Virus record (IMG/VR): IMGVR_UViG_3300016665_000824
Span: 32,001-96,000 of that record
Source: a virus
Reading direction: 5' to 3' (one strand)
DNA: 64,000 bases
In this document: one piece after another, positions 1-64,000 of the stretch
How positions within the stretch are numbered: position 1 is the first letter of the stretch
Layout: each line of letters starts with the position of its first letter
Translations under genes and position numbers: made by a program
The notes under the pieces: model-generated
Database searches by the model: none
Seen by the model: only the letters and a program-made list of their open reading frames with translations
Told to the model about the DNA's origin: nothing

Positions 1-1756
1 ATATTGAGCTAAATACCTGTGGCTTGCTTGAATCGTAATCATAGACCTTTCGGATCACGCTGTTGTAAGCCTCTTCTCCCGCAAAAATAAATTCAGGACG
101 ATTATCGCCAGCCTTCCTTGTTGTAGTTGGCAAATACGGGTTAAATACAGGGCTTTTAGCAAAAGTAAAACAGCTTTTAAAACTACTCTCACTCTTAATC
201 CAAAAAGGTTCGGAGTCGGTCGGACTAGCAGTAATAATGCCTACAACATATTCAGGATCGATAACCGTAGTGCCATTTTGAGTGATATACGAGGGAGGAA
301 TATTTCCCCTAGCCACAATGTCTTGGGGAATATCAGTGTATTTTTGGACTTCAATCTGAAATGGGAAAGGAGTAGATACGGGATACAGCGATCGTATAGG
401 CGCAATCTCAAAGCCAGACCTCCCGTTAATTGGAATCTTTTTCCAGTCACAAAGCTCGGCTGCATAGCGAGATGTATTGTAAACATTGTCAGAAACTGCG
501 GGTGGAGTACTGTATATGGACTCGTACTTACCTTCCGTCTCTTTTTGGAGTCGGACGTACTTCCATCCACGAATCGTTGTGCCAATTAAATATTTGGCAT
601 TGTCAAGAATGGTCTGAAACCCATTCCCTTTCAGTACATTTGCCGAGTCTGGGTTAATATAAATTGGCGCTACTCTACCTGTGGAGGTGGCGTAAACATT
701 GAAATAGGCAAGAATAGAAGAATATTCATAGGTTACTTCTTGTTCTTCAACCTGAGTCCACCATAAGCTAGGAGAACCATTTAGTTTTAAAACGGTTCTT
801 TTACCCTCGATTGTCCCAAACTCAGCGACATCTACTGCCCTAAATTTATATCCGTAAATACGAGTTAATTCGCTCTGAACAACGCCATCGACAATTACGG
901 TGCGAGTATAAACTTTCTTAGGTCCCGATACGTCAAAATTCATATCAAGCGACTTAAGCGTTCCACTTGCTTCTTTAGATGAAAGTTGACTAGCATCGTC
1001 CCCAGTGTCGCCACCTCCATTCTGGATAACAATTTCTGTTTGAGGGGAAATTGGTAAAAGCAATTTATCTTCTTGGTCGAAAGGATCTTTGGAGAACTTA
1101 CCTGTGATCGCCACGTTGTCGATAATTGGCAGTACAGGACTGCGCTTCCTGCTCCCGTCATCGACGACCAAGTAATCGGGGAAAGCCCAAGAGCCAACCC
1201 CATCTATAGGAAGCATCTTTACAGCATCAACATCAGAAAACCGAACAAAACATCCTAGTCTGCGGCAGTTAGTTTTTAAGATCTCTTCAAAGGTTGTTTC
1301 GAGATTATCTGGGGAGAAAAATATTGCAGGTCCAGAGTAGGCAATACCTAGAAACGCGGCGATCGCTGCCACATTTACGCCAGTGGCATATTTAAACCTT
1401 GAAAAATTATCAGGTTGCACGAACGGGCTAACACTAAACTTTCTCTGGCACTTGGCTTTCCACTTTGAATCAAGGTTGACCACAACCTCATAGGTTTCAA
1501 TATCTCCACGACCATGACGTGATCGCTTGATCGACACCCCACTCGGCATCACGATAAAGCCAATGCCTTCGATATTTACAGTCGTTAAGTTTGGGTATGC
1601 AGTGGCGATCGTATTGGCAAGATCTAAAGTACACCCCTTATAAGTGATCGTCCCCGAAGGATAGTCTTCTAGCTTGTCAGACCACTGCAAATTACCTACT
1701 TGTAGCGGGTAGGGCAATTGAGGGTAACTCGTAAGCTGTTGAGAGATCGTAGGCAT
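1..1756 (-). CDS. Virion structural protein, tail fiber/baseplate-like; 3' partial, continues beyond window start
   Basis: Open minus-strand frame from ATG at 1756 to window edge, not in ORF track because no stop in window; TAATG stop/start overlap with upstream ORF; Ser/Thr/Gly/Asn-rich beta-type composition. Confidence 0.5.
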   Translation of the reverse strand, partial: MPTISQQLTSYPQLPYPLQVGNLQWSDKLEDYPSGTITYKGCTLDLANTIATAYPNLTTVNIEGIGFIVMPSGVSIKRSRHGRGDIETYEVVVNLDSKWKAKCQRKFSVSPFVQPDNFSRFKYATGVNVAAIAAFLGIAYSGPAIFFSPDNLETTFEEILKTNCRRLGCFVRFSDVDAVKMLPIDGVGSWAFPDYLVVDDGSRKRSPVLPIIDNVAITGKFSKDPFDQEDKLLLPISPQTEIVIQNGGGDTGDDASQLSSKEASGTLKSLDMNFDVSGPKKVYTRTVIVDGVVQSELTRIYGYKFRAVDVAEFGTIEGKRTVLKLNGSPSLWWTQVEEQEVTYEYSSILAYFNVYATSTGRVAPIYINPDSANVLKGNGFQTILDNAKYLIGTTIRGWKYVRLQKETEGKYESIYSTPPAVSDNVYNTSRYAAELCDWKKIPINGRSGFEIAPIRSLYPVSTPFPFQIEVQKYTDIPQDIVARGNIPPSYITQNGTTVIDPEYVVGIITASPTDSEPFWIKSESSFKSCFTFAKSPVFNPYLPTTTRKAGDNRPEFIFAGEEAYNSVIRKVYDYDSSKPQVFSSI

Positions 1757-2124
1757 TAGCTAACTTCACCACCTGAAATCTTGACATCGGAAAAATATGC
1801 GTAGCCATGCCCAAGAAATCGACTATCCACAGAGTCAAAGGAATAATAGTCGTCCTGAACTTTATAGCTTGATATTTCTAGTTCAATCCCAGCTTGCCCC
1901 AACTGCTTTTTTTCTGGTACTAAAGCCTCGGAGTCTACTGGGTAGCGCTTAAGCTCGGTGTCCTTGAGTATTCTGAGTTTCAATTTATTTGATAGAGATC
2001 GCTGCATTGATGACCCCAAAATTCTCTTTACAGGCTTGCATATTATGACCACTGCTTTTCTCTTTGTGTCATTCTTGCGATCGCTAAGCATTGTAGGTAA
2101 TACTGCCAACCGTCTGCCTGCCAT
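1756..2124 (-). CDS. Hypothetical protein in structural operon
   Basis: 122-aa ORF coupled to flanking minus-strand genes. Confidence 0.4.
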   Translation of the reverse strand: MAGRRLAVLPTMLSDRKNDTKRKAVVIICKPVKRILGSSMQRSLSNKLKLRILKDTELKRYPVDSEALVPEKKQLGQAGIELEISSYKVQDDYYSFDSVDSRFLGHGYAYFSDVKISGGEVS

Positions 2125-2935
2125 TTACAGGGGAAGGCTGTTCAACCTGAGATCCCGCAAACAATGCCATTGGCATGTATAGCGTCACATATTTTTCATC
2201 GTCGGATAAAAATTCGTAGACTTCGGGCGATCGCATGTTTAAAGCCCTCAAATAAGTACGCCCCGCAAAGTCAGAAACGAGTGTAAATTCTGGTAGTTCA
2301 TAAGTAGCGATCGCGGCGACAGGCTCCAACGTTAAATCTTGATGTAAATGTAGCATTGTTGCGCCCGTAGGGAATGGGGCTGTCGGATAGACAAAGATTG
2401 CATCGGTATCAACACCATAGGTTCCTACTACGCCGAGAGTTGGCGAGTACGGGAACGAGATGCCGTCTACGGCAATGGGGCTGGGACTAGTGAATGTACC
2501 CCATGTCGAAGTGTCGATACGATATACGTTTGCATTGTTTGTGGCGATCGCAGTGGCAGACACTGCCATATCTACTGAGATACTGACTGCTTTACTGCCT
2601 TCATATATGTGGACAGTGTTGGAATCAGTATTGAACCAAAATGAATGCGGTACAGCGAGCTTTGGTTCAACTTCATTTGAGCCAGCCACCGATACCGCTT
2701 CGACGGTGAACGGGAAGGTATGGCGGTAGTGAACACCCGAATAAATAGGGTTGACTGCGTGATAAACGACAGGTTGCAACCCGATCGCATTGGCATAAAG
2801 TACGGTGTAGTTACAACTGGCGATCGGAGCCATGCTGCGTGATGAGCCTTGCCATAACCTCATGACACTAGTACTGGTTTGTGATGGACTAGGTAGTGCG
2901 GTAGTAGGCAAGTCGTTGGACACGAGTTTAAACAT
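2084..2935 (-). CDS. Putative tail/baseplate structural protein
   Basis: 283-aa ORF; 16-bp palindrome immediately upstream of ATG; context downstream of giant tape-measure-like gene. Confidence 0.5.
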   Translation of the reverse strand: MFKLVSNDLPTTALPSPSQTSTSVMRLWQGSSRSMAPIASCNYTVLYANAIGLQPVVYHAVNPIYSGVHYRHTFPFTVEAVSVAGSNEVEPKLAVPHSFWFNTDSNTVHIYEGSKAVSISVDMAVSATAIATNNANVYRIDTSTWGTFTSPSPIAVDGISFPYSPTLGVVGTYGVDTDAIFVYPTAPFPTGATMLHLHQDLTLEPVAAIATYELPEFTLVSDFAGRTYLRALNMRSPEVYEFLSDDEKYVTLYMPMALFAGSQVEQPSPVNGRQTVGSITYNA

Positions 2936-2951
2936 AATTCAGATCTGAATT
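2936..2951. repeat. Perfect 16-bp palindrome AATTCAGATCTGAATT filling the intergenic gap before an ATG
   Basis: Member of ATTCAGATC[TG]GAAT family, also at 28783-28798, 36955-36969, 43314-43329, 53273-53290. Confidence 0.6.
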
Positions 2952-4403
2952 TTAATAATTCCAGTCAAGGGATTCGTAAACCAGAGTCATCGACTCGATC
3001 AGCTTCTCCGCGCCGACAAAGTATTCCTTCCCAGACGGCGTAGCGCCAATCAGGTAACAGTTTCTCAGTGTCGCGCCAAGCAAGCTAATTGTTCTCACTG
3101 CGGGGGTAGATCCTTTTGACAGGGCGGTGCGAGATGCGTTAGCTAGCGATCGCCATGCAATCACATCACTCGCTTTAACCCCTGACAACCCCAATGTTAC
3201 TGATTGGCGAGCGAGGGCTACCTGTGTTTGCACTCCATTGCGATTAAGGAGGATCTGTGAGTTATCGGCATCGGCAAAAGAGATCGAATCAACCTCATAG
3301 CCATCGAAGAAGTTTGCTGCGCCCGCACCCGTTTGATCGTAAGACCAATATTTGCTGATAAATTCAAGCTGGGTTGATGCTCGTATTTCCCGCCCGCTTA
3401 CGGTTACGGTTTCTGAAGGAGTGACATTAGTAAGAATTGCCGAGGGGATTGTGTAGCCAGCAACAGTTAACGAGATGACTTCAGGATTAAGAGCATCGGC
3501 AACATTTTCGACCTTGTGGATATAGTTGACTGCATATTCTGCGGGTGTGCCAATTACCGAGAAGGATATCCGCCGCTTAAAGGTTGGGACTTCGCGACGA
3601 CCCGAACCTGCTTGGTTAATTACAAATATCTTTGTATCAGCGCCAACATTAATATTCGCGATCGGGTAGCCATCGAAAGTCCCCTGAGAGAATGGGACAT
3701 CATAATTTCGAGTTTCATATTCAAGCACCAGTGCATCACTAATTTTGCCCAGCCCCGTAGTAATCGAAGCGGTCGGTGTTACTGATGTCAGTACTGCATT
3801 ACTTAAAGTAATACCGCCAATAGTAATGTCTTCAGTTAGTGGCGCAAGCAGGTCTGTATTCAGTAAGTTTAAAAATTTCTGATAGTCGGCTGGTGAAGTA
3901 CCTTTCAGGGTAATCGTCACCTTGCGGCGCTTAACTACGGCAGTACGAACTATGCCTGCATCGGCATACTGGACGCTAATCGAATCACCATCACCGAACT
4001 GAACCCCGTCTAACTCGACCGTATAACCTTTAAAGTGGTCGAAGGCTACACCATGCGTCCAAGTATTACTTTCGTAGAGCAGTCTTAAAGTCTCAACTAT
4101 TTGAGCTTCACCTACCTGCAAAATACCCGTTATTTCTGCGGAGACAAGGCGACATCCCGACAAACTGCGTCCACCATAGGAGATACTGTCACGGAGATCA
4201 GATCCTGCTTCTGCTGCGGACTGATAGTAAAGAACGTCGGCATCTGAGACCCCAGTAATGGTTATCCCGATGTTTGGGCGATAAGCCTTGAATTTTTGGA
4301 GCGTAGACCCGTCCTGCTTGGTGAATTCCCTAGACTCCGCCTCGCCAAACTGAATACCATCTGGCGCGATCGCAAATCCATCAAATTGTAAAAGCGAAAT
4401 CAT
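2952..4403 (-). CDS. Putative tail/baseplate structural protein
   Basis: 483-aa ORF, beta-rich composition, first large gene after tape-measure-like gene. Confidence 0.5.
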   Translation of the reverse strand: MISLLQFDGFAIAPDGIQFGEAESREFTKQDGSTLQKFKAYRPNIGITITGVSDADVLYYQSAAEAGSDLRDSISYGGRSLSGCRLVSAEITGILQVGEAQIVETLRLLYESNTWTHGVAFDHFKGYTVELDGVQFGDGDSISVQYADAGIVRTAVVKRRKVTITLKGTSPADYQKFLNLLNTDLLAPLTEDITIGGITLSNAVLTSVTPTASITTGLGKISDALVLEYETRNYDVPFSQGTFDGYPIANINVGADTKIFVINQAGSGRREVPTFKRRISFSVIGTPAEYAVNYIHKVENVADALNPEVISLTVAGYTIPSAILTNVTPSETVTVSGREIRASTQLEFISKYWSYDQTGAGAANFFDGYEVDSISFADADNSQILLNRNGVQTQVALARQSVTLGLSGVKASDVIAWRSLANASRTALSKGSTPAVRTISLLGATLRNCYLIGATPSGKEYFVGAEKLIESMTLVYESLDWNY

Positions 4404-4472
4404 TGGCGCATCAAAAAGGCGATCGCTTTATTTAATGTGCGATCGCCTTTTTGATATTTAATTGTTGCGGAA

Positions 4473-4715
4473 TTAGGAAGCCTTGAGACCCTCCAATACG
4501 ATCTGAGATTCTTCGAGCATCTGACGATCGCCTGTTCGCTGGCAGATATAAAAATAGCTGTCAGCATCATAATCATATAAACGCCGCTTGATCGTATAAG
4601 ACTTATTGGCGTACAAAATCCTTGTTCCTAGTTGGTATTTGGGAATTCCAATCGCGTAGCTTGCACTTTTTGCTGTCATATTGTGTTCGTGGGGATATCG
4701 CCACAAATCTACCAC
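4473..4715 (-). CDS. Small hypothetical protein (GTG start, or ATG at 4679)
   Basis: 80-aa ORF; start overlaps CCACAAA operator-like element. Confidence 0.3.
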   Translation of the reverse strand: MVDLWRYPHEHNMTAKSASYAIGIPKYQLGTRILYANKSYTIKRRLYDYDADSYFYICQRTGDRQMLEESQIVLEGLKAS

Positions 4716-4718
4716 AAA
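4699..4718 (+). promoter_or_regulatory. Operator-like direct repeat CGCCACAAATCTACCACAAA
   Basis: Two CCACAAA half-sites 11 bp apart, ~68 nt upstream of 4788 ATG; 19/20 identical to 27933-27952. Confidence 0.5.
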
Positions 4719-4787
4719 AATAGGTTAAAATAATTTATTCGCCGCAGCGTTGTAGCGCTCGGCGTGTGAATCACCAACCATAACTTA

Positions 4788-5321
4788 GTGACTACACATA
4801 TGATACGAGCAATTCGTGCAATCGTCGAGCTTGATGATTTTTCTTTCGATGCGTACCAAATGCCAGACGGTGAAAAGCGCATTGGGTTTTTGGGAGCTTC
4901 CAACGTTTTAGGCTATGCTGACAACTGGTTGGGCAGGTTACATAAAGGCGATTCTCGGCAGCTAAAGGCTATACAGGGTATGGGTTATAGCGGCTTACAA
5001 ACCGAGGTCGAAATCATTCAACGGGGTAGGGAGATTAGCGCCTACGGGACTCGTGCAAATACTATCTCTCTTCGGGATTTTATTAAACTTGTAACTTATG
5101 AGGCTATCAAGAAAACAAATACCCGCGCAATTACTATTCTTGCCTCAATGGCTGAGTTTGGTTTTGAGCAAGTCATTGACATGGCTTTTGCTGGCAACCC
5201 AATGGATGAAATCCTTTCAAAGATCGTTCACTTTAGTCTATGGACTCAAGAAGAATGGGAGCAAGCTTTGGCGGATAACAGGGAAGACTTAGCTAATTTG
5301 CGACTTGGGATGTGGCGATAA
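4788..5321 (+). CDS. Accessory (moron-like) protein, unknown function
   Basis: 177-aa ORF on opposite strand between structural genes; preceded by CCACAAA direct-repeat element; convergent with giant ORF. Confidence 0.55.
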   Translation: MTTHMIRAIRAIVELDDFSFDAYQMPDGEKRIGFLGASNVLGYADNWLGRLHKGDSRQLKAIQGMGYSGLQTEVEIIQRGREISAYGTRANTISLRDFIKLVTYEAIKKTNTRAITILASMAEFGFEQVIDMAFAGNPMDEILSKIVHFSLWTQEEWEQALADNREDLANLRLGMWR

Positions 5322-5352
5322 GGTAACAAGGACTTGAGTCCTTGTTACCTTA
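5319..5352. terminator. Strong hairpin (15-bp stem, 4-nt loop) spanning the stop codons of two convergent genes
   Basis: TAAGGTAACAAGGAC-TTGA-GTCCTTGTTACCTTA; no flanking U-tract. Confidence 0.45.
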
Positions 5353-8300
5353 CTCCGCTAGTAACACCCGCTACTCGTCTCAAGACATTATTAAGCGTGT
5401 CATTAACAGCCTTCTGGACATCATTGCCCACACCCGCCGCAGAACTAATGTTGCTTTGAGTATTGATAGCGATCGGGGCATTAACCGTAATATTTCCACT
5501 TGTACCCAGAGCCGCACCCGTAGGATTGCCCTGTTGCTGAGGAACAAGATCTTTACCGCCAAGACTACCGAAAGCCTGCGCCAATGCCTCCGCTCTTTGA
5601 AGTTGTCCTTCGTCAAGCAAGGCGATCGGCTTGTCGAGTTTCTTCTGGGCTTCCTCAAATGCCTTGTCGTCGATCTTCAATGTCACGGGGTTCTCGGAGA
5701 TTTGCTTCGACACACGGTTAAATTCCGCTTCCAGTCCTGCGGTTAAATCTTTAACCTTGAGATCTGGGGCAACCAACACCTTGGAGAAGCCTTCATCGAT
5801 TTGCTGAGTTAACTTGTCGAACGAAGACGCGATCGCCTGTTCTGGCTTTGCTTCCTCCGTAGGTTTGCCACCGTACTTAGCGTTAAGCTCCTCAAACGAG
5901 TTGGCTTGAGCAGGATACTTCTTGTTAAGCTCCTCAAAGCTGCCTGCCATGCCCTTGTCGGGATATTTCTTGGCTAACTCCTCAAAGCTAGTAGCGAACG
6001 GTGCGTTATCAGGCTTTGGTTCGGGTGCAGCCGTAAATACTCCGCCCTGCTCAACCTGCCCAAGCAATGCCGAGGTGGGGTTCTTAAACGAAGCACCGCG
6101 AACATTAACAGGTTGGCTTGCCGCAGCCACAGCATTACTTACATCCGTGGTAGTCAATGCTGCTGTACCCGTATTTTGAGTTAAGCGAGCAAGCTGCTCT
6201 CGTTGTAGGCGCTCTTGCAGCGCAGGATCTCTAGTTGCGCCAATAACATCGCCGATCGCCGTATTAGTTTCGCCTTGCTGTTTATTGGCAAGAGCTTGAC
6301 GATCATTCTTGTTGACAATCTCGTTAACCTTGGCTTCGTCGGCAATGAAACCCTTTTCTTGCTGCAATCCACCCAATTCAAGAAAGTTCTTCTCCTGTCC
6401 AAGCTTGGCTTGAGCAAGTTTAAGCTTCGCCTCTTCGGACTGGGGACGTAGTTTAACCTCCAACTCGGCGGCTTTGATAGCAGCATCCTGTGAGGCAATG
6501 TCCACCTTCTTCTTGGCGATCGCGATTTCATTTTCGACCTTCTTGCGTTCAAGCAATAGGTCACGCTTCTGGATTTCCCGCTCCAAGGACTCGGCTTCAA
6601 ACTTTTGCTGTTGCTTGAGGGAATTAAGCTTAAGAACGGCAAGTTTTTCCGCAAGAATCAGCTTTTTCTCTTCGAGTTCGAGATCGGCAAAGTTGCCCTG
6701 ACCACCTGCGGCACGGATGGCAGCTTGTTGGCGATCGTAGATCTTGTTGAGAGCAGCAAACTCTGACTCGCGTAATGCCACTGTAGACTGGGCAAGTTTA
6801 TTTGCCGACTCGGATAGGCGGCTTTGATTCTCAAGCCCCTTTTCTAGTGCGGTGAATAATAGTTTTTGACGTTCAAGCTTGAGGTTTTGCTGCTCAATCG
6901 TGACCGCATACTTTTGTGATTCCAAGACTAGGCGATCGCGCACTGCGGAAACTAATCCTTCAATCGCCGCGAGTTCGGCTTCAGCGAGCTGTTTGGATAG
7001 TTCAGCAACCTTGATTAGATTAGCGTTCTTAGTTTCCTTGCTAACACCAACGCCCTTCTTCTCAAGATCGGCGATCGCCTTCTGCTTTTGTTGTTCGAGT
7101 TGCAGCTCTAAAGTGATACTGCGTTTACGTTCGGCAGTTTCTTGAAGCTTAATTTCAGATTCAAGCTTAATTCCCGACTTGCGGAGTTGAGCTATCTGAG
7201 CAAGACGCTGAGTCTCGCCAACCTTTTCGGCGGCAAGGGTCTCCTTAATCTGTGCATCCAATCCCTTAACAAAGCGCTCGGAACGGGCTTTGGCTATTTT
7301 TGCCTCAGCGTCCTTCCGTTTGTTGTCGGCATCCTCTTCTAATCGCGCTTTCTGGGCGGCGGTAGCCTTAACTAGATCAAGCTCTTTTTTGTTTGCGTCA
7401 GCAATAGAGTTTTTCGCCAAGTTTTGACGTTCGGCATCTGGCTTTGCGATTGAGGAAAGTTGATCCCTCTTTGTCTGCAACGTCCGAAGTTCAGACTCTT
7501 TCTTGGCGATCGCGTCCTGTTCCGCCTTGATCTGTGCGGTGTACTCCGAGGAATTAAAAAATGGCGCGTCTTTTACGGTGTTGAATCGCTGTAATGTCTC
7601 CGCATTCCCAGCTTTCAGACTAGACAAGGCTTTTTCCCCATCTTCAATCTGCTTCGTAATTCCCTCTAGCTGTCCCTGAGTATCCTCTGACAACTTTAAG
7701 GTGCTATCCAAGGTTCCTTTCTGGCTCTGGAGGCTATTAAGTCTTGATTGCAACACAGCAAGCTCGTCCGTTACTTTCTTAACGTCCTCGGCAGCGTTAT
7801 CTCCCGCAACACCCGTACTTATAGACTCTTGGAGAGCCTTCTTCCTTGCCTCTGCATCTTTGATCTGTTGACTGGTATCGTCGATCTTTCCTTGCAAGAC
7901 AGGAGCTTGAGCTTCCCTGACCTGCCGTATCTTTGAAGGATCTCCAGTTGCAGCAGCTAACTGCGCTTCCGCCAACTCGCGATCGCGCTTAATCTGTTGT
8001 TTCTGCTCATTAGCGTTGGTCTCCAAGATCTGCTGTCTTGCTCTTAGAGCCTTTTGATCGGCTTCAGACTGGGCTTGAATCTTCTTCTCCTCTAATTGTC
8101 CAGAGAGGGCGATCGATTCAGACTCAGAGATTCGCCCCGTGGCGAGCAAAGCTTGAATCTGGGAAAGTTGAGCGTCATAAATAGCTATGCGGCGATCCGC
8201 CTCCTTTTTGTACGCGGCAGTAATCGCTTCTTGAGCCTTTATCTGTAAATCGCGATCGGCAGAGACATTCGTAGCTACTTTTTGAAACGCTCCCGCAACT

Positions 8301-11300
8301 TCGTCTGCACGGAGAATCCCTGCATCTTGAAGGGCGTTAGCCGTTTCAAGCAACTCGCCCAACTTCGCCTTAAATAGCGCAGGATCTCCCGCAGACTTGT
8401 TTAAAGCGTCAAGGGCTGCATTATATTTTGAAGTTGCCTGCTCGATCGCATTACCAATACGAGGAAGATCAATAGCCTGAATTTGCAGGTTTACCGACTT
8501 GTAGGATTCTTGAAGTTTTCTAAGGGCTTCAAGTTCTCGATCTCTTTCTGCGTCTAAACCTTCTACAGCTTGAACCTGATTAATGATTGCCTCGATATTG
8601 TTGTTTCTTTCGGCGATCTCCTTCTTCTTATTCTCGATCTGAATATCAAAACGCGCAGCACCATCTTTGTCGCTTAGCGCTTCCGCCTTGGACTTTTCCT
8701 GCTCTAATTTAATTAAATCCTCTTGGAGTTTCTTCTGAGCAGACAGTCCTATTCCTAGATCAACCCGCCGAGAAGCTGACTGATTTAAGACGTTTTTATT
8801 ATCTTGCAATCTTATTTGGACGGCTTTCTCTTCAAGATTTCCTGCGCGATCGCCTAGACCTAACTTGTCGGAAGCGCCAAACGTTACCGTTCTTAGCCCC
8901 TCTCTTGCCGCGTCACCTGTAAGAGCAAAACCTTCTGTAACGCGAGTACCAATATTGTCTCTCTCTTTTTTAACCTTCTCCCTCAACGCGTCTTCGGAGT
9001 TGGTTGGTTTGCTTTGTAATCCCCTCAACTCTTTGAGTTTTGCGAGCTGTTGATCATACAGCTTTAAAGTGGGGTCATCTTGGAGGATGCTCTTGTCTTG
9101 GATTGAGGCAACATATTTTTCGCGTTCTGAGGTTAGGTTTGCTAGCTCAGAAGCGGCATCCTTTCCTTGCGATTTGTTTAGGATCGCAACCCTTGCGTCA
9201 CTATCTTTGAGCGCATCGTTGAGTTTGTCTACATTGGCTGTAGCTGCTTTTGTTTCCTGATCGACGTAGCCAACCAAGGTTGTTATTGCGGCGAAAGCTG
9301 CGCTTAACAATAATGTAGGACCAATTTCTGCGGCGAGGGCGGCGAAGGATTTGCTGATACCTTTGACATTCTCGGAAATAAACGAGGTAGCGCCTACAGC
9401 ACCCTTTTTGAGGTTTGAATAAAGTCCACCGACACTAACGTTCGCGTTTTGAGTGAAATCAGCAAAGCTAGACTTAGCTCGCGAGCCAAAATCTTTGACA
9501 CCAGAAAGAGCATCTTGGAAACCTGTCTTTAACCCAGCACCTAAATTTTTGAGGCTTAAATCGGGGAGAGAAATAGACTTGACTTGATTGACAAACTTAT
9601 CTATAGCGATACGAGAATTAGCCAAAGAAGCGGGAATATTTAGCTCTCTAAAGAACTTATCGAGTCCCAGTCTCGCGTTTGCAAGAGAGGTAGGGACGTT
9701 GATCTGGGAAAATGCTTTTTCAACCCCGTTGCGGAGGTTTACCAGCGAGGCAGGAATGTTGATATTTGCAAAGGCGTTCCGAATGCTAGCTTTAGTATTC
9801 TCAATTTGCGCGGGGAGATTTGCAAAGATACCAGTTTTTTGACTCGAATCCTGACTGAACCTTCCCTTAATGTCAGATATAAAACTACCAATAGAGTCGC
9901 CCAAGGACTTCAAAGAAGTTTTTGTCTTTGTGGCGATCGCTCCAATATCTTCTGCGAACTGTTTTGTGAACGGGACGGGAATTGGATTGGCAATAATCTG
10001 ACTTCGGAGCGACTTGATTCTGTCGGTAGTCTCCTGATAACTTTTAAGAGCCGCCGCACGAGCTTCGGGGGTTAACGACAGATCTGTAGAGTCTTTTTGG
10101 CTCACGATCGCCTGCTGTTTTAGTCCAGAGACCTCTCGTTTAGCGGCGACAACCTGAGTAGGATTTAGAGTCGTTGACTGAACTGGCTTGCCCCCAAGTA
10201 TTTCTCGAACACTATCGTTTAGCTTCTTGATGCGCCCAAAGGTTTCGCCAATACTGGCTCCAGCACCGCTAATTCCCGTGTTAATTGTCTTAAATACATT
10301 GGAGATTGTGCCACCAAACAGCTTGGTAACAGCGATCGCGATTAGCAATCCGCCAACTACTTTTTGAAAAGGATTGGAGTTCTCGCCAAAAGTAAAGAAC
10401 GGCAATATCGTGTCTGCAACCACCTTAATTACTGGTGCTAATACCGACCCTACCGTATCCGCAAACTTACGAATAGCTGCGGTTACATCCTGAATGATTT
10501 TTTGTAGACCTTTGTTCTTCAGGATTAACTGATCGAAGAAGACAAAACCAACAAATGTTCCAGCACCCAACAAGGCTGTTGATACGGCAAAAGACCTTGC
10601 CGCAGCTCCTGCCGCTTTTAATGAATTAGAGAAGATGCTGTTTACTTTCTCGGTATTTGTAGCGACATCGGCAAACTTGCCCAAGCTCTTGGCTGCGTCC
10701 GCAATCAACGGGCTAAACGAGCCAAATAGTTGGGACTTACCAACAATGCCTGAGAAAGCTGTTAAGGCGATCGGCGCTGCCTTCGTAAATCCTTGCAGTG
10801 CGGTTCCTAGCGCAGGAAATGCTTGAGTAAGTCCAATCAGTTTTACCCCAAAGCCACCTAGTGTTGGCAAAGCGGCAGTTATAACTCCCGCGAATGGCGA
10901 GAACGCACCGAGAACTTTGCCCAACTCTTTTTGGACTAAGCCAGCAGCACCAGGGATCTTGTTTAGATTCTCCGCCAACAACAGGAATCCAGCAGACCCT
11001 CGACCGACAACCGAACTTAAATTAGCAAAAGTGTTGACAACCCCGTTAGTACGCTTGTCAAGCAGGAAGAGAACTTCTCCCAAACCTGGTACAAGATTAA
11101 ACATCAACGAGAAGCCTTTGTTTAATGCCCCGATCGCGCCCGAAAGAACTTTTGCGCCGACGGAGATGCCGATCCAAATCCCTCCAAGAGGACCTACAAC
11201 ACCTGCAATTTGTTCAAACACATTAATAGCTGGCTGAACAACAGCAAGAGTAAGGCTCATCGCATCGGAAAAAGCCTTTACTGCGCCAGCGAGAGACTTG

Positions 11301-13780
11301 AATAGGTATTCTGGAACCTGCCCAAAGATCTGGAAGAATGGCCCCGCGAGACTTTTTAGGGTCGCAATCACGTTCTTGAATACGTCAAACAGTATTCCTG
11401 CGAGACTCCCTACTTGAGCAGCGATCGCGTCTTTATTCTTTGAGAAATACTGGTAAAACCCGTCAAGTTCCGCTACTAAAGGTGCGAGGAATTTCTCCCC
11501 AGCGAGTCTGCCGATCTCATCAACTAGCTCTTGAATATTGCTAACAATCCCACCCACGGACTGAGCAGCTAGCTTGTTTCCAGACTTAAATGCTTCTAAT
11601 CGACCTAAAAGCTCTTTGACGAAGGTTCCTTGAGACTTCCACTTAGCCACCATCTCATTGTTGAGGTTAAGCGATTTGGCAAGAGCTGAGTTTTGGTCAA
11701 TAGTTCCCGAAGTTATACTAACAACCTCTTGACGGGCTTGATATAAAGGTATGCCAAGCGTTCCGAGTGCGGCGGCGAACGAGGTTGTAATATTAGCAGC
11801 GTCATTCAAGGACGCGCCAATGTTGCTTGCCTGCCCAGCAACGATCTGAAAAACCCCGACAAGATCTTTACTGGTTACGCCGACCAGCTCTAACGAGTCT
11901 TTACGAATTTTATCGATCGCCCCTTCAACCGCAGGGCCAACCGCCTTGATCGCTTGAGTTGGATCTGATACGCGATCGCCATTAACTACGATTCTATTGG
12001 TTGCCGCTAAGCTCGCCTGAGTAGAGAGTAGTTGCTCTTGGAGCCTGATGTTTTGCCCAATCAACAGATCGAAAGGGCCGTTTTGTACAAATCCTTGGAG
12101 TGCCTGCAATCCCAATCCCAAGAAAGCAAGTCTCTGAGATACTTCAAAGATCGCGTTGGTTGCCTTGCCAGCACCTTCGCTAATTAGATTGAATACTTCT
12201 AGTGGTTCCGTCGCCCCCGCCACTGGAGCAACCACTGCGGCGGCAATATCTACAGGTTCTTGCAGCTTCGGGGCTATCTCTTGAGTCTTTTGAAACCCCT
12301 TAACGATAACATCATCAACACTATCGATGACAGTACCGACTTCGGCAAGGATTGTTGATCTCAGTCCATCAACAAAATTCTTACCTGCGATCGCGCCAGT
12401 ATCTTTTAAAAGCGAACTAAATGTTCCGCCAAAAAACTCGTCAATCTTGGTTGCAAGTTTTTGCAGTGAGCCATCCCCGCTTCCGATAGAATCAATCGCC
12501 GCGCCCAACCCTCCGTCAATAGCATCGACAGCTTTTAGGGCTAAATTCCTGAGAGGCGCAAGGATGCTAGTATCTTCTACGCTAAACAAGCTATTGAGAG
12601 CCTGTCCAACGCCTCCCTTTTGAGTCTCTATTAAAGGGCGGAGGATGGCAAAAGCGGATCTTAAATCCTCTGGAATTGCTTTTTCTAGTCCATTAAATAA
12701 CTGTCCAGACAACGCATTTCCAAAATCTTGCAACTCATTAGAGGCAACAATCGACCCCAAATTTGCCACCCCGATCTTGTTGGCAATCAGTTTTGCTAGT
12801 GGTGGTAGTGGCAACTTATCTACAAGCTGAGGGATTCGCCCCGCTAGGCGGTTGATCAGCTCAGATACAGAGCCGCCTAACTGTTCGTCAAGAATTTTAA
12901 ATTGATCGGTCGCCTCAGATCTGCTGCCGACGATTGCCCTGCCGACCGATCCTCCTAAAGCGCTAGATAAGCGCCCTACAACTCTTTGTCCGTCCTCAAC
13001 GTTTGGCGCGATTGCGTTAACGGCAAAAGCTTTAGCAGCACCCGATACCGACCCACCAGCCAACTGCTTCGACACTTCCGACAGCAATCCAGTTTTTGCC
13101 GCAGTCCGAAATGAGTTGGCGACAATTGAGGTTAAATCCGCCCCGAAAGCTTGGTTAACAATACCTTTTAAAGCGTCGGGGAGTCCTCCCCCAACAACGC
13201 CCGAAATGAGTGAGTCGGCGATCGCGTTATCTAGCGTTCCAGTAAAAGCCTCAACTCCCACTCCAAGCTTGCGCTGAATTTCTTGATTTAGCTTTGAAGC
13301 CCTAACATTTGCTTCTAACGCTTTACCGAAACTGTTTGCAGAATCGCTAAGTATCTGCGTAATTCTCTTGCCGTTATCCGAAAATATTGCAGACTGAGCT
13401 TGCTCTGCCGACTGCTTAGATAAGAATCCTCCTCCGACATCTTTTCCTGCAGAGGTAATCCCCTTGATTACCTTTGAGAGCGGAGCTAGTTTTGAAACTG
13501 CACTGTCGGCGACATTCGAGATCTGTTCTAAAAATATTTTGCCCGACTGCGTATCTAGTACATCTCGAACCGACTGAATTGCGTCTCTCAGCCCTCCAAA
13601 CGTGCCAATCGCGGTTGCCCCTACCGTGCTGATCGTTCCGCCAAGGGCTTGTACAGATCCCTTTGTTACGTCCGCAACAACACCAACACTTTTTAGACCA
13701 GCAGCTATCTCCGAAACTTGTTTGCTTGCTTGATCTTTCGCCTGTATTAAGATCTCAACAATATTGGTTTGCGGAGCCAT
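5345..13780 (-). CDS. Giant virion protein, tape-measure-like (tail length tape measure or ejection/internal virion protein)
   Basis: Uninterrupted 2811-aa ORF; Gly/Ala/Ser-rich hydrophobic N-terminal third, long E/K/Q/A/L-rich coiled-coil centre, internal tandem repeats, position between head and tail-fiber genes. Confidence 0.6.
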   Translation of the reverse strand: MAPQTNIVEILIQAKDQASKQVSEIAAGLKSVGVVADVTKGSVQALGGTISTVGATAIGTFGGLRDAIQSVRDVLDTQSGKIFLEQISNVADSAVSKLAPLSKVIKGITSAGKDVGGGFLSKQSAEQAQSAIFSDNGKRITQILSDSANSFGKALEANVRASKLNQEIQRKLGVGVEAFTGTLDNAIADSLISGVVGGGLPDALKGIVNQAFGADLTSIVANSFRTAAKTGLLSEVSKQLAGGSVSGAAKAFAVNAIAPNVEDGQRVVGRLSSALGGSVGRAIVGSRSEATDQFKILDEQLGGSVSELINRLAGRIPQLVDKLPLPPLAKLIANKIGVANLGSIVASNELQDFGNALSGQLFNGLEKAIPEDLRSAFAILRPLIETQKGGVGQALNSLFSVEDTSILAPLRNLALKAVDAIDGGLGAAIDSIGSGDGSLQKLATKIDEFFGGTFSSLLKDTGAIAGKNFVDGLRSTILAEVGTVIDSVDDVIVKGFQKTQEIAPKLQEPVDIAAAVVAPVAGATEPLEVFNLISEGAGKATNAIFEVSQRLAFLGLGLQALQGFVQNGPFDLLIGQNIRLQEQLLSTQASLAATNRIVVNGDRVSDPTQAIKAVGPAVEGAIDKIRKDSLELVGVTSKDLVGVFQIVAGQASNIGASLNDAANITTSFAAALGTLGIPLYQARQEVVSITSGTIDQNSALAKSLNLNNEMVAKWKSQGTFVKELLGRLEAFKSGNKLAAQSVGGIVSNIQELVDEIGRLAGEKFLAPLVAELDGFYQYFSKNKDAIAAQVGSLAGILFDVFKNVIATLKSLAGPFFQIFGQVPEYLFKSLAGAVKAFSDAMSLTLAVVQPAINVFEQIAGVVGPLGGIWIGISVGAKVLSGAIGALNKGFSLMFNLVPGLGEVLFLLDKRTNGVVNTFANLSSVVGRGSAGFLLLAENLNKIPGAAGLVQKELGKVLGAFSPFAGVITAALPTLGGFGVKLIGLTQAFPALGTALQGFTKAAPIALTAFSGIVGKSQLFGSFSPLIADAAKSLGKFADVATNTEKVNSIFSNSLKAAGAAARSFAVSTALLGAGTFVGFVFFDQLILKNKGLQKIIQDVTAAIRKFADTVGSVLAPVIKVVADTILPFFTFGENSNPFQKVVGGLLIAIAVTKLFGGTISNVFKTINTGISGAGASIGETFGRIKKLNDSVREILGGKPVQSTTLNPTQVVAAKREVSGLKQQAIVSQKDSTDLSLTPEARAAALKSYQETTDRIKSLRSQIIANPIPVPFTKQFAEDIGAIATKTKTSLKSLGDSIGSFISDIKGRFSQDSSQKTGIFANLPAQIENTKASIRNAFANINIPASLVNLRNGVEKAFSQINVPTSLANARLGLDKFFRELNIPASLANSRIAIDKFVNQVKSISLPDLSLKNLGAGLKTGFQDALSGVKDFGSRAKSSFADFTQNANVSVGGLYSNLKKGAVGATSFISENVKGISKSFAALAAEIGPTLLLSAAFAAITTLVGYVDQETKAATANVDKLNDALKDSDARVAILNKSQGKDAASELANLTSEREKYVASIQDKSILQDDPTLKLYDQQLAKLKELRGLQSKPTNSEDALREKVKKERDNIGTRVTEGFALTGDAAREGLRTVTFGASDKLGLGDRAGNLEEKAVQIRLQDNKNVLNQSASRRVDLGIGLSAQKKLQEDLIKLEQEKSKAEALSDKDGAARFDIQIENKKKEIAERNNNIEAIINQVQAVEGLDAERDRELEALRKLQESYKSVNLQIQAIDLPRIGNAIEQATSKYNAALDALNKSAGDPALFKAKLGELLETANALQDAGILRADEVAGAFQKVATNVSADRDLQIKAQEAITAAYKKEADRRIAIYDAQLSQIQALLATGRISESESIALSGQLEEKKIQAQSEADQKALRARQQILETNANEQKQQIKRDRELAEAQLAAATGDPSKIRQVREAQAPVLQGKIDDTSQQIKDAEARKKALQESISTGVAGDNAAEDVKKVTDELAVLQSRLNSLQSQKGTLDSTLKLSEDTQGQLEGITKQIEDGEKALSSLKAGNAETLQRFNTVKDAPFFNSSEYTAQIKAEQDAIAKKESELRTLQTKRDQLSSIAKPDAERQNLAKNSIADANKKELDLVKATAAQKARLEEDADNKRKDAEAKIAKARSERFVKGLDAQIKETLAAEKVGETQRLAQIAQLRKSGIKLESEIKLQETAERKRSITLELQLEQQKQKAIADLEKKGVGVSKETKNANLIKVAELSKQLAEAELAAIEGLVSAVRDRLVLESQKYAVTIEQQNLKLERQKLLFTALEKGLENQSRLSESANKLAQSTVALRESEFAALNKIYDRQQAAIRAAGGQGNFADLELEEKKLILAEKLAVLKLNSLKQQQKFEAESLEREIQKRDLLLERKKVENEIAIAKKKVDIASQDAAIKAAELEVKLRPQSEEAKLKLAQAKLGQEKNFLELGGLQQEKGFIADEAKVNEIVNKNDRQALANKQQGETNTAIGDVIGATRDPALQERLQREQLARLTQNTGTAALTTTDVSNAVAAASQPVNVRGASFKNPTSALLGQVEQGGVFTAAPEPKPDNAPFATSFEELAKKYPDKGMAGSFEELNKKYPAQANSFEELNAKYGGKPTEEAKPEQAIASSFDKLTQQIDEGFSKVLVAPDLKVKDLTAGLEAEFNRVSKQISENPVTLKIDDKAFEEAQKKLDKPIALLDEGQLQRAEALAQAFGSLGGKDLVPQQQGNPTGAALGTSGNITVNAPIAINTQSNISSAAGVGNDVQKAVNDTLNNVLRRVAGVTSGVR
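5872..6000 (-). repeat. Three imperfect tandem ~42-48-bp repeats near the 3' end of the giant ORF
   Basis: Encodes SFEELAKKYP / SFEELNKKYP / SFEELNAKYG. Confidence 0.65.
9581..9820 (-). repeat. Four tandem 60-bp (20-aa) repeats inside the giant ORF
   Basis: Encodes NIPASLVNLRNGVEKAFSQI / NVPTSLANARLGLDKFFREL / NIPASLANSRIAIDKFVNQV / NLPAQIENTKASIRNAFANI. Confidence 0.7.
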
Positions 13781-13823
13781 AAGAATAACCGAGAGAGAGT
13801 CTTCTCAGTTATTCTTGTGGGGT

Positions 13824-14171
13824 TTACTTTTGCTTTAGCTTTTCTGGCTCATATCGCGACACCAAGGCGATAAGCAGATCTTGAGACGGCTTTATTTCTG
13901 AGTCAGCCCATTCTTTGAAATACTTGTGATATCTAGAACAGCTAGCCTCGGCTTTAGCGGTTTGCTCTAGGGCTAGCTGCTTCGTGGGGTCGCTATCAGG
14001 GAGGGTCTTTAACCCCTCCTCTTTTCCTAGCAGACTATACGAAGTCGAGCAATACCTGTAATCTTCGGCGATCGCTGTCGCTGCCGACTTGGACTGAAAA
14101 GACCTTACAGCGCCAACTGAAAGCAACGCTAGCACGACTACCGCCCCTAATGTGATTGGATTAAGCTTCAT
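13824..14171 (-). CDS. Small protein with N-terminal signal/anchor sequence
   Basis: Likely start at MKLNPITLGAVVVLALLSVGAVRS (ATG 14171) rather than track start 14288, which overlaps upstream gene; two Cys. Confidence 0.4.
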   Translation of the reverse strand: MKLNPITLGAVVVLALLSVGAVRSFQSKSAATAIAEDYRYCSTSYSLLGKEEGLKTLPDSDPTKQLALEQTAKAEASCSRYHKYFKEWADSEIKPSQDLLIALVSRYEPEKLKQK

Positions 14172-14220
14172 TGATTTTTGTGATTTCTTCACGAAGATTA
14201 TAGCGCGATCGCCTCGCAAT

Positions 14221-16428
14221 TTATCCCTTACCGTTACTGGGTTTTGAGGTTGGCTTATAGACATCATAGAGAGAGCCAATCTTCCCATTCTTCTTAGAGG
14301 CGTATAAAATCATAGGATCTTGACCCTCCATAGGGGCGAAGCCAGCCTTTTCGTAAATACTCTTACGCTTACTGCCAGCCCCATCTTTGTCATAAGCCCC
14401 AGCCGTAAGAATAGAGTTGTCGGGCATAGCCTCAATATGCTTGGCAAACGAAGCCTTTGTCATGCGAATAATTTGTTTTGCTCCAGAAGCCCCAAGGTTG
14501 GCGGACTCCTCCTTGTTATTGGATTCGTTTATGGCGAAAGAAACCTCGTAGACACTTCCTCCAGAAGCTTCTTTTTTGTACACAGTCGTAAAGGTGTACA
14601 AGGCTGGTCCAACAGAAGCTACAGTATAAACCCCACCATTCTTTCTATCCCTGTAAGTGAAGCTGTTCGATTCTTTGTCTACGTCAATAAGATCCCGACC
14701 CTTAATAGACTGAGTTTTTCTTGCCAAGGCGAGCTTGGTCATTCCGATAAGACCTTTTGCTTTGTCTTTAAGGGCTGGGCTTAAATCAGATCTATCCAAA
14801 GCCCGATCCGCCACTTTCCCCAAGGCTAAACTCTGCTTGTAGGTCATAATCAGTGCAACATCTGAAATCTTGTAATCTTTTGTCGCTTGAATATTGCCAA
14901 TACCGACGACTCCAGCTACCACTGAACCTACGCTACCTGCGACGATCGCTGCCTTGCGAGCGCCTTTGTTAGAAAGTAGTCCGATAGCCTTGTCTACTGG
15001 TGTCTCCTTTTTTTGTAGGGGCGGCTGAGGTATAGAGAATTCCGTTTTTGGTTGTTGTGACTCGCTTGGATTACCCCCTTTTGTTGACTTGCCTCGGTTT
15101 GCAGCGATCGCCGCCGCACCACCAACTAAGGCAGCAGCACCTAAACCAGTACCAACATTTCGGGCTAAATTATTCTCGCTTTTTTTCTCGCCGATCTTTT
15201 GACAGGCGTTTCCACGCTGGACATAGCCTTCCTTGCATTTGAGCGTTCTACCCTTGTCGTAGCGCAAAGATACCGACATACGCCCCTCAAGATAAGACGA
15301 ATCATTCTGTAGATCGGCATCAGTCCGCCTTGTAGTTGCACTTTGATAGATGTTGCTAAATAGGTAAAGAACTTCGATATCCTCGTCATCCTCAACCGAG
15401 TCTCCCCTCTTCTCATTTATCTGGGATATCTTCTCGTTTGTTTTAGCCTCTACGTTTTCTCTAAAGTCCTTGAGTCCACCCCTCTTTGTTGCGAGGGTGA
15501 GAGCAGTGCCAAGAAGAATGGTGTCTCGCTCAGCTCTTCTTAGAACCTTCTGAAAAGGAGATAAGGTAGATTCATTCTTACCACCCGAAATCGACTTGGA
15601 CACATATTCTCCCGCAATGCGTTGAATTTCAGGATCTTTAGACCACTCGGAAGCTACGGATGAGCCATATTTCAAGGCTGCGCTACGAGCTTTTGGATTG
15701 GTCAGCACCTCTTTTGCGATAACCATAGAGGCTTTTTTCTTTGCTTCAACTAAGTTTGTTTCGTTACTAAATTCAGGAGCGACAAAAGTTCCGACAGCGC
15801 TGGCTACTTCTGGCTTTTCCGCAAGAATACTCAAAATTGCGGTAGCTTTATCTCTGTAAGCAGGATTGTTTAAATCCTTGATGCGCCTTTTAATCAATAC
15901 TTGAGATAAATTGTCTCCCTCACTTTTGATTTCACCTTTCTTCTCTTTTGACAAAAGGTTTGCCACTACAGAGACAGTCTTGTTCACCGCCACCGAAGCC
16001 GCCTTTTTCGTTGCGCCCAATATAATCTGATTCTTTTTCTGAGAGATCGCAGCCCCAGTTACCGCAACAACGGTACTGGCTCCAGCCGCCAAATACCTCT
16101 TCGCCAGAGGAAGTCCTTTCTCCCCTTTTTTGGAGGCAGTAGAACTCGAAAGAAGGGCAACAGGGGCGGGATCTACGGCTCTGTTTTCTTGCGGAGATCT
16201 TCTCGATGCGATCGCCGCCACACCGCCGACTAAAGCCGCAGCCCCTAGCCCTGCGCTAATATTTCGAGCTAAATCACCCCCAGCCTTCTTCTCGCCAATC
16301 TTCTGGCAAGCAGCCCCGCGCTGTACATAACCTTGCTTACACTTAATCTTCTTCCCCGCATCTTGACGTAGAGCGACAGACACCTGCCCCTCAAGATAAG
16401 CTAAGTCACTGGCTAAATCTCTCGTCAT
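14221..16428 (-). CDS. Cys-motif/hydrophobic-helix protein with duplicated anchor module and GNAT-like C-terminus
   Basis: 735 aa; two copies of CK[QE]GYVQRGxAC followed by GLGAAALVGG-type hydrophobic segment; C-terminal GASGAK...IYEKAGF resembles GNAT acetyltransferase motifs. Confidence 0.6.
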   Translation of the reverse strand: MTRDLASDLAYLEGQVSVALRQDAGKKIKCKQGYVQRGAACQKIGEKKAGGDLARNISAGLGAAALVGGVAAIASRRSPQENRAVDPAPVALLSSSTASKKGEKGLPLAKRYLAAGASTVVAVTGAAISQKKNQIILGATKKAASVAVNKTVSVVANLLSKEKKGEIKSEGDNLSQVLIKRRIKDLNNPAYRDKATAILSILAEKPEVASAVGTFVAPEFSNETNLVEAKKKASMVIAKEVLTNPKARSAALKYGSSVASEWSKDPEIQRIAGEYVSKSISGGKNESTLSPFQKVLRRAERDTILLGTALTLATKRGGLKDFRENVEAKTNEKISQINEKRGDSVEDDEDIEVLYLFSNIYQSATTRRTDADLQNDSSYLEGRMSVSLRYDKGRTLKCKEGYVQRGNACQKIGEKKSENNLARNVGTGLGAAALVGGAAAIAANRGKSTKGGNPSESQQPKTEFSIPQPPLQKKETPVDKAIGLLSNKGARKAAIVAGSVGSVVAGVVGIGNIQATKDYKISDVALIMTYKQSLALGKVADRALDRSDLSPALKDKAKGLIGMTKLALARKTQSIKGRDLIDVDKESNSFTYRDRKNGGVYTVASVGPALYTFTTVYKKEASGGSVYEVSFAINESNNKEESANLGASGAKQIIRMTKASFAKHIEAMPDNSILTAGAYDKDGAGSKRKSIYEKAGFAPMEGQDPMILYASKKNGKIGSLYDVYKPTSKPSNGKG

Positions 16429-16763
16429 TTCTTGCTCCGCTTTTTAATCATCTTGCTAATAGCTTCAGCTCCATTAGCCACTTTAGACTCAACCTTGCCC
16501 GTAGCTCGACCCGTGTTAAAGATTGCCTTACCAGTATTAAAATCCTCTTTCAATCCTGTTTTACCTTTATCGGCAAGTTTGGCGATCGCCACAGCAGTCA
16601 GTCCCGCGATCACGCCACGACCAACTGCGCCAGCAACACTCTTAATCGCTGTTTTAAGTTTGCCTTTACCACAAGTAGCGCCTTGAGGGATGCAGTAGGT
16701 TTTACCATCTTCTCCTTGGCAGGGTTTGCCGCGATCGCACGTTGTGTCTAGTCTAATCTTCAT
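16425..16763 (-). CDS. Small Cys-knot/hydrophobic-helix protein
   Basis: 112 aa; CDRGKPCQGEDGKTYCIPQGATCG then Gly/Ala-rich hydrophobic helix; 4-nt overlap with neighbours. Confidence 0.55.
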   Translation of the reverse strand: MKIRLDTTCDRGKPCQGEDGKTYCIPQGATCGKGKLKTAIKSVAGAVGRGVIAGLTAVAIAKLADKGKTGLKEDFNTGKAIFNTGRATGKVESKVANGAEAISKMIKKRSKK

Positions 16764-18468
16764 ACTTATTTTTCACCGCTTTTTCCACCGCAAGTCTGGC
16801 TGCAATACCAATCGCGATCTTAACTATGGGATGAGAACCTTCTGCGTAAGAAGGAGAGGCTTTTTGTAACGCTGCAAATGAAGCTTTCGTGCCTACATAT
16901 TGCGTTGCCGCGTCAGAAAACATCAATAGCGCAGTTTTTTCTGTCTGACCTAACGAGGAGTCGGACAACGTTCTCTCTGTCGCATCACGAGCAACTTTAC
17001 CTCCAAAGGCTCCAACCAAACTAGAACCAATCTCATATCCAAGCATCTTGAGTTTGTCTTTTTCTTGCCTCCCAATCGATTTTAAGGTGACAAAATCGCC
17101 CACTTGCTGGACAAAGTTCTTTTTCGCTTGCGGAGTTTGAATCATGGCTTGGAGGCTTCTGCCTGCGCTTGAATTGCGGAGTTTTCCAATAGAGCGGGTT
17201 AAGCGATCTCCTAGTCCGCCCCTTCCTTTTACTGTGGATAGAATAGCCTCCCCGACCTGCATCCCGTCCCTAGCCTTCTGCCTTAAGTCGTGTTGCTTCC
17301 CCTTAGGGGCATTAGCGATTAGGGCTAGCGTAGTCGCCGAGGCTGCTGCTACCCCTATTGTTGCCAAGGTTCTTGAGGAAATAAAAGGTTTTCTCTTTTC
17401 TGACCCGCAGGTTGCGTTTTTTGGGATACAGTAAGTCTGACCGTCCTCGCCCTTGCACGGCTTTCCGCGATCGCAGGTAGAATCTATTCTATTTTGAATA
17501 GATCTTGTTTTTTTGTAGATGTATCCGCTAGTCCTCCCCGTCTTAGATCTCAAAAAAGAATCTGTTTCTGTACTGATTTTGCGTGCAAACCCCTGATAAT
17601 CCTGAAAACGATCGGTCACAGTTCTGGGTTGCTTGTCCTGCCATTTTTCTGTTAATTGCCTGTTTAGATTGGCGTGAACGTCAGCCAACTCTTTAGCTAG
17701 TGAGCTACTAGGAGAAAATGCCCCCTCTCTTTTAGCCTGTAATACAGAGGTGGTTTCCGCTCCAGTCGCACGAATTTCTTTGATGTTACTAAAAAACGCT
17801 CCTACTTTTAAGTCGGCGGGACTAAAGGCTGACGTATCTCCAACCCCAGCAATATCTGGGTGATTGTGAGTCATCAGTACTGTGTTTTTTGCGGCTTTTT
17901 GATTATACGCATCGGTTATTCCAAGAGAGACCGAGCCTATCTGCCCTTTTCTGATCAGTGAAGGCTTGCCATCCACGTCAAAAGCAAAAAGAGTCTCGAA
18001 ATCATTATGCTGGATCTTTCTTTCTGCCGCGTAAACACTAATTGCAAGTTCTTTGGGGAGGTGGCTATATGCAGGAGCATCTCTTGCGGGAATGCCATTC
18101 TTGGCTACGTCTTCTCGTTCTTTCGCAAACTCCTTATAGGTTTCAACATCATCAAGCTTCTCTCTTATAACCTTATTGGCAATCATGGCTCCCACCCCCA
18201 GCGCTAAAAACTTAGCCGCCGCCTGAGGATCTTTAGAAGCTAATGCGGCTCCTGCCGCTAGTACAGTCAGTTTTGCAAGAGTTCCAGTTCCATCGCCCTT
18301 ACTAGCTGTGGATAGGGAACCAGTTCTAGATATCGGATGACAGGCGGAGCCTCTTTGGACATAACCTTGCCGACAATTGATTTTTTTGTACTCATCCCGC
18401 CTCTCCACATATCGCGATCGCGACAGTAGATACCCCATTTCGTACTCGTTCTTGTTATCTAGTCTCAC
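16753..18468 (-). CDS. Cys-motif/hydrophobic-helix protein with JAB/MPN-like (JAMM) signature
   Basis: 571 aa; N-terminal CRQGYVQRGSAC plus hydrophobic segment; central THNHP...SPAD (aa 200-219) resembles RadC/JAB HxH...SxxD; C-terminal CDRGKPCKGEDGQTYCIPKNATCG plus hydrophobic segment. Confidence 0.55.
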   Translation of the reverse strand: MRLDNKNEYEMGYLLSRSRYVERRDEYKKINCRQGYVQRGSACHPISRTGSLSTASKGDGTGTLAKLTVLAAGAALASKDPQAAAKFLALGVGAMIANKVIREKLDDVETYKEFAKEREDVAKNGIPARDAPAYSHLPKELAISVYAAERKIQHNDFETLFAFDVDGKPSLIRKGQIGSVSLGITDAYNQKAAKNTVLMTHNHPDIAGVGDTSAFSPADLKVGAFFSNIKEIRATGAETTSVLQAKREGAFSPSSSLAKELADVHANLNRQLTEKWQDKQPRTVTDRFQDYQGFARKISTETDSFLRSKTGRTSGYIYKKTRSIQNRIDSTCDRGKPCKGEDGQTYCIPKNATCGSEKRKPFISSRTLATIGVAAASATTLALIANAPKGKQHDLRQKARDGMQVGEAILSTVKGRGGLGDRLTRSIGKLRNSSAGRSLQAMIQTPQAKKNFVQQVGDFVTLKSIGRQEKDKLKMLGYEIGSSLVGAFGGKVARDATERTLSDSSLGQTEKTALLMFSDAATQYVGTKASFAALQKASPSYAEGSHPIVKIAIGIAARLAVEKAVKNKYED

Positions 18469-21083
18469 TGGCTTTGCTTCCTCGCTTTACGGCGTTGAGT
18501 TAATGTTGCATTGAGTTTTTTGGCGATCGCGTCAGCAGCATTTACCGACAGGTAATCCACTGCGCTGCCGTTAGTTCCTGAGAAGCTATCGGGGTTTTTG
18601 CCCTTGAATGGAGTTCGACTCCAGAGATCGCCGTCCGACCACAGATCGGTCTTTGGAGTTTTTAGCAGATCTGTATCTACTTTTTTCTTATCTACCTTCT
18701 CTCCCCCAAAACCCAGCTCAGGAGTTCCCAAAGTAACAAGGTGAATTTGTTTAGCAATATAAGTCCCAGCAACATTTCCTTGCGAACCTGTTTTTTGCAT
18801 TGACTCCAAGATGTCCAAAGCCCTTTTTGCTGTTTCTCCACCTTGCTTTAGCCCAATAACAGAAATAGCTGGGTATTCAGTTGAGCTTCCCTCGTATGAG
18901 CTGTTTCCGATAGCGTAAAGTTCCGCAGCCAACTTTACAGCTTCAGGGTCTCGTCCCGCTTTGAGGGTCTTACTCATCACGGCTTCGTAGCTTCTTGCCA
19001 TAGTGTCAATAACACCCATAACCCTGCCCCTAGACTGAGGCGGGAGGGTTCGATCAAAAGAAACCACGTCGCTTTGATCGTAGAAGTCTTTCTCTGCTTG
19101 AGACTGAAGCTTTGATCCGTTACTTTTAATTGATTTGCCCAGAACATCGCTAGGAGTTTCTCCATCTCCTATTGCGATAATGACGCTGGGATTTATTGGG
19201 GTAGGCAAAGTCGTTCGTCCACTTGCTACAATCTCTTGAGCCTCAAGAGCAGACTTCGCTATATTGTTGTTGTATTTAACCCTCGCAGCCACAGCAGCAG
19301 TCACCGTTACTTGACCAAGTACGGCTACAGTATTAATCGCTGCTGCTGTGGGATTGTCTTGATATTTATCCTTGATCGCAGAAACCAGATTCCACGTCTT
19401 TCCTAGCGTTGGGTTTACCGCAGTGATCGCCGCCGCTATTTCTTTTGCCCCCTTGTCGCTAGACTTGCTTCCCGCAACAGAATTAGAGAAAAATCCAAAC
19501 GTCTCGCGGATTTTATCTCTGACCGTGCTATCGGTTAAGTAGTCCTCAATCTCATGCCCCTTGACCGAGCTGACAAACTGCGAAAACCTCTTAGGCAGGA
19601 TTGAGAAAGGATCGTTTTTGGAGGTAATAGTGCGGTTGTTAATGTTCGCCCAGTTCTTGTCGTCTTGAGTTGTGCCACCCGTCAAACCGAAGGATGCACC
19701 GCCAAGTCTGGCGATATTGAGGCGCTTCAGAACTTCTCCACCATCAAGCCCCCTAGCAGGCTTGATCCGACTCAAAATTTCGGCAGCTTCATCAACAACG
19801 TTGCCCCCAGAACCGTGACTAACTACGTTCAAAGGCTTGTCACGATACTTAGAGCCATAAGCATACAATTTAGAAGCCAGATCCACCGCAGCTTCGTTTC
19901 TGCCACCGACAATATTGCTTAGATATTTGCCAAAACTTTCTTTAGCTACATACCCCAGATACAAGGGATTGTAGTTCCCGTTTTTATCCTTTGGGAGAAT
20001 ATCGGTTGGAGGAACATTAAACTCCGAATTGTTGAAGGGGATGACCTGCTGGGTCTTGTTAAACCACTGTTCCCGTTTTGAAGTGTCAAGCGGAGTTTTT
20101 AAATATTCAGCGAGCTTATCACCAGAAGAGCCAAGGTTGGAAAATCCTCCTACAGCAAAAGTTAGTTGAGGTTTGGAGGTTGGCTCGACAGGAGTAGTTT
20201 GTGCTCTTTGGTACGCCATTAGCGCCGATTCAGGCAAGCCTTCTTTGTAGCGATCGCGAGCGGTCATCATTACCGATGAGGGAATGCCCAGCAGTACGCT
20301 TGCCGCTAATATGCCTGCCGCAGGGCGATTGTCTCCAAAAAACTTGCTAATCTTTTCGATATCTTTCCATGCGCCAGCAACGGGTTGGGGTAGCAAACTC
20401 TTAAGAGCTTTCTTGCTAGACTCTGCGCGATTCAAGCCTTCACGAACAATCTTCTGGCGATCGGGATTGGCTTTTTGCAGGCGAATTGATTCTCGCAATT
20501 GAGCCTGACTCATATACGAGTAGCGATACACGCCTCGTTTGCGAGCTTCTTCCTTTAATTCCCGAATATTCTTGTTATCAAGATCGTCCTCAACTGGGGC
20601 AACGCCAACAAATTTCGCTTTTTGAACTTGGTTTACCGCATCATTCAGATCGGAAATCTCTTGTCTATTTAAAGCTTCAGGAACGTCAATACGGCAGGTG
20701 TCCGTCTTTGCAATACAAGCGCCTTTGCAGGATAGTCCAACCTTACAGTTCTTGGGCTTAGAAATTTTATCGGTACGTTGACCGATATTGTTTGCATAAG
20801 CAAGTAAGTACTGATCTGCGTCAGTATCTACTGCATCAGTGCGACCATCCTGTACCTGCTTATACTCAATGCGATCTCCTAATTCCAGCCGAATCAGCTT
20901 TTGATCCTTGTCATCATCACGAAACAGACAAGTGATAAGCCCGTCATTACCGATATTGATATTAAGGATCTGATCGATACTCCCGTAGGCGCGAGAAATA
21001 ATGCGAGTTAATAGCCTCGCAATCGTTCTTCTTGCGGCGAGAGGATCTGTGGTTTGAATTGGTGGTGGTGCGATCGCGTACAT
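18465..21083 (-). CDS. Large virion/effector-like protein with possible alpha/beta-hydrolase-like region
   Basis: 872 aa; CKVGLSCKGACIAKTDTC motif; VVSHGSGG (aa 421-428), NDPF (aa 490-493), KGHE (aa 508-511) in the order expected of a Ser-Asp-His hydrolase, not canonical GxSxG. Confidence 0.5.
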   Translation of the reverse strand: MYAIAPPPIQTTDPLAARRTIARLLTRIISRAYGSIDQILNINIGNDGLITCLFRDDDKDQKLIRLELGDRIEYKQVQDGRTDAVDTDADQYLLAYANNIGQRTDKISKPKNCKVGLSCKGACIAKTDTCRIDVPEALNRQEISDLNDAVNQVQKAKFVGVAPVEDDLDNKNIRELKEEARKRGVYRYSYMSQAQLRESIRLQKANPDRQKIVREGLNRAESSKKALKSLLPQPVAGAWKDIEKISKFFGDNRPAAGILAASVLLGIPSSVMMTARDRYKEGLPESALMAYQRAQTTPVEPTSKPQLTFAVGGFSNLGSSGDKLAEYLKTPLDTSKREQWFNKTQQVIPFNNSEFNVPPTDILPKDKNGNYNPLYLGYVAKESFGKYLSNIVGGRNEAAVDLASKLYAYGSKYRDKPLNVVSHGSGGNVVDEAAEILSRIKPARGLDGGEVLKRLNIARLGGASFGLTGGTTQDDKNWANINNRTITSKNDPFSILPKRFSQFVSSVKGHEIEDYLTDSTVRDKIRETFGFFSNSVAGSKSSDKGAKEIAAAITAVNPTLGKTWNLVSAIKDKYQDNPTAAAINTVAVLGQVTVTAAVAARVKYNNNIAKSALEAQEIVASGRTTLPTPINPSVIIAIGDGETPSDVLGKSIKSNGSKLQSQAEKDFYDQSDVVSFDRTLPPQSRGRVMGVIDTMARSYEAVMSKTLKAGRDPEAVKLAAELYAIGNSSYEGSSTEYPAISVIGLKQGGETAKRALDILESMQKTGSQGNVAGTYIAKQIHLVTLGTPELGFGGEKVDKKKVDTDLLKTPKTDLWSDGDLWSRTPFKGKNPDSFSGTNGSAVDYLSVNAADAIAKKLNATLTQRRKARKQSQ

Positions 21084-21085
21084 GA

Positions 21086-22492
21086 CTATTTTTTAGCTTG
21101 CTTCTGGTTTTCTTCTTCCGCCTTGTTTATGGCGTGGGCTGCGAGAGCTAGAGATCCAGCAGTTGCCGCAACGTTCGCTCCGATCGCGCCAGCAACAGAT
21201 GCTCCGCGACCATGACCACGCGATCGTAAAGCTCTGTAAGTGCCGCTACCGATCGGCCCAGCCAGCGCCTGTACCGCCCCCTTTCCAAAAGCTTTGGCAG
21301 TCTCCCCAGCACAATTCTTTTCTTGAGGAATACAGATCTTTCCGCAAGGCTTAGTACCTGAACCGCACTTTGCGTCTTCACGAAGCTGCTCGACGAATGA
21401 GTCGATGCGCTCATCTAAGGATTCGTATCGACGACTTGTTTTATTCCACACTCTATTTGTAGTCATATTCGCTCTTCTAATTCGTTTTGGCATCTCCCTC
21501 CGAGTTGTTTTAACCTCAGATGCTTTTACGTCTACCGTATTATTCTTGTCAACAAAAGTCTGCATAAAACTTCTAGCGAAATTGTCTACGGCGTTAAGAG
21601 TTGATCGGGTGGTAGATCCCGCCTTTTTTGCCGCCTCGTTTAGGTCGATAGTTTTGTCGGCAAGATTCTTCCTCGCGACGCGATCGCGTTCTAGCCTTTC
21701 TTTTGTTTTTCGATACAACTTACCCGCCGCCGCACCTGCGGAACCAGCAGCTCTTGTTAATAGTGGCTTCTGAGGTTCGGCGATCGCACTACCACTACTC
21801 TTGCCCGATTCACTCGCAGCAATAGTTAATCCACCAGTAGATACCTTGGAAGCAGGAGGGTTGTATGGCAGTCGAGTTGGAGGTGGGGGTGTAGGAGTTT
21901 CAGGTTTATTGACGGGGACTAGTGCTCCACCGATTTCTGGCTTGGGCTTGGGTGATGGAAGGCGATCGGGCGGGGCTAGCCTCCTGCTTTCTATCTCGCC
22001 TTGCCGAGCTGCTTCTCGCTCAAGATCTTTCTTAGCCTTATATCGAAAATACTCCTCTTCTGCCGCAGCTTCCTCTGCTCTCCACCGCGCCCTCCGAGTT
22101 TCGCTATCCTTTTCGCCAGCCTTGTTTGCGCCCTTCTCGATAATGGGGCGAAGACCTACGGTGATGGCTTTATTCGCAATTACACCTGCGCCGAGTGATG
22201 CGGCAGTTCCACCGACCTTGATCGCCGCTTTCTTAGCAAACTCACCAACCTTATTGGGAGGTGACTGAGGAAGTATAGAAGCAGGCTCCGTCACAGGGAT
22301 AGGCTTCTGTTCTTCTGGCTTCTTCCTTAGCGCGATCGCTGCTGCCCCCAACCCACCCAAGGCAAGTGCAGCGCCAACACCCGCAGCCCCTTTCTTTGCT
22401 GCACTGGCATTGCGGAAGTATGAATAAGCCTTACGTCCATTTTGCGCTGGGACTTTAACTTCTACCTGTGCGTCCTGTCTTTCAGTACTCAT
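21086..22492 (-). CDS. Low-complexity basic/Pro-rich protein with Cys-knot motif and Gly/Ala-rich hydrophobic segments
   Basis: 468 aa; CGSGTKPCGKICIPQEKNCAG near C-terminus; several GAAGVGAALALGG-type segments. Confidence 0.5.
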   Translation of the reverse strand: MSTERQDAQVEVKVPAQNGRKAYSYFRNASAAKKGAAGVGAALALGGLGAAAIALRKKPEEQKPIPVTEPASILPQSPPNKVGEFAKKAAIKVGGTAASLGAGVIANKAITVGLRPIIEKGANKAGEKDSETRRARWRAEEAAAEEEYFRYKAKKDLEREAARQGEIESRRLAPPDRLPSPKPKPEIGGALVPVNKPETPTPPPPTRLPYNPPASKVSTGGLTIAASESGKSSGSAIAEPQKPLLTRAAGSAGAAAGKLYRKTKERLERDRVARKNLADKTIDLNEAAKKAGSTTRSTLNAVDNFARSFMQTFVDKNNTVDVKASEVKTTRREMPKRIRRANMTTNRVWNKTSRRYESLDERIDSFVEQLREDAKCGSGTKPCGKICIPQEKNCAGETAKAFGKGAVQALAGPIGSGTYRALRSRGHGRGASVAGAIGANVAATAGSLALAAHAINKAEEENQKQAKK

Positions 22493-22875
22493 CTGTTTGG
22501 CATCCTCGTTAAAATAATTTCCCAGCTAAAACTTTTGTTCTCAATAGTCCCCATTACCTCATTACACTTGATCGAACCATCGACAATGTAATACTTGCCC
22601 TTGCCCGTAAGCTGAGCCTCGGTGTATGCCGCAGATATACCGCTCACCTGATAGTCGTCAATACCAACCTTGATATTAGTGCTTTCAAACAAGGCGACAG
22701 TACGAGGGTTAACCCGTAGAATCGTGGGGTGAGGCAATATCTCTAGCCTTGTTTCTCCCGACGTAGTGCGAGTCACTACTGTTAATGGCAGCACATTAGG
22801 CGCACCGATCGCATCTCCTGCTAGGCGATCGCGCAGTGGTTGAAGTTTGGCAATAATCTTTGAGGCTAGTGACAT
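22489..22875 (-). CDS. Hypothetical virion protein (head-tail joining region)
   Basis: 128-aa ORF, 4-nt overlap with downstream gene. Confidence 0.4.
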   Translation of the reverse strand: MSLASKIIAKLQPLRDRLAGDAIGAPNVLPLTVVTRTTSGETRLEILPHPTILRVNPRTVALFESTNIKVGIDDYQVSGISAAYTEAQLTGKGKYYIVDGSIKCNEVMGTIENKSFSWEIILTRMPNR

Positions 22876-22968
22876 ATCGCTATTGTTTGATGCTCACAAG
22901 CAAACAGGCGATCGCTTGATGAATTAGCGATCGCCTGTTAGATCTCCTTGTACACATGGCACATGAGG

Positions 22969-23388
22969 CTAGAAGGCAATGAATGGTGGCACGGCAGGGA
23001 TACTGTCACCCATAAAACCGCCCGTTAGAACCAATTCCTTAAGCATTAGAAATTGCTGCCCATAGGTGGTTCGAGATAGATACACATCGGAGAATCTGCC
23101 ATTACCGTTTGCGGGGGTGGAGGTTCTCCGATTAGACATAGACTCACCAGTGTCGATCGCCTTAGCATTTGACACAGTGACAGTACCTTCCTCGGTATTG
23201 AGCGCCAAATAGTGAGCAGTCAGCAACATTACCGCCATTTCCGCATTGTCACCCCACTCTTCAATCGAGCAAAACCGCGAATAGAAATTCAGCCAGTTCT
23301 GGATAAAGATCAGCGACTCCCCAACAAAGTCAGAGAATGCTGCCTCGGAAGTGAAAGTATCTGCGGAAACGACGGGGTATGTTGCCAT
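22969..23388 (-). CDS. Putative head-tail adaptor/connector protein
   Basis: 139-aa ORF after capsid gene; AEMAVMLLTAHYLAL segment reminiscent of head-tail adaptor families (from memory). Confidence 0.35.
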   Translation of the reverse strand: MATYPVVSADTFTSEAAFSDFVGESLIFIQNWLNFYSRFCSIEEWGDNAEMAVMLLTAHYLALNTEEGTVTVSNAKAIDTGESMSNRRTSTPANGNGRFSDVYLSRTTYGQQFLMLKELVLTGGFMGDSIPAVPPFIAF

Positions 23389-23392
23389 GTAT

Positions 23393-24019
23393 TTAGACTG
23401 TTTCTACGTGAGCTCGTTCAGCACTGCGGAGGCTTTCCAGTTCATCATTCTTGATCTCTTCGAGTCTCGCCTTAATTGCACGGGCAATCTCTGGACGGGC
23501 TTGAGATTCACGACCATGCCAAAGCTCCAACTCAGCCTTGTCGTAGGAAGCCTTAATCAGAGCCTTCGCCTTTTCGGGGGTGAAGTGAATCGACATTGCC
23601 GTATCGTTGGCAATACCTTCAATATCTGCGCGATCGGGGGTAAGGATTTCTAGAACACCTTCTTTAATGAGGCGTTCAAGGTGCTCGGCGCTAGGACGAT
23701 GAGATTGGATGGCGCGAGCTGTTTCGAGAGGGATTTGATTGGGGCCAAAGTTAATCCAGATATCAGTCAAGGGCAAGGAACTCATTCCCTTGGGCACGTT
23801 AATATCGGCAAGAATATCCTTGGCGCGATCGGTTGGAGGGTATTGGAGATTGATTGGCGCGTTATTGCGAGTTTCATTGTGCTTAAACGACCAAACCACA
23901 TAAGCATAGGGATCTTCGGTCTTGTATTCTGGCTCTGCGACAGAAGGGTCCAAGACGGCGGTTGTAGATTTTGCCTTGGGAACCTTAATTTCGGTTGTTG
24001 GAGTAATATCTTCTGGCAT
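23393..24019 (-). CDS. Hypothetical virion protein
   Basis: 208-aa ORF in head-completion position. Confidence 0.4.
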   Translation of the reverse strand: MPEDITPTTEIKVPKAKSTTAVLDPSVAEPEYKTEDPYAYVVWSFKHNETRNNAPINLQYPPTDRAKDILADINVPKGMSSLPLTDIWINFGPNQIPLETARAIQSHRPSAEHLERLIKEGVLEILTPDRADIEGIANDTAMSIHFTPEKAKALIKASYDKAELELWHGRESQARPEIARAIKARLEEIKNDELESLRSAERAHVETV

Positions 24020-24029
24020 GATTTCTTCT

Positions 24030-24467
24030 TTAAGCTGGGAGGTAAAGGATATCTGATTTTGGTTTTTGAAGAGCGTTGCTTTTGGCTACATACTCATAAA
24101 GCTTGGTAATGGGCACTGCTTCGGCATGGGATTGACTATCCCAACCAACGTGCATCACCACGATCGCCTCAGATGGGTTGTAGCTACTTAGCGCTGTATG
24201 AGCTTCGCCCTGAACACCATCTGCCTGCTCTCGTAGTGCTTCTGGGTACATAAACCTTGCAATTACACCGAACTGATCGCTAATGCAGGACATAACAATG
24301 CCCTTCTCGCCAATATGGTTTCTATTGGCGTGGAGCAGGGTTTCAGCGTGGTTCTTGATTACAACATCGAATTCATCGGCGATCGTGCCGACAATTACGC
24401 GATCGCAATAGGCAAAGTTCCGCAGAAGCGGTGCGTTGAGGAGGAGATGATCAGGGTTTTGTTTCAT
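24030..24467 (-). CDS. Hypothetical virion protein
   Basis: 145-aa ORF in head-completion position. Confidence 0.4.
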   Translation of the reverse strand: MKQNPDHLLLNAPLLRNFAYCDRVIVGTIADEFDVVIKNHAETLLHANRNHIGEKGIVMSCISDQFGVIARFMYPEALREQADGVQGEAHTALSSYNPSEAIVVMHVGWDSQSHAEAVPITKLYEYVAKSNALQKPKSDILYLPA

Positions 24468-24528
24468 AATTCAATAGATATAAAAATATCGAGCGCAGGT
24501 ATTCCCACGCTCGATATTGGCGATCGCC

Positions 24529-25440
24529 TTACAATCCGTGCAACCAGAGTACGGAGTAGGGACGCTTGATAATCAAGCCGCCGTACTTCATACGGGCGGT
24601 GCGCTGCATCCCACGAGGAAGCTCAATCCACTTCTTGAAGGAGAAAGGCTCGGTAATGCGGAACTTGATTTTGTTCGGATCGCGCTTGTAGTAACAAGCA
24701 ACGTTAGAACCGCCATCACCAACACCTTCGAGAGGGAGTAAGGGGAAGTAATCCTTAATGTAAGTTGCCTTACTCAAGTAGTAATCAAGAACAGAATCAC
24801 TGTTGAAGTCACTGAGACGACGGAAGCTGATTTCATCGTGAGTTGCCTGAGCAAACAAGATCGTGTCAGGGGTCTCAATATTGCGGGTCAAACGACGCAT
24901 GGCGTTGCCAGTGTTGTTCAATACCGCAAGAAGCTGAGCTACCGTAGCATTGCTGTCAAAAGCGTATGCAGAGTAGGACTTCAAAGTATCAGGATGGTTG
25001 AAGAAACCGCGCAATTGACCGTCACCCAAGAACACCATCTTGTCGAGGTATTGTTGACCTGCTTCAAGCACGATCTGGACTTTTTCCGCCTCAATGCCAG
25101 TACCAAACTTTTGAGAAAGTTCGATTTCTTTGTCATTAAGGGTATAAGCACCAATATGCTCAGAAACTCTTTGGCGGAATTCTCTCGACACGATCTCGAC
25201 GTTAGGAACGTGAGTGGTGTAGTCGCGAGCAGCTTCCCACCGACCGATACCAGTTACCTTGCGATAGCCAGTTTCTTCGAGTTCAGGTTTGTTCCAATCT
25301 TCGCGAGGAAGGAGAGTGCCGTTAGCCCAGTAAAGCTGTTCGTACTCTTCTTTTTCGAGAGACTGTTCTAGTTCGACGAGCTGCTCTTTGAAGTAGCCCA
25401 CCGACCAATCATCATTCTTAATTTCAGTAGCTGTGGTCAT
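24529..25440 (-). CDS. Putative major capsid protein
   Basis: Start reassigned to ATG 25440 (MTTATEIKND), preceded by AGGAGG; track start 25728 runs through upstream gene; ~303 aa, downstream of protease/scaffold-like gene. Confidence 0.45.
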   Translation of the reverse strand: MTTATEIKNDDWSVGYFKEQLVELEQSLEKEEYEQLYWANGTLLPREDWNKPELEETGYRKVTGIGRWEAARDYTTHVPNVEIVSREFRQRVSEHIGAYTLNDKEIELSQKFGTGIEAEKVQIVLEAGQQYLDKMVFLGDGQLRGFFNHPDTLKSYSAYAFDSNATVAQLLAVLNNTGNAMRRLTRNIETPDTILFAQATHDEISFRRLSDFNSDSVLDYYLSKATYIKDYFPLLPLEGVGDGGSNVACYYKRDPNKIKFRITEPFSFKKWIELPRGMQRTARMKYGGLIIKRPYSVLWLHGL

Positions 25441-25450
25441 TGGACTCCTC

Positions 25451-26323
25451 CTAGAAGTTCGCGTAAACTTTGACAACCCTGTTGTTGTTGATGTCGATAA
25501 CAACATCGGAGCGGAAACTGGCGCGGGTCGAAGCGTCGATCGCGCTGTTCGCATTGGTCTTTTGGGCATAACCCTTAGAGCCAGCAGCAACAGAGATATA
25601 AACGGTGTCGGACTCGGCGATACTGGTTTCCAAAGTAGGAACCCAAATACCAGAGAGATCACCCAATCGTCGTTGAACATCAACCGCCAACTGGTTAGCT
25701 TCGTATCCAGCAGTCGCCGCTTCGCCAACCACGTCTTTTTGAACGGAGGTGTTTAGGCGGGTGATGCCGCAGATAGCGGAGATTGCGTCACCACTGTTAG
25801 GAAGGCGAATGCTGCCACCATTGAGAGTTCCAGTCACACGAGGAGTTGTGCCTGCGACCTTGGTGACAAACAATCCAAAGCCAATGCGAGATGGGGCTGC
25901 GGCTGCGGTAGTTGGAGTGGTAGGCACGGTTAAAGGTGCTGCACCGCCACCACTGACGCTCACAAACATCGGGGTATTATCCTTGCGATGAGTGAAGACC
26001 AAAGTTGAGGTGTTATTTACCACCGAGGCAATCTGGCTGGCGCGAAGGTTAGCGCGGAACGCTGCGTACAAGCCTGCGGCAAGGTCGGCGCGAACAGTTG
26101 AAGCGGTGGTAAAAGAGAAGGTGATTGGGTTATCGGAGGTATCAGCATCATAGATAGTGATGCTGTACACAGTGGCTGTAACGGGAGTTGCAGGAGTTGT
26201 AACCGTCCAAACTTCCTTAACGTAGCCACTGTCATTGTGATAGGCTTCAACAGAGCCAACACCCATGCCCTCAACCATTCCAGCGAGAGCCTGTGTGTAA
26301 TACTGGCGATAATTCTTTTGCAT
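25451..26323 (-). CDS. Ala/Thr-rich head structural protein (decoration or capsid-associated)
   Basis: 290-aa ORF between scaffold-like and capsid-like genes. Confidence 0.4.
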   Translation of the reverse strand: MQKNYRQYYTQALAGMVEGMGVGSVEAYHNDSGYVKEVWTVTTPATPVTATVYSITIYDADTSDNPITFSFTTASTVRADLAAGLYAAFRANLRASQIASVVNNTSTLVFTHRKDNTPMFVSVSGGGAAPLTVPTTPTTAAAAPSRIGFGLFVTKVAGTTPRVTGTLNGGSIRLPNSGDAISAICGITRLNTSVQKDVVGEAATAGYEANQLAVDVQRRLGDLSGIWVPTLETSIAESDTVYISVAAGSKGYAQKTNANSAIDASTRASFRSDVVIDINNNRVVKVYANF

Positions 26324-26336
26324 TGTTTAGTTGCTC

Positions 26337-27827
26337 CTATTTTCTAGTGGAACGAGCTAAGGGTTTGGAGTAGTTCTTGCCGTAGCGCTCGTTATTGCGT
26401 TCTGCGGCATCCTTCTTCTCCTCGGAATCTTTACGCTCAGTGCGACCAACCTTTACGGCGGTCTCTAGGCGATCTGCGTAGCTAGGCGCAGGAACAAGAG
26501 TTGCGTACTCAGCCGCGCTATCGAAACGGGCTTCGATGTAGCTATCGTTGCGATCGCTTAAATCAACTTCAGGATGAATAGCCTTCAGTGCAGCGCGACG
26601 AATCTCGGTGGAGTCCATCGTGGTTTCGATACCTGCATCCTCGATGTTGATACCCTTAGAGGTAAGAAGGTCGTGAGCCTTGCCAATTGCATCGAGGCGA
26701 TCGGCAGTCTGGCGATTGATTTCTTCAGCGAGGAATTCACGGACTTCATCGGAGTCAAGAACGACTGCCAACTCAGAAGAGTCCATCTTCTTGCCCTTCT
26801 TCATCTTTTTCTTGATGAAGTCAGGCATCTTGCTTTCACCCTCGGATTCCTCATCGTCAGGCTCGCCTTCGCCGTCTTCCTTGTCACCACAAGAAGCATC
26901 CTGACGGATAGTTTCGAGTTGAGTTAGGGTTTCGGTTAGCTCATCTTCAAGAGCGTCAGCACGACCCTTGGTGCGATTAACTTCGGAAGTAAGGTCGGCG
27001 ATCGCGTCAGCCTTCTCTTTGAGTTCAGCCTCAAGAGAATCCACGCGAGACTTATATTTAGATAGTTCTTCGAGTTTTTGCGACAGGGGGTAGAGCGCGA
27101 TGTCCTCCACCTGAAACTCGCCAGCGCCATCCACGCGCAATGTTTTTGTTTTCAAATCGGACATAGCGGAGCTACCCTCATTTTTAATTGTTGGAATAAC
27201 GACAACGCTGTTCGGAGCAGAGGCTTTAACTTGGATCGAGTCAAAGCGAACTAGCTCAACAACCTCATCCCCATCGGCATCGGCACTATCGAGGTGCATC
27301 CTCACAGTGCTCCCCCCGCGTGGGTTGTCAGTTGCGGCGCAATGGTCTGGTCGAATCTTGGTTTGAACACGGTCAAAATCGCCCCGATAGGTGATCTGGT
27401 CGATCGCGTCGAACCATTCGCCATTCGGGGCTTCTACGATTTCGCATTCATATCCAAGAGAAAGACCGTTCTTTTTGCCTGCCTTTACGGACTGGGCAAA
27501 ATCGGGGTTAGAGATTCGGGCAATATTCTGTACAACCCCCTCGTTATCGTTGTACTCACCCGCCCTTGTTAATTCACCAACAGCGCTATCTCGTTTTCCC
27601 CGCAATAGCGAAGATGGATGCTCGACAGTCATCGGCAATCCTTTTAGGGACTCAAGGAAATCGCGATCGCGGTTTGCCGAAGCAGGTCGCAATTCACGAA
27701 CTCGCTTTCCGTCACCTCGAAAGTATGTCAATATGCCGTCTCGACAAACCGTGCTGTACGCATACAGCCCGTCCGCACGTTCTTCAGTGCGGGTCGCGAA
27801 ACTTACGTCATCAAAACGAAATGCCAT
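26337..27827 (-). CDS. Putative head maturation protease/scaffolding protein
   Basis: 496 aa; globular N-terminal half, coiled-coil and strongly acidic C-terminal half typical of scaffold; precedes capsid genes. Confidence 0.45.
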   Translation of the reverse strand: MAFRFDDVSFATRTEERADGLYAYSTVCRDGILTYFRGDGKRVRELRPASANRDRDFLESLKGLPMTVEHPSSLLRGKRDSAVGELTRAGEYNDNEGVVQNIARISNPDFAQSVKAGKKNGLSLGYECEIVEAPNGEWFDAIDQITYRGDFDRVQTKIRPDHCAATDNPRGGSTVRMHLDSADADGDEVVELVRFDSIQVKASAPNSVVVIPTIKNEGSSAMSDLKTKTLRVDGAGEFQVEDIALYPLSQKLEELSKYKSRVDSLEAELKEKADAIADLTSEVNRTKGRADALEDELTETLTQLETIRQDASCGDKEDGEGEPDDEESEGESKMPDFIKKKMKKGKKMDSSELAVVLDSDEVREFLAEEINRQTADRLDAIGKAHDLLTSKGINIEDAGIETTMDSTEIRRAALKAIHPEVDLSDRNDSYIEARFDSAAEYATLVPAPSYADRLETAVKVGRTERKDSEEKKDAAERNNERYGKNYSKPLARSTRK

Positions 27828-27932
27828 TGGCTAATTCAACTTAGGTCAATGGCATTACTTTCTTGTTTTGTCAAGATGAATATTCGGTTTTATGGAAATT
27901 AGCGATCGCTTTTCTTTAAATACGCTCAATAC

Positions 27933-27952
27933 CGCCACAAATCCACCACAAA
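27933..27952 (+). promoter_or_regulatory. Operator-like direct repeat CGCCACAAATCCACCACAAA
   Basis: Same element ~38 nt upstream of 27991 ATG. Confidence 0.5.
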
Positions 27953-27990
27953 GCCACGTTTCAATGCGAAAATCCGAGTAGAGTTACCAG

Positions 27991-28554
27991 TTGAATATGG
28001 CAGTAAAAAGTAAAGTCAAGCTCGGCGCGTATATCGGGCGAAGGCTGGAGCAGGAACGTACCGATGCCGATTACGGTCAGCAAGAAGTCATTAATGAGAT
28101 CCACAGAATAACGTCATCCCCAGAAGTTATTGCTGCGCTAGAGATATCTGTCGCCGCAAACCTAACCAAGTTTCGAGAGTTTCGAGGCAAACGCCAGAAA
28201 GATTTAGCCGCAGATCTAAACAACTTGCGCGATACCTTGCATGGCGTAGGTATAGATACTGAAGTGTCTGGCGATGTGTCTTGGATGTCTAAGGTTGAGA
28301 ATAGCGATCGCATCATGCAGGCGGTCGAACTACGACTCTTTAGCCTTGCTTTGGGTGTTCCGATGGAGGCATTTTTCCCTAATGAGTTAAACGTACTAGC
28401 AGAAAGTAATGACCCGTTCGCCCCTTACCGATATCTGGGACGCAGTATCGAGGGTATTCAAAAGTATCGACATGTCAGCGATCGCAACAAAATTGCGATC
28501 GTTTATTGTTCAGAAGGGTTGTCTTTACCTGATGGTGTGGGGAAATATCTATGA
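27991..28554 (+). CDS. Hypothetical protein, first gene of accessory island
   Basis: 187-aa ORF; CCACAAA direct-repeat element ~40 nt upstream; ATGA overlap with next gene. Confidence 0.5.
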   Translation: MNMAVKSKVKLGAYIGRRLEQERTDADYGQQEVINEIHRITSSPEVIAALEISVAANLTKFREFRGKRQKDLAADLNNLRDTLHGVGIDTEVSGDVSWMSKVENSDRIMQAVELRLFSLALGVPMEAFFPNELNVLAESNDPFAPYRYLGRSIEGIQKYRHVSDRNKIAIVYCSEGLSLPDGVGKYL

Positions 28555-28784
28555 GTGTTTATTCAAGCCCCGAATTCACTGGTACAATCATTCGAGAAAG
28601 CCATGAGAGTGGCGTTTTGCTAGTCACGGTCGTAGAGTTACCAGGGCTAGTCTTAGTGCTCAACTCCCATAGCGAAGAAGAAATCGTATTGCCCCAAGCT
28701 ATTAGATCGTATCTAAGTCTTGAGGAGCAATTGAAGATTAAGCGATCGCGACCCAAAGTCACAGCAGTAAAAATATCCATCTAA
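28551..28784 (+). CDS. Small protein with HicB-like (UPF0150-type) features
   Basis: 77 aa; VTVVELPGLV resembles the PELPGC motif of HicB-type antitoxins (from memory). Confidence 0.35.
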   Translation: MSVYSSPEFTGTIIRESHESGVLLVTVVELPGLVLVLNSHSEEEIVLPQAIRSYLSLEEQLKIKRSRPKVTAVKISI

Positions 28785-28812
28785 TTCCGATCTGAATCAC
28801 CACGAAGAAATC

Positions 28813-30786
28813 ATGTCCTATGAAGCCCTGCCGTCGGGAAGCTTAGTCAAAGCTCCCATCGATCTGATCGAAACTCATCCACAGAACCCCGCCCCTACAT
28901 CACAGAGGTATAGCGAAATATTGGGGTATCCCGTCAGGGTTGAGGATGCTCAGGTCGAGTCCCTGATTGAACTACTAAGGGCGGAGGGCTACAACCCCAA
29001 TAAGCCTATGCTGCTCAGACCAGTTGGCGATCGCCTCCAAGCCGTTGAGGGCAACCACCGTTTTGTGGCAATGTGGATGCTCACCAAGGTACTCAGAGAG
29101 TTTGAACAGGACTATATTCCCGCGATCGTGGATGAAGATCTATCCGAAGAGGACGCTCTGATTAAGTTGAGTACTCTTAATACTCAGCGCAGGATGGAGG
29201 GTTGGCGGTTAGCTCGATTGGCTTACTACACTTGCGTTGAGAAAGGCATGTCTCAGCCTGAGTATGCGGCAAAGGTGGGATACGTCCTTGAGGGTGGAAA
29301 GCCAAATGGTCCACGGATTTCTAAGTTGATTCAAGCCTGTCGATTTGTTGACTATATTGCTGCCAACTCACCGATTGAAGAACTGCAAGACGTTGAGGCT
29401 TTAACCGAACCTAAGAACGGTTTGTTTAGGTCAGTTGATCGCGTCGTTGAGTTTATGTACCTCGACCAAGAGGACTGGTTATGGATTGCAGAGTTCTACC
29501 TCCGTCATCACATGCAGATCTCGGCAAAACAACGAGTCAACCTAGCCAAGGCGATCAAAGATACAAAGGATTTGCTCAACAGATCTACCTCGTATCCCGA
29601 TCGCTGGAGTCAATGGTTGCGCTGGGAGTATATACGCGGAGAGGTCGCTAGTCAGTGTGCGGCAAACGAGGAGTCCCAATTAGCCAAGAGTTTATTACCC
29701 CAACTAATTTCTGAGGCGAATAAAACCTACGAGTCGGACGACTTGCCATTCATTCACAACTATCACGAAGTTACTGGTAACAGGGTTGAAGAGAAAACTG
29801 CCAATCTCAAGGAGGAATTTCGTGCTGAGTTAATCAAGCAGATCGAAGGGCGTAGTGCCAAGTTTTACAGGCTTGTTGATGTTGCTGAAGCTGCGCGGAC
29901 TGTGATCGATCGCTATGCGTTTATCGATCAGAAGTACGAAAACTTCAAAAAGATCGAAAACACGGTACATATCGAGCAAGAGATTGTTGCGATCGCACCT
30001 CCGACGACCTCAAAGTCAAAATCTACGCCAACAACATCTACGCGATCGCCTGTTGCAGAAACAAAGCCCAAGCTTGATACCGAAAAGCGAGTGTGGATTG
30101 AGGAACAATATCAGCCAAAAGGCATGGTTTCTTCTCTAGAAGATTATGCTTTCCACGGCGGCAAACAGTACGGGCTGATATTCTCCCGTCTTGGCAATAG
30201 CGGCATGGAGGACTTCTTTCAAAATACCGACTATATCTATAGAACGCTTACCGAAGATGGAGTATTCGCACTGATATTGCCGCATAAATATTCCTTCGCG
30301 GTAATTGAGGAGCTTGAGTATAAGGTAGCTAACTCTAGTCGCTTACACCTTCGAGGGTTGGATGGCGGCATATATTCCGATGATGAAAAGCCGAGATTGG
30401 CGATCGCCGCATCAAACCGTACATTGATTCATCAAGAGTACGAAGAATTATTATTGTTCACCACTCAAGACGATACTCCTCTGCCATTGCGATCGCCTCT
30501 CCCTCGGATGGCGCTGGAGCCAGTTCACGATATTCTGACCGCTTTTGGCGACCTGAGCGAGCCGTTCTTAGATCCGTTCGCCTTCAGTGGTGAGGTCGTA
30601 GTCGCAGCAAAAAGTCTTGGGTATCGGTGCGACTATCTCGTACAGACTCCAAACCAGTTGGACTTGGTTACGCGCTGGTGCGATCGGACTGAGTTTCCTG
30701 AGAGTCTACTTAGATTTGCGGAAGAGTTTACTCATTTTGATGAGGCACTGTTTAGTGATCGAGCAACTACTCGTGCAAGATCCTGA
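28813..30786 (+). CDS. ParB-like nuclease domain protein with degenerate methyltransferase-like C-terminus
   Basis: 657 aa; N-terminal LLRPVGDRLQAVEGNHRFVAMW fits ParB/Srx fold; C-terminal LDPFAFSGEVVVAAKSLGYRCDYL aligns to MTase motif I (DPFxGSGTT) with glycines replaced; no DPPY motif. Confidence 0.55.
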   Translation: MSYEALPSGSLVKAPIDLIETHPQNPAPTSQRYSEILGYPVRVEDAQVESLIELLRAEGYNPNKPMLLRPVGDRLQAVEGNHRFVAMWMLTKVLREFEQDYIPAIVDEDLSEEDALIKLSTLNTQRRMEGWRLARLAYYTCVEKGMSQPEYAAKVGYVLEGGKPNGPRISKLIQACRFVDYIAANSPIEELQDVEALTEPKNGLFRSVDRVVEFMYLDQEDWLWIAEFYLRHHMQISAKQRVNLAKAIKDTKDLLNRSTSYPDRWSQWLRWEYIRGEVASQCAANEESQLAKSLLPQLISEANKTYESDDLPFIHNYHEVTGNRVEEKTANLKEEFRAELIKQIEGRSAKFYRLVDVAEAARTVIDRYAFIDQKYENFKKIENTVHIEQEIVAIAPPTTSKSKSTPTTSTRSPVAETKPKLDTEKRVWIEEQYQPKGMVSSLEDYAFHGGKQYGLIFSRLGNSGMEDFFQNTDYIYRTLTEDGVFALILPHKYSFAVIEELEYKVANSSRLHLRGLDGGIYSDDEKPRLAIAASNRTLIHQEYEELLLFTTQDDTPLPLRSPLPRMALEPVHDILTAFGDLSEPFLDPFAFSGEVVVAAKSLGYRCDYLVQTPNQLDLVTRWCDRTEFPESLLRFAEEFTHFDEALFSDRATTRARS

Positions 30787-30822
30787 TCGGTTAAGCGTGG
30801 GTAGCCACGACGCTTGTTCAAG

Positions 30823-30863
30823 GCAATAAAAAAGGAGTCCAATTGAGACTCCTTTTTTATTGC
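30823..30863. terminator. Bidirectional intrinsic terminator
   Basis: 17-bp perfect stem GCAATAAAAAAGGAGTC / GACTCCTTTTTTATTGC with 7-nt loop, A/T tracts on both sides, between convergent genes. Confidence 0.7.
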
Positions 30864-30869
30864 TGTAGT

Positions 30870-31595
30870 TTAATCAAAGAATTTTCTAACCGCCGCTTCT
30901 ACATCCTTGTTTGGCATCGGGTAGCACCAAATCGGCATCATCCGACCATTGCAAATCCTTTCTTCTTGTTTGCCAAGAGCCTCGCAAGTAGCTTTGACAA
31001 ATTTTCCTAATGTGGTGCGGTTTTTAGCTGTTACGGGCAAACTCAAAGATTCAGCAATTTCTACGGCTCCCATCCACTTTGTCTCCGAGGCTGGAGCGAT
31101 CGCCTTGATAACAGCCATTGCGTCGTTGATCGCAACATCTACAAGCATTTGACATAAGCGAGGGTCGGAATCAGCAAGCATATCCTTGATCTCAAAGACT
31201 GACTTCGCTGTTTCGAGTGCTATTACACGAGAGGGCAATGCGGGAACAGGAGTGGGGGTAGTAGGCACTGATTGTAACAATGCCTTCGCCTTAGAGAAGG
31301 CTTCAACCAGATCGAGCTTGCTCTGAACAACGGCTACCGTGTTTCGGCTCAGGGTCATTAAAGCGGTCGCTTGGTCTTCGTTGAGTAGCGCAAATTTAGG
31401 AGGGTTCCCTGTCGCCTTTTCGGGGACTCCGATTTTAAATCGGATACCCGCGAACCTTGCTTCAATCATGTCTTGGTACTTCTTGATGTTCCGCATAAAG
31501 CTCTCGTGATCAATCCCAAGTCGCTCGGCAATCAGTCGAGAGTCAACAAGCAATTCGCCATCTTCATTGATGATTGGTACAATACTTTCGGACAT
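30870..31595 (-). CDS. Rha-family phage regulatory protein
   Basis: 241 aa; N-terminal LLVDSRLIAERLGIDHESFMRNIKKY matches Rha domain pattern. Confidence 0.6.
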   Translation of the reverse strand: MSESIVPIINEDGELLVDSRLIAERLGIDHESFMRNIKKYQDMIEARFAGIRFKIGVPEKATGNPPKFALLNEDQATALMTLSRNTVAVVQSKLDLVEAFSKAKALLQSVPTTPTPVPALPSRVIALETAKSVFEIKDMLADSDPRLCQMLVDVAINDAMAVIKAIAPASETKWMGAVEIAESLSLPVTAKNRTTLGKFVKATCEALGKQEERICNGRMMPIWCYPMPNKDVEAAVRKFFD

Positions 31596-31678
31596 ATAAT
31601 CTACCTTTTCTAGGTTATGTGTTACGCGATCGCACCTTCAAAAACTTGCGATCGCTATCCTTAATATTATACCTTGAT

Positions 31679-31697
31679 CTTGTGGCGATTTTGTGGG
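31679..31697 (-). promoter_or_regulatory. Operator-like CCACAAA-N4-CCACAAG dyad, inverted orientation
   Basis: Reverse complement reads CCCACAAAATCGCCACAAG; between Rha gene start and 31727 ATG. Confidence 0.4.
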
Positions 31698-31726
31698 AGT
31701 ATTAATAAACGTCACAGGAATTTTTT

Positions 31727-32686
31727 ATGTCTGAATACTATTTATACGGCGATCGCGAAGGTAATGCTCTTGATCGGTTAAAAGCTTCTCGCCCTCAGCT
31801 AATCAATAAGCTTTACTACTGGGCTGGCAAACGGCTTGACTATCGGGTTAAGCATTCGCTTATGGCGGAGCAGGATGTTTCCAAGCAGGTTGATCGATAT
31901 CTAGAGGCGATTGCATTTGCTTCGTCGGAAAAGGATCTGCTAAACACGCTCAACAGTTGGAACCTCCTGTCACCTCAAGAGAAGGCGATTATGGCAAAGC
32001 TGTTCCCCTTCAAACCAAATCATCGGTTTGATCCTACAAATTTACAGTTTGAAGGATGGTTTACTGGGTGTAATTGGTACGAATTGAGAAAGGGCGAGTA
32101 CATCACCGCAGAAGAGGAAGTTCTTGACGGCATTGCCTATCAAGGACAGGAAGTAGCGATCATCACAAAGAATGCTTACGAGGCAGAAGTTTTGAACGCC
32201 AAGAATATGATGATTGTTGACGTGGATCTTGAGGGTGATCAGGCGATCGTGCAGAATGCTCAGTTCGCTCTTGACGTACTTCGATCTTTTATTAGCAACA
32301 CAAAAAATTGGGATCTAGGCTTTAGGGTTTACAAAACTGCGGCAGGTTTGAGATATATCTGCACGACCCATGAATTTGAAGCGACAGATCCTCTTAGCGA
32401 CAAGATTATGCGTAATTTACTCGCTGATGATCGCTACCGAGCTTTGTGTAAATTCCAAGATACCTATCGCGCTCGATTAACTCCAAAACCTTGGCGAGCT
32501 TCTGACATTGCGTGGCGTAATCGCGGAGTGTGGGATGTTTCAGGCGAATGGGTGGAATATTTCAGGGTGTGTGACTCGCTTAGCCTCTACGGAAATACTA
32601 ATATCCTTCCCCAGTTCGCCAAGGCGATCGAATACCATGATCGAATCACAAATGTCTTTGCCGATCCAAAACTAATCCTCGCGTAG
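31727..32686 (+). CDS. Hypothetical protein
   Basis: 319-aa ORF; inverted CCACAAA dyad ~30 nt upstream. Confidence 0.5.
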   Translation: MSEYYLYGDREGNALDRLKASRPQLINKLYYWAGKRLDYRVKHSLMAEQDVSKQVDRYLEAIAFASSEKDLLNTLNSWNLLSPQEKAIMAKLFPFKPNHRFDPTNLQFEGWFTGCNWYELRKGEYITAEEEVLDGIAYQGQEVAIITKNAYEAEVLNAKNMMIVDVDLEGDQAIVQNAQFALDVLRSFISNTKNWDLGFRVYKTAAGLRYICTTHEFEATDPLSDKIMRNLLADDRYRALCKFQDTYRARLTPKPWRASDIAWRNRGVWDVSGEWVEYFRVCDSLSLYGNTNILPQFAKAIEYHDRITNVFADPKLILA

Positions 32687-33109
32687 ATACTCTTCCAGAA
32701 TAATCCCGATCTCTACCTCATCCTCTTTGGATACACCCAAGAACTTACGCACGGGTAAACCCTCTAGTCCTAATTGATGCTTCCGCATATAGTCCACATT
32801 AGTACCCACAACCACGCGATCTTTAGTTGCCGCATAGTTAATCGAAGCTCGACCTCGACCTGACGCTTGGAGGATTTTATCGATATACCCCTTAGCCTTC
32901 TTTAGTCGCCTTGTATAGGGCGTATTAGCCTTCCAAGGGTTTCCGTCGGGGTCAACCTCTTTCTCGAATCTCTGGTCTGTACTCAATAGAAGTTGCTGTC
33001 CGATCTCATTCATTACTGGAGTGAGGTCGGATGTTTTTTTGATCAACTTTCGGAGTTGCTCTTGGATGGCTTTGTCATTATAAGTGAGCGAGATGATTGG
33101 ATCAGCCAT
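32672..33109 (-). CDS. Phage virion morphogenesis protein (Mu G-like)
   Basis: 145 aa; DPDGNPWKANTPYTRRLKKAKG...VVVGTNVDYMRKHQLG resembles Mu G-family pattern; adjacent to Mu F-like gene. Confidence 0.55.
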   Translation of the reverse strand: MADPIISLTYNDKAIQEQLRKLIKKTSDLTPVMNEIGQQLLLSTDQRFEKEVDPDGNPWKANTPYTRRLKKAKGYIDKILQASGRGRASINYAATKDRVVVGTNVDYMRKHQLGLEGLPVRKFLGVSKEDEVEIGIILEEYLRED

Positions 33110-33812
33110 TGACTTTCGCCTTGATTTGCTTCTTGACTTGAGTTCTCAGGTCTGGGGATAGTCGCTTCAGTCCCTGATTCAATATTTGCTGAGTTGTCTT
33201 CGCGTCTGTACCGCGACGAAAGTTGACACCCATGATCGTGTCGGGATCTGGTGGGTTTTCCAAGATTTCAATACCATTTCGCTCGCAGTAAGCGCGAGAC
33301 ACAGCGATCGCAGTACACTTGCAATTCCAATCACATGGAAATCCTATTCGCCTCCAGAAAGGAGAGGCTGCGGGAATCCCTTTATTGTGTAAAGCCTTAT
33401 GTGCTGGACGAGGCACTACCGAGTCGCGATGTCTCCATACCCATATATCGAGTTTCGCCATCACTTCAGGACTCCGCATCACCTTCTCCCTACCCTGCCA
33501 ATAAGACTTGTTGATATTCGTATCAAAAATCAACTTAATCTTCTGACCATTCGGCTGATATCCTGCGCGACCGATACGACGGTTAAAGCTACGAGTAAAT
33601 TGCTCGAAGGACGTGCCATCTTCAAGGGCTTTACCGATTAACCACTTAGTTGCTTCAAGTAAATCTGCTCGCATTAATCCAGATACCATAAAAGCGTGGT
33701 CGTGGATACGGGCATCTAAACCTTTGTAGTCGGATATAGGTAGAGCTAACCGATCGCGTAAGGCTGCGATCGCATCAACAGGTTTTAACTTCAAATACTC
33801 AGGGGTTGCCAC
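33102..33812 (-). CDS. Phage head morphogenesis protein, Mu F-like / SPP1 gp7 family
   Basis: 236 aa; WVWRHRDSVVPRPAHKALHNKG matches Mu F-like signature. Confidence 0.65.
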   Translation of the reverse strand: MATPEYLKLKPVDAIAALRDRLALPISDYKGLDARIHDHAFMVSGLMRADLLEATKWLIGKALEDGTSFEQFTRSFNRRIGRAGYQPNGQKIKLIFDTNINKSYWQGREKVMRSPEVMAKLDIWVWRHRDSVVPRPAHKALHNKGIPAASPFWRRIGFPCDWNCKCTAIAVSRAYCERNGIEILENPPDPDTIMGVNFRRGTDAKTTQQILNQGLKRLSPDLRTQVKKQIKAKVNG

Positions 33813-36394
33813 TAGCTCACCCTCCGAAACTTGTCGCGGGTTTCCCAGTAGGCTGCGAGGTAGACTTCCGATGTGGCGATCGCGTCGTTATTGAGTTGAC
33901 TGTCAATGAAGTCGCGTCCCTCCTTCTGCTTTTTCTGGATTTGCTCTTGTTGATAGGCGATCGCTTTTTGTAGTTTTGAGATCTGCTTCTCAGGGGTTAG
34001 TGTTCCAAATCCAGTTATATCTATCCCCATATTGGTTAGTGCTGTTTGAGATGCAGCTAGCGGCTTCTTCCCTGACTGAATTCGAGCAAGGGTCGCCTCT
34101 AAGGTCTTAGTGGTTGCCTCCATCTTGCTGATGTTGTTTTGAAGCGTTTTCAAGTCTATAGGCGGAGTAGCAGTCTTTGATTCAGTACTTGCAGCAGTAT
34201 CCACTGATTTATTTTTACGCGATCGTTTTTGGGTTGCGGTAGTACTGGTTGCAGTACTTACTGATTTACTGCTAGGCGATCGCGTAGAACTTTTTGAAAG
34301 GGGTGGCGCGGCGGAAGACTTAGCTCCGTAGTTTTCGGGATATCGGGCTTTGTTTTCTTGCACCAGTGATTCGTAGTAATCGGCGAATCCGTCTGCCGCT
34401 TCTTTTGCCTGTTCAAGGGAAAAGAAGCGGGTTTTATCTCTGTTCCTACCGCTAAACATATCGGCTAAATCTTCAGGTTCGTGCTCTTCGGTATAAACCA
34501 TCCACCCATCATCTTCTTTTTGGATGGAAATAAAGAGTGATGCGTCTTTGTCTGAAGCCTTTTTTCTTGCGTTGGAGCTGTATCTGTCAGCAGAGTCTGG
34601 ATCTTTAACCCACTCTCCAGCAATAACCTTGTCCAGCTTTTTATTGTATGTTTCTCGTGCTTTCTGTCTTCTCTCTGCGGCTTTCTGTTTTTTGGCAAAC
34701 TCTGCCAGTGTTTTTTCGGCGCTAGATACTAAACTGTTGGACTGACTTGAAGTCAAGTTGTCGGGTTTGCTGCTAGGCGATCGCTCTTGAGGGGTTTCGG
34801 GTTCTGCTTTAGGTGGTTTCGGAGCAACATACTTTTTACCAATCATCGCCTCATGCAGCAGCATTAATTCCTTGGCTTCAGAAGTATCAACACCTAGTGT
34901 CTCGATATCCCTAGCAATGACGGAGGCAAGCTTAGACTTTTGTTCTGGGGTAGCCTTGTCCGCAAACACCTCCTGATCCGACTGAGGAAACTTCTTGGTG
35001 TTTCTCAGCTCGTAAGCCGCATTTATGTTTGCTATCCCATCAACAGCCTTGGAAATCCTAACAGCTTCTTCCTGTGCTATTTCTTTCTTGCTTTTAGGTT
35101 TGACTGGAACATTCGCCTCCTGAGCGATCGCCGCTACTGGCTGGATAACTTCTTCAGTTTTTGGTTTTACCGCCCTGCTGCGACTCTTCTTAGGCTCGCC
35201 CTCTACGGGGTTTTTGGTTGATCTTTCTGTGTTAGGAGTCTCGTCTACCTGAGTTTTTGGAGGCTTAGCCGCTTTCTCTGTCGATCGAGACTTCGCCCGT
35301 GGGTTCTTGATGTTCTCGGCGATCGCCTCTTGAATCTTGTCTTGATTACGAGTAAACCGCATCTCGCCTACACGAATAACTCCTTTCCCATCCCTAAGAT
35401 CGATAGAGTATTGATTTGCACTCTCGGCAAGAGGAGTTCCTTTTTTCTTGTCAATGGCTCCACGAAACTGGATAGAGTCCTCAAGTCCATGTTCTTTAAG
35501 CTTGTCGTATAGTCGCTGCAAATCGACAGACTGTTTTTCGCGAGCAACCTTGTTTACAATACCGTTTCCTGCGCGAGCCTTTACGTCGTCGATACGGACA
35601 TATCCCTCATCATCAGCTAACTCAAGGTTCTGCTTCTTCCTCTCGATCTCTTCTGGGAGGAGTTGCTTACGTTTCAGTTCCGCAGCTAGAGCTAGTTCAT
35701 ACCCCCTCTTTTGGGCGGGGTAATTAACCGAAACTAGCTCCTTCAGGGCTTGAATCTTGGGTTGCTCAGCTTCGTATGCGGACTGGGCTTCTGGAGTTCT
35801 AACCTCTTGAGTCTTCTGCGGTTTTGTTACAGGAGTAGACTCAACCTGTTCAACTATGGGTTCAACCTCTTTAATATCTGTGTTTGCGGGTGGAGTTGAC
35901 TTGTTTGCGATCGCCGCACCAACACCCAATCCAACAGTCGCAGCCGCACCAACACCTACCGCAACATTTCTTGAAGTATTAGAGGGCGGAAGAGTTGGTC
36001 TCTGCCTAACGGGTTCCTGATAAGGTTCACTAGAACGCCCTGCGTTCACCACTGCGCCAGTCAAGGCTAGTCCGCCAACAGCTAATCCCGCACCGATCGC
36101 CGCTTTACTAAGAAAGCCCATCTCAGATTTTGGTGGTTCCTGCGATCGCGCCAATGCTCGCTCTAATTTTGATGGTGGTAGTACATTTACGCCCTGTCCT
36201 TGTGGAGCTTTCCGATAATAAAAACCACCCCTAACACGTCTATCCTGAACGCAAACATAACCTGCCCGTGGAGCGCAAGCATCGTAGCGCAACTTAACTT
36301 CTAGAGCCGCATCAATATACTCTTGAGGCATTACATCAAGAGTAATTTCGTCTAGATACAGACCAGCAAGGTAGTTCTTATCGAGATCTGGCAT
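33812..36394 (-). CDS. Large virion protein with N-terminal Cys-motif/hydrophobic module
   Basis: 860 aa; CAPRAGYVCVQDRRVRGG motif then AAIGAGLAVGGLALTGAVV and NVAVGVGAAATVGLGVGAAIA segments; Pro/Lys-rich low-complexity remainder. Confidence 0.55.
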   Translation of the reverse strand: MPDLDKNYLAGLYLDEITLDVMPQEYIDAALEVKLRYDACAPRAGYVCVQDRRVRGGFYYRKAPQGQGVNVLPPSKLERALARSQEPPKSEMGFLSKAAIGAGLAVGGLALTGAVVNAGRSSEPYQEPVRQRPTLPPSNTSRNVAVGVGAAATVGLGVGAAIANKSTPPANTDIKEVEPIVEQVESTPVTKPQKTQEVRTPEAQSAYEAEQPKIQALKELVSVNYPAQKRGYELALAAELKRKQLLPEEIERKKQNLELADDEGYVRIDDVKARAGNGIVNKVAREKQSVDLQRLYDKLKEHGLEDSIQFRGAIDKKKGTPLAESANQYSIDLRDGKGVIRVGEMRFTRNQDKIQEAIAENIKNPRAKSRSTEKAAKPPKTQVDETPNTERSTKNPVEGEPKKSRSRAVKPKTEEVIQPVAAIAQEANVPVKPKSKKEIAQEEAVRISKAVDGIANINAAYELRNTKKFPQSDQEVFADKATPEQKSKLASVIARDIETLGVDTSEAKELMLLHEAMIGKKYVAPKPPKAEPETPQERSPSSKPDNLTSSQSNSLVSSAEKTLAEFAKKQKAAERRQKARETYNKKLDKVIAGEWVKDPDSADRYSSNARKKASDKDASLFISIQKEDDGWMVYTEEHEPEDLADMFSGRNRDKTRFFSLEQAKEAADGFADYYESLVQENKARYPENYGAKSSAAPPLSKSSTRSPSSKSVSTATSTTATQKRSRKNKSVDTAASTESKTATPPIDLKTLQNNISKMEATTKTLEATLARIQSGKKPLAASQTALTNMGIDITGFGTLTPEKQISKLQKAIAYQQEQIQKKQKEGRDFIDSQLNNDAIATSEVYLAAYWETRDKFRRVS

Positions 36395-36953
36395 AATGTC
36401 TTTTCACTTCTAGATAGGCGGCTTGGTACTCAAGGGGTTTGGTTGAGTCAACTCGTTTAGATTTTGCGAGTGGTTTCTTATAGTTCGGAGCCTTGTCTTG
36501 ACCACCACAAGCGCATTGAGCTTTAGTCAACCCTTTCTTCTTGCAGTCCGAACATCCGCATTTATCGTTCATACCCATAGAATCCACCTTGTATTTATTA
36601 CTGCCGTTAGCAGGAAGGCTCTTTGACCACAAATCTTTCCTTGCCCAATGATTGGGACTAAACACGTCGTTTGCTGTGGACTGCCCTGATTTGTTTTTAA
36701 TCCCCGCCGATCGCGCTAAGTAGCTCTTCTTCGCCTCGGCGCTGTAGTTGTTCTGATATCCAGTTGCGCCATAGTGGACAACCTTGATGCGATCGCCTTT
36801 TTTCACGAGTACAGCCCGTTTCTTGCCTGGTCGCCATGACTTGATGGGTTTGTTAAAAGCGGGAAAGGTATGCCCAGCATAGTTAATACCGCCACCTTCC
36901 TTCTTGAGGCAGCGCTTGCCTGCCGAGATATATCCTTTGCCGCATTGAGCCAT
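36378..36953 (-). CDS. Cys-rich basic protein
   Basis: 191 aa; CGKGYISAGKRC motif; C-terminal CGCSDC...CACGG cluster; near-palindrome directly upstream of ATG. Confidence 0.5.
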   Translation of the reverse strand: MAQCGKGYISAGKRCLKKEGGGINYAGHTFPAFNKPIKSWRPGKKRAVLVKKGDRIKVVHYGATGYQNNYSAEAKKSYLARSAGIKNKSGQSTANDVFSPNHWARKDLWSKSLPANGSNKYKVDSMGMNDKCGCSDCKKKGLTKAQCACGGQDKAPNYKKPLAKSKRVDSTKPLEYQAAYLEVKRHYARSR

Positions 36954-37039
36954 GATTTAGATCTGAATACGTTGTCCGATAATAAGCGATCGCCAATTCA
37001 GCTTCATTTAAAATCTCCGAAGGCGCGATCGCTAAGATT

Positions 37040-38593
37040 TTGGCATTTAGTTGTGCGATCGCTATGGCAAAATTTACAACAGGAGATCAGGCTTCAACTG
37101 CTGCTCTGTCGCGAGTTGACACTCTTCTCCAAACTATAAATACCGACGCAGACTATGCGCTTTGGCGGGAATGGATTTATGACAGGGCGATCGCCAAACT
37201 AGCACTAGGCTTAACTGGCGGAGGTGGAAGCTCCACTTCAATTCTTGCGGGTTTCAAGGCGATCGCTAATGGCACTGGCTACAGTATTGGCGATTTGATA
37301 TTTTTGCGGCAAACAGGAACTAACCAAACCGAATATTACAACGGTACTACAGGTTTAGTTATTACACCTGCCCCACCTAGCAGCGATCTTGGCTCTATTA
37401 TCTCTTCTAGTAATGTTGCTGTTACATCACTTCCTCCATTGCCGTCTGGCGCAAATACCATTGGCGCTATATCAAATGCTAGTTTTGGTATTAGTGGTAG
37501 CTTGCCAGCATTTGCTAGCACACCCACAGTAAATATTGGTACTACTGGCGCGATCGCCACTGATAGCACCTTACAGCAAGTAAGGGACGCGATCAAAGCA
37601 CAGATCGATATCGCCTCAACAATTTGGACAGATAACACAGATACTTTTTATGTACGACGAGATCTGGTAAACGAAGGAACGGGAGTAATCACTGTATCTT
37701 TTACTTTGCCAGACGGTACGGCGGCTACACCTAGCGCTGGACTTAGACCTCTAGCAACCGTAGATAAAGATGTTCTTAGTGATTATTACGATGTATTGAT
37801 TGCGGGTACTGGCTATGCGATCGGGGATTTATTAGCAAGGGTTGCGATCATTGATGCAAACGGTGCTTCTCCAACATCAACATTTATCTGGCTGAATTTG
37901 ACGGCAGGGACAATCCTCGGAACAGCACCTAGTTCTGCAAATATTGAAAGAGCGAACGAAACTATCGGTGCTAGGCAAAGCGGTACATGGAATATCACCA
38001 ATATTAGTGGTACGGTATCACTACCTACGGGAGCCAGTACATCGGCTAATCAGGCTACAGCGATCTCAAGCCTTGGCAGCATTGACGGAAAACTCCCTGC
38101 GAGTTTAGGGGTAAAAACTGCTGCTAATTCACTTGCTGTAACGCTTTCAACGGATGGAATCGCGAGTGGAATTGACACAAAAATTGGCGAAGTCCAAACA
38201 ACTCCAACTGCTAATACTGTTTTGGCGAGATTAAAAAATATTGCTGATGCGTTGGTGTTTGGGGCAAAATCACCAGCTAATAGTATTTCAGTTACCCAAG
38301 CTTTCGCCGCAACATCTACCCTAGCGAATGTGGCTAGTAGTGCGACATCAGTTAGCTTGTTAGCTGCCAACAATAACCGCAAAACAGCAATCATTCTAAA
38401 TGATTCGACTTCAGATTTATACGTTACTCTCAACGCAAGCGCCGCCAGTACGACGAATTATTCATTATTTTTAGCCGCTAAAGTTGGTAACACGCCATCA
38501 TTTTTAGCTATAAATGGTGATGATTATTCGGGCGAAATTCGTGGAATTTGGAGTAGTGCTAATGGTTTCGCAAGAATTACGGAGGTCGTGTAA
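37040..38593 (+). CDS. Tail fiber-like protein
   Basis: 517 aa, Ser/Thr/Gly/Ala/Asn-rich beta-type composition; precedes second fiber-like gene. Confidence 0.55.
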   Translation: MAFSCAIAMAKFTTGDQASTAALSRVDTLLQTINTDADYALWREWIYDRAIAKLALGLTGGGGSSTSILAGFKAIANGTGYSIGDLIFLRQTGTNQTEYYNGTTGLVITPAPPSSDLGSIISSSNVAVTSLPPLPSGANTIGAISNASFGISGSLPAFASTPTVNIGTTGAIATDSTLQQVRDAIKAQIDIASTIWTDNTDTFYVRRDLVNEGTGVITVSFTLPDGTAATPSAGLRPLATVDKDVLSDYYDVLIAGTGYAIGDLLARVAIIDANGASPTSTFIWLNLTAGTILGTAPSSANIERANETIGARQSGTWNITNISGTVSLPTGASTSANQATAISSLGSIDGKLPASLGVKTAANSLAVTLSTDGIASGIDTKIGEVQTTPTANTVLARLKNIADALVFGAKSPANSISVTQAFAATSTLANVASSATSVSLLAANNNRKTAIILNDSTSDLYVTLNASAASTTNYSLFLAAKVGNTPSFLAINGDDYSGEIRGIWSSANGFARITEVV

Positions 38594-39498
38594 TGATTAT
38601 TGTTAATAATTCCACTAGTGCTGCTGGCATTGGGAAAAACTATTTTAAGAATCCCAATTTTCAAGTAATCCAAGGCACTGCATCAGGGACGCTCGCCAAT
38701 TCCACAGCATTACCCACAGCATCACTAGGATACCTAGGTGAGACTGAATGGGGTATTGCGGCGGCGGGTGGCACTCCTGCTTATGCTTTTAGCTCAGCGA
38801 ATGAATCTGTTACCTTTACGGGTGCAGCATCAACTACCGCTATTTATTTGCTTCAAAGACTTGAAAGCAGAGATATTACTACTCTAGCCAACAAACTGGC
38901 GACAATTACTTTTAGTGCTGAGATATCTAATTCGCTGCTTACTTCGGTAATTTGGGAAGTATTTCGCCCTACTACCACTGCTGACACTCATGGCACAATT
39001 GGCACACCTACGCAGACATTGATTGCTAGTGGAACGTTCACCGTAAACTCAACGCTGACAAAGTATAGCGCCACATTTACCCTTCCTGCATTAGCTGCTA
39101 ATGGACTGGAGGTAAGACTAAGAGTAGGGGCGCAAACTTCTGGAACTTGGGTGGTGTCAAGGTTGCAATTAGAAGAAGGTAGTGTTGCTACTAACTTCAT
39201 TTGTGATGATTATTTGACTGAATTGAATCAATGTCAAAGATACTTTAGAAGATTATCAGATTATCTATATGTTTATTTTGGTACTACTGGTGTATTAAAT
39301 AGTGAACGAATGCATTTAAATATGTTTGGTACTACTAGAATTAGAAATTTAATAGCACAAAATTCAATAGGTGGAACTGGAGTTACTATATCAGCAGGAC
39401 TTAATGAAGATTCAACTAGAGCTAATTATATAAATAATGCTGGAGCTGGTTACTATGGTGGCAATCCATTATATACAGTGTCAGCACACATCCCTTAA
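38593..39498 (+). CDS. Tail fiber protein (receptor-binding candidate)
   Basis: 301 aa; [11 protein letters not shown]...LNQCQRYF motif typical of phage tail fibers; AT-rich 3' third. Confidence 0.6.
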
Positions 39499-39515
39499 AA
39501 ATACAAATAAAAACA

Positions 39516-39896
39516 ATGGAATTTACATATAAACTAATACAAAATCAACCAAACTCCATCATAAGACTTGAAGATGGAGCAATTATCCCAGAAGGGCATA
39601 ATGGTGATTGGCAACTTTACGAGGCATGGTTAGCTGAAGGAAATACGCCTGAAGCCGCTGATGCGCTGCCTATTGTAGTGCGGGAAATCGATGCTCGTAA
39701 ACTGCGATTAGCTTTGCTTCAATTAGGGCATCTATCTACCGTCACTAGCGCTATTTCTAGCCTTGGTGAGGCTGCAATCATTGATTGGGAATATGCCACA
39801 ATCATTCGCGAAGATTACCCTTTGGTACTGGCTTTGGCAAGCAATTTAAATTTGGATATTAAAGCAATATTTGATTTAGCGAATTCATTGGTGTAA
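39516..39896 (+). CDS. Hypothetical protein (possible fiber chaperone)
   Basis: 126-aa ORF immediately after fiber gene. Confidence 0.4.
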
Positions 39897-39898
39897 TT

Positions 39899-40444
39899 GT
39901 GGCAGGAGATCTAATCCCAATCTTAAAGAGCTATTTTGATTTTGCGGTGATCGCGCAAATATCGGACAATAGAGGTACGGTTGGGATACCTTCTCAATCA
40001 AATCCCCCCGACAGCAGCATCAGCCAGATCAGCACTGCTGCTGTCGGTAGTGCTGTCGTTGTTACTGCTCTTTTTAAATTGTTTGAAAAATTTGGAACAA
40101 ATGTAATTGATGGGCAAAAAAGCAGGCTTAGCCTTGATTTAAAGGCTAAAGAGCTAGAGCTAGAATTTGAAAAGGCTGAAAAGTTGGCAGCCAGAAAAGA
40201 GGAAGAGCGCAAAACTGAACTAATCGAACAAATACTGAATAACGCACTGTCACACGTTTACAGCACAGCCAAAGAAAACAAAGAAATTTACCATGAATTG
40301 CTTGAAAAATTCCAAAAAAGTAACGAAATTAACGAGAAAGCTTGGAGCAAAATAGAAGAACAAAGCCAAGAAATCCATTTGTTAAACCAAACTTTAAAAG
40401 ATGTTTTAGCGACGCTAAGTTTGAAAGATCGTCAAAAAACCTAA
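39899..40444 (+). CDS. Hypothetical protein with hydrophobic segment and coiled coil
   Basis: 181-aa ORF; AAVGSAVVVTALF hydrophobic stretch then K/E-rich coiled coil. Confidence 0.4.
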   Translation: MAGDLIPILKSYFDFAVIAQISDNRGTVGIPSQSNPPDSSISQISTAAVGSAVVVTALFKLFEKFGTNVIDGQKSRLSLDLKAKELELEFEKAEKLAARKEEERKTELIEQILNNALSHVYSTAKENKEIYHELLEKFQKSNEINEKAWSKIEEQSQEIHLLNQTLKDVLATLSLKDRQKT

Positions 40445-40510
40445 AACAAAAGCCCAACTCAAGCTATGGCAAGAATTGGGCGTAGGTTACGGACAGGGGT
40501 GGCTATGGGG

Positions 40511-40930
40511 TCAGGCCATTCCTACTTGATCTTGACCAGATAACGTAGCGATCGCCAACCACTCCGCTAGTCCATCGGCAAATCCTTTGTCACTGTATTC
40601 GTCAAGGCTGTAGATAGAGTCGATGCGATCACGCACCTCTTCTAGCGTCAAACCTTCTTTTTGCCATTGTTTTAGCTTTCGCCCAATCACTTGATTGAAC
40701 TTCTCGATTTGTGGCGCTAGATTTTCTCTCGCCAACTCAGAAATGCGATCGCGCAAATCATTCTCTTCGATTTCGGAGATCTCATCGTCAAACCGTTGCA
40801 GATATTCGGGATTTTCTTGAGCAATGCGAACGCGGAGTAGCTGTATCGCATCATCGAACAGGATGTCGATTTCGTTAGGTGCGATCGCGTCAGTCCTATA
40901 GCCAAGCTTTTCTAATACTTCGAGTTTCAT
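40511..40930 (-). CDS. Hypothetical protein
   Basis: 139-aa ORF, ATGA overlap with upstream gene. Confidence 0.45.
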   Translation of the reverse strand: MKLEVLEKLGYRTDAIAPNEIDILFDDAIQLLRVRIAQENPEYLQRFDDEISEIEENDLRDRISELARENLAPQIEKFNQVIGRKLKQWQKEGLTLEEVRDRIDSIYSLDEYSDKGFADGLAEWLAIATLSGQDQVGMA

Positions 40931-41337
40931 ACCTCTACCGCCTTAACACCATAATCGAAACTGAGAAGCTTGATCAAAAAGCTTGGCAACTCATCTTCAA
41001 GTCTAGTAAATCCAGTCTCTGACTGCCCTTCAAGATACGTGTAAACGTAGTAGGGAGCTTCTTCTTGGAGTAAGAAATAAAATTGATATCCTTGATGATC
41101 GTAAAAAACAATAGCTTCGTCAGGAAGTTCCTTTAAAAACCCATCCTCTTTGAGCAAAGATTTAAAAGCTGCTTTTACTTCGGAGCAAGAGTGAACAAGC
41201 AGGGCTATCAACTTGTTGTTCTCGCCTAGTAGTAGTTCTGTACTCATAGACTGATGGAGTCGCTCAAACTCTTCGGTAGGAGCGTCGGAAAAATTTATTC
41301 TTAGGAGATCCTGAACCTTATCGAAAACTATATACAT
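40927..41337 (-). CDS. Hypothetical protein
   Basis: Start reassigned to ATG 41337 (MYIVFDK); track start overlaps upstream gene. Confidence 0.4.
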   Translation of the reverse strand: MYIVFDKVQDLLRINFSDAPTEEFERLHQSMSTELLLGENNKLIALLVHSCSEVKAAFKSLLKEDGFLKELPDEAIVFYDHQGYQFYFLLQEEAPYYVYTYLEGQSETGFTRLEDELPSFLIKLLSFDYGVKAVEV

Positions 41338-41552
41338 TTTAATCCTAAATCCTTGGTGGCTTTGATAGCGTCCTTTTCTGAGTCGGCGGCGTACAGGCAA
41401 AACTTGTCGGCGATCGCCTGTACCTTCCATAGCCCTGCCCATCCCTGCTCGATCTCAACTGGTTCCTGTGTATTCACAATGTTGGTGGCACGAATCAAGG
41501 TGTTGCTGAGCAGGTGGGAGTTTTGAATATCTTCGAGTGTTAATTTTGCCAT
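41328..41552 (-). CDS. Small hypothetical protein
   Basis: 74-aa ORF directly after portal-like gene. Confidence 0.4.
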   Translation of the reverse strand: MAKLTLEDIQNSHLLSNTLIRATNIVNTQEPVEIEQGWAGLWKVQAIADKFCLYAADSEKDAIKATKDLGLKCI

Positions 41553-43208
41553 TTATTTGAGTCGTCCCTCAACCCACATCTTAGCAAAGGGAGAGTCCAA
41601 ATCCTTAAACAACCGAGAAGCAATTTCTACAGCCGAAACGGAATCCTGTTTAACACCTTCTTCGGGAGGTGTATCTGCTTGACCCTGATCTGCACCTTGA
41701 TCGCCAAAGTAGTCGCCACCTTGATCGCCGCCATATCCCTGTAGAGCTGCAAGCTCTTGTTGCTGCTTGGCTAATTCTTCATCCTGCTTCAGTTTTTCCC
41801 ACGCTTCCTTATCGAGAGAGACCTCATAGGAGTACTCTGTTCCACCGTAGAGGCTAGCGCGAACTTCATCCTTAGTAATTGCTCCCGACTGGGTTTGCAG
41901 AGCGATAAGCATATTAGTGTGAGCAGTTTGGTTGGCTACTTCATCTTTGCGACTCTCTACATAGAGGGGTTTAAACTTATAAGACCATCCTTCAGGGATC
42001 TTACCCTTCGTAGGGCCATCTTGAGCGAGCCAAATATACTTGTAAAGCATATCCAACTTGCGGTGGCGATAATTCTGCTCTTGATAGGCAGCAACGGTCT
42101 TTGACCAAACCTGATCTTCGGTTTCTCCAGTACCACCTGCCGCTAACCCTTTTGGTCCACGCCCAAAGATCATTGTGTAAGGAATCCCCACCGCAGCAAC
42201 CAAATCTTCTTGAAAGCTCGCTTTCATGTCGGACAAGCCTTGGTAGTTCCGCACTAGATAAGTAAGGTCATCTTCCGAGTCTACCGACACCGCCCCCAGC
42301 TTCCGCATCTGCATCTTCATGGCGCGAAACTGTTCTGAAAGAATGGTTAAAGCTTTTGGCACTCCATTGGTAGTGGCAGCTCCACCAGCAGCTTTTTCTT
42401 GGGCAAGATTTTGTTTGATCAGGTTTTGCAGGTTCTTCATCTTGTGGAGAAGAATCGTGTGATCTTGAATCATCTCCGCCATTGCGTCGGAGACTTTTGT
42501 GTAGCGAGCAATTTCTTTGAGTGCTGAGACGATTAGCGGATCGCCCCATCCACCCGTCGATCGCAACAATCTTGGAGGTAATCGAGAACCATCAAATCGA
42601 ATAATCCGCGATTTGTGAATTAAGTTGAACGAGGTGTAGTTTGAGCCTAACTTATCTATCTTGGATTTCGATTCTTGGGAGTAAAAGACCTGATAAAAGT
42701 CGGGGTCATCAGAGGGTGCATCAAGGTTTGGGAAATACGGGCGGATATCCTGCGGGTCAAGCTCGTAGATACCCTTGATGGTTTTAATTTTTGCCGTGTT
42801 AACTGGCTCGTTTGGGGGTAGCCCATCATCGATATTGACGAGAATAGCTGCGCCGCCATAAATATTCGCTAGCCAGTCAGCCTTATTAAATTTGTATTTC
42901 GCTTCTATCCTTTCTTCGTACTGTTCAAAGGCTGTGGCAATCTTGCGATCAGTGTCCTTAACTAAGCTAATCTCAGTCCATTTTCTTGTTGCCTCGTCAG
43001 GAAACACCGAGACAATTTTCTTTCCTAGCCAGTCCCTAGATAGTTCTTCGAGGGCTTTGTAGCTTAGTCTGCGCCGATCGCCTGTGCTATTCATCCCCAG
43101 ATCATTCTGAGCGAGCAGGTTGTTGTTGTACTCAGCCTCATAGAGCGCATCGATAATGGCTCCGTCTTGTCTCACATAGACTTCGGGATAATCTGTTTCT
43201 TTGGACAT
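41553..43208 (-). CDS. Putative portal protein
   Basis: 551 aa; no Walker A, so not terminase large subunit; Gly/Asp-rich acidic C-terminal tail; AVGIPYTMIFGRG segment; structured 5' leader. Confidence 0.45.
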   Translation of the reverse strand: MSKETDYPEVYVRQDGAIIDALYEAEYNNNLLAQNDLGMNSTGDRRRLSYKALEELSRDWLGKKIVSVFPDEATRKWTEISLVKDTDRKIATAFEQYEERIEAKYKFNKADWLANIYGGAAILVNIDDGLPPNEPVNTAKIKTIKGIYELDPQDIRPYFPNLDAPSDDPDFYQVFYSQESKSKIDKLGSNYTSFNLIHKSRIIRFDGSRLPPRLLRSTGGWGDPLIVSALKEIARYTKVSDAMAEMIQDHTILLHKMKNLQNLIKQNLAQEKAAGGAATTNGVPKALTILSEQFRAMKMQMRKLGAVSVDSEDDLTYLVRNYQGLSDMKASFQEDLVAAVGIPYTMIFGRGPKGLAAGGTGETEDQVWSKTVAAYQEQNYRHRKLDMLYKYIWLAQDGPTKGKIPEGWSYKFKPLYVESRKDEVANQTAHTNMLIALQTQSGAITKDEVRASLYGGTEYSYEVSLDKEAWEKLKQDEELAKQQQELAALQGYGGDQGGDYFGDQGADQGQADTPPEEGVKQDSVSAVEIASRLFKDLDSPFAKMWVEGRLK

Positions 43209-43257
43209 ATTCAGTGGCGATCGCGTATGTCCATCTGACAGGCGATCGCCACTGAAT
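43209..43257 (-). promoter_or_regulatory. 16-bp-stem hairpin directly upstream of the portal-like gene start codon
   Basis: ATTCAGTGGCGATCGC...GCGATCGCCACTGAAT ending 1 nt from ATG at 43208. Confidence 0.45.
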
Positions 43258-43281
43258 CAGGAGTATTTGCTAAAAAAGCAA

Positions 43282-43307
43282 AACAGGACTGCGTTGGCAA
43301 TCCTGTT
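43282..43307 (-). terminator. Intrinsic terminator, minus strand
   Basis: 11-bp stem (one G-U) with CAAC loop, then U-rich tract on minus strand; between 43329..44063 and portal-like gene. Confidence 0.55.
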
Positions 43308-43328
43308 TTAGGTGATTCAGATCGGAAT

Positions 43329-44063
43329 CTATTCTGGGATGTCTATATCCCCAAGCGCTCTTATCTTCTCTCTAAACTCTATAAATGTCCTTACCACGCC
43401 TATGTAGTCACTAAATCGAGTCTTAAGCTCAGAGACTTCTTTCTGGCTTAGCTGTAGAGACTCAATATAGTTTTGTTCTCGATCCTTGAGGTTCGCGTTC
43501 TCTTCCTTAAGATCCGCAATCTGTCTGCGTAGATCGGCGATCGCTATTAGGATCTGATCAATCTCCTCCTTTGTTATTGCGCTTGGAGGATCTTCAAACT
43601 CCCCATTCTGTAGGGCGATCGCGCCAATCTTCCGAATAGCTTCGCGGTACTGAAGTCTTTCTTTCTGGAGGTCGTAGGCACTTTTCTCGATCTTTGTATA
43701 CTCTGCGTCAGTCACGTATGGAGGGGACTCCACTTCGACACACAGAAAGTTCGTGCCAATTCTTGCTAATCTATACCCAATCTCGGACTTAGCTCGACGG
43801 ATATGATTTATCTGGGATTCCAGCTTTGTATAGAACTCGTCGGTCTCAACGTCGGACGGAGAAAAACCTTCGTCTAGCAAGAGCCTGCCAAGATAATCAA
43901 TCTTTTTAGCGAATAGCTTCTTGGTTTCTACTGCTCGTTCGTAGTCTTCTAGCTGCTCAACATAGGTCTGTGCAAGCGTCTGAATACTCTCGTACTGCGA
44001 TCGCGGAACGAACCACTTGGAAAGGATGTCGTTAATTAGATTCAAATCAATCCTCCAGCTCAT
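43329..44063 (-). CDS. Coiled-coil hypothetical protein
   Basis: Start reassigned to MSWRID (ATG 44063); followed by minus-strand terminator. Confidence 0.4.
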   Translation of the reverse strand: MSWRIDLNLINDILSKWFVPRSQYESIQTLAQTYVEQLEDYERAVETKKLFAKKIDYLGRLLLDEGFSPSDVETDEFYTKLESQINHIRRAKSEIGYRLARIGTNFLCVEVESPPYVTDAEYTKIEKSAYDLQKERLQYREAIRKIGAIALQNGEFEDPPSAITKEEIDQILIAIADLRRQIADLKEENANLKDREQNYIESLQLSQKEVSELKTRFSDYIGVVRTFIEFREKIRALGDIDIPE

Positions 44064-44736
44064 CTGCGTCTGGGGGTGCGGGAGTGCTAACCACAGTAAG
44101 CCAATTAGCTTTTTGCTCAACTAAAGCCGCTTGATAGTCCTGCTCCTCAAGAGTGGAGAGATCGGGGCGCAACTCGGCTAGTTTTTCGTCAGGAATGGCA
44201 ATCAATTTTTCGGCAGTTTTGACTGCGGCGATTTCTTCGGGAGTTACTTGCTGCCCAGTGAGATCTTCTAGGGTTGGCGCTTCAGGAGTTTTTTCGCCGA
44301 AGCCTTTTTTCTTGCGAGATTTCTTTTCTGGTTGAGGCTCCTCCACTGCGGCTTCCGTATTTTGAGGTAACACCGCATTGATAAATTCAATCAGTTCAGT
44401 TGCACCCAAACTTGCTGGCAAGGTGGGGATTAGCTTTCTGAGATTATTCTCCAATGCTACGCGGGGATTCTTGGCGGGGTCTGGCTCGATTTCAGGGTCT
44501 AGGTTTAGAGAGAACAAGAAAGCCGAGTCGCGATCGCTAGATTGTGTTTCCACCATTAGATCCTGAAAGGCTTTTACGGGATCTTTGGTTGTTAGCGCCG
44601 ACTCATAGGCTTTGGCGGACGAAATTTTTAAAAGCGACCAAATAATCTTGGTGGCAGGATCGATCGCGGCATCGCCAGAAACGAAGGGGTACTCAACGCC
44701 GCGCACGGTGATAGTGTTACTCAACGAATTCTCCAT
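44047..44736 (-). CDS. Acidic hypothetical protein
   Basis: 229-aa ORF, coupled to neighbours. Confidence 0.4.
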   Translation of the reverse strand: MENSLSNTITVRGVEYPFVSGDAAIDPATKIIWSLLKISSAKAYESALTTKDPVKAFQDLMVETQSSDRDSAFLFSLNLDPEIEPDPAKNPRVALENNLRKLIPTLPASLGATELIEFINAVLPQNTEAAVEEPQPEKKSRKKKGFGEKTPEAPTLEDLTGQQVTPEEIAAVKTAEKLIAIPDEKLAELRPDLSTLEEQDYQAALVEQKANWLTVVSTPAPPDADELED

Positions 44737-45247
44737 AAATATTTAGGTTTGACTGATATCGAAAAATCACGCCGAAGGGGATATCGACTATCCATGCAGG
44801 TGACTGCTCATACTGCGTCCTTATGGGCTGTCTTGGTACAGGGGTAATATCCCGTCCGTCCCATTCGACTCCTAAGAAGTTTTTGCTGGGGATTTTAAAT
44901 CTGTTGTACTTCGCGATCGCGTGAGAGATGAACGCCAGTTCGACAGGAACTTTTTGTTTGTATTCAGTCTCGTTGGCATATCCTTTGATCGCCAAAACCT
45001 CAATCCTTTGCATTCGATAAGCCCTGTTTGGGCTGTCGGGACGCTCAGAATCTTTGCCGTGGTCGCCAATTGAAGCTATGCCGACGGTCTCGCCTTCGAT
45101 CACGTTGTAGTAATCCCCACTAGTGTCTAAGTGCAGCTCACTGATAATGTGTGCGACAAAGTGATTTATCGACTCGGTTATAAGCCCTTTGTAATAGTCT
45201 TCAAAGTTCATCGTGGCGATCGCAAAATATTGCCTTGATATTACCAC
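44717..45247 (-). CDS. Hypothetical protein
   Basis: 176-aa ORF. Confidence 0.4.
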   Translation of the reverse strand: MVISRQYFAIATMNFEDYYKGLITESINHFVAHIISELHLDTSGDYYNVIEGETVGIASIGDHGKDSERPDSPNRAYRMQRIEVLAIKGYANETEYKQKVPVELAFISHAIAKYNRFKIPSKNFLGVEWDGRDITPVPRQPIRTQYEQSPAWIVDIPFGVIFRYQSNLNIYGEFVE

Positions 45248-45262
45248 AGAAATGCGTTATGG

Positions 45263-45805
45263 TTGTTATGCGATCGCCAAGTCTCAATTGGCAGGAAGAA
45301 TGTCACTGGCGACAAACATAAGGATACGCGGCGAGATACTGGCGATCATCTTAAAAGAAATCGTAAAAACCACATGAAAGAACTTGAAAACAATAAAGAT
45401 CTTGAATCTTTTCTAAAAGAGCTGCGAGAGCAGGCGGTTGCGGGTGACTTTGGTGTGGATGCTCTGCTTAACGAAGTAAGGAAAGCCGCAAAAAAGTGTG
45501 AAGAATTTAGGAATACAGAGTCTAGTCAGCCCAAGGATATTGAGTTTATTCAAGCTCTAATGCGATTTGCCGCTAACCAGCCCAGTCTTGCATTTCTAAC
45601 CCCTTATTTTGGCAAACAAAAATCAGAAGAAGAAGTTCAGGCTATTTTTAAATCGTTGCTGCTTAGGGAGTTAGGAGAACTCAAACTCTCTGCTAATCAC
45701 CACAAAGCCAGTATTCAGTTCTATCAATATGAACTAAAAAGGAACGAGAGATATCGAGCAGACATAGAAGAAGCGATCTCCAGAAATTATCCAAACCTAA
45801 AATAA
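45263..45805 (+). CDS. Hypothetical protein (plus-strand insert; start may be ATG ~45376)
   Basis: 180-aa ORF followed by small membrane protein. Confidence 0.4.
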   Translation: MLCDRQVSIGRKNVTGDKHKDTRRDTGDHLKRNRKNHMKELENNKDLESFLKELREQAVAGDFGVDALLNEVRKAAKKCEEFRNTESSQPKDIEFIQALMRFAANQPSLAFLTPYFGKQKSEEEVQAIFKSLLLRELGELKLSANHHKASIQFYQYELKRNERYRADIEEAISRNYPNLK

Positions 45806-46050
45806 TGAACTTGTATATTTCAATTCTGTCGTACCTATCCCTTGGAGTTGCCTATACTCTTCTGAGGTACAAATACCTTGAAGACAACTGTATTAGGGCT
45901 TTGCGAGACAATTTTTCTTATCTGGATTCACGAACTCAAAATCTTCTGCTAAAACAGGTTCTTTTCTCCGTCGTCTTGACTTATCCTCTGTTTATTCTTG
46001 GAGGCATTTGGGACTGGATATGCGATCGCTTTAATCCGCCCGAAGACTAA
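45805..46050 (+). CDS. Small membrane protein (two predicted TM helices)
   Basis: 81 aa; hydrophobic segments ISILSYLSLGVAYTLL and VLFSVVLTYPLFILGGIW. Confidence 0.45.
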   Translation: MNLYISILSYLSLGVAYTLLRYKYLEDNCIRALRDNFSYLDSRTQNLLLKQVLFSVVLTYPLFILGGIWDWICDRFNPPED

Positions 46051-46781
46051 AACCCATCGGGGAAACAAACTCCCCGATCGCGCAGAATTCCCGCAATATC
46101 ATCCTTAACCCCTTCCCAGTATTCCCGATCAATCTTGCCGACTGCGACAGTCCGAGAAGTGGTCGGGAATTTTTGATCTTTCTCGGCATCTTTAGGATCT
46201 CGCTGGAGGTTAGCAGCTTCCTCAAGAATATCCATGACCATGCCCATGCCAAAACTCTTAAGCACCGTATCGCCAGAGCCTTTGAAATTTAGATGTACTG
46301 CGGCAATGATGCGAGCGTCCAAATTGCCTGTCGAGAGCGGTGCGGAAGGCTTGTCTTTGGACTGTTTGGGTTGACGACTTTGCTTGGCGGGATAGGTCAA
46401 ACCCATCAACAATTGCAGTTGTGATAGACCAGGCATTTCCTGCTCGTAGCCAACGGGTTTAACTGGCTCGGTACAGAAGAAAAAGTTGTGGCGGGACTTA
46501 GTGGTGAGATTGTCGATATTTAGGAGGCAGTCTGGCTGGGTGCGGCGAAATATCAGCGCGATCGCCTCTAAATGTTTGCGCGATCGATATACCAAGAACT
46601 GATGCACCGTAATTTCATCCTTTAATACTGCGTCGGGCGGATATACTGGTACACCCCTGATGAGTTCGAGCATGTCGTCGATAACAGGGATTAACTCGGA
46701 ACGGGTATGAAAAGATGGTTCGCGAATAAATTCCCACGACTCGTCTTCATAGTTAATTTTCTGAGGATAAATTAAGGGCAC
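46047..46781 (-). CDS. Hypothetical protein
   Basis: 244-aa ORF. Confidence 0.45.
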   Translation of the reverse strand: MPLIYPQKINYEDESWEFIREPSFHTRSELIPVIDDMLELIRGVPVYPPDAVLKDEITVHQFLVYRSRKHLEAIALIFRRTQPDCLLNIDNLTTKSRHNFFFCTEPVKPVGYEQEMPGLSQLQLLMGLTYPAKQSRQPKQSKDKPSAPLSTGNLDARIIAAVHLNFKGSGDTVLKSFGMGMVMDILEEAANLQRDPKDAEKDQKFPTTSRTVAVGKIDREYWEGVKDDIAGILRDRGVCFPDGF

Positions 46782-47508
46782 TTACGGCTAAATTGTTGTT
46801 ATCGAAAGCTAATCTCAAGGTGATGTTCTGCGCGTCGGCATCAAAAGCCTCAATTACGGGCAAAACATCCTTGATGACAACATGGTACGGCACTTCGCTT
46901 TTTATTGCCACAAGATTTAATTCGATGGGGGGTAAGGGCTGATTAGTGTTAACAACAACATCGTCCACCAAAACAACTGCCATTTGAGAGACGATCCGTT
47001 TGCCATAAAAGCTCCTGTTAACTTGAAAAGTACCATCGGGTGCGATCGCCACATCATTCCCATCGGTGTATTTGTCAGCAATCCGTAACGAAATATTGTC
47101 GCAAAGAACTTTGGGCTGGTCGGTTGTATCGAGCTTATAGTTAGCCGTCAATCGCTGAGTTGGTTCTAGCCTGCCCGTACCATCTTGATTGACGTTGGCT
47201 TGAAACAAGTAGCGTTGGCGGTAGTTTTTGTGGACTTTGTAATCTGAGCCAGAGGCGATCGCCACAATCTCCGCGCTATTAACAGTCTCAAATGACAATG
47301 CGACCACAGGCATTTTTACTGGCGTACTTTCCTGTGATCGCATCTTACCGAAAAACATTTTGTCCGAGCAGGCATCTCGAAAGATCTCCTGCTCGGAGAT
47401 GGCGATCGCGCCCAAGGACGGATACGCCGAAACTACTCGGCTTGGCTCCAATACAAGCCAAGCGCGGTAGAACACCATATCGTCGAGACTAGACTCCACG
47501 GGCAGCAC
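46753..47508 (-). CDS. Hypothetical virion protein
   Basis: 251-aa ORF. Confidence 0.45.
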   Translation of the reverse strand: MLPVESSLDDMVFYRAWLVLEPSRVVSAYPSLGAIAISEQEIFRDACSDKMFFGKMRSQESTPVKMPVVALSFETVNSAEIVAIASGSDYKVHKNYRQRYLFQANVNQDGTGRLEPTQRLTANYKLDTTDQPKVLCDNISLRIADKYTDGNDVAIAPDGTFQVNRSFYGKRIVSQMAVVLVDDVVVNTNQPLPPIELNLVAIKSEVPYHVVIKDVLPVIEAFDADAQNITLRLAFDNNNLAVSALNLSSEN

Positions 47509-48202
47509 GTAAAGCCTTGATAGACTTGGCGTGTTTAGCAGGTGCTAGGGTAACAACACCACTAGCACTTGCGGCGGTGGGTTGAGCACCGTCGAAGGAC
47601 TGGAAGTCCACGCTGACTTGGAAGTAAGCATCGGCATCACCAGAAACACCAGCATTGATATTGGTGGTAAAGATCTTGCCGTAGTTGGGTACACCGCTCG
47701 CAGCCGTCGCAACGGTCGTACTGGAAATTGTAAAAGATGTGCCAGTCTCGGTAACAGCGATCGTGTGGGCTTGACCAGGAACTACCGAGGTTACGGTAAT
47801 CGTGTAAGGACTAGCGACAGAAGCGGTGCTGGCGTAGAGATAAGGATTGAGGTTGATTAGAGCCAAGACAATTTCGATTACATCAGCAAGGCTGTCGCCA
47901 GACTGAACCGTGTAAGTCAACTCGCGAGTCTTGGGAGATCCAGAACCGTCGGTTGCCGAGACAATAACAGTGTCGCCTGCGGTAGGAGATGTTGCGGCAA
48001 TAGTAAAGGTGGAAACTTGAGCGATCGCGCTAGGGTTGAAAGATAGGTAGTGGTCAACTGTGTTGCGCTTGTTGGAGCCTACAAAGTTGACACTAGTTTG
48101 AGCGGTCAGAGGCAGTGTTGTAGGGGTCGAAGTGGTCGCGGTTTGACCGTAAGTAATCGAAGATACTGCTTGAGCCGAAGCTTCGGGGCTGTAGGAAGGC
48201 AT
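47489..48202 (-). CDS. Thr/Ser/Ala-rich putative virion structural protein
   Basis: 237-aa ORF, first gene after 150-bp intergenic region. Confidence 0.45.
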   Translation of the reverse strand: MPSYSPEASAQAVSSITYGQTATTSTPTTLPLTAQTSVNFVGSNKRNTVDHYLSFNPSAIAQVSTFTIAATSPTAGDTVIVSATDGSGSPKTRELTYTVQSGDSLADVIEIVLALINLNPYLYASTASVASPYTITVTSVVPGQAHTIAVTETGTSFTISSTTVATAASGVPNYGKIFTTNINAGVSGDADAYFQVSVDFQSFDGAQPTAASASGVVTLAPAKHAKSIKALRAARGV

Positions 48203-48351
48203 TGAAAGTAATCCTCATGAGGGAATCCCCCGATACTTTCAGTTAAATAAGAAGGCTGTTTTTTTTTAGAGGAATTAGCGAATGTTATTCCCTATTTACC
48301 CTCGTTCTTGAGGTAGAATTACTTCAATCGATAACAAGCAGGGGTCTTCAC

Positions 48352-48630
48352 TTGGTGATTACGCAACAACTACGGGGGCTAGAAAGCTTCCTGTCGGAAC
48401 TATGCCCGTCACACGGATCTGGAATTGAATTAACTTCGATAGGCGATCGCGTCGTTAAAATTGCGTGTCAATACGAGGGTCACGCAAGAATTATTAGTGA
48501 TCTGCTAAAGCTGCAAAAAAACATAGCCAAGCTCGAAGGGCTTGGCTATGAAAAAGCAATAATTGTCTTTGCCAGCGCGACAAAGAAAGAAGTTATCTTG
48601 ACCGTAGAGACCTGTGACTATCTTCCCTGA
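48352..48630 (+). CDS. Small hypothetical protein
   Basis: 92-aa ORF. Confidence 0.3.
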   Translation: MVITQQLRGLESFLSELCPSHGSGIELTSIGDRVVKIACQYEGHARIISDLLKLQKNIAKLEGLGYEKAIIVFASATKKEVILTVETCDYLP

Positions 48631-49471
48631 TTGGCTCAAAGCCTAGTGGCGTTGCTAGCAGCTCCGCCACTGAATAGGGATCTCCATTCTCTTTCTTAAG
48701 GACTTCGAGCTTTGCTAGTTGCTTAACAATGCTCCTGATTTGTCCTAGATAAGAGCTTTCAGAGATTTTGTTTATGATCAGTTCTAGCTCCATCCTCACA
48801 AAGTTTTGTCCATCTTCGTTCATCTGATCGACTAGCGATCGCAGAACCCCGTCTTGAGTTATTCCTCTTAACGTCATTTGCTCTCTAACGTACTTACTCA
48901 GCAAGTCAGAGATGGTTGTCTCGGATTCCATGCGGTTTTCTTTTGTAGGTATTGTCTTCGACTCTATAGCCTCGACCTTCTTCCGCGAGTCGGCGGAAGG
49001 CGCTTTACTGGCAACTATTAGCGGGATCTCCTTCCTTATCCACGCATTTTTGGGTAGTTTGCCATCATCATTCGTGTCTAAATAATCAAAAACGTTGTAA
49101 TCCGAATCCACACTTCCCGTCATACAGAAGAGGAGGAATAATTTAGTCCAAGCTTCGTTCACTTTCGAGTCAGAATATCTTTGTTCTATTTCAAATCCGC
49201 GAGCCATCTCAGTAAGCTCCCCCCGCAGCCTTTCCTGAGCGGAAAATCTGTCCTTAGCTGTCAAGTTTGTGCCGTCTAGTTTGAGCAGATAGATAATAAA
49301 CTGCTGCATGTAATTACCAAACTCCGCTTGGCTCATTACCATTACATCTTTACGATAGCGCGAGAACCATCTTGAAAATGCCTTAGATCGAATTTTTGTT
49401 CTAGGGTCGTCCTTCCCCTTCTTGAGACTGCCTTGCTTTTCTTTGTCTTTCACCATAGTTGCCGAAGGCAT
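48593..49471 (-). CDS. Hypothetical protein with basic N-terminus
   Basis: ATG at 49471 (MPSATM) preferred over TTG at 49495; divergent from plus-strand genes. Confidence 0.45.
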   Translation of the reverse strand: MPSATMVKDKEKQGSLKKGKDDPRTKIRSKAFSRWFSRYRKDVMVMSQAEFGNYMQQFIIYLLKLDGTNLTAKDRFSAQERLRGELTEMARGFEIEQRYSDSKVNEAWTKLFLLFCMTGSVDSDYNVFDYLDTNDDGKLPKNAWIRKEIPLIVASKAPSADSRKKVEAIESKTIPTKENRMESETTISDLLSKYVREQMTLRGITQDGVLRSLVDQMNEDGQNFVRMELELIINKISESSYLGQIRSIVKQLAKLEVLKKENGDPYSVAELLATPLGFEPIREDSHRSLRSR

Positions 49472-49487
49472 AATTTTCCTCTTGTTT

Positions 49488-49498
49488 TGCCACAAAAT
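49488..49498 (+). promoter_or_regulatory. TGCCACAAAAT half-site motif
   Basis: One of three exact copies of the 11-mer (49488, 49613, reverse at 61932). Confidence 0.4.
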
Positions 49499-49522
49499 TA
49501 AAACATTTTTACGTTATATATG

Positions 49523-49573
49523 GTATCCTTATGAGGTGTCCATATATTGGATCAAATCCTAGTATAAGGATAC
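49523..49573. promoter_or_regulatory. Nested palindromes in divergent intergenic region (candidate operator)
   Basis: GTATCCTTAT...ATAAGGATAC 10-bp inverted repeat around TCCATATATTGGA and GGATCAAATCC palindromes. Confidence 0.4.
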
Positions 49574-49595
49574 ACCAAAAAACGGAAAAACGAGT

Positions 49596-50051
49596 ATGTC
49601 TAACTCTAGTTCTGCCACAAAATTGGCGATCGCAAGATTAAAAGGATCTGACCTGCCTATTTTTGTTCCAGTTTCAGTCTCTGAGAAAGTCGCAACCCTA
49701 GTCAGGGAGTGTATTTTACAGTCCGACAGTTTAAAGATATTAAAAGTTACTACTACAGTTTACAACGAGCTTACTAAGCATTTAAAGCAGTACGAAAAGC
49801 CAAAATATACCATTCCTCAGTATCTTTTGATGCTCCTATATACGGTTTCTACTACTTCAGAATTGATCGAAAAACACAACAAGGGTTTAATTTCAGATGA
49901 CGAGTTTATTAACTGTATCAAAAACAACAAAAACGCAAACGGGACTAAAACCTCCCGCAAAATGGGTCGGAAGAAAGCAAGCGTTGATGCCAGCGATCGC
50001 GCAGTACTTCCCCGCGAGGTTCACAAAAGAACCAGTTCCAAGGTTTCTTGA
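49596..50051 (+). CDS. Hypothetical protein; 3' end overlaps methyltransferase start
   Basis: 151-aa ORF; ~155-nt overlap with next gene in another frame. Confidence 0.35.
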   Translation: MSNSSSATKLAIARLKGSDLPIFVPVSVSEKVATLVRECILQSDSLKILKVTTTVYNELTKHLKQYEKPKYTIPQYLLMLLYTVSTTSELIEKHNKGLISDDEFINCIKNNKNANGTKTSRKMGRKKASVDASDRAVLPREVHKRTSSKVS

Positions 50052-50814
50052 TTTCAAAAAGGGTGTCGGCAATTTCCACGACCCTTTCGTTGGTACTGGT
50101 AGTGCATTTTTGTATTTTGCGGATGGATTTCGAGGCGATCGCAAGATTTTTATTAGTGACAGTAATCCTGAACTCATTAATATTTGGCTGTGCATTCAAG
50201 CCGATCCTCTAAGGCTTTTAAGATCCTTGCTTGAATACAAGCGCCCTGTATTTAACAGCGCCGAATCGTACTATCACGAAAGGCAGATCTTCAATCAGCA
50301 GTTTAAAGGTTCTTACGACTACGAGCTAGCAGCAAGAATGATCTACTTAATTCAGGCTGGTTTCAATAGCCTATGGAGGGTTAACAGCGACGGTGAAATG
50401 AACACGCCTTTTGGCTCTCAGAAGCAAATTGCCCTTCTTACCGAGAATGATTTGACCGCGCTTTCGGTTCTCCTTCAAAAAGCGACAATCAAACATCAGC
50501 CTTTTGAAGAGTCGCTAAAAGATGTACAACCCAATGATGTCGTCTATCTCGACCCGCCATACATTGAAGTCAAAAAGAATTCCTTCAATAAATACACCAC
50601 AAAAGGTTTTAGCAGAGAGCAGCAGATACTCCTCCGCCAAGAAGCCGATCGCCTGCACGATCTAGGCGCTTATGTATACGCCAGTAATAGCGATACCCCC
50701 TTGAGTCGCGAAATTTGGTCGGGCTGGAAAATCGCAGAACTGACGAGATCGGGCTGCATGAACTCAGATGCAACCAAGCGTCAACGGGTTGGAGAGTTGT
50801 TATTTTATAAATAA
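49897..50814 (+). CDS. dam: DNA N6-adenine methyltransferase, Dam (D12) class
   Basis: KWVGRK N-terminal motif, FVGTGS motif I, VYLDPPY motif IV. Confidence 0.8.
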   Translation: MTSLLTVSKTTKTQTGLKPPAKWVGRKQALMPAIAQYFPARFTKEPVPRFLDFKKGVGNFHDPFVGTGSAFLYFADGFRGDRKIFISDSNPELINIWLCIQADPLRLLRSLLEYKRPVFNSAESYYHERQIFNQQFKGSYDYELAARMIYLIQAGFNSLWRVNSDGEMNTPFGSQKQIALLTENDLTALSVLLQKATIKHQPFEESLKDVQPNDVVYLDPPYIEVKKNSFNKYTTKGFSREQQILLRQEADRLHDLGAYVYASNSDTPLSREIWSGWKIAELTRSGCMNSDATKRQRVGELLFYK

Positions 50815-51418
50815 AAAAAGCCAGTCGCGGGACTGGCTACAGGTAAAACAACAAAAGACAACTAAGCGGAAATCAACATATACCGAGCATTTGTGGAGAA
50901 CAGCTCAGGCACTTATGGATATTAGCACAGAATTAAAACAAATCACTGTGAGATCGATGCGAGGAGGCAGCTTTTCGTTCGGTCCTCACGATATTCGAGT
51001 CGATCGCGGGTCGATCTTAGGCAATCCCTACGAGATGGCGAAAGATGAATCCAATCGCGATCGCGTATGCCTTGCCTACAAGCACTGGCTATTTGCAAAT
51101 ATTCGGTACTGGCTGGACATGAAAGAAAAAGGCATTGCAAAGGCTCTCTGGTGGCATATCGATCCAAAGAGCATAGCGATCGCCTCGGATTTAAGAATTG
51201 CTCCGTCGTGGAAGCAGTTCACTGTTGCTCAGGTGGAGAGTGAATTTACTCGCCTCTGCTATGAAGCAACCCAGCACGATATCAACCTCATTTGCTGGTG
51301 CTTTCCAAAAGCTTGCCATGCGGATGTACTGCGAGCAGCCTTGATCTGGTACTACGAGGAGCATTACTTAAAGGAGTGCTCACGGATTGAAACGACTATT
51401 AAAGAATTTTTTAGGTAA
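50768..51418 (+). CDS. DUF4326-like small protein (real start probably ~50908-50956)
   Basis: GSILGNPY and LICWCFPKACHADVL motifs recalled from DUF4326-type proteins; N-terminal part of track ORF spans a hairpin. Confidence 0.4.
   Translation: MQPSVNGLESCYFINKKSQSRDWLQVKQQKTTKRKSTYTEHLWRTAQALMDISTELKQITVRSMRGGSFSFGPHDIRVDRGSILGNPYEMAKDESNRDRVCLAYKHWLFANIRYWLDMKEKGIAKALWWHIDPKSIAIASDLRIAPSWKQFTVAQVESEFTRLCYEATQHDINLICWCFPKACHADVLRAALIWYYEEHYLKECSRIETTIKEFFR
50819..50838 (-). terminator. Terminator-like hairpin oriented for the minus strand
   Basis: AGCCAGTC-GCGG-GACTGGCT preceded by A7 on plus strand (U7 after hairpin on minus); directly after Dam stop. Confidence 0.35.
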
Positions 51419-51423
51419 ACACT

Positions 51424-51690
51424 ATGAGAAAACAAGTCCACTATGCCGTTCGCGCCGTTAAAGCCTTGATGGATGGCGATGTTGTAACAATCGATGGGAT
51501 GGATTATATCTATCAAGACGGGCAGATACTGATAAGGGCTACTCGCATTGAAGACGGCGTTGAGTCTGAAGTATGGCTGGGAGGAATGTGCTCCGAAATG
51601 AGTCTCGACTACTTTTTGAATTACTGCGCCAACAAAACTTTTGAAGATCAAGTTCTCGATTTTCCCGTAAAAATTCCATCACGGTACTAA
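51424..51690 (+). CDS. Small hypothetical early protein
   Basis: 88 aa, tightly packed array. Confidence 0.45.
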   Translation: MRKQVHYAVRAVKALMDGDVVTIDGMDYIYQDGQILIRATRIEDGVESEVWLGGMCSEMSLDYFLNYCANKTFEDQVLDFPVKIPSRY

Positions 51691-51691
51691 T

Positions 51692-51901
51692 ATGAATACA
51701 CAAATTAAGCTCAGGCATTCCGTTGTTTTACCTACACCCCTAAAAGTTGGCGATCGCGTAGAAATCGCAGGTCCATCTCGCCACGTTGGAATTATTACGG
51801 AGATTAAAGATAGTCCATATTCGGGGCTATCCTACAGCGTCAAGTTTGGCAGCAATATCCGTCTTGACCGTATCGCCCCAGAAGCCTTGACAAAGTTATG
51901 A
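51692..51901 (+). CDS. Small hypothetical protein (SH3/KOW-like composition)
   Basis: 69 aa; GDRVEIAGPSRHVGIITEI. Confidence 0.45.
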   Translation: MNTQIKLRHSVVLPTPLKVGDRVEIAGPSRHVGIITEIKDSPYSGLSYSVKFGSNIRLDRIAPEALTKL

Positions 51902-52230
51902 TTAAGAAGCGTCCAGCGATCGGGCGGCTAGTAAGGTTGCCAAGTAAAATCGTCACTGTTGTGGGGTATAAGGATGGGGTTTTTCTAGTCCGCGTCGGCA
52001 CGGGAAAGACTCAGAAAATCACGGAATCGTTTCTTATGGCGCACGGCGTTCTTGTCGAGAAGGAGTGGCGCGAGGAGAAGAAGTCTGCACCCAAACAGGA
52101 ATACGTGAACCGAGAGTTTAAACGCTTCTTTGAGGAGCGAGCCGAAAGGGACTACCAAGAAAAAGTTCTTAAGGGCTTTAAGATTGAGGATGAAGTTATC
52201 GAAGGATTTGAGGCGATCGCGGAGGAATAA
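51898..52230 (+). CDS. Small hypothetical protein
   Basis: 110 aa, ATGA overlap with previous gene. Confidence 0.45.
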   Translation: MIKKRPAIGRLVRLPSKIVTVVGYKDGVFLVRVGTGKTQKITESFLMAHGVLVEKEWREEKKSAPKQEYVNREFKRFFEERAERDYQEKVLKGFKIEDEVIEGFEAIAEE

Positions 52231-52437
52231 ATGGATATCGAAGAACTTGTTGCCGCAGCATCCGTAAGTCGGCATATATATCTTGAGCGCGTCGGCAAAG
52301 GTAGGCTACCAAAAGGATTTCCCTGTGGTGAGCTAATGTGCGTTAATTCGGACGGCAACCGAACTTATTTATTTGATTCGGCGAAAGTCTTAAAGTGGTG
52401 TCGAAAGCAAAATAATCAGGCGATCGCGGAGGAATAA
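52231..52437 (+). CDS. Small hypothetical protein
   Basis: 68 aa, abuts neighbours. Confidence 0.4.
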   Translation: MDIEELVAAASVSRHIYLERVGKGRLPKGFPCGELMCVNSDGNRTYLFDSAKVLKWCRKQNNQAIAEE

Positions 52438-52703
52438 TGCGAAAAATAGACAAGGACTACAGTTTTACAGAACGAGAGATTCAGGCGTTAATGTTGATAT
52501 GCACTATTGGACGAGAAGACTGGCTCACTAAAGAGGTGAAGGAGATATTGTCGCAATACATAAGCAGAAAGATGTATCACAGGACTGCTTCTCAAGTCTT
52601 TGCTCACAGAAAAAGAGTTCTGGGTTCTTTCCCTAGCAATGCGGGTAAATACTTACTTGAAAGGCGAACTAGCTTTATTGAGCGATCGCGGAGGAGTGAG
52701 TAA
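52437..52703 (+). CDS. Small hypothetical protein
   Basis: 88 aa; stop lies in bidirectional terminator. Confidence 0.4.
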   Translation: MRKIDKDYSFTEREIQALMLICTIGREDWLTKEVKEILSQYISRKMYHRTASQVFAHRKRVLGSFPSNAGKYLLERRTSFIERSRRSE

Positions 52704-52753
52704 AAATATAAAAAGACGATCCGACGTGAGATCGGATCGTCTTTTTATATTTT
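52703..52753. terminator. Bidirectional intrinsic terminator
   Basis: 22-bp stem AAAATATAAAAAGACGATCCGA / TCGGATCGTCTTTTTATATTTT between convergent small-gene array and primase. Confidence 0.65.
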
Positions 52754-52874
52754 GGTAGGCTGTGAAACAACTAATACAAAAGGGTTTTAGGGTATTGGAA
52801 GGAATTTTGGTAAGGTGTGAATCTCGCTGCTTTTTAATTACGCGAATACACGTAATTCATATTTACCAATACCT

Positions 52875-54632
52875 CTAGCTAGCGATCGCCATTAATTTAG
52901 TCAACCCAGCCTTCCGCAACATCTCTTGCTGGAGCTTGGTTTGAAAATATGGCTTATCCTCAGCACTTGCTACTCGATACAGTTCCAGCCAGTATTTCTC
53001 CCGCTTCTCGCAGTGTATATGCTGAATCTTGGCGATCGCACGGTCAACCACTGCCTTGACATCGCCAGCGATCGCCTCTTGCATTGCGTAAGGTATGTCC
53101 GAAAAGTCATCGTTCAGGAATTTATCCCACAGCGCACAGTGATCGTCATGGGCAAATTCGATCTCTTGAAGCAGGATATACCCCCGCAAATCGGGATGAT
53201 GGACAAAGGCTTTTAGTATCTGCATTTCGGCTAGTTGCAGAGCAGTATAACTGGGTTTTGCGGCAACCTGTGGTGATTCAGATCGGAATACCGATCGCGC
53301 AAGTCGATGTAAATCCTCCTCAATGCGTACGGCAAGGCGAGCATTTCCCTGAGCTAACTTCTGAGCACACTTATGGGTATAGTGGCTACGTCGGGCATCC
53401 ATCGGCAATGGGGCGAGTATTTGCGCGATCGCTTGATTAGCTCGCTGGAAGTCGGCAGAATTGTTAAGGTCTTTGCCCTTAATCTCAAGGTCAATTAACC
53501 AGTCAAGGTATAGCGGCGCTTCGCGGAGCAGCGATAAGTACGCTTCAGAACCATAAGTGGTTAGGTACTCGTCGGCATCTTTTTTGCCCTCAATGGTTAG
53601 TATCCGTAGATTTACCGTACCATCCAGAACTAGCTCTAGGACTTGACTTACGGCTTTTTTAGTTGCCGTAACACCTGCTTTGTCCGAGTCGAAGTTGCAA
53701 ACTATACGCTTCGACTCAGTATGGCGTAAAACCTGTTTAATTTGAGCGGCGCTAAGCGCTGTGCCCATTGAGCCGACTGCATGGGTAATTCCATTTTGGT
53801 GCAGGGAAATCACGTCGAGGTGTCCTTCGACAATTACCGCCTCGTCGTTCTTGGCGATCGCCTCACAAGCTTTGTCTAGTCCAAACAGTAGTTCACCCTT
53901 TTTGAACAACTCGGTTTCGGGCGAGTTGATATACTTTGCGCCGTCGTCCTCACCGCTTAGCGATCGCGCAGAAAATCCAACCACGCGACCACGGATATCG
54001 GCGATCGGGATAATCAGGCGATCGCGAAATCGGTCATAGTAGCCTTCGTTTTCTTTGCGAGGTATCGCCAACCCCAATTCTTCAAGAGTTTGAACGGGGA
54101 TATTTAACTCGGCAAGGTTACTCCACCCCGCAGGCGCGTAACCGAGCTTGAACTTATTGCAGGTATCTCTGGTGATTTTGCGTTTTTCTAAGTAGGCAAG
54201 GGCTTTGGTGTTGAGCTGTTGCTGGTAGTAACGAGTGACTTTAGCTATTTGATCGAAGAGGTATTCCCTGTGCGATCGCTCCTTAACGATTTGCTCGGCA
54301 TGTTCTGGCTCTTCGGTTCTTACTTCAACCCCGTAACGACCAGCCAAATCTAGTACGGCATCTGGGAACGATTTATGACCAATCTCCATCATAAACTTGA
54401 TCGCACCACCCGACGCACCGCAGTTATGGCAGTAATACATGCCTTTGCTGGGGTCTACCGAGAGGGCGCTGGGATTCGTGCCGTTGTGAAATGGGCAAGC
54501 GCCACGAAATGAGTGACCCGACCGCTTAAGTACGACGTTTTCGCTAACGACATCAACGATGTCGGCTTTGTCGTTTACTGCGGCGATCGTATCAGCATGG
54601 ATTCGGAATGATTTAGGTTTGGCGGATTGCAT
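52875..54632 (-). CDS. dnaG: DNA primase, DnaG-type
   Basis: N-terminal CHC2 zinc finger (CPFHNGTNPSALSV...YYCHNCGASGG), central polymerase region, TOPRIM-like EGHLDVISL and DSDKAG. Confidence 0.85.
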   Translation of the reverse strand: MQSAKPKSFRIHADTIAAVNDKADIVDVVSENVVLKRSGHSFRGACPFHNGTNPSALSVDPSKGMYYCHNCGASGGAIKFMMEIGHKSFPDAVLDLAGRYGVEVRTEEPEHAEQIVKERSHREYLFDQIAKVTRYYQQQLNTKALAYLEKRKITRDTCNKFKLGYAPAGWSNLAELNIPVQTLEELGLAIPRKENEGYYDRFRDRLIIPIADIRGRVVGFSARSLSGEDDGAKYINSPETELFKKGELLFGLDKACEAIAKNDEAVIVEGHLDVISLHQNGITHAVGSMGTALSAAQIKQVLRHTESKRIVCNFDSDKAGVTATKKAVSQVLELVLDGTVNLRILTIEGKKDADEYLTTYGSEAYLSLLREAPLYLDWLIDLEIKGKDLNNSADFQRANQAIAQILAPLPMDARRSHYTHKCAQKLAQGNARLAVRIEEDLHRLARSVFRSESPQVAAKPSYTALQLAEMQILKAFVHHPDLRGYILLQEIEFAHDDHCALWDKFLNDDFSDIPYAMQEAIAGDVKAVVDRAIAKIQHIHCEKREKYWLELYRVASAEDKPYFQTKLQQEMLRKAGLTKLMAIAS

Positions 54633-54861
54633 CTTGATCTTCCCTATCTACGCGAGCTTCTCCCTCTAAAACTTTTTGCAGGTCTAAAACTCTGAAGCCG
54701 ACTGGGTTGCACTGAGTTAACTTGGCTGCGTCATGGATGGCATGACCATACTCTTCGTAAATCTTTCCCTCTTCTACCCCCGCTTCGGCGCAGGCAGGGC
54801 CAGAATAAGGCTCGGAGGTGTAACGACTCGATTTATTGATGATGTACTTAGGCATATTCAC
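54613..54861 (-). CDS. Small hypothetical protein
   Basis: 82-aa ORF upstream of primase. Confidence 0.4.
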   Translation of the reverse strand: MNMPKYIINKSSRYTSEPYSGPACAEAGVEEGKIYEEYGHAIHDAAKLTQCNPVGFRVLDLQKVLEGEARVDREDQDAIRQT

Positions 54862-54896
54862 CTCTTGAGAATCTTTTGTACGATCGCTTGTTGTCG

Positions 54897-55199
54897 TTAA
54901 ACAAATAGGAAGGACTGAACTTCATCAGCCTTGGTTGCGACCAACGGCAAGTGCTGACGCAGTATCTTGTACCCTTGCATCTCCCAAGTCAAAGCAATCC
55001 TCTCCGCTAGCTCTAAAGCGTCATAACAAGGATTTAATCGATGAAAAACACCGCTCAGTAATTCGTACCCACACTCAGGGGGGAGTTGCTCAAGATCTTG
55101 GATTAGCTGAGTAATTTTAGTACTTACCGTGATACCACCTTGATTAACAAAAATAGTCGCGTCAAATGTTTTGCTTAGACCTTTCAAATTGATTGTCAT
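54897..55199 (-). CDS. Small hypothetical protein
   Basis: Start at MTINLKG (ATG 55199) with AGGAAG 6 nt upstream. Confidence 0.45.
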   Translation of the reverse strand: MTINLKGLSKTFDATIFVNQGGITVSTKITQLIQDLEQLPPECGYELLSGVFHRLNPCYDALELAERIALTWEMQGYKILRQHLPLVATKADEVQSFLFV

Positions 55200-55209
55200 T
55201 TTGTTCTTC

Positions 55210-55674
55210 CTATATCTTTTGCGCGATCGCTTGCTTATGGATGCGATCGCTATGTGTTTGCACTGCCGCCAATTCCCGCTCAAGCTGATCGAATGTCACT
55301 CCATCCCTCTTGTCGCCGTCAACCACTGGGGTTAGTACGGGGTTGATAACTGGGGAGTAGACACACCAGCAGATAGCGATCATGTCGAACTCGGAAGACA
55401 ATCCTTCAGCCTTAAAGACCTCTACCGAATCAACAACCCAATCGGACTTACGAGAATGTGTAGTCCCATCGTCACGCTGATGGGACTTGAGAGACTCGGT
55501 TACTGTTACTGGGTGGATAGGTCGATCGCCTTTCTTTGGCACGGGTTTTGATGAGTAGCTAAGAACCGTGTAGAGGATGTCGGTAAATAGATTGCAGTGA
55601 GTTAGCTTGCGATCGCTAGCACCCTCAGTTTGTCCCACTTTTGCCTTATAGATAATATATTTACTCACTGTCAT
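55210..55674 (-). CDS. Hypothetical early protein
   Basis: 154-aa ORF. Confidence 0.45.
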   Translation of the reverse strand: MTVSKYIIYKAKVGQTEGASDRKLTHCNLFTDILYTVLSYSSKPVPKKGDRPIHPVTVTESLKSHQRDDGTTHSRKSDWVVDSVEVFKAEGLSSEFDMIAICWCVYSPVINPVLTPVVDGDKRDGVTFDQLERELAAVQTHSDRIHKQAIAQKI

Positions 55675-55882
55675 TGTCTCCGTATGTTCTGGGGAATTTT
55701 GCTTCGCCTTTGTAGAAGCAGTTGTGTGTCAGGATTGGATCTCTTGTCAGCTCGTAATGAGAGTAATCCCAATCGTATTTCTTAGCCATTTTTATACATC
55801 TTTCTTCGCTTGACGCGCTGTGAGTTGTATAAAACTCCTGTTCTTCGTCGTCGTCATTCTGTGGCAAAATCTCGTTAGCCAT
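55661..55882 (-). CDS. Small acidic hypothetical protein
   Basis: 73-aa first gene of leftward early operon. Confidence 0.4.
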   Translation of the reverse strand: MANEILPQNDDDEEQEFYTTHSASSEERCIKMAKKYDWDYSHYELTRDPILTHNCFYKGEAKFPRTYGDNDSE

Positions 55883-56027
55883 TAGACCTCTCAGATAGGT
55901 TTGTTTGGTTAGAGGTGATTGCTTGTTGAGAGCAGGCGATCGCCTCGATAGAAATATTATTGCAGAAGTATTGCCAAAACGTCAACTATTGTTTTACACT
56001 TAGAGCATATTAATTCGGTGTAGCGAT

Positions 56028-56261
56028 ATGACTAGTTCTACTTTTGTTGTTGAAGTACCTGTAGAGGTCGGAGACCTACCCCAAAAAATATGGGAGGCTC
56101 GGAGACTTTGCCGACGCAATCATGTTGATTTGTGTAGGGATGCTGGCATAACCCGACAATATTGGACACAAATTGAGAAGGGGCAACGCAAATCAATCCC
56201 TTTACACACACTAAGAAAAATAGAAAAAGCTTTAGGCGTTGATTTTGGTATTCAGGCTTAG
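56028..56261 (+). CDS. XRE-family helix-turn-helix transcriptional regulator (Cro/CI-like)
   Basis: 77 aa; LCRDAGITRQYWTQIEKGQRKSIPLHTLRKIEKALGV HTH pattern; heads rightward operon. Confidence 0.75.
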   Translation: MTSSTFVVEVPVEVGDLPQKIWEARRLCRRNHVDLCRDAGITRQYWTQIEKGQRKSIPLHTLRKIEKALGVDFGIQA

Positions 56262-56266
56262 AAATT

Positions 56267-56623
56267 ATGAAAAAGTTAGACCCCGATGAAATTATCAACA
56301 TCAGCTTTGGCTGGTGCTACTTACTTAAAAATGGCGATCGCGTCTGGGAGCAGGACGACGAAGCTATCTGGGCGCATGATGGTGAGGGTGAAATTCGGTG
56401 GGATCGTGTCAAGGATATTGAGGCGATCGCTGCTCAAGACCCCACCGCCAGATACTTGCTAGTTGTAGACGGAGCCATGTATTCGCGAATATACGAGCGC
56501 TTTGCAACTGGCTGGGTGCAGATTAGGCAGATGCTCGGATTTGCGGATGACTACAGCGCTGAGCTTTTTCAAGAAGAGTTGGAGCGGATTGTTCGTGAAA
56601 AGACATTGTGTTTTGTTGAATAG
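56267..56623 (+). CDS. Hypothetical protein
   Basis: 118-aa ORF. Confidence 0.5.
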   Translation: MKKLDPDEIINISFGWCYLLKNGDRVWEQDDEAIWAHDGEGEIRWDRVKDIEAIAAQDPTARYLLVVDGAMYSRIYERFATGWVQIRQMLGFADDYSAELFQEELERIVREKTLCFVE

Positions 56624-56655
56624 GCTGCGATCGCATAAAAATCGAGGAGAAAACC

Positions 56656-57102
56656 ATGAGTTACGACGGGAACATTTACGAGGATGCTATGGAATCAATT
56701 TCACAGTTATCCTCAACGGAAAATCTTTTGTCTTGGGCTAAGAAACTGCGAGAGGCGGCTGAAGTCGAAACGTATCGCAGTCAGTTTTTGATAAATACAG
56801 CGTGGAATCTTGAGGAGTGCGCGTGGATGCCTGAGCTATTACAGCAGCTTGAGGATATGGGGATCAAAAGAAACACAATGTTTGGCGGCGCTCCGACTGG
56901 GAGGGGGCAGACAGGATACTGGACCCATTTAGCCCCCAAGGACTGCGATTTCGATCCTTGTATCTCACCCGTGTTTGGTAAGACTGAGTATGAGTCACTG
57001 AAAGAGGCGATCGCGCTGGAGGTACAAATCCGAGAGTATATGACTGGTTGGAGCAAAATACCCTTTGCTTGTTCTATACCTGCGGAAGTAGGCGATCGCT
57101 AA
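56656..57102 (+). CDS. Hypothetical protein
   Basis: 148-aa ORF. Confidence 0.5.
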   Translation: MSYDGNIYEDAMESISQLSSTENLLSWAKKLREAAEVETYRSQFLINTAWNLEECAWMPELLQQLEDMGIKRNTMFGGAPTGRGQTGYWTHLAPKDCDFDPCISPVFGKTEYESLKEAIALEVQIREYMTGWSKIPFACSIPAEVGDR

Positions 57103-57397
57103 TTTTTAATCCGCAACGTAATTTTGTTGTGCTATTGTTGTAATCACCAAAGAAGCAAATGAGAGACCCACCTGCTAAAAATAAGCAAAAAATAAAAGAG
57201 CCAACCGCCAAGTCGCTCTTTCATTCTTTGAAAATGATTGTTTGTTTCACTTCAGTTTCGGTTGTTCCTTCCACCTCGTCGTTTACACGCCTTGGCTGTT
57301 TGTGTTCAACACGACACTAATTTCCTGAATACTCTAACACATGGCGATCGCTTTGTGAAGGGGAATTTACGGAATTGGTGAAAAAACTGGAAGACAA

Positions 57398-57997
57398 GTG
57401 GTTTCTTGGGAATCTCAAGAACGCTTTGGTTGTTTTTTACACTTTAGTTTCGTAGGAAATTTAGTTATGCTCTCAAGCGAAGAATACATACGCGACAGAC
57501 AAGACTTCGGTTGCTGGGAAGCCCGTATATTTTACTCCCCAGAATTAGATGCCGTTGTTGCGGCAGGTTTTATGGATGGGTTGATCTTCAACAAGGAAGA
57601 ACTCTTCCAGCTAGGCTCATTACTCCTTGATGCCTCAATTAACGTTTCGGGTAAAGACATCTGCCACCTCAATAATCGGACATCGGCGAGAGGTCGTTCT
57701 GACAAGGATTTTTGGCTACAGCGCAAGAATAGATCTGGACTCGTGTATCTAATCAAGGCGATCGGGACTAACTACTACAAAATTGGTAGAACAAAAGATA
57801 TTGAGACTAGATTAGAGACCCTGCAAAAGTCATCTCCATTCGACCTCTCGCTGATTCTTGCCATAGAAACATCAGACTCTTTGGCTCTAGAGAGGTACTT
57901 CCACGATAAGTACAATGATTGTCGAGTTAGGGGTGAGTGGTTTGAGCTAGATGAGTATGCGATCGCTGAATTTATGAGCTACGAGGAGGTCGCGTGA
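57398..57997 (+). CDS. T5orf172 (GIY-YIG-like) domain protein
   Basis: GLVYLIKAIGTNYYKIGRTKDIETRLETL matches T5orf172/MUG113 pattern; start may be internal. Confidence 0.6.
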   Translation: MVSWESQERFGCFLHFSFVGNLVMLSSEEYIRDRQDFGCWEARIFYSPELDAVVAAGFMDGLIFNKEELFQLGSLLLDASINVSGKDICHLNNRTSARGRSDKDFWLQRKNRSGLVYLIKAIGTNYYKIGRTKDIETRLETLQKSSPFDLSLILAIETSDSLALERYFHDKYNDCRVRGEWFELDEYAIAEFMSYEEVA

Positions 57998-59220
57998 TGA
58001 AAGGATACGAACAGACCTGCCCCAAAGTCGAAGCGATCGGGCAAATCAACTTTCACGGCGACGGTGTTTTTACGCCAAACAACTGGTATCACAACATCTG
58101 TCACAAGAACGGTAAACCCTATCTCGAAGCAATAATTCTTCTTGCGGATATTGTTTCTTGGTATTTGCCCATCTACGAAAGAGATGAAGTCACTGGCAAG
58201 ACGATTGGGGTCAGGAAAAAATTCAAGGCAGACAAACTCCAGCGAAACTACGACTCTTTTGCGGACCATTATGGCATGACCAAAGATCAAGCTAGAAATG
58301 CTCTGAAACACCTAGAAAGAGACGGACTCATAGACCTAGAGCTAAGAACAGTCGAAACTTCAGTACAAAAGCTTGGAAATGTTTTGTTTATCGGTGTTTA
58401 CCCAGAAAAAATCAAGGATTACACTTTCACCCTCTCGCCAAAAGAACAGACCCCTGTGCTCACAGAAACCGATAGGGGTATCGACAGAAAAGCAGAGGGG
58501 TCTGCACAGAAACAGACAGCACTCCCCACAGAAGCCCAGACAAATACAGATCAATCTACAGATCTTTCTACTGATCAATCTACTAAAAATATAAGAGCGG
58601 ATGAATTTTTTGCGATCGCTCCTTCGTCGCAAATCCAAGAAAATTCTTTTCCCGCACAAACAGAAAATCCGAGAATTGAAGAAACCCCAACACCCCCTAC
58701 CCCCTCTTCCCCTTCCGCGCCCGAAAATATCGGCAAGGCGATCGCGCCCTCGGTAGCCACCTCAAAACAGGCAGAAGCGTATATGCAGTTTGAGCAGCGC
58801 TTTAGCCAACCAAAACCTCAAAACCGCCACGTACCCAAACTGCTTGTGGAGGCTGGCTATGCAGAATGGCACAACGGCAAACACCCGAACGACTGGCGCA
58901 AATCCTTGATAGATGTTTGCATCCAAAGGAAGAAAAAGCGTGGCGATGAAGCGACTGTAGGTGCAGCCACCGACTTTATTTTTAACGTAATGAAAGACTG
59001 TATTTCCCTCGGATTCTGGGGTAAGTTCCAAGAGCTTGTTGATCAAGCCCTAAAGCTCGAAGCCGTCGAAGCGATCGCCGCACAACAAAAACAAATTGAA
59101 GATCAGCGATTCGAGCAACAGCCAGTTGAATCTAACGCCCCCACAATGACTCTTGAACTTCGCAAGCAATATGCTGCCGAATTGAGACGTAAAGCCAACA
59201 ACATGAGACTAATTGCTTAA
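57994..59220 (+). CDS. Putative replication initiation / replisome organizer protein
   Basis: 408 aa; globular N-terminal domain, Thr/Pro/Ser-rich linker, C-terminal domain; immediately upstream of DnaB-like helicase. Confidence 0.45.
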   Translation: MMKGYEQTCPKVEAIGQINFHGDGVFTPNNWYHNICHKNGKPYLEAIILLADIVSWYLPIYERDEVTGKTIGVRKKFKADKLQRNYDSFADHYGMTKDQARNALKHLERDGLIDLELRTVETSVQKLGNVLFIGVYPEKIKDYTFTLSPKEQTPVLTETDRGIDRKAEGSAQKQTALPTEAQTNTDQSTDLSTDQSTKNIRADEFFAIAPSSQIQENSFPAQTENPRIEETPTPPTPSSPSAPENIGKAIAPSVATSKQAEAYMQFEQRFSQPKPQNRHVPKLLVEAGYAEWHNGKHPNDWRKSLIDVCIQRKKKRGDEATVGAATDFIFNVMKDCISLGFWGKFQELVDQALKLEAVEAIAAQQKQIEDQRFEQQPVESNAPTMTLELRKQYAAELRRKANNMRLIA

Positions 59221-60952
59221 AACTATGAAAGACCCACAACAGATCCAAAGACTCAACGCTCAGATCGAACCTAGCAACGTTGAAGCCGAACAAACGATCA
59301 TTGCGGGGGTTTTTGAAGGTGGAAGCCTTCTTAGCCTAGTCGCCGACGCAATCACACCTGAGATGTTTTTTTCGAGCCTTCTAGGGGCATTTTTTAGGGC
59401 ATCGTTGTTTTTGAGAAATAGCGATCGCGACATAAACACCCTAACCTTAGCCGCCGCGCTACAGGAGATGGGTTTTAAAGACTTTTACGGCTTTGACAGT
59501 ATCTCGGCGCTAGTCCACAACACCTATGCCGACATTATGGGCAGCACGTATATTCAAAGTCCAGCCCACTACGAATCTGCCGCCGCCCTAATCCGTGAAG
59601 CCTCCGTAAGGCGAGACCTGATTAAAGCTGGCAGAGCAGCGATCGCCGCAGCCTACGATCAAGAAATATCTGTGCTTGATGCCTGTACTAAAGCTCAAGA
59701 TTTGATTGGGGATGCTATGACATCATCTCAGGTTCGTAGTACCGTGTTTGAGGTTGGTACAACCTACACAAACATGTGTGCGGAACTTCTCGATCCTCAA
59801 ATTGGAGAGTTCAATCCCGTAATCCCCAGTGGTTATGCGGCGTGGGATGAAATGCTTGAAGGTGGTTTTCGGGGTGCTGAACTCGCGGTTATTGGTGGAG
59901 ACTCGGCGATCGGTAAGTCGATGCTCTTGTTTGGTGCGGCATGGAATATGGCGAAATTCCTTTCGGATCAAGGTAGGGTGGGTTATATCGGCTCGATGGA
60001 AATGTCCACTCGTAGCGTTGTGCATCGCTGGATTGCTTCCGAAGCGCAAGTGGCTTTATCTCGGATGCGTCGCCGAGAATTAAGCGAAGCCGATTGCGAA
60101 AGGATTATGAAGGCATCTAGCGCTGGCGAAATGTTGAATAACCTTGTAATTGACGAGGACAACAAGGCTACTATCCCCCAAATGCTTAACCGAGCCAAAG
60201 AATTTGCACGTAAACATGCTAGAAAATATGGCGGTAGCGGCGAGCTTGGCTTTATGGTTATCGACAACATCAAGATCGCCGAAAAAGGTGGTGACGATTT
60301 CAACTTGGTTAACCGATACCTCAAAGATCTCAAGGGGATTGCAAAGGATTACAACATCCCGATAATCTCTTTGTCTCAGCTAACTAGAGAATCCCTGTTA
60401 AAAAGTTCTGACAAACGCCCTACTGTTGAGGGGTTGTATGGCGGCAAAGCGATTGAAGAAAATGCTGACGACATTTTTGGCTTGTATCGAGGTGTTAAGT
60501 ACGACGATTTCTCTATCCCCACAAACCGAGCTGAGATTATTCGTCTGAAAGGTCGAAACTCAGACCAGTCAAAGGAAAATAGAACGATTTTGCTTGGCTT
60601 CAATGGCGCTCTTTCTACTTTTTACGACCTTGGCGAACCAAAACTAGCCCAAAAATCGGAGCAAAAACAAGCGATCGCCACACCAGTCACCGAAGACATT
60701 AACTACTTCGGCGATCTCGAAGATGGATGTCAAGTTGTTCTGGATATTTCCTACTCAACACCTGAAGAAAAATCGGAGATCAGCGATCGTATCAACGCAA
60801 AGCAGCTACCAAAGCCCAATGAAGTCTGTGGAGTAACCCGCCTAAGCGTTTGCGAAACTCCTGAAGTAGGTAAATTTGGGGTTGCCCACCTAATACTGCC
60901 CGACAACTCCGAAATGAAGGTTGCAGTAGACGAATTGCGCCGAGTCAGTTAG
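59213..60952 (+). CDS. dnaB: Replicative DNA helicase, DnaB-type
   Basis: N-terminal IEPSNVEAEQTIIAGV motif; Walker A GGDSAIGKS; RecA-like C-terminal domain. Confidence 0.85.
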   Translation: MLKTMKDPQQIQRLNAQIEPSNVEAEQTIIAGVFEGGSLLSLVADAITPEMFFSSLLGAFFRASLFLRNSDRDINTLTLAAALQEMGFKDFYGFDSISALVHNTYADIMGSTYIQSPAHYESAAALIREASVRRDLIKAGRAAIAAAYDQEISVLDACTKAQDLIGDAMTSSQVRSTVFEVGTTYTNMCAELLDPQIGEFNPVIPSGYAAWDEMLEGGFRGAELAVIGGDSAIGKSMLLFGAAWNMAKFLSDQGRVGYIGSMEMSTRSVVHRWIASEAQVALSRMRRRELSEADCERIMKASSAGEMLNNLVIDEDNKATIPQMLNRAKEFARKHARKYGGSGELGFMVIDNIKIAEKGGDDFNLVNRYLKDLKGIAKDYNIPIISLSQLTRESLLKSSDKRPTVEGLYGGKAIEENADDIFGLYRGVKYDDFSIPTNRAEIIRLKGRNSDQSKENRTILLGFNGALSTFYDLGEPKLAQKSEQKQAIATPVTEDINYFGDLEDGCQVVLDISYSTPEEKSEISDRINAKQLPKPNEVCGVTRLSVCETPEVGKFGVAHLILPDNSEMKVAVDELRRVS

Positions 60953-60958
60953 TAAAAA

Positions 60959-60983
60959 GCCCACGAGACCCATTCTTGTGGGC
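60959..60983 (-). terminator. Terminator-like hairpin oriented for the minus strand
   Basis: 9-bp stem GCCCACGAG / CTTGTGGGC with A-tracts both sides; directly after DnaB stop. Confidence 0.3.
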
Positions 60984-61559
60984 AAAAACACACAAAATTA
61001 CAACAAAACTATGCAAGAAGAAATCTCACAACAGGAAATCGCTGCGATCGCAGCCGCAAAACTGAAAAGAATGCAGCGATCGCAACAACAAGAGCCGATA
61101 ACGAAGGTCGAGCCAAAAACTCCAAGTCCCGCACCAGCAAAACAGTCAAAATCAGCAACAAACAGCTACTGGAACAAACCTCAAAGCAGCATCGACATCG
61201 TGAAAAACCCCAAGCACGTTGCCGATATTTACACCATGACCCCGTGGATACCCCAGCCACAGGTAGATGATATCTGCGCGATCGCCGAAAGACCCTACGG
61301 CGACTGGATAGACCTCGAAGCGCAGCATATCGAAGGCAAGTGGGATAGGCAAAGATTCATTGAGTCAGCCTATAACTGGCCTTTCCGCGCCAAGATGCGA
61401 TGTGTTGAAATTTCTGAGGACGGACTGATGGCAACAGTATCCGTCTCAGGAGTCCGCAAACGATTACCACTAGTGTGTTTATGGGAGATGAATGAAATAG
61501 TTGACACTATGACTAATAGTGAGTATGATGAATCTTGGTTTCAGGTAAGACAATTATGA
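60978..61559 (+). CDS. Hypothetical protein
   Basis: 193-aa ORF; 3' end contains consensus promoter for next gene. Confidence 0.5.
   Translation: MGKNTQNYNKTMQEEISQQEIAAIAAAKLKRMQRSQQQEPITKVEPKTPSPAPAKQSKSATNSYWNKPQSSIDIVKNPKHVADIYTMTPWIPQPQVDDICAIAERPYGDWIDLEAQHIEGKWDRQRFIESAYNWPFRAKMRCVEISEDGLMATVSVSGVRKRLPLVCLWEMNEIVDTMTNSEYDESWFQVRQL
61501..61529 (+). promoter_or_regulatory. Sigma70-type promoter, consensus TTGACA-17-TATGAT (copy 1)
   Basis: TTGACA 61501-61506, 17-nt spacer, TATGAT 61524-61529; ATG at 61556. Confidence 0.6.
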
Positions 61560-61870
61560 CAAAGACTTTAATCTGTAGAGAGATTAAGTGCCTGTATTTC
61601 GACGTTTCAGACCCAATGAGTTCTGGTTGTAAATTCTACGAAAGCGCTCGTCAATGTCACCTACTGTCTGGGATGCTTTCTACTGAAAAGACAGCACTGG
61701 CGACTGACTACGAAATAATTGCTGAAGATTTGTATACGGCTGAAGACCTGATCAGGGTTGAAAACGATTTTTACATTAAATGTTCTGAAAAGTATTTACG
61801 CGATTGTGAGCTTCAGGGGCTTACACCTGAACCCGTAAGAGAAAATGTTCGAGCATGGTTTCGTAGATGA
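61556..61870 (+). CDS. Cys-containing small hypothetical protein
   Basis: ATG at 61556 preferred over TTG at 61535. Confidence 0.5.
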   Translation: MTKTLICREIKCLYFDVSDPMSSGCKFYESARQCHLLSGMLSTEKTALATDYEIIAEDLYTAEDLIRVENDFYIKCSEKYLRDCELQGLTPEPVRENVRAWFRR

Positions 61871-61957
61871 CTCCAGCAACTAAAGCAAGATTCACAAATA
61901 GGCGATCGCCTTCTCTGCCTCGTTTTTTAACATTTTGTGGCAGTTAAAAGAAAATGT

Positions 61958-61986
61958 TTGACAGTATGCCTAGTAGTGTGTATGAT
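61958..61986 (+). promoter_or_regulatory. Sigma70-type promoter, consensus TTGACA-17-TATGAT (copy 2)
   Basis: TTGACA 61958-61963, 17-nt spacer, TATGAT 61981-61986; ATG at 62012; ~65 bp similar to copy 1. Confidence 0.6.
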
Positions 61987-62011
61987 GGTATTTAGTTTCA
62001 GGTAAAACAAT

Positions 62012-62530
62012 ATGACGAATAGCTTGGCTGTGACCTACCAATCGCTCCCACAGAAAGAACAGCTTGAGATACTAGCAGGAGTATCACACCTTATGATAAA
62101 GGTAATGGCAGGTAAAATCCCAACAACAGAAGAGATGGACTTGGCTTCAAAAGCCCAGACCCATCCAAGCCTATTTTTAAAATGCTTCTCTGCCGAACTT
62201 ATGGGAGAGGAGTGGAGACCAAAGCTATTGCCTCAAGGCGGAGAAGGGTATATTATTCGCTGGAAATCCGATGAATACGAAGAGGTAGAGACCGACTCCT
62301 ATCCCTTTAAAAAGAGGGTTTACAAAGAAGAGGGCAATGGACTTGAAATCCAAAGCTACGAGCAGGCGATCGCCAATTGTGAATTTCTAAATAAGCAATA
62401 CCCAGAGAGGACTTACTGGCACTTCTGGGTAAACCAAGACATCCTCAACAACGCAGAAAGCGAGGGTCTTCAACTCATAGACACTGTTGCTCAGCATCTC
62501 TTTGAGGCTCTATCACAGGCTCATGGTTAG
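62012..62530 (+). CDS. Hypothetical protein
   Basis: 172-aa ORF preceded by duplicated consensus promoter. Confidence 0.55.
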   Translation: MTNSLAVTYQSLPQKEQLEILAGVSHLMIKVMAGKIPTTEEMDLASKAQTHPSLFLKCFSAELMGEEWRPKLLPQGGEGYIIRWKSDEYEEVETDSYPFKKRVYKEEGNGLEIQSYEQAIANCEFLNKQYPERTYWHFWVNQDILNNAESEGLQLIDTVAQHLFEALSQAHG

Positions 62531-62533
62531 TTT

Positions 62534-62824
62534 ATGACCCCAGAAACTAGAGCGCGATTCAAAGAATGGGCGATCGCCTACTGGAAGAAAAATCCAAAGT
62601 TACTGAAGCCACCCGATGACTTTCTCACGCAAGGACAGCAGTTGGCGATCGCTATCTACCATGCCATTCCCGCCGATGGGAAGTTTATTAAAGCTGATGC
62701 GATCGCTACTAAGCTCAAACGCAAAACCAGACAAATAGAAGAGATTCTGGGGCTAATCAAAGAGCCGTGGCATCTCAAGTCAAGTAAAAACAACAAGGAA
62801 GGAGGATATACGAGAAATGAGTGA
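62534..62824 (+). CDS. Small hypothetical protein
   Basis: 96-aa ORF. Confidence 0.5.
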   Translation: MTPETRARFKEWAIAYWKKNPKLLKPPDDFLTQGQQLAIAIYHAIPADGKFIKADAIATKLKRKTRQIEEILGLIKEPWHLKSSKNNKEGGYTRNE

Positions 62825-63089
62825 CACAGTTGGTTTGATTTTTGGTAAGGAAGATAGCAGGACAGAGCAGGAAATCTCTGAGCTTGCGGAGGTCGTAAAA
62901 GCGGCTGGAATTAAGAGAAACCCTGCCATGTTTGCAAGATTTATTTACACACTCGACAAGACAAAAACCTGTCACCCGTCGATTGACCGTGAAGCCTTTC
63001 TGCTAACACTTCAAGAAGTATGGGAAGAGAAGGGACTCCAAGGACTTTCTCTCGCTGAAGAAATATATCAAAGAGGTTTTACAAGATGA
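62817..63089 (+). CDS. Small hypothetical protein
   Basis: 90-aa ORF. Confidence 0.5.
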   Translation: MSDTVGLIFGKEDSRTEQEISELAEVVKAAGIKRNPAMFARFIYTLDKTKTCHPSIDREAFLLTLQEVWEEKGLQGLSLAEEIYQRGFTR

Positions 63090-63823
63090 TTGAAAGGCAA
63101 GTTAAACTGCTGGTTCTAGACAAAGACGGTACACTCGTTCGCCCCAAATCTGGCAATACCTTCGTCCAGCACCCCGAAGATCAGGAGCTAATCGAAGGAG
63201 TGGCTGAAGCTATTCAGAGGTATGTTGCTGATGGATGGCAGTTGGCGATCGCGTCAAATCAGGGTGGATGCGAAGTGCGATGGTGTCACCCCGCCGAATT
63301 ACCTGTAGGTAGTTACTGCAATGTAGATAACATTGCCATCAAGGTTGAATACCTTCAAGACACTGGTGAGTTTATACTCGTAAATGGGCATCACCCACTA
63401 CCAAAAACTAGGTTTGCGAAGTTCCAATACAAGACTCTCGGCATAGCGATCGCAGAGATGCAGTATGCGATGAAGCTGATCGGCATTCAGTATCATGGTC
63501 TATTCTGTCCAGACATGCAAGGGAATGAATGCTACATGACTTCGGACTTTGCTGCTCCGCCATTACACAAGGTTGATAGATACAAACACTTAATAGGCTC
63601 GTTCCGTAAGCCCAGTGGTGGAATGTTGCTAGCATTAAAGCAGCACTTTGAAACACATCTTGATGATGTTGATCGGCTGCTCATGATCGGCGATCGTCCC
63701 GAAGATTTGGGATCGGCTCAAGCCGCAGGATTCGATTTTGTGTGGGCAGAAGACTGGCGAAATAACGAACTAGACAAAGTTCTGCCCTACAGGAGCGAAG
63801 AATGGATCGCTCTGAACTCCTAA
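63086..63823 (+). CDS. HAD-superfamily phosphatase (polynucleotide 3'-phosphatase/GmhB-like)
   Basis: LVLDKDGTL (DxDGT motif I), IASNQ, MIGDRPEDLGSAQAAGF. Confidence 0.7.
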   Translation: MIERQVKLLVLDKDGTLVRPKSGNTFVQHPEDQELIEGVAEAIQRYVADGWQLAIASNQGGCEVRWCHPAELPVGSYCNVDNIAIKVEYLQDTGEFILVNGHHPLPKTRFAKFQYKTLGIAIAEMQYAMKLIGIQYHGLFCPDMQGNECYMTSDFAAPPLHKVDRYKHLIGSFRKPSGGMLLALKQHFETHLDDVDRLLMIGDRPEDLGSAQAAGFDFVWAEDWRNNELDKVLPYRSEEWIALNS

Positions 63824-64000
63824 CTCGCATCCAAGTCCAGCGAATGTGGCTAGAGGACATCCGTGGCAAGTCTCTAGCTCCTCAGTTGGAGATTTGGAAG
63901 AACAAATACCTTGCCGCAAATAATCTCACGCATCTGGATGCTCAGGGGCTGGAGCAACTGCTTAAGGCTCTTGAGTCTATGACTAAGGCTACGGTGAGTA
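63812..64000 (+). CDS. Hypothetical protein, 5' partial view (continues beyond window end)
   Basis: ATG at 63812 overlaps previous stop; open to window end. Confidence 0.35.

Follow-up and report, generated by a model that had tools for sequence, protein, structure and literature searches.

The window analysed here, a 64,000-nucleotide stretch of viral DNA, contains a block of five adjacent minus-strand genes (22492-14221; p468, p872, p571, p112 and p735) located directly upstream of the gene for a 2811-aa tape measure protein (TMP). The genes considered are the following.

26337-27827: prohead protease (DUF2213)
21086..22492, minus strand: p468 gene; N-terminal RQDA and hydrophobic helix without Cys, middle region, C-terminal 4-Cys module
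18465..21083, minus strand: p872 gene; N-domain, 4-Cys motif, Rho_N-like segment, helix, putative alpha/beta-hydrolase (DUF676-like) domain, helix, second domain
16753..18468, minus strand: p571 gene; module, putative JAB/RadC-like cargo, module, helical cargo
16425..16763, minus strand: p112 gene; minimal unit of module and short tail, overlapping p571 by 11 nt and p735 by ATGA
14221..16428, minus strand: p735 gene; module, lineage-specific helical cargo (aa 81-375), module, second hydrophobic helix (aa 492-513), C-terminal domain
13824..14288, minus strand: p154; small protein encoded between the block and the TMP gene, with a single strong hydrophobic helix
5345..13780, minus strand: TMP gene; 2811 aa, Cys-free, phrog_305

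The five block proteins are basic (K+R well above D+E), and searches of Pfam, NCBIfam and PHROGs with them gave nothing above threshold. The score of p112 against TMP_2 (PF06791) was 17.1 bits, under the cut-off of 30.2; the other four proteins had no TMP match in Pfam, and no TMP match was obtained with PHROG. The TMP of the window matched the TMPs of CL131 (3e-137) and PaV-LD (1e-95) and also L017 (6e-105), and p154 was found to be conserved as a 120-aa ORF in the relative L003.

An earlier note on this DNA had described two homologous segments of ~200 bp inside the p735 gene. These segments were recovered when the region was compared against itself by blastn, with 70.5% identity between 16208-16400 and 15104-15296 over 193 nt (E = 1.7e-20), and repeat finding on the region placed their core in family D1, together with a weaker third copy (18338-18380). 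In the 735-aa product, encoded at 14221-16428 on the minus strand, they correspond to two modules of ~70 aa (aa 8-77 and 376-445), which are 69% identical over 70 aa without gaps. The peptides quoted in the note and the GLGAAALVGG[VA]AAIA helix following each copy match the p735 translation exactly, and the note was right in describing an intragenic duplication of a module that includes the hydrophobic 'anchor' helix. The helix of copy 1 has a Kyte-Doolittle value of 1.81 across 19 aa.

The two copies use the same codon at 19 of 48 identical residues, their third-position identity is 0.46 versus 0.26 by chance, and the longest run that they share is 15 nt. Thus, there is no recent duplication or conversion tract, and the codon data rule out recent duplication or gene conversion of the module. 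The copies are old paralogs that have been kept similar by selection on the protein. Seven copies of the module were identified in the block.

16201..16407, minus strand: p735 module copy 1 (aa 8-76); DLAYLEG helix, RQD, 2-Cys hairpin CKQGYVQRGAAC, basic linker, hydrophobic helix GLGAAALVGGVAAIA
15097..15303, minus strand: p735 module copy 2 (aa 376-444); SSYLEG, RYD, CKEGYVQRGNAC, linker, GLGAAALVGGAAAIA; 69% aa and 68% nt identity to copy 1
18166..18399, minus strand: p571 N-terminal 2-Cys module (aa 24-101); RRD, CRQGYVQRGSAC, hydrophobic helices
17305..17490, minus strand: p571 internal 4-Cys long-loop module (aa 327-388); RID, CDRGKPCKGEDGQTYCIPKNATC, helix
16569..16754, minus strand: p112 4-Cys long-loop module (aa 4-65); RLD, CDRGKPCQGEDGKTYCIPQGATC, helix
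21128..21409, minus strand: p468 C-terminal 4-Cys module (aa 362-455); RIDSF..RED, CGSGTKPCGKICIPQEKNC, hydrophobic segment
20694..20783, minus strand: p872 4-Cys motif (aa 101-130); RTD, CKVGLSCKGACIAKTDTC, then a Rho_N-like segment, not a helix

The third, diverged copy that the note had placed in 16753..18468 is present at the protein level, where p571 residues 2-82 are 33% identical to both p735 copies (E 1e-8 to 3e-8), but not at the nucleotide level (~43% identity). A second nucleotide repeat (17405-17491 versus 16669-16755; 72% over 87 nt, E = 5e-8, blastn) represents the 4-Cys version of the module in p571 and p112, and the internal module of p571 is 44% identical to p112 over 91 aa (E = 4e-20). 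Two more 4-Cys copies are found in p468 and p872, the former being missing in the L003 ortholog and forming its own 148-aa ORF in L004. The N-terminus of p468 might tentatively be regarded as a degenerate eighth module, its resemblance being weak (E = 0.22). The motifs hold 22 of the 23 Cys residues of the five block proteins, the exception being C52 of p872, and in the true reading frames of the 64-kb window the module motif was not found outside the block.

The module is ~55-80 aa long; in it, a short helix and R-x-D are followed by a small Cys knot, then by a basic linker and finally by a hydrophobic helix rich in Gly and Ala. The knot has the form C-x5-C-G-x2-C-I-P-x4-C or that of a 2-Cys derivative. 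Pfam, NCBIfam and PHROG have no entry for this previously undescribed leader module. The 2-Cys subtype, (gkp)C-GKG-[YFW]-IP-x4-C, appears to align to C2..C4 of the 4-Cys form, which suggests that C1 and C3 were lost together; only two Cys are kept in 34 motifs from relatives and in three motifs of the window, with an aromatic residue in place of C3. A single BLAST alignment had equated the second Cys of this subtype with C3, and this assignment was dropped when the larger set gave C4. The two CxxC knuckles and four conserved ligands of a zinc ribbon or knuckle were not found, the spacing being C-x5-C-x3-C-x6-C. Because of this spacing and the existence of the 2-Cys subtype a zinc ribbon is disfavoured, and the knot more probably acts as a staple, through a disulfide or a beta-hairpin, than as a zinc-binding site. 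The same 18-aa knot is present in small signal-peptide proteins, and it also occurs as a 10-fold tandem array of extracellular type. The hydrophobic 19-mers of the block proteins have Kyte-Doolittle values of 1.6-2.0, and the Gly/Ala-rich module helices could be packing or oligomerisation elements, as within tape measure proteins, and not membrane anchors. The cytoplasm is reducing, which speaks against a disulfide staple, as disulfides would need to form post-assembly.

Two cargo regions are present in each of p735, p571 and p872, and for three of these regions a fold or family could be proposed.

14254..14796, minus strand: p735 C-terminal cargo (aa 545-725), putative GNAT-fold domain; DGxGxKRxxIYxxxGF
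17719..18054, minus strand: p571 JAB/JAMM-like domain (aa 139-250), weak assignment; E..E..D..THNHP..S..D
19449..20336, minus strand: p872 alpha/beta-hydrolase-like cargo (aa 250-545); elbow HGSGG

The C-terminal domain of p735 may have a GNAT fold, as judged from a mediocre model (domain pLDDT 50-76) whose top Foldseek matches were almost all GNAT (best E 0.027); by sequence, nothing significant was found for it in PDB or Pfam. The JAB-like motif of p571 is invariant across six diverged sequences, its best PDB profile match, spanning the motif, was RadC 2qlc at a weak E of 0.49, and one p571 homolog matched Pfam RadC (E = 0.0067), which together weakly suggest a JAB/RadC-like domain. The putative hydrolase region of p872 aligns with stretches of the relatives P0026, P0009 and P0013 that match Pfam DUF676 (PF05057; 1.5e-14, 8e-9 and 3e-10, respectively). 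The elbow sequence of this cargo type is HGSGG in the window, and relatives have HSAGG, HGAGG or HDVNG at this place; the serine of G-x-S-x-G is thus unconserved, which implies that some cargo may be structural. No significant match to a PDB sequence was obtained for p571, p872, the C-terminal domain of p735 or either of two domain profiles. The AlphaFold2 models of p735 and p571, obtained from 4-sequence alignments, were poor (mean pLDDT 39 each), and Foldseek with this p571 model gave no meaningful match.

Beyond what the note had described, the module repeats throughout all five genes of the block and also defines a broader protein family that had not been described. With a profile built from the window copies, 166 protein clusters were retrieved at E<=1e-3, of which 36 also reached E<=1e-10, and ~300 module copies were found overall, some of the relatives being giant proteins (up to 3641 aa) with 3-7 modules ~350 aa apart. 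Among the 148 matches listed, with the window's own two excluded, 82% of the Cys residues were within motifs and the median motif-to-motif spacing was 351 aa. R-x-[DE] preceded 166 of 203 internal motifs (background 12.8%), with R-x-D 6-9 aa ahead of C1. Moreover, the motif lay within the first 50 aa in 62 of 99 proteins, and a hydrophobic 19-mer followed 56% of motifs compared with a background of 18%. Pfam scans, which covered the window proteins and 21 relatives, revealed lipid-related cargo (DUF676, Palm_thioest, Lipase_3, Tle3-like and LRAT, the last to 2e-20) as well as His_Phos_1, NUDIX, PARP/ART, PI3_PI4/HipA-like kinase, DnaJ and GNAT domains in the relatives, each giant relative holding 3-6 different Pfam-recognisable domains.

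The window belongs to a CL131/PaV-LD-like cyanophage. The same motif heads modules in gp044, gp045, gp047 and gp048 of CL131 and is found in ORF078-081 and ORF085 of PaV-LD, where most copies have no following hydrophobic helix; in both phages all module genes sit between the head-tail genes and the TMP gene. In addition, an independent 154-kb viral contig carries ten motifs across six genes with a TMP homolog directly after them. In CL131, which has a tail of 361 nm, ORF044-048 were all detected by en masse LC-MS/MS of CsCl-purified virions, with 123 PSMs for ORF045 and 175 for ORF048 and pI values of 9.1-10.2 (PMC6293099 Table S5), and ORF081 and ORF085 of PaV-LD carry a virion-protein annotation. 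The presence of the CL131 homologs in particles suggests that the five block proteins of this phage are virion proteins as well. The term 'prophage', used for the relatives in the earlier note, was not supported: the window resembles a phage genome, and a prophage within a sequenced genome was rejected, since no relative of p735 was found among 185,579 species genomes. The scan of these genomes for the motif returned only a bacterial YHCH-type small protein, and that of metagenomes three short contigs. The tblastn search of phage isolates with p735 and the scans of viral contigs with the giant proteins P0010, P0014 and P0011 gave no match, and a homolog search with a 46-aa motif profile found three small proteins only.

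Comparison with related phages, which the note had proposed for copy-number variation, revealed that the module number does vary, L004 and L005 having a one-module, 371-aa version of p735. P0004 has a different cargo between two p735-type modules, in P0002 a p112 homolog is fused in frame to a p735 homolog, the single giant proteins contain the same cargo types in differing order, and p571 is missing from L004-L006. The gene splits and fusions coincide with module boundaries. Module shuffling, as proposed in the note, is therefore supported, since the number of modules, the cargo and its order, and the fusion of genes all vary among related phages; this support comes from the comparison between phages and not from the two p735 copies themselves.

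We consider it moderately probable that the module serves as a leader and anchor that heads each cargo unit of virion-carried, membrane-directed enzymes. A unit would consist of a module and a cargo domain, either as a gene of its own or strung into polyproteins of up to ~3600 aa, and would ride in the phage particle and exit at infection. The hydrophobic helix would be shielded within the particle and then insert into the host membrane, as in T7 gp14/gp16 and tape measure proteins, thereby tethering lipid-directed and host-modifying enzymes at the entry site. Soluble virion proteins whose hydrophobic helices later enter membranes have precedent (PMC8954989). Since every unit opens with the same module, the module boundaries would be the points at which units can be added, removed, exchanged, joined or separated.

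Several other explanations were weighed against this one. The module could mark processing sites, the block being in effect a polyprotein that is cut at R-x-D (or at the upstream DS[FY]/YLEG) during assembly or after injection, either by the prohead protease or by its own JAB-like peptidase. The regular spacing of 3-7 modules in giant proteins, the strong enrichment of R-x-D ahead of C1, the splitting and fusion of genes at module boundaries and the JAB/RadC-like domain within the block are all consistent with such cleavage, and autoproteolytic domain release has been proposed for polyvalent proteins (Iyer et al. 2017, PMC5512222). However, units located at the start of a protein retain R-x-D (MKIRLDTTC, MRLDTTC, MKVLRLDAKAC), where a pure cleavage signal would be needless, the JAB assignment is weak and L004-L006 have no p571, and we therefore regard processing as unlikely. 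It is less probable still that these are internal head proteins bound to packaged DNA, in which the Cys motif would be a zinc knuckle, the basic linkers would bind DNA and the helix would serve oligomerisation and not membranes. The basic character of the proteins (including the CL131 homologs), the four conserved Cys and the synthesis in a reducing cytoplasm fit this explanation, but the knot lacks CxxC, the widespread 2-Cys subtype leaves two ligands only, the same knot is found behind signal peptides and in the extracellular-type array, and lipid-directed enzymes dominate the cargo.

Host-membrane proteins made in infection, acting for example in superinfection exclusion or lysis and not as particle parts, would account for the predicted hydrophobic helices and the tight operon packing. 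This is very improbable given the abundance of homologs in purified CL131 virions, the virion annotation of the two PaV-LD proteins and the conserved position of the block inside the structural module beside the TMP gene. Finally, a functionally meaningless repeat, arising from recent tandem duplication, an assembly artefact or HIP1 and low-complexity similarity, could be suspected because each p735 copy contains a HIP1 site (15104, 16208) and an Ala/Gly-rich stretch. It has practically no chance of being correct, as both copies are retained with the same architecture in diverged relatives (35-79% identity), synonymous sites have largely diverged, the conserved part includes the non-repetitive Cys hairpin, and the nucleotide repeat has an E-value of 2e-20; this reading was refuted.

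The leader and anchor reading can be extended, although only tentatively and with less chance of being right than wrong. The R-x-D/Cys-knot/helix module may be a portable delivery tag that loads the downstream domain into the particle and plants it in the host membrane post-ejection. These cyanophages would then inject a modular set of enzymes that is able to evolve and is tethered to the membrane, comprising lipases, LRAT-type acyltransferases, kinases, ART, NUDIX and GNAT. Such a set would parallel, on the phage side, the way in which secretion-system effectors pair a marker with a cargo, and its proteins would form a separate class of polyvalent proteins specific to cyanophages. If true, this would provide a simple sequence rule by which a large share of the virion genes that lack annotation in cyanophages of freshwater blooms (CL131, PaV-LD and metagenomic relatives) could be recognised. 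Particle-borne, probably membrane-directed enzymes could then also explain the passage of long-tailed phages through the envelope and membranes of cyanobacteria, or the remodelling of these structures, and a fixed leader with exchangeable cargo would be a natural handle for engineering phage delivery of chosen proteins. No family entry exists for the bare Cys knot, which recurs in small proteins secreted by bacteria, so the knot by itself constitutes an uncharacterised mini-domain.

Among known systems, polyvalent proteins (Iyer, Burroughs, Anand, de Souza, Aravind 2017, PMC5512222) are similar in being phage polypeptides that string together unrelated enzymatic or effector domains in variable order; transport alongside the DNA and early action are presumed for these proteins (PMC5512222). 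At least two such unrelated domains per polypeptide, as in polyvalent proteins, were found in the giant relatives, with p735, p571 and p872 having two cargo regions each, and ART/PARP, NUDIX, kinase-like, putative peptidase and acetyltransferase domains are common to both groups. The hallmark polyvalent domains (MuF, PolyVal metallopeptidase, LPD families, ArdC-N, SNF2, methylases) were not detected by Pfam in the window proteins and 21 relatives. The module family differs in that its units are all headed by the fixed R-x-D/Cys-knot/helix and LRAT domains, lipases and esterases are frequent among its cargo; the text of Iyer et al. 2017 (PMC5512222) does not use the terms 'cysteine', 'Cys', 'transmembrane', 'linker' or 'lipase'. 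The paucity of polyvalent proteins in cyanobacteria noted there (PMC5512222) is a gap that the module family, if the reading is true, would fill.

The ejection proteins of podoviruses (T7 gp14/gp15/gp16, P22 gp7/gp16/gp20; PMC8954989) are likewise virion-carried and have predicted transmembrane helices; they stay soluble inside the particle and later refold into the membranes of the host, T7 gp16 having an enzyme domain (PMC8954989), and membrane insertion of the module proteins is predicted by analogy. No homology of the block proteins to these families was detected by PHROG or Pfam, and none of p735 to isolates by tblastn. In contrast to podoviruses, the phage described here has a siphovirus-type long tail and a true TMP, and its enzyme domains are more numerous and varied and follow a repeated leader. 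Tape measure proteins with embedded hydrophobic segments or enzyme motifs resemble the module proteins in their adjacent genes, in Gly/Ala-rich hydrophobic helices such as those at aa 858-1163 of the window TMP, and in the sub-threshold TMP_2 match of p112, whereas the module proteins are basic, contain Cys, unlike the Cys-free TMPs, carry globular enzyme cargo and are encoded by genes of their own. MuF-anchored polymorphic toxins of temperate phages and the T4 capsid-targeting sequence also combine a constant targeting part with variable cargo that ends up in the particle. Here, no MuF was found by Pfam, and the module differs from both in that it is internal as well as N-terminal, occurs in many copies per protein and contains a hydrophobic helix.

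The window is part of a phage genome whose nearest isolates by capsid, protease and tape-measure protein (TMP) are Aphanizomenon phage vB_AphaS-CL131 (CL131) and Planktothrix phage PaV-LD. All features treated here lie on the minus strand.

Structural genes of the window
41553-43208, minus: portal
27827-24529, minus: DUF2213 protease, cement protein and PF09950 major capsid protein
between the capsid genes and the five-gene block, minus: small connector genes
21086-22492, minus: p468, first of five tightly packed or overlapping genes
18465-21083, minus: p872, five-gene block
16753-18468, minus: p571, five-gene block
16425-16763, minus: p112, five-gene block
14221-16428, minus: p735, five-gene block
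5345-13780, minus: TMP, 2811 aa, Cys-free

The replication genes (primase, DnaB, Dam methylase) come after these on the other side. The mechanical ORF of the major capsid protein (24529-25728, 399 aa, TTG) and the cement-protein gene (25451-26323) share about 280 nt, and the true start of the capsid gene is probably near 25440, because the capsid homologues are 301-310 aa long. The small protein p154 (13824-14288, minus), encoded between the five-gene block and the TMP, has two Cys and a single strong hydrophobic helix; it is kept as a 120-aa ORF in the related loci L003 and L008 at the usual place of tail assembly chaperones. The head-tail connector genes of the same two loci include a 408-aa IS605 OrfB/TnpB (Cas12f1-like) gene (L003 2350-3576, L008 4363-5589) that is absent from the equivalent place in the window (~22875-22969). 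Rha-type regulator/antirepressor-like genes (Phage_pRha at window 30870-31595; Bro-N/ANT after the TMP gene in L003, 21405-22016) are a hint of temperate-like regulation, although no relative was found among 185,579 species genomes. In the 64 kb, the cyanobacterial HIP1 octamer GCGATCGC is present 139 times versus 1.3 expected. It occupies equal codon positions in paralogous modules (15104-15111, 16208-16215, 16731-16738 and 17467-17474), encoding the AIA helix end in each of the two p735 modules and, in p112 and p571, the CDR of CDRGKPC.

Self-comparison of 13501-21200 revealed one strong nucleotide repeat, 16208-16400 versus 15104-15296 (70.5% identity over 193 nt, E 1.7e-20), whose core a separate repeat search recovered too, and since both arms lie in the single 735-aa ORF of p735, the intragenic duplication within 14221-16428 claimed by the earlier note was confirmed. 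Residues 8-77 and 376-445 aligned without gaps at 69% identity, and the two module peptides, ...YLEGQVSVALRQDAGKKIKCKQGYVQRGAACQKIGEKK...GLGAAALVGGVAAIA and ...YLEGRMSVSLRYDKGRTLKCKEGYVQRGNACQKIGEKK...GLGAAALVGGAAAIA, match those that the note had quoted. The third, diverged copy that it had placed at the start of p571 held at the protein level (33% identity, E ~1e-8) but not at the nucleotide level (43% identity). The same codon was used at only 19 of the 48 identical residues of the p735 copies and the longest identical run was 15 nt, which rules out a recent duplication or a conversion tract. Third-position identity was as low as 0.46 (0.26 expected from composition), and within-genome copies resembled each other no more than they resembled those of a related phage. 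Thus, the duplication is old and its similarity has been held by selection on the protein. An intragenic duplication is by itself ordinary; what this one belongs to is not.

In the five proteins of the block, 22 of the 23 Cys (the exception being C52 of p872) belonged to a short motif with R-x-D ahead of it, and most of the motifs were followed by a basic linker and a Gly/Ala-rich hydrophobic helix (Kyte-Doolittle 1.6-2.0 over 19 aa). We refer to this arrangement as the module and to the domain behind it as its cargo. The block contains seven motifs.

Cys motifs of the five-gene block
2-Cys, n = 3: p735 (two), p571
4-Cys long-loop, CDRGKPCxGEDGxTYCIPxxATC, n = 2: p571, p112
canonical 4-Cys, n = 2: p468, p872

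The long-loop motifs of p571 and p112 form a second nucleotide repeat (17405-17491 versus 16669-16755). When both strands of the 64 kb were scanned by pattern, the Cys motif appeared in no other genuine reading frame, and Pfam, NCBIfam and PHROGs contained no model for the module. The first 57 aa of p468 (gene 21086-22492) carry RQDA and then a strong Gly/Ala helix with zero Cys, and may represent a degenerate Cys-less module; their likeness to CL131 gp045 reached E 0.22 only.

The canonical motif reads C1-K-x-G-K-P-C2-G-D-x-C3-I-P-K-x3-C4, with an invariant G at +3. The 2-Cys form, (g-k-p)-C-G-K-G-[YFWH]-I-P-x4-C, aligned to C2..C4, lacking C1 and having an aromatic residue in place of C3; the window sequence C-K-Q-G-Y-V-Q-R-G-x-A-C fits this form (C-x2-G-Y-[VI]-x5-C). 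As C1 and C3 vanish together, the alignment suggests C1-C3 and C2-C4 pairing in the 4-Cys form. The same motif, as a bare 18-aa knot, CKKGKPCGNxCIxxxxxCH, was found twice each in small signal-peptide proteins (P0078, P0091, P0120, P0128, P0133, P0135, P0082), ten times in tandem in P0057 (527 aa) and, in an alphaproteobacterial MAG (L009 9794-10099), behind a YHCH motif. R-x-D and the helix were missing from these proteins, none of which matched a Pfam family, and the bare knot is an uncharacterised secreted mini-domain. Since the knot stands without R-x-D and helix elsewhere, we infer that the Cys motif would act as a self-contained disulfide or hairpin staple rather than bind zinc. The AlphaFold model of p735 placed a helix and then a beta-hairpin in the module, with low confidence.

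A profile built from six window copies only, searched against 1.84 billion representative proteins, matched 166 clusters at E<=1e-3, 36 of them at E<=1e-10. Many were giants, such as those of 2215, 2677 and 3641 aa with 6, 7 and 7 matched stretches, respectively. In the 148 listed matches, counted without the window's own two proteins, there were 249 canonical, 21 long-loop and 34 two-Cys motifs, which held 82% of all Cys and were spaced at a median of 351 aa. R-x-[DE] was present within 18 aa upstream of 166/203 internal motifs (12.8% of random windows), usually 6-9 aa before C1; a motif lay within the first 50 aa in 62 of the 99 larger proteins, and a hydrophobic 19-mer followed within 80 aa after 56% of motifs versus 18% in the background. 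These statistics imply that a unit begins with the module, whether the unit is a gene or a polyprotein segment.

Window cargo was mapped onto the giant relatives with modules masked. The giants gave many Pfam alpha/beta-hydrolase matches (DUF676 to 1.5e-14, palmitoyl thioesterase 1e-14, Lipase_3, Tle3-like, cutinase, PGAP1), along with LRAT/NlpC-P60 (to 2e-20), histidine phosphatase (2.5e-25), NUDIX (2e-9), PARP/ART, PI3_PI4/HipA-like kinase (2e-9), DnaJ (1e-14), GNAT and Rho_N. The most widespread unit, p872 aa 20-545, overlaps the DUF676 matches of relatives. Its nucleophile elbow (window 19770-19800, aa ~428-437) is HGSGG, and HSAGG, HGAGG or HDVNG in relatives (hydrolase-unit alignment A11); because of this variation the predicted hydrolase activity is uncertain, and some versions may be catalytically dead. 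The C-terminal domain of p735 recurs within P0055, P0119, P0066, P0125 and others; sequence methods were negative for it, and it probably has a GNAT fold, as the Foldseek top list consisted nearly entirely of GNATs (best E 0.027). The first cargo of p571, common to CL131 gp044, has an invariant E..E..D..THNHP..S..D pattern and weak RadC/JAB matches, and the inter-module cargo of p735 had no relatives outside the close lineage. Identical cargo types sit in differing orders (JAB before hydrolase in P0033, the GNAT-like domain first in P0125), which amounts to shuffling at the family scale.

Close p735 homologues were rare and had identical gene order, with a TMP of ~2900 aa downstream wherever the contig reaches. 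Phages differ in which units they carry, in how many and in what order, and in where the gene boundaries fall: L004 and L005 encode a 371-aa p735 form with one module and the C-terminal domain and are without p571, P0004 retains both modules and the C-terminal domain but has unrelated sequence between the modules, and P0002 is an in-frame fusion of p112 and p735. The C-terminal module of p468 is missing in L003, forms its own 148-aa ORF in L004 and is contained in one of 533 aa in L005. Such differences in module number, cargo and fusion, together with the family-wide variation of cargo order, support the module shuffling within the cassette that had been proposed earlier. In L006 (IMGVR_UViG_3300008113_000491, ~10088-10300) the single p735-type module is frameshifted relative to the near-identical L005; either the frameshift is a sequencing error or the gene is a pseudogene.

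The motif R-x-D-A-x-K-K-x-x-C-K-x-G-x-x-C-G-x-x-C-I-P-K-x-x-x-C was present at the same genomic position in CL131 (gp044/045/047/048, with at least five module copies in gp048) and PaV-LD (ORF078-081 and 085), and an independent 154-kb viral contig carried ten motifs across six consecutive genes with a TMP homologue directly after. The homologues of the window module proteins are virion proteins: LC-MS/MS of CsCl-purified CL131 particles detected ORF044, 045 (123 PSMs), 046, 047, 048 (175 PSMs, 105 peptides) as well as the TMP ORF049, and the pI was 9.1-10.2 for the module proteins versus 6.6 for the TMP (PMC6293099 Table S5). The window module proteins are similarly basic, and PaV-LD ORF081 and ORF085 carry a virion-protein annotation. 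As CL131 has a 361-nm tail for a TMP of 2131 aa, the giant ORFs without Cys are genuine tape measures.

A repeated, conserved and undescribed leader module delimits cargo units in the TMP-adjacent block, and a trivial duplication is refuted. We propose that the units would leave the particle at infection, that the hydrophobic helix would insert in a host membrane and that the enzymes, many of them lipid-directed, would act there. Soluble virion proteins with hydrophobic helices that later enter membranes are known from T7 (gp14 and gp16; PMC8954989), and the window's own TMP has hydrophobic segments similar to the module helices. The modules could plausibly be cleavage sites of a polyprotein; however, R-x-D is retained by N-terminal units. 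A less likely rival is that the module proteins are zinc/DNA-binding internal head proteins. Non-virion membrane proteins are contradicted by the CL131 data.

Literature searches turned up neither an account of this module nor one of cyanophage polyproteins with virion-borne lipase/LRAT domains. The closest concept is that of polyvalent proteins (Iyer et al. 2017), but none of their hallmark domains was present in the module proteins; that study makes no mention of Cys or hydrophobic separators and reports a paucity of polyvalent proteins in cyanobacteria. We regard the module proteins as virion-carried multi-effector proteins, a known kind, with a new fixed module that serves as leader and putative anchor.

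Follow-up and report, generated by a model that had tools for sequence, protein, structure and literature searches.

JAB enzymes hold a central place in ubiquitin-like signalling and, among bacteria, in the CBASS and Bil immune systems. In phage lambda, a JAB domain is joined to an NlpC/P60 cell-wall peptidase in the tail assembly protein K. RadC domains are among the components of polyvalent proteins of phages and plasmids (PMC5512222). For the RadC clade, the nearest in sequence to the domain described here, it has been proposed that the substrates are nucleic acids and that the domain is not a peptidase (PMC5512222, PMC3482391). Divergent JAB clades also serve as delivered effectors (PMC3482391).

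The window analysed here is a stretch of 64,000 nucleotides of viral DNA (IMG/VR record IMGVR_UViG_3300016665_000824, positions 32,001 to 96,000). One of its ORFs, in the structural module of this cyanophage, encodes a protein of 571 residues; its GTG start and the stop of the ORF upstream of it overlap by 4 nt. A first-pass annotation had pointed to a JAB-like motif at residues 198–220 of this protein (LMTHNHPDIAGVGDTSAFSPADL, nt 17809-17877, LMTHNHP...SPAD), to a possible upstream Glu in FETLFAFDVDG, and to flanking Cys modules and hydrophobic anchors. The ORF and the motif, whose core is HNHPDIAGVGDTSAFSPAD (residues 201–219), were confirmed, as was conservation of the motif across 119 sequences (see below). 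The segment FETLFAFDVDG begins at residue 157, so that its Glu is Glu158, upstream of HNHP. The flanks are also as described (C32/C43 in the Cys2 module, C332-C354 in the Cys4 module, with the two hydrophobic regions). The annotation had further remarked that the spacing between the second His and the Ser is longer than canonical, and indeed it is 12 residues, compared with 7 in canonical JAMM proteins. Across 131 domain copies of the family, however, this spacing ranges from about 6 (the mode, 50 copies) to 22; since it is so variable, the long spacing points to a loop insertion rather than to a broken motif. The features are listed in Table 1.

Table 1. Features of the 571-residue protein and of the gene block around it; positions are those of the window.
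Feature	Residues	Position (nt)	Strand	Remarks
Gene block, tightly packed and partly overlapping		13824..22875	minus	ORFs of 128, 468, 872, 571, 112, 735 and 154 aa; between head-completion genes and a 2811-aa tape-measure-like gene
Whole ORF	571 aa	16753..18468	minus	Order: Cys2 module, hydrophobic segment(s), JAB-like domain, Cys4 module, hydrophobic segment, all-helical C-terminal region
N-terminal Cys2 module, KKINCRQGYVQRGSACHPI	28-46	18331..18387	minus	Paralogous to two modules of ORF 14221-16428
Ala/Gly-rich hydrophobic segment 1, probably two helices	62-103	18160..18285	minus	Hydropathy; the full-length model (low confidence) has helices at 60-77 and 81-103
JAB/MPN-like catalytic core	139-245	17734..18054	minus	
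Predicted general-base Glu of the JAMM motif	158	17995..17997	minus	At least 90% conserved in 119 sequences; begins β strand FETLFAFD in the model
H201-N-H203-P ... S216-P-A-D219	201-219	17812..17868	minus	Predicted Zn ligands H201, H203 and D219; predicted oxyanion Ser216; 12-residue loop between
Family-specific helical hairpin and terminal β strand	256-322	17503..17703	minus	Helices 122-144 and 150-176, strand 182-188 (model residues)
Cys4 module, CDRGKPCKGEDGQTYCIPKNATC	329-356	17401..17484	minus	Paralogous to the neighbouring 112-aa ORF; like modules in CL131 gp044, gp045 and gp048
Ala/Thr-rich hydrophobic segment 2	364-388	17305..17379	minus	Hydropathy
All-helical C-terminal region, conserved	389-571	16756..17304	minus	Close homologues share 76-81% identity; helical also in the full-length model (low confidence)

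A profile search returned 116 relatives, and conservation was assessed over a set of 119 sequences. Members of the family are only about 20–30% identical to the query. Nevertheless, H201, N202, H203, D219 and R233 occur without exception in the 119 sequences, while E149, E158, G167, G175, V180, T200, P204 and S216 are conserved in at least 90%. The JAMM motif residues (E158, H201, H203, S216 and D219) are thus all present and all invariant or nearly so, and at the sequence level the motif is far beyond chance. The domain occurs in solo versions of about 190 residues, which start with Gly-rich tails, and in multi-domain relatives with conserved Gly-rich linkers (GGxGSGxxGH) between the modules and up to four tandem JAB copies per polypeptide. 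Close homologues are rare, with only four among 5.8 billion clustered proteins; IMG/VR and GTDB genomes scanned with patterns from the alignments of close homologues gave no relatives, and a tblastn search of 50,697 phage records with the ORF gave no match. A six-frame HMM scan of the window detected this JAB-like domain alone, which rules out another JAB copy there, as well as a fusion with MuF. Public names for the family members are ‘hypothetical’ or ‘minor capsid protein’. The domain defines a large, uncurated, phage-specific JAB clade that is absent from Pfam, NCBIfam, PHROGs and PADLOC.

The first-pass annotation had proposed an HMM search against JAB/MPN and Prok-JAB profiles, and the outcome of this is divided: the protein alone matches no curated HMM, whereas the profile of its family matches RadC. 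Searches of Pfam with the ORF and with the isolated domain returned no family at E≤1 (PF01398, PF14464 and PF04002 included), HMM scans against PHROGs, NCBIfam and PADLOC returned none, and a sequence and profile search of PDB chains gave noise only (E>0.1). Aligned by hhalign with a 26-sequence RadC alignment, the family profile scored a probability of 88.5% (E 2.7e-6) with HNHP and SxxD in register, compared with 0.1–0.2% (E 0.33–0.43) for two unrelated controls; against YicR the E-value was 1.8e-5. Two multi-copy relatives (P0008 and P0035) reach summed Pfam RadC scores of 28.8 and 23.5 bits, respectively, the gathering cut-off being 22.1.

Structural modelling, which had also been proposed, gave a confident AF2 model of the domain (pLDDT 88.8, pTM 0.85) with the MPN α/β fold. 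E158 begins a β strand, the HxH ends a strand, and S216 and D219 stand at the start of the next helix, an arrangement that matches canonical JAMM enzymes; the geometry of the zinc site was read from these secondary-structure positions in the model only. The best Foldseek matches in the PDB are CSN5, RadC and AMSH, every E-value being above 0.01, and structural matches in BFVD include phage ‘minor capsid proteins’, ‘metalloprotease’, ‘deubiquitination hydrolase’ and ‘RadC’. An HNH endonuclease, considered because of the letters HNH, was rejected on the MPN fold and topology; there is no ββα-metal finger. Both a profile alignment to RadC-like JAB domains and a predicted fold with the JAMM site were therefore found, and these support the assignment of a real but very divergent JAB/MPN domain, closest in sequence to the RadC-like JAB domains.

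Outside the catalytic core, the hairpin region (residues 256–322) is the fastest-evolving part of the protein, with 27–47% identity among the four close homologues compared with 63–90% elsewhere. Full-length structural matches of the hairpin-bearing domain are phage ‘minor capsid’ and uncharacterised proteins. For the C-terminal region, HMM scans of the ORF gave no family match. The full-length AF2 model, made from a 4-sequence alignment, has a pLDDT of 39 and was used for secondary structure only. Cys modules followed by hydrophobic segments are found in five of the seven ORFs of the block, and those of the 571-residue protein are paralogous to modules in neighbouring ORFs.

The gene precedes the tape-measure-like ORF (5345-13780), and its 112-aa neighbour weakly resembles a tape-measure protein (PF06791, E 0.0047). 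The same gene block, including a syntenic copy of the 571-aa ORF, is present in a metagenome locus (L001). The adjacent 872-aa ORF has a homologue in the virion protein gp048 of the Aphanizomenon phage vB_AphaS-CL131. In that phage, the counterparts of the block (gp044-gp048) encode virion proteins (PMC6293099), and gp044, the homologue of the 571-residue protein, was detected in CsCl-purified virions by LC-MS/MS with 46% coverage and 9 peptides (PMC6293099 Table S5). Phage_Mu_F domains are present in 20 of the 119 relatives, Phage_min_cap2 in 4 and a portal domain in 1; another four carry domains of the ADP-ribosyltransferase type (ADPrib_exo_Tox in 2, DRAT in 1 and ART in 1). The recurrence of such fusions with MuF, minor capsid and ADP-ribosyltransferase domains points to a logic of packaging and injection (PMC5576092, PMC5512222). 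The earlier suggestion that the protein is virion-associated thus gains weight from gp044 and from the fused relatives. By analogy with gp044, which is about 30% identical and has no hydrophobic segments, the 571-residue protein is probably a virion-carried enzyme.

On balance, we favour the view that residues ~139–322 form a catalytically intact JAB/MPN(+) zinc hydrolase, which is packaged in the virion and acts early in infection. As in solved JAMM enzymes, H201, H203 and D219 would hold Zn2+, with E158 activating the zinc-bound water and S216 stabilising the tetrahedral intermediate. The protein would be made with the structural genes and packaged, as shown for the CL131 homologue. Because the Ala/Gly-rich hydrophobic segments and the Cys modules resemble tape-measure and ejection proteins, it may exit with the DNA and lodge at the envelope or a membrane of the host, after which the JAB domain would work as a hydrolase early in infection. 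The rapidly diverging helical hairpin is likely to be the element that recognises the substrate. Our preferred chemistry is a tentative choice that takes somewhat over a third of the total probability: the enzyme would cut a protein of the host or of the phage at a peptide or isopeptide bond. In a narrower form of this proposal, which we hold to be rather improbable, the protein is an isopeptidase for counter-defence that arrives together with the genome, stays at the membrane and removes ubiquitin-like conjugates attached by host systems. Such conjugates might be carried by phage tail or virion proteins or by host sensors, with Bil-type Ubl conjugation and the Cap2 of type II CBASS as examples, and the fast evolution of the hairpin could then track the host Ubl or the target. 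A literature search on virion JAMM/JAB proteins or phage anti-Ubl JAB enzymes found nothing specific.

Alternatively, the JAB fold may act on nucleic acids or nucleotides in the manner proposed for RadC; delivered with the genome, it would, at an early stage of infection, process the ends of DNA or RNA, or nucleotide signals. RadC models are the only curated families to give any sequence signal, and HNHP is typical of RadC; the RadC of polyvalent proteins and the toxin JAB clades have been proposed to be nucleases or to process nucleotides (PMC5512222, PMC3482391), and the cargo domains of MuF proteins are often nucleases (PMC5576092). With this in its favour, we regard the proposal as unlikely but worth serious attention.

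It is also conceivable, if quite unlikely, that, as the tail penetrates, the domain cuts peptidoglycan at its peptide or isopeptide-like cross-links, as do the lytic domains of tape-measure and tail-tip proteins. The position of the gene directly upstream of the tape-measure gene would fit, as would its weakly tape-measure-like 112-aa paralogue and the hydrophobic segments, which are typical of tail-lumen and ejection proteins; in addition, lambda K pairs its JAB with NlpC/P60, and the distant BFVD matches include NlpC/P60 and minor tail proteins. Among the relatives, however, the domain is recurrently fused to the head-internal MuF or minor capsid proteins and stands beside effectors that act in the cytoplasm (ADP-ribosyltransferases), and HMM scans of the ORF gave no match to any lysin family. 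Moreover, we know of no JAB enzyme that hydrolyses peptidoglycan.

A role in assembly, in which the JAB domain would cleave the virion proteins or polyproteins of the phage itself during maturation (for instance at Gly-rich linkers) rather than host proteins, is very unlikely. JAB enzymes do cut after Gly-Gly tails, which recalls the linkers and Gly-rich starts of the relatives, and autoprocessing peptidases are a recurrent feature of polyvalent proteins (PMC5512222). Against this, the cluster in the window has no Gly-rich linkers, a processing enzyme would not need up to four JAB copies per polypeptide, and a head maturation protease is already encoded at 26337-27827. An RGG at residues 416–418, considered as a ubiquitin-like self-cleavage site, was discarded as it is not conserved in P0004. 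Finally, a chance or relic motif in a purely structural domain, to which the want of a direct curated HMM match and the non-canonical spacing might point, is extremely improbable given invariant or nearly invariant catalytic residues at such low identity, together with fold and profile evidence that is independent of the motif.

The role of the RadC-like branch is a long-standing question, for which the clade offers a short soluble domain in its solo form. The fusions with MuF and ADP-ribosyltransferases, along with one proteomic detection in virions, single out the members of the clade as enzymes brought into cells by phages. The assignment also annotates part of what is ‘dark’ in the structural module of the CL131/PaV-LD cyanophages, whose hosts are bloom-forming filamentous cyanobacteria. 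If the domain does strip ubiquitin-like conjugates, then its solo, MuF-fused and polyvalent versions would represent a widespread class of phage deconjugases.

Among the known systems, the RadC-like JAB proteins (PF04002; E. coli YicR, Chlorobium RadC 2qlc) are the best and only relatives by sequence profile, and share the MPN fold and HNHP followed by S-x-x-D. The family differs from them in having a variable loop of 6–22 residues in place of the fixed SG..P.PS of RadC, and an ‘EIRA’ strand where RadC has ‘LDH’; the T of RadC is also replaced. It adds the invariant R233, the conserved E149 and the C-terminal helical hairpin, whereas the HhH/UPF0758 N-domain (PF20582) is absent from the 571-residue protein and from all 119 relatives. 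The protein is itself below the family threshold of RadC proper (PF04002 / NF000642), with no match.

Compared with the JAMM/MPN+ isopeptidases (AfJAMM, PfJAMM1, Rpn11, CSN5, AMSH and BRCC36) and the defence enzymes CBASS Cap3 and Bil BilC, the identity is 11–13%, with no match to Pfam or PADLOC models and no ubiquitin-like partner found nearby. The analogy drawn earlier with lambda K holds at the level of a JAB-superfamily domain in the morphogenesis module of a siphovirus, but goes no further: the 571-residue protein has neither a Prok-JAB (PF14464) match nor NlpC/P60, its gene is upstream of the tape-measure gene whereas K lies downstream among the tail-tip genes, and K-like proteins are only distant structural matches (E about 0.04 in BFVD). 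Orthology with K was rejected on these grounds.

With regard to the JAB clades that serve as delivered effectors (PMC3482391), neither the query nor the 119 relatives match their Pfam families, and the context of delivery is the MuF of the phage head rather than RHS or T6SS. The NCLDV proteins ASFV F317L and FV3 3R are among the structural matches in BFVD (E about 6e-5). Among MuF (SPP1 gp7-family) head proteins with effector domains and polyvalent proteins, the same JAB-like domain recurs as C-terminal or repeated cargo, in MuF, minor capsid protein 2 and ART-containing proteins; the 571-residue protein has no MuF domain, its JAB-like domain instead being set between Cys modules and hydrophobic segments, near the tape-measure gene. 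CL131 gp044 (ATW59312.1, ‘hypothetical protein’), which was reached only by searching with a family member, aligns with the core at 30% identity (BLASTP E 5e-7). It shares the genomic position and a Cys4 module followed by the JAB-like domain but, at 226 residues, is without the hydrophobic segments and the C-terminal helical region of the 571-residue protein.

The target ORF lies in a tailed-phage genome, which also encodes a cement-like protein, a DUF4054 head protein, a portal, a DnaG primase and a DnaB helicase; the nearest capsid proteins to its own are those of Aphanizomenon phage vB_AphaS-CL131 and Planktothrix phage PaV-LD (~33% identity). It belongs to a block of seven closely spaced and partly overlapping ORFs on the minus strand (13824-22875), with the head-completion genes on one side and the tape-measure gene on the other; the start of the target ORF overlaps the end of the 872-aa ORF upstream by 4 nt. 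The same block is found in a related metagenomic contig, L001, where an inserted IS605 OrfB/TnpB (Cas12f-like) gene (4363-5589), absent from the window, separates the DUF4054 gene from the counterpart of ORF 22489-22875. In its longest form (399 aa, TTG start) the major capsid ORF runs into the cement-like ORF upstream of it (25451-26323). Its homologue in L001 is called with 301 aa, so translation probably begins at an internal site. The 2811-aa protein has many hydrophobic segments and zero cysteines, in contrast with the Cys-module proteins encoded just upstream, and its match to the PHROG tape-measure family is weak (E 3e-4).

Coordinates of the main features in the window
Feature	Position	Strand	Remarks
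DUF2213-type head maturation protease	26337-27827		
PF09950 major capsid protein	24529-25728	minus	
Cys-module ORF	21086-22492	minus	
Cys-module ORF	18465-21083	minus	872 aa
Target ORF (Cys-module ORF)	16753-18468	minus	571 aa, GTG start
Cys-module ORF	16425-16763	minus	
Cys-module ORF	14221-16428	minus	
Tape-measure-like protein	5345-13780	minus	2811 aa

The JAB-like motif claimed for this ORF by the first-pass annotation is present: nt 17812-17868 are the codons for HNHP...SPAD (aa 201-219), contained in LMTHNHPDIAGVGDTSAFSPADL (aa 198-220). The possible upstream Glu in FETLFAFDVDG, which begins at aa 157, is E158. The Cys modules and hydrophobic flanks are likewise as described, with a Cys2 motif (C32, C43) and, after it, a hydrophobic stretch rich in Ala/Gly (~aa 62-103), then a Cys4 motif (C332, C338, C347, C354) with a second such stretch at ~aa 364-388. 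Paralogues of these modules are found in the neighbouring ORFs of 112 aa and 735 aa. Across five adjacent ORFs (14221-22492), short Cys modules of two kinds, Cys4 (C-x2-G-x2-C-(G)-x2-C-I-x5-6-C) and Cys2 (C[KR]xGYxQRGxAC), occur eight times, each with an Ala/Gly-rich hydrophobic segment 20-30 aa downstream. The Cys4 module is also seen in several metagenomic JAB-family proteins and has no counterpart in curated libraries; it may be a zinc knuckle, a disulfide knot or a packaging signal.

For the target ORF, neither Pfam, with E up to 1 allowed, nor PHROGs gives a match; the isolated JAB domain has none in Pfam, PHROGs, NCBIfam or PADLOC either. Only 4 close homologues were found among 5.8 billion protein clusters, and no close relatives in IMG/VR and GTDB genomes. 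A profile of residues 100-334, built from the four close homologues, retrieved 116 proteins at E<=1e-3 from a set of 1.84 billion representatives; the matches cover query residues ~145-300. All 119 aligned sequences share H201, N202, H203, D219 and R233 without exception, and at least 90% of them keep E149, E158, G167, G175, V180, T200, P204 and S216, while overall identity is only ~20-30%; this pattern places the motif under strong selection. The His-to-Ser spacing, noted earlier as longer than canonical, is 12 residues; across the family it ranges from ~6 to 22, with ~6 the commonest value (50 of 131 domain copies), so the long spacing here represents an insertion in a loop of naturally variable length. 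In a wider search, family members were labelled only 'hypothetical' or 'SPP1 gp7 family', with no precomputed Pfam domain over the JAB region.

The AlphaFold2 model of aa 135-325 is of high confidence (69-sequence alignment; pLDDT 88.8, pTM 0.85) and runs from a helix through a strand from E158, a strand, helices, a strand ending in H201-x-H203, a loop and a helix opening with S216..D219 to two strands, which is the canonical JAMM layout of the AfJAMM and AMSH structures; the full-length model is poor. In BFVD the top-ranking matches (E down to 8e-12) span the entire model with its hairpin and belong to gut-phage proteins labelled 'uncharacterized' or 'minor capsid'; NCLDV JAB-like proteins follow, and after them phage 'metalloprotease', 'deubiquitination hydrolase' and 'RadC' entries. 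By hhalign, the family alignment matches E. coli YicR (78%, E 1.8e-5) and a 26-sequence RadC alignment (88.5%, E 2.7e-6); in the latter comparison the HNHP and SxxD motifs line up. Two unrelated E. coli control proteins gave 0.1-0.2% (E 0.33-0.43). Pfam RadC is the sole curated family with any signal among the relatives, its summed score reaching 28.8 and 23.5 bits in the multi-copy proteins P0008 and P0035 (gathering cut-off 22.1). Since these four independent lines place the domain in the JAB superfamily, we conclude that it is a divergent member, predicted to be catalytically intact and nearest in sequence to the RadC clade. The JAB-like identity proposed earlier is thus upheld by the modelled fold and by profile homology to RadC, and not by a curated HMM match of the protein itself. 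Membership of the RadC family proper was rejected: there is no HhH domain, EIRA replaces LDH, E149 and R233 are additional invariant residues, and the helical hairpin and terminal strand are family-specific.

The CL131 homologue, gp044 (226 aa), has a Cys4 module followed by the JAB-like domain and occupies the same genomic position. It was detected in CsCl-purified virions by LC-MS/MS (46% coverage, 9 peptides; PMC6293099 Table S5). The suggested virion association therefore holds for this homologue, and packaging of the window protein is inferred from context. The 872-aa ORF is homologous to gp048, another abundant CL131 virion protein (E 4e-46), and both gp045 and gp048 carry the Cys4 module of gp044. 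It contains two alpha/beta-hydrolase-like modules, compared with three or more in gp048 (1811 aa); the window copies have SHGSGG and GLKQGG instead of the nucleophile-elbow-like GHSAGG of gp048, and so may be inactive. A weak Rho_N/HeH-like motif, IRELKEEARKRGVYRYSYMSQAQLRESIRL, is seen at aa 167-196.

Phage_Mu_F (SPP1 gp7/MuF head protein) is present in 20 of the 119 family proteins and Phage_min_cap2 in 4; four others carry ADP-ribosyltransferase-type domains (ADPrib_exo_Tox 2, DRAT 1, ART 1), and a portal and an XkdF-type protease domain occur in single proteins. The JAB domain and an 872-like module share one chain in metagenomic P0005 and P0040, and P0007 adds ART. Several family proteins have 2-4 JAB copies in tandem, with Gly-rich linkers (GGxGSGxxGH) between them; among these proteins, the polyvalent P0008, P0010, P0035 and P0093 have up to four, with conserved linkers KGGxGSGxxGHxGRPGxxGGS. 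Solo members have similar Gly-rich N-terminal tails, three beginning with IQLFGGRG, which resembles the Firmicute L27/Prp-type N-terminal cleavage motif. One solo member (P0131, 190 aa, on many contigs) lies in a ~10 kb integrase-bearing element flanked by host genes (contigs L004-L006, ~2200-12400), with an HTH regulator, ParB_N/DUF4417, a CdiA_C-like gene, a probable terminase, an SPP1-type portal and a 526-aa protein. A minimal element for capsid packaging or toxin delivery seems a better description of it than a full prophage. Head packaging followed by injection has been proposed for MuF-fused C-terminal domains and for polyvalent proteins, and RadC domains in polyvalent proteins have been noted (PMC5576092, PMC5512222); as far as their text goes, these papers do not describe the present clade.

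By analogy with solved JAMM enzymes, H201, H203 and D219 would bind Zn2+, E158 would act as general base and S216 would stabilise the intermediate. Tape-measure and ejection proteins have hydrophobic segments similar to those of the target protein, and the 112-aa paralogue has a weak TMP_2 match; upon ejection, these segments may take the packaged protein to the host envelope or membrane, where the JAB domain would act early in infection. The hairpin (aa 246-322) is the fastest-evolving part of the protein (27-47% identity among the four close homologues, against 63-90% in all other regions), which suggests a specificity element under diversifying pressure. The fold, the conserved catalytic motif, the virion-linked family membership and the genomic position are established. 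Among the candidate chemistries, we rank protein (iso)peptide cleavage first. A RadC-like nucleic-acid or nucleotide role comes second and cleavage of peptidoglycan cross-links third; self-processing of virion proteins ranks last.

Neither the JAB superfamily nor the concept of phage effectors with JAB/RadC domains is new. What is new is the delineation of this clade outside curated libraries, its experimental link to virions, and the domain order seen in this phage group, in which Cys modules and hydrophobic anchors enclose the JAB domain. In structure the nearest known kinds are classical JAMM and Cap3/BilC enzymes, in sequence RadC-like JABs, and in deployment MuF-cargo and polyvalent-protein effectors. 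The lambda K analogy drawn earlier survives as kinship at the superfamily level and no closer; the direct homologue is the unannotated gp044 of CL131 (ATW59312.1).

Follow-up and report, generated by a model that had tools for sequence, protein, structure and literature searches.

The window, a 64,000-nucleotide stretch of viral DNA (positions 32,001 to 96,000 of IMG/VR record IMGVR_UViG_3300016665_000824), contains two overlapping plus-strand open reading frames, g1 and g2, which interrupt the minus-strand head genes between a prohead protease and a Mu-G-like gene (Table 1). Both frames and the break in the head genes had been pointed out in the original prediction, and both were present. The same holds for the ATGA overlap of the two genes, in which the stop codon of g1 (TGA, 28552-28554) overlaps the start codon of g2 (ATG, 28551-28553, context ctATGAgt), and which was kept in every locus fetched. 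The N-terminus of most g1 homologs aligned with the residue encoded at 27997, while three carried N-terminal extensions. Since most homologs start at this residue, the ATG at 27997 is the likelier start of g1 rather than the TTG at 27991. The conserved unit, however, consists of three genes and not of two as first proposed: g1, g2 and g3 were found in the same order in every relative.

Table 1. Features of the window discussed in the text
Feature	Position	Strand	Remarks
Second promoter-like motif copy	4701-4731	+	CCACAAA-TCTA-CCACAAA-N7-TAAAAT; precedes strand-flipped ORF 4800-5321, tail region
Prohead protease/scaffold	26337-27827	-	DUF2213, phrog_530
Candidate promoter/operator block	27922-27996	+	upstream of g1; alignment of nine loci
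g1	27997-28554	+	185 aa; first ORF of the trio; alternative start 27991
g2	28551-28784	+	77 aa; small predicted alpha/beta protein
g3	28813-30786	+	657 aa; ParB/Spo0J-like N-terminus
Rha-like regulator gene	30870-31595	-	Pfam Phage_pRha, E 3.1e-11
Third promoter-like motif copy	31666-31696	-	CCACAAA-ATCG-CCACAAG-N7-TATAAT; precedes the Rha-like regulator gene
Phage_tail_S/Mu-G-like gene	32672-33109		other flank of the trio region
Mu-F-like gene	33102-33812		next after the Mu-G-like gene
D12-class methyltransferase	49897-50814		intact; separate from g3, same phage

Conservation and distribution of the trio

Gene order and overlap were identical in loci L001-L014 and L016-L020. Two short contigs, at no more than 32-35% identity, gave further copies: L021 retained the whole trio, and L015 retained g2'-g3'. 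The three proteins of L021 were 32%, 35% and 35% identical to those of the window and had thus diverged to a similar degree, and even there the 4-nt overlap of g1 and g2 was kept. Other homologs of g1 and g2 were found at 75-97% identity. Both genes were under purifying selection, with dN/dS values of 0.05-0.07 for g1 and 0.10-0.13 for g2 at a dS of about 0.9-1.5. Variation among the relatives was confined to the genes downstream of g3, where Rha, Bro-N, Bro-N+BstA_C or KilA-N+LAGLIDADG were encoded. Since all relatives keep the trio and only these downstream genes vary, it belongs to the core of this lineage, and the earlier description of the locus as an accessory island does not apply to it.

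Searching IMG/VR for the trio yielded four close relatives. A set of 50,697 phage records yielded neither DNA nor protein matches, two scans of 185,579 species-representative GTDB genomes were likewise negative, and viral contigs queried with the divergent g3' gave no match. The trio is confined to a single lineage of uncultured cyanophages, in which it is fixed. The host signature of the window is cyanobacterial, with 139 occurrences of HIP1 versus 1.3 expected. Anti-defence genes, Tad2-like and Acb2/Tad1, are present in relatives inside the structural module.

The upstream block and its repeated motif

The CCACAAA element that had been noted upstream of g1 was present there twice (27935-27941 and 27946-27952), the two copies lying 11 nt apart and 45 nt upstream of the g1 ATG. 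In the entire window the heptamer occurred 18 times versus 8.6 expected, a count that was reached in 0 of 100 shuffles. Alignment of nine loci revealed a 75-nt block in front of g1 with 75-93% identity, which contains AATAC followed by the direct repeat CCACAAA-N4-CCACAAA (27935-27952) and, seven nt past the repeat, the -10-like hexamer TTCAAT (27960-27965). CGTTT..TGCGA.AATC and TAGAGTTACCAG were invariant stretches of this block. In L003, L005 and L017 the block was retained though the sequence further upstream was unrelated and a different gene was the neighbour.

Allowing 0-1 mismatch, the double repeat occurred three times in the window. Repeat and -10-like hexamer at the fixed distance of 7 nt were found at exactly three sites, each upstream of a strand-flipped unit (Table 1); one of these units, ORF 4800-5321, gave no match in a Pfam search. 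From the conservation of the block and its repeated motif we infer that it is a promoter, in which the CCACAAA-N4-CCACAAA repeat would take the place of the usual -35 region. Two other candidates were rejected: a sigma-70 consensus scan of the 27828-27996 spacer returned no promoter, and a palindrome search of the block found no clear palindromic operator. The trio, which runs opposite to the surrounding head genes, would be transcribed from this putative promoter block of its own. Since the same upstream signal precedes all three units, it suggests co-expression of the trio, the Rha-like regulator and ORF 4800-5321, apart from the structural-gene programme.

The position of the trio also bears on the idea that g3 is packaged into the virion and co-injected, like P1 DdrB, Dar-type or 'polyvalent' proteins, with g1 and g2 controlling or chaperoning its loading into the head. 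The trio does lie within the head module, flanked by the prohead protease on one side and the Mu-F/Mu-G-like genes on the other, and PMC5512222 describes DdrB-like ParB domains as typically located among late genes beside virion proteins, and MuF, ParB and N6A methylase as hub domains of injected polyvalent proteins. However, the opposite strand and a putative promoter block shared with the Rha-type regulator place the trio outside the late head transcript, and its proteins showed neither a peptidase nor any other domain of polyvalent proteins. We therefore regard a packaged effector as very improbable.

The three encoded proteins

Signals for a helix-turn-helix (HTH) in g1 came from several independent libraries and were all sub-threshold. 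The best Pfam match of g1 was HTH_31 (E 0.052, 14.3 bits versus a threshold of 27), while its ortholog in L021 matched HTH_3 (E 0.018, 15.5 bits versus 23) and the 'repressor' family phrog_3 (E 0.041), and the homolog P0013 bears the JGI name of an XRE-family regulator. Among named solved structures, the g1 profile matched the controller protein C.BclI best (2b5a, E 0.0026), in two collinear stretches comprising g1 residues 5-33 and 93-128. The predicted helix-turn-helix is split by an inserted helical segment (approximately residues 34-92) that matches ribosomal uL29 (E 0.001), and is followed by a conserved C-terminal domain of about 50 aa (DPFAPY..GI..YRH..IA(I/V)VYC.EG..YL) to which no fold was assigned. 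Given that these signals are consistent and that none reaches a curated threshold, we tentatively assign g1 to the XRE-type helix-turn-helix proteins as a divergent member. XRE proteins normally bind inverted repeats. Since the conserved repeat is direct and the block holds no palindrome, g1 may not be the reader of CCACAAA.

The product of g2 had been likened to HicB-type antitoxins. This likeness was recovered at the level of motifs and, below threshold, in an ortholog, but not as a family or fold match of the window protein. The motif ELPG, 18 residues, QAI in g2 corresponds to D(I/L)PG, 18 residues, EAI in HicB, and the predicted order of secondary structure elements was strand-strand-strand-helix-strand (model pLDDT 59.7). 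When g2 was aligned with four solved HicB N-domains by hhalign, 22 columns were in register (P 0.003, probability 10%), and this score was matched by 0 of 150 column shuffles. The sole or top family matches of a divergent g2 ortholog were a UPF0150-like Pfam family (E 0.05, 14 bits versus a cutoff of 27.3) and the 'HicB-like' phrog_497 (E 0.048). By contrast, for the window protein neither PDB sequences nor the families of Pfam (with E values up to 10 admitted), NCBIfam, PADLOC and PHROGs gave a match. When 1.84 billion representatives were searched exhaustively by hmmsearch with the g2 family, only this family itself and one divergent ortholog (P0026) were recovered, with no bridge to any HicB family; a repetitive MBG-domain protein from the profile search was spurious. 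Three fold searches with the low-confidence g2 model found no HicB. Since the AlphaFold models are poor (pLDDT 59.7 for g2 and 38, not usable, for g1), the folds of both proteins are not established, and no single domain assignment of either reached a curated family threshold. Thus, the HicB resemblance of g2 is faint, and its fold may be that of a HicB N-domain or UPF0150-like protein.

That no HicA partner is evident, as previously stated, was borne out. The window and five related loci, as 2660 six-frame segments, were searched with an HMM made from four solved HicA sequences; it had no match in or near g1-g2-g3, and its single marginal match (56004-56258, E 0.027) was an XRE HTH protein. 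By eye, the C-terminus of g1, YRHVSDRNKIAIVYCSEGLSLPDGV, resembled the HicA core HHFKHPKKPGLVTVPHPKKDLPIGTV; a HicA concealed in g1 was rejected, as the g1 family, compared with four solved HicA sequences by hhalign, aligned at P 0.22 in an unrelated segment, and no match came from the HicA HMM either.

A HicB-type antitoxin could also act on its own, as an orphan that neutralises a host HicA by antitoxin mimicry in the manner of an anti-defence protein, in which case g1 and g3 would be unrelated neighbours. Small HicBs of 63-103 aa that have no DNA-binding domain are the most prevalent classes and occur in a cyanobacterial phage (10.1101/2023.12.08.570793), and g2 fits them in size and predicted strand order. 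The sub-threshold HicB/UPF0150 signals, the HIP1 signature of the host and the Tad2-like and Acb2/Tad1 genes in the structural module of relatives are in line with such a role. It is nevertheless quite unlikely, as window g2 was without a HicB match in any library, the search of 1.84 billion proteins gave no HicB-family link, and the fold searches were without HicB. Since the 4-nt overlap with g1 and the linkage to g3 persist at 32-35% identity, we argue that g2 works with its neighbours.

The N-terminus of g3 is homologous to ParB-type proteins. It matched Spo0J (PDB 1vz0) with an E value of 0.002 as single sequence and 4.9e-5 as profile (residues 46-157), and the L015 ortholog matched ParB_N (E 0.008), the 'ParB-like partition protein' phrog_8071 (2.1e-4) and four more ParB-like PHROGs, although window g3 had no Pfam match at all. 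This N-terminal homology places g3 in the ParB/Srx superfamily. The ParB/Spo0J-like domain and the beginning of an HTH (approximately residues 40-160) are followed by a long helical middle part of about 250 aa that matched nothing, a low-complexity linker and a C-terminal domain. Hallmarks of canonical partition proteins were not found: in place of the GERRxRA arginine patch of canonical ParB, Box II is EGNHRFVA in the lineage of the window and RGNHTFVA in the divergent one, and no ParA-type gene was present among the called neighbour genes of g1-g2-g3 in any locus. Since the divergent lineage does not keep the Box II arginine, NTP switching by g3 is doubtful.

In its C-terminus, g3 resembles beta-class N6/N4 DNA methyltransferases solely in the AdoMet-binding motif-X/I segment. 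Using hhalign against CcrM, RsrI and 9c3u, we obtained a probability of 48% and P 1.9e-4 over 32 columns, which is the full extent of the confident alignment, and 0 of 100 shuffles matched this score. Pfam N6_N4_Mtase was detected in the g3 orthologs P0024 (E 0.056) and P0022 (E 0.081) and not in the window protein, and M.MboIIA was the top PDB match of the domain (E 1.1). A regex search over seven full-length g3 orthologs found neither the catalytic motif IV (D/N/S)PP(Y/F/W) nor FxGxG; the only xPPx in these orthologs (APPT/APPP/SPPK/VPPS/APPE) lie within the variable low-complexity linker. A DPPY position at 'SRLG' was not confirmed, as the extended low-confidence hhalign alignment places this column elsewhere. 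Since catalytic and cofactor motifs are lost, the C-terminus of g3 is probably a DNA- or protein-binding module and not an enzyme.

These findings weaken the case for a controller-regulated DNA modification unit, in which g1 would be a C-protein-like timer and g3 an active ParB-guided methyltransferase shielding phage DNA from restriction. Such a unit would account for C.BclI as best named match of g1, for the alignment of g3 with the CcrM/RsrI-type segment and for the N6_N4_Mtase and M.MboIIA matches, and fusions of ParB-fold domains with N6_N4 methyltransferases are frequent in phages (PMC12704722). Against it, (D/N/S)PP(Y/F/W) and FxGxG were present in 0 of 7 g3 orthologs, the methyltransferase likeness is confident over 32 columns only, and an intact D12-class methyltransferase is already encoded elsewhere in the phage. 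Moreover, C.BclI as top match is not specific, since XRE HTH domains are ubiquitous. We consider this explanation improbable.

Proposed operon and known systems

Three-component toxin-antitoxin systems have a transcriptional regulator beside toxin and antitoxin. Were the trio a module of this kind, or a self-inhibited nuclease module, g3 would do harm as an NTPase or nicking DNase, g2 would inhibit it through a HicB fold and g1 would regulate transcription; the module would serve to shut off the host, to exclude rival elements or in an abortive-infection-type conflict. The succession of an HTH gene, a small protein and a large protein resembles a regulator-antitoxin-toxin layout, the pairing of g2 with g3 persists at 35% identity, g2 has weak HicB-like signals, and for ParB-fold domains fused to methylases, as for those in Osa and GmrS, nonspecific nuclease or NTPase activity has been reported (PMC5512222, 'Novel ParB-like DNases'). 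However, there was no match to known toxin or defence families and PADLOC was empty; the divergent g3 lineage does not keep the Box II arginine, a residue described in PMC5512222 as lining the active-site pocket of ParB/Srx domains; the HicB fold of g2 is not established; and unlike mobile modules, the trio is limited to one phage lineage. Such a module is unlikely in our view. The two-gene toxin-antitoxin or anti-defence pair originally suggested overlooked the third gene, since g2 stays with the ParB-like protein at 35% identity, and the trio was absent from the 185,579 genomes in which prophage or plasmid modules of a toxin-antitoxin type would be expected. Nothing points to such a pair, and we do not regard the trio as a toxin-antitoxin addiction module.

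We favour, with a little less than even confidence, the reading of g1-g2-g3 as one separately promoted operon that encodes a regulator, an adaptor and a ParB-fold effector. In this operon, g1 would most likely bind the conserved upstream block and set the level of expression. Through translational coupling at the ATGA overlap, g2 would be made in a fixed ratio to g1 and may serve as a small protein-binding adaptor, possibly HicB N-domain-like, with g1 and/or the downstream protein as partner. The effector would be g3, a ParB-fold protein predicted to act on DNA, and as a whole the operon would likely serve to protect phage DNA, or act in DNA-directed takeover or regulation. ParB-like proteins that work with partners are known: the ParB-like 5mYOX activator acts with a partner (PMC13229309), and HerB/YfjB and BisD are ParB-like activators or regulators with partners (PMC13370423). 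A bolder version, which we deem unlikely as a whole, would make the trio an undescribed tripartite system and a host-takeover or anti-defence device of cyanophages. Here a HicB-fold protein, drawn away from HicA, would control a ParB/Srx effector whose methyltransferase domain is dead. An XRE-type controller would govern the system, which would be expressed together with the Rha-type regulator from a phage-specific promoter class, CCACAAA-N4-CCACAAA-N7-TNNAAT.

Phages and plasmids encode diverse ParB-fold proteins that act outside chromosome segregation; their recognition as a large class is recent, and most are without known partner or role. The trio offers a ParB-like protein in a compact, strictly conserved operon together with a predicted dedicated HTH regulator, a tiny putative adaptor and a candidate shared promoter signal. 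If g2 did have a HicB fold, this would be a HicB fold working outside HicA-HicB pairs. The locus also calls for caution, as an antitoxin-like small protein in a phage structural module is not a toxin-antitoxin gene by resemblance alone. If none of the readings holds, what stands is a regulatory operon, so far uncharacterised, in a single group of uncultured cyanophages.

Each protein has counterparts among known systems. Small HicBs without DNA-binding domain (HicAB classes 1/2, with the UPF0150/TTHA1013-type partial RNase H fold) share with the 77-aa g2 the size range, the predicted strand order, the spacing of the motif (ELPG-18 residues-AI versus D(I/L)PG-18-EAI), the overlap with the upstream neighbour gene and a weak in-register profile likeness, with sub-threshold UPF0150/phrog_497 matches in the ortholog only. 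In contrast to them, g2 has no HicA anywhere in the window or the related loci, stays below family thresholds with empty fold searches, is confined to one phage lineage and has an HTH protein and a ParB-like protein as conserved partners. C proteins such as C.BclI share helices 1-2 and helices 3-5 with the collinear matches of g1, which likewise comes first in its operon, behind a conserved block and upstream of a methyltransferase-like gene. They differ in size, as g1 has 185 aa versus about 80, with an insert of about 55 residues and an extra conserved C-terminal domain; moreover, g1 scores below Pfam thresholds and no C-box-type palindrome precedes it.

With the phage fusions of ParB-CTPase-fold and N6_N4 domains (PMC12704722) and the Bce_0392-type ParB-methylases (cited in PMC5512222), g3 shares the domain order, that is, an N-terminal ParB fold and a C-terminal beta-class methyltransferase-like segment, as well as being phage-encoded without a ParA partner. 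It differs from them in Box II (GNH(R/T)FVA versus GERRxRA), in missing DPPY and FxGxG, in the unmatched helical middle of about 250 aa and in giving no Pfam match for the window protein. HerB/YfjB of F-like plasmids, BisD of ICEclc and KorB of RK2 are ParB-like regulators outside segregation (PMC13370423, PMC12704722). The likeness of g3 to these is demonstrated for the ParB core only, its CTP-binding residues are not conserved, and it sits in a phage head module with a role that is predicted. Like them, however, g3 combines a ParB N-domain, an HTH and a novel C-terminus in one large protein of about 650 aa, is encoded by a mobile element and has no link to ParA. A proposed role in reprogramming or regulation, sometimes alongside a small partner protein, is a further point in common.

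Genomic setting and conservation of the trio

In essence, the window represents a phage genome bearing a cyanobacterial-type signature, with 139 copies of the HIP1 octamer GCGATCGC over its whole length (1.3 expected). The structural genes form a long minus-strand block, with capsid and tail genes downstream, while portal, D12-class methyltransferase, DnaG-type primase and DnaB-type helicase genes are encoded elsewhere. No close cultured phage was found. Among 50,697 phage records the trio g1-g2-g3 had no DNA or protein match, and the prohead protease had only matches at ~29% identity.

Coordinates of features within the window
Feature	Position	Strand	Remark
Motif copy	4701-4731	plus	ahead of ORF 4800-5321
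Counterpart of sponge slot	22876-22968		94 nt, empty
Cement-like protein	25451-26323	minus	structural block
Prohead protease/scaffold	26337-27827	minus	DUF2213, phrog_530
Motif copy	27935-27965	plus	ahead of g1-g3 trio
g1	27997-28554	plus	185 aa
g1 segment matching uL29	28123-28305	plus	residues 43-103
g2	28551-28784	plus	77 aa
g3	28813-30786	plus	657 aa
g3 C-terminal extension	30715-30786	plus	23 residues
Slot downstream of g3	30787-32686		variable
Motif copy	31666-31696	minus	ahead of Rha-like gene
Phage_tail_S/Mu-G-like gene	32672-33109	minus	structural block
Mu-F-like gene	33102-33812	minus	structural block
D12-class (Dam-like) methyltransferase	49897-50814	plus	intact; Pfam 6.9e-43
DUF4326-domain protein	50768-51418	plus	Pfam 1.6e-13; immediately after Dam-like methyltransferase gene
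XRE-type HTH protein	56028-56261	plus	77 aa, stand-alone; replication/early region

As originally predicted, g1 and g2 are overlapping plus-strand genes, joined at ctATGAgt; for g1, ATG 27997 is favoured over TTG 27991 on the start residue of most homologues. Both have homologues at 75-97% identity, and their dN/dS of 0.05-0.13 at near-saturated synonymous divergence identifies both as genuine coding genes. The proposed two-gene unit within an accessory island did not hold: a g3 homologue follows as third gene, in fixed order, in every related contig, and only the content behind g3 changes. Across these contigs, g1 measures 184-187 aa, g2 72-77 aa and the g3 homologue 598-634 aa, g1 and g2 always overlap by 4 nt, and 17-31 nt separate g2 from g3. 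The slot itself is constant, with the protease on one side and the Mu-G-like gene on the other.

Downstream of g3 lies a variable hotspot (also L001 12213-13243, L002 4529-5669 and L012 11925-13034 in related loci). In the window it holds a Rha-like gene and a 319-aa ORF with a weak PADLOC match (PDC-M72B, E 0.0035); relatives carry Bro-N, Bro-N+BstA_C, KilA-N with a LAGLIDADG homing endonuclease, or nothing. The window's g3 ends in a 23-residue extension (…SLLRFAEEFTHFDEALFSDRATTRARS) that is missing in 6/6 full-length orthologues, which end in …SLFK/SLFQ/SLFN, in most cases followed by a single extra residue, suggesting that the 3' end of g3, next to the variable slot, changed recently. Separately, the structural module of relatives harbours known anti-defence sponge genes (Tad2-like or Acb2/Tad1-hairpin; L007-L011 3887-4198, L012 and L013 2647-2967), flanked by an E217_gp27-like gene and a 128-aa gene.

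A divergent version of the trio was detected on two short metagenomic contigs. L021 encodes it completely (identity 32% for g1', 35% for g2' and 35% for g3'), keeps the ATGA overlap and starts g3' 3 nt past g2'; L015 carries g2'-g3'. Thus, the linkage of small protein and ParB-like protein outlasts large sequence divergence, and we regard it as the strongest functional clue at hand. That g2 restrains a harmful g3 is another way to read this linkage, and an unlikely one. Two scans of 185,579 species-representative genomes gave no match to the trio, which is known from one group of uncultured phages only.

A promoter-like motif ahead of g1

The predicted CCACAAA element precedes the pair in two copies (27935 and 27946, 11 nt apart). 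The 75 nt upstream of g1 stay 75-93% identical across relatives, including loci with a different upstream neighbour gene, while synonymous sites of g1 are saturated. The full motif, AATAC-N2-CCACAAA-N4-CCACAA(A/G)-N7-T(A/T)NAAT, has exactly three copies in 64 kb, and all three units it heads are transcribed opposite to the neighbouring structural genes. A -10-like hexamer follows the repeat at a constant 7 nt, and no -35 consensus was found upstream of g1; together these features suggest a putative factor-dependent promoter class. In its layout, the 7-nt repeat with 4-nt spacer is similar to response-regulator boxes.

Relation of g2 to HicB

The 77-aa product had been likened to HicB antitoxins. 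The HMM search for HicB/UPF0150 was negative: the window's g2 has no match in Pfam (even at E 10), NCBIfam, PADLOC, PHROGs or PDB sequences, and its profile, run filter-free against 1.84 billion representatives, retrieved only its own family, the divergent orthologue P0026 and a spurious repeat protein. AlphaFold2 gave a low-confidence model (pLDDT 59.7), which returned no HicB in three fold searches. The order of elements predicted in it, strand-strand-strand-helix-strand, is that of the partial RNase H domain in HicB (10.1101/2023.12.08.570793). A family match is missing, but a faint signal is consistent, this topology included: the ELPG-to-QAI spacing of g2 is identical to D(I/L)PG-to-EAI in solved HicB; hhalign places 22 columns in register with four solved HicB N-domains (P 0.003; 0/150 column-shuffled templates reached the score); and the sole or top library matches of the divergent orthologue are Pfam UPF0150-like (E 0.05) and PHROG 'HicB-like' (E 0.048). 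With a small HicB HMM, g2 orthologues ranked 1, 4, 5, 6, 8 and 11 over 2660 segments (E 0.46-17). A HicB-type fold for g2 is therefore plausible but unproven.

The absence of a HicA-like partner was confirmed, since the HicA HMM had no match near the trio; lacking this defining partner, g2 falls outside HicAB. The sole marginal match was rejected as an XRE-type HTH protein (56028-56261), which could be a Cro/CI-like regulator. A HicA hidden in the g1 C-terminus, suggested by eye, failed the profile test. With HicA missing and g3 as third conserved gene, a toxin-antitoxin or anti-defence pair is not supported as proposed. An orphan HicB directed at a host HicA would accommodate the faint g2 signal; we consider it improbable.

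A predicted regulator, adaptor and ParB-fold effector

We instead read the trio, from sequence, as a conserved, separately signalled operon of a putative HTH regulator, small adaptor and ParB-fold effector. An XRE-type HTH in g1 is indicated by several weak signals from independent sources: HTH_31 (E 0.052) for g1 itself; HTH_3 (E 0.018) and phrog_3 (E 0.041) for the divergent orthologue; the agreeing JGI product name of the homologue P0013; and a profile match in PDB to controller protein C.BclI (E 0.0026) in two collinear blocks (residues 5-33 and 93-128). The segment between these halves matches ribosomal protein uL29 (profile against PDB sequences, E 0.001; many uL29 entries at E 0.001 to 0.05) and is probably a helical hairpin. 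The last ~50 residues are strongly conserved across both lineages and match nothing.

The N-terminal ~160 residues of g3 are ParB/Spo0J-like (family profile, Spo0J E 4.9e-5), and an orthologue has ParB-like matches in PHROG and Pfam; we infer a ParB-fold DNA-acting protein. Its C-terminus aligns with the motif-X/I segment of beta-class N6/N4 methyltransferases (hhalign P 1.9e-4, 0/100 shuffles as high), with M.MboIIA as top PDB match and Pfam methyltransferase matches in two orthologues (E 0.056 and 0.081). The motifs (D/N/S)PP(Y/F/W) and FxGxG are absent from every g3 orthologue, and the same phage encodes an intact Dam-type enzyme elsewhere. The methyltransferase-like module is probably degenerate and non-catalytic.

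The trio would add a new, testable architecture to the phage ParB-fold systems. Phages frequently encode ParB-methyltransferase architectures (PMC12704722), mobile elements use ParB-like proteins for activation or reprogramming (PMC13229309, PMC13370423), and injected 'polyvalent' proteins encoded among late virion genes contain ParB domains (PMC5512222). In contrast to the Box II GERRxRA of canonical ParB, g3 carries GNH(R/T)FVA.

Follow-up and report, generated by a model that had tools for sequence, protein, structure and literature searches.

A gene lying among the head genes of a phage, within the 64-kb stretch of viral DNA analyzed here (the window), appears to encode a ParB-like domain joined to a methyltransferase that lacks its catalytic motif. 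The question raised by this locus is whether the protein can still methylate DNA and, if it cannot, whether it is a decaying remnant or a protein kept for another function. The window encodes a major capsid protein, a cement protein, a DUF2213-type head protease/scaffold, Mu G-like (Phage_tail_S) and Mu F-like proteins and a portal, and no tRNA genes were found in its 64 kb. The gene is the last of three in a cassette that is inserted antisense, with the head protease gene on one side and the Mu G/F-like genes (Phage_tail_S/Mu F) on the other:

27997-28554, + strand: cassette gene 1, a 185-aa XRE-like helix-turn-helix (HTH) protein, with its ATG at 27997 (MAVKSK...) assigned from an orthologue alignment
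28551-28784, + strand: cassette gene 2, a 77-aa protein with an ELPG...LPQAI motif, overlapping gene 1 by 4 bp
28813-30786, + strand: cassette gene 3, a 657-aa protein with a ParB fold and a presumably dead beta-class methyltransferase fold (the fusion protein), ATG start, from the open reading frame listing

A 28-nt gap separates gene 2 from the fusion gene. The sequence pattern of gene 1 suggests an HTH protein; its PADLOC match is weak (HTH_VI only, E=0.042), and the neighbors of the fusion gene as a whole gave marginal PADLOC matches only, the other being PDC-M72B (E=0.0035). Gene 2 matched nothing in Pfam or the PDB, PDB sequence searches with gene 1 were likewise empty, and by eye gene 2 may be HicB/UPF0150-like. 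A promoter scan at the cassette scored no better than shuffled sequence, and neither a parS-like repeat array nor an operator was found nearby, where the only repeats are HIP1-derived ones and a terminator hairpin.

The same cassette occupies the same position in related contigs (L001-L008) and in a much more distant phage (L009-L011), which shares 42-58% identity with the window in its protease, capsid and Mu G-like proteins. In L009 the identities of the cassette proteins are 33% for gene 1, 35% for gene 2 and ~28-31% for the fusion protein. The cassette is without a ParA gene at all 11 loci.

The fusion protein belongs to a small family that standard profiles do not detect

No Pfam or NCBIfam match to the 657-aa protein was found, even at E<=10, nor did a scan of PADLOC-DB return one, and a PHROGs scan gave a marginal match only, to a PHROG of unknown function. 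The close homologues among 5.8 billion clustered proteins number six, with 64-95% identity and lengths of ~630 aa, and when the family profile was run exhaustively with HMMER against 1.84 billion representatives, only 38 matches reached E<=1e-3. No relatives were present in 185,579 GTDB representative genomes or among 50,697 deposited phages, and two further large-database searches with alignments of the C-terminal domain added only two family fragments and ordinary PF01555 methylases. Outside the close family, P0008 is a divergent full-length orthologue (638 aa, ~28-31% identity) and P0012 a partial match to the family profile. We rejected P0009 (253 aa) as a stand-alone C-terminal domain, as its 1.4-kb contig also encodes the middle domain of the family, in the frame upstream; it is a frameshifted or fragmentary full-length gene.

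The protein is a ParB/Srx fold and HTH, followed by a helical middle domain, a linker and a methylase fold that we take to be dead. We are highly confident of this predicted anatomy and of the loss of catalysis, for which sequence comparison and modeling are the evidence. Its segments and key residues are:

28840-29367, + strand: ParB/Srx fold, putatively NTP-binding (aa ~10-125), then HTH (aa ~130-185)
within the ParB/Srx fold: Box II-like G80-N-H-R83 and Box III-like L122-N-T-Q-R-R127
29368-29997, + strand: helical middle domain with a long C-terminal helix (aa 186-395), AF2 pLDDT mostly 80-94
29998-30069, + strand: disordered linker rich in Ser, Thr, Pro and Lys (aa 396-419), pLDDT <50
30070-30714, + strand: beta-class N6A/N4C DNA-methyltransferase-like domain (aa 420-634), predicted to be catalytically degenerate
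30187-30198, + strand: R459-L460-G461-N462 in place of D-P-P-Y at the motif IV position, with MAFFT and clade-profile hhalign agreeing on the register
30571-30594, + strand: motif I remnant D587-P-F-A-F-S-G-E594, where the canonical motif is DPFxGSGT (first Gly to Phe, Thr to Glu)
30640-30642, + strand: V610 at the motif II position, occupied in intact relatives by the Glu/Asp that binds the SAM ribose

The middle domain has no significant PDB or Pfam match and gave only faint Raf1_N-like signals; it carries an EDWLW motif, in which D221 and W222 are nearly invariant across 22 clade members.

The N-terminus is a ParB/Srx fold

A preliminary description of this gene, made from the sequence alone, had assigned the N-terminus to a ParB-like nuclease domain. 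Pfam ParB_N is carried by 35 of the 36 remote relatives, and the family profile matches Spo0J (1vz0) with E=0.0028 over residues 44-165, an alignment that sets EGNHRFVAM opposite GERRYRAA and runs on into the HTH. The alpha/beta fold is present together with a Box II or P-motif G-x-x-R, whose arginine is the one that binds the nucleotide phosphate, and both the glycine and the arginine of Box II (G80, R83) are invariant. Given the ParB_N relatives, the Spo0J match and these invariant residues, we assign the N-terminus to a ParB/Srx fold of the ParB-CTPase type with an HTH, and structure-based matches agree. The fusion protein does not reach the gathering threshold of PF02195, with no match at E<=10, and P0008 scores 22.5 bits where the cutoff is 26.3; its predicted membership of that family draws on the profile and structure evidence.

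The ParB half of the earlier name therefore stands, while the nuclease half is a historical Pfam label for an activity that the present data neither show nor require. Today the fold is seen chiefly as an NTP-binding switch; it binds CTP, ATP or GTP across diverse fusions (PMC12704722). In the present protein NTP binding is putative, and the GNHR that stands at Box II instead of GERR counts against it.

The C-terminal domain is methyltransferase-like with three motifs lost

An N6_N4_Mtase domain is present in 11 of the 36 remote relatives, and several of these are beta-class enzymes with both motifs intact, DPFxGxG lying 130-177 residues beyond DPPY. When the C-terminal domain of the family was aligned with those methylase domains by hhalign, the motif X/I/II region matched with 95.2% probability (E=2.8e-8). 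The N-terminal half of the domain was not detectably methylase-like with the family-only profile (probability 0.4%) and became so with a wider profile of the degenerate clade (66.8%, E=5e-5). The best PDB sequence matches of a family-plus-clade profile were the beta-class enzymes M1.HpyAVI and TTHA0409, with two co-linear segments (E~0.04). An AF2 model built with an alignment that included real methylases was good, whereas one from close homologues only (seven) had a pLDDT of 42.6, too low to be of use, which leaves the good model partly dependent on the homology claim. This model has a Rossmann-like methylase fold with the permuted order motif IV ... X-I-II. The gathering threshold of PF01555 is not reached, and no PF01555 match was seen at E<=10. 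These alignments bear out the proposed homology of the C-terminus to N6/N4 (beta-class, PF01555-type) methyltransferases.

The catalytic tetrapeptide had been reported as absent, and it is: no (D/N/S)PP(Y/F/W/H) occurs anywhere in the protein in any family member. Its position could be located at R459-L460-G461-N462, after which the protein also lacks a loop of ~25 residues that the intact cousins P0011 and P0013 have behind DPPY; in the AF2 model, strand 453-459 enters helix 462-478 after two residues. Elsewhere the motif IV position reads NISS (P0008), QITS (P0009) or EIPP (P0012). The peptide LDPFAFSGEVVVAAKSLGYRCDYL (residues 586-609), quoted in the preliminary description as an altered motif I, does contain that motif with its first glycine replaced, DPFAFSGE as compared with DPFAGSGT. 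DPFAFSGE is invariant in the close family, and the corresponding residues are DPFCSNG in P0008 and DPFSLGF in P0009. A third loss, additional to those first noticed, is the acidic residue of motif II, where the intact enzymes have CELD, VEIN, YEID, VETS or VDVS and the family has LVQ, LVS or LIS. The FxGxG of the SAM-binding motif I and the acidic residue of motif II are thus both missing.

Because motif IV with its loop, the first glycine of motif I and the acidic residue of motif II have all been lost, the protein would almost certainly neither methylate DNA nor bind SAM normally. Motif I does keep its DPF and its second glycine, which leaves room for some binding of SAM or of a similar ligand. 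The observation that started this work is confirmed, and its interpretation as a degenerate methyltransferase is supported.

The dead domain is under purifying selection

The fusion protein falls in a clade marked by an E(Y/F)xPxG block. Within this clade P0017 (NPSS), P0020, P0024, P0025 (DPPA) and P0029 either lack motif IV and the loop or have degenerate versions, while P0011 and P0013 keep DPPY and the loop, which makes loss from an active ancestor the parsimonious direction. By sequence comparison, the methylase fold is shown to descend from what would have been an active phage ParB-methylase fusion. In the region 8001-12919 of L013, the gene of P0013 (ParB_N plus N6_N4_Mtase, 616 aa) adjoins genes for a RepA_C replication initiator and an Mrr_cat restriction-type protein, on a 326-kb contig that also has flavodiiron-type genes. 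Active relatives are thus found in surroundings of a plasmid-like or mobile-element type and not in a phage head module.

The fusion gene is not a decaying remnant. In a comparison with the 95%-identical orthologue of L001, dN/dS was 0.030 both for the ParB fold with its HTH and for the middle domain, and the methylase-like domain had 0.035, at dS values of 0.26-0.88 (0.88 for the methylase-like domain). The linker is poorly conserved, with a dN/dS of 0.19 against 0.03 elsewhere in the protein. The dead methylase domain is therefore under strong purifying selection and hence functional.

The phage is rich in HIP1 and has a separate intact methyltransferase

The window also holds genes relevant to DNA modification and replication:

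49897-50814, + strand: intact D12-class (Dam-like) N6-adenine methyltransferase (PF02086, E=7e-43), with DPFVGTG and DPPY
50768-51418, + strand: DUF4326 gene, overlapping the Dam-like methylase gene
57398-57997 (+), 52875-54632 (-), 59213-60952 (+) and 63086-63823 (+): the replication-module genes as a group

The replication module comprises a DnaG-type primase, a DnaB-type helicase, a T5orf172/MUG113 (GIY-YIG-like) protein and a PNK-phosphatase/HAD protein, and the tail region includes a giant 2811-aa open reading frame (5345-13780, - strand). HIP1 (GCGATCGC) occurs 139 times in the window (2.2 per kb) where 1.3 copies are expected, and the structural genes are included in this enrichment. 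Every related contig (L001-L012) has 1.8-2.8 copies per kb, with GATC at ~7-8 per kb; L013, the contig of the intact cousin P0013, has only ~0.5 HIP1 per kb. The density in the phage is at least that of figures reported for cyanobacterial chromosomes, and the abundance of HIP1 points to HIP1-rich cyanobacteria as hosts. The pair of Dam-like methylase and DUF4326 may be relevant to the richness of the phage in HIP1 and GATC.

A conserved non-catalytic DNA-binding protein is the favored explanation

Overall, we think the protein is probably a conserved, non-catalytic ParB-pseudomethylase that binds DNA. To the specific mechanism, DNA binding coupled to an NTP switch, we would give about even chances. 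We hypothesize that the protein would bind DNA without modifying it, the ParB fold serving as an NTP-dependent switch that keeps the key Box II arginine (R83), and the methylase-derived domain providing a DNA contact, dimerization or both in place of the canonical ParB C-terminal domain. Dimers are common among beta-class methylases. The target would probably be the phage's own or host DNA, bound for regulation or protection, and methylation would be left to the separate Dam-like enzyme. Counting against this reading, the only candidate binding sites seen close to the gene were copies of HIP1. The original suggestion that only DNA binding has been retained appears a reasonable reading of the sequence.

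The ParB domain might instead be active as an NTP-regulated, non-specific nickase or DNase that attacks the DNA of the host or of a competitor, the dead methylase domain having no part beyond targeting or tethering. Such activity has been reported for the B. cereus ParB-methylase Bce_0392 and for Osa, the nuclease and NTPase activities of ParB/Srx proteins have been summarized (PMC5512222), and the conserved arginine of the active pocket, R83, is present. We nevertheless consider this unlikely, as ParB-fold proteins show weak nuclease activity without specificity and opinion now favors NTP switching (PMC12704722), Box II reads GNHR, and the surroundings of the gene have neither a toxin/immunity pair nor a PADLOC match.

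We also doubt that the protein assists the phage Dam-like methylase (49897-50814) or a HIP1-associated methylase of the host as a non-catalytic partner or activator, much as METTL14 serves METTL3. There is precedent for such a role: the non-catalytic paralogues METTL14 and MTA9 are among the structural neighbors of the fusion protein, a phage ParB-like activator, ParB176, has been documented for the thymine dioxygenase 5mYOX176 (PMC13229309), and an intact methylase is encoded in the same genome. The Dam-like gene is, however, ~19 kb away, and its product is of a different class (alpha, D12), so the two would not be expected to heterodimerize through a shared fold. Moreover, what the conserved neighbors of the fusion gene encode is an HTH protein and a 77-aa protein but no enzyme.

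As a long shot, the dead methyltransferase domain could be a module that reads sequence or methylation state and loads an NTP-gated, ParB-type clamp on DNA, for example at sites containing HIP1/GATC, found ~2 times per kb across the phage. If so, this would be the first switch of the ParB family to take its DNA specificity from a former enzyme rather than from an HTH-parS pair, and the phage would use the reader-clamp to coat its genome, protect it or regulate it.

The position of the gene within the head-gene module would be explained if the protein were packaged in the virion and co-injected to protect incoming DNA, as a Dar-like anti-restriction factor, or served in another form of anti-defense or superinfection exclusion. 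Its gene does lie between the head protease/scaffold and the Mu F/Mu G-like genes, ParB-fold proteins are encoded beside virion genes elsewhere and P1 packages DdrB (PMC5512222), and the adjoining slot changes fast (Rha, Bro-N, BstA_C), with Tad2/Acb2-like genes nearby in relatives. But the cassette is antisense to the structural genes and headed by its own HTH regulator, we saw no MuF fusion, protease site or match to a PADLOC or anti-defense family, and we judge this explanation improbable.

A still-active DNA (or RNA) methyltransferase with an unconventional active site is very improbable. The fold is intact and strongly conserved, and motif I still has its DPF and one glycine, but three independent determinants have gone (DPPY to RLGN together with the loop, the motif I Gly to Phe, the motif II Glu to Val), no (D/N/S)PP(Y/F/W/H) is present at any position, the motif IV position varies between subfamilies (RLGN, NISS, QITS, EIPP) in a manner unlike a catalytic site, and the phage already has its own intact Dam-like enzyme. 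The protein does have the ParB fold and HTH of a classical partition ParB from a plasmid-like prophage, an explanation that is nonetheless highly improbable given the lack of an NCBIfam ParB (TIGR00180-type) match, of ParA in the cassette at 11 loci, of parS-like repeats and of the canonical C-terminal dimerization domain, in whose place is a methylase fold.

Relation to known ParB and methyltransferase systems

Fusions of ParB_N (PF02195) to N6_N4_Mtase (PF01555), such as the Wolbachia prophage WO Met and B. cereus Bce_0392, have been surveyed; phages are enriched in them, few ParB-fold architectures are commoner there, and their function is unknown (PMC12704722). That survey and our viral fold search, in which the full-length structural matches were phage 'ParB/Sulfiredoxin' proteins, agree with the initial remark that ParB-methylase fusions are common in phages. 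The fusion protein shares with them an N-terminal ParB/Srx fold with HTH, a C-terminal beta-class methylase fold and common descent; with its nearest intact cousins, P0011 and P0013 (616 aa), it also shares the E(Y/F)xPxG block, the EDW of the middle domain and a D..PF..F/W C-terminal end. It differs in having lost motifs IV, I and II and the post-DPPY loop, in its larger middle domain, in falling below every Pfam and NCBIfam threshold, and in its fixed position in the head module within a three-gene cassette. Since it fails on catalytic and cofactor features as well as on HMM thresholds, we regard it as a pseudo-methylase derivative, a variant of these fusions rather than a member. The survey text does not mention inactive derivatives (PMC12704722).

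The differences from characterized proteins are of several kinds. M1.HpyAVI, M.BceJIV, M.MboIIA, TTHA0409, CcrM, M.RsrI and M.PvuII are 10-15% identical to the fusion protein, which compared with these beta-class enzymes has no catalytic tetrapeptide, substituted SAM-binding residues and a short target-recognition region. PadC, KorB and Noc are switches with the ParB-CTPase fold that act outside partition; compared with them, the fusion protein has GNHR in place of GERR, and a presumably dead methylase replaces the dimerization domain of ParB and KorB. METTL14, Tetrahymena MTA9 and DNMT3L belong to the eukaryotic MT-A70 or C5 families and are obligate partners of an active paralogue. The likeness to METTL14, MTA9 (in MTA1c) and DNMT3L is one of analogy without membership, with no such partner evident here. 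A phage ParB-like protein can be the non-enzymatic activator of a DNA-modifying enzyme (PMC13229309), and by analogy the fusion protein may resemble ParB176 as a phage ParB-fold protein with a proposed non-partition, non-enzymatic role in the biology of DNA modification. Activators of the ParB176 type, in contrast, have neither a DNA-binding domain nor a methylase fold and are encoded beside their enzyme, and there is no dioxygenase here.

As the dead methylase part is as conserved as the ParB part, and syntenic, the fold presumably contributes something besides methylation, which could be DNA recognition, base flipping without chemistry, or dimerization. The protein is thus a natural separation-of-function variant with which to dissect ParB-methylase fusions. 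Several other members of the clade also seem to be without motif IV, so pseudo-methylase ParB proteins may be recurrent, overlooked and missed by standard HMM annotation.

The 3′ end of the gene and the downstream slot are variable

The end of the fusion gene is particular to the window copy, and its surroundings include:

30715-30826, + strand: ~110-bp insertion unique to the window copy, from DNA alignment with L001 and L006
30823-30863, no strand assigned: perfect 17-nt inverted repeat with A/T runs, kept in L001 and L006
30870-31595 (- strand) and 31727-32686 (+ strand): the downstream slot in the window

The insertion replaces the ancestral ...LFKA end and stop codon with a 26-aa tail (aa 632-657, pLDDT <50) that is absent from every orthologue. 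It holds a small hairpin (AAGCGTGG...ACGCTT); we rejected it as a repeat element, since neither the window nor the related loci contain it a second time. The 17-nt inverted repeat is, from its sequence, a putative bidirectional terminator common to the fusion gene and the convergent Rha-like gene.

The slot beyond the terminator contains an extra 319-aa open reading frame that belongs to no family and weakly matches PADLOC PDC-M72B (E=0.0035). Tad2-like or Acb2/Tad1-like (anti-CBASS/anti-Thoeris sponge) genes lie by the capsid and neck genes at 3887-4135 of L001 and 2647-2967 of L006. The slot itself is a hot spot of gene replacement, with Rha in the window and Bro-N, Bro-N plus BstA_C, or BstA_C plus HNH in the relatives (L001 11944-12639; L006 11925-12668; L009 9982-11218).
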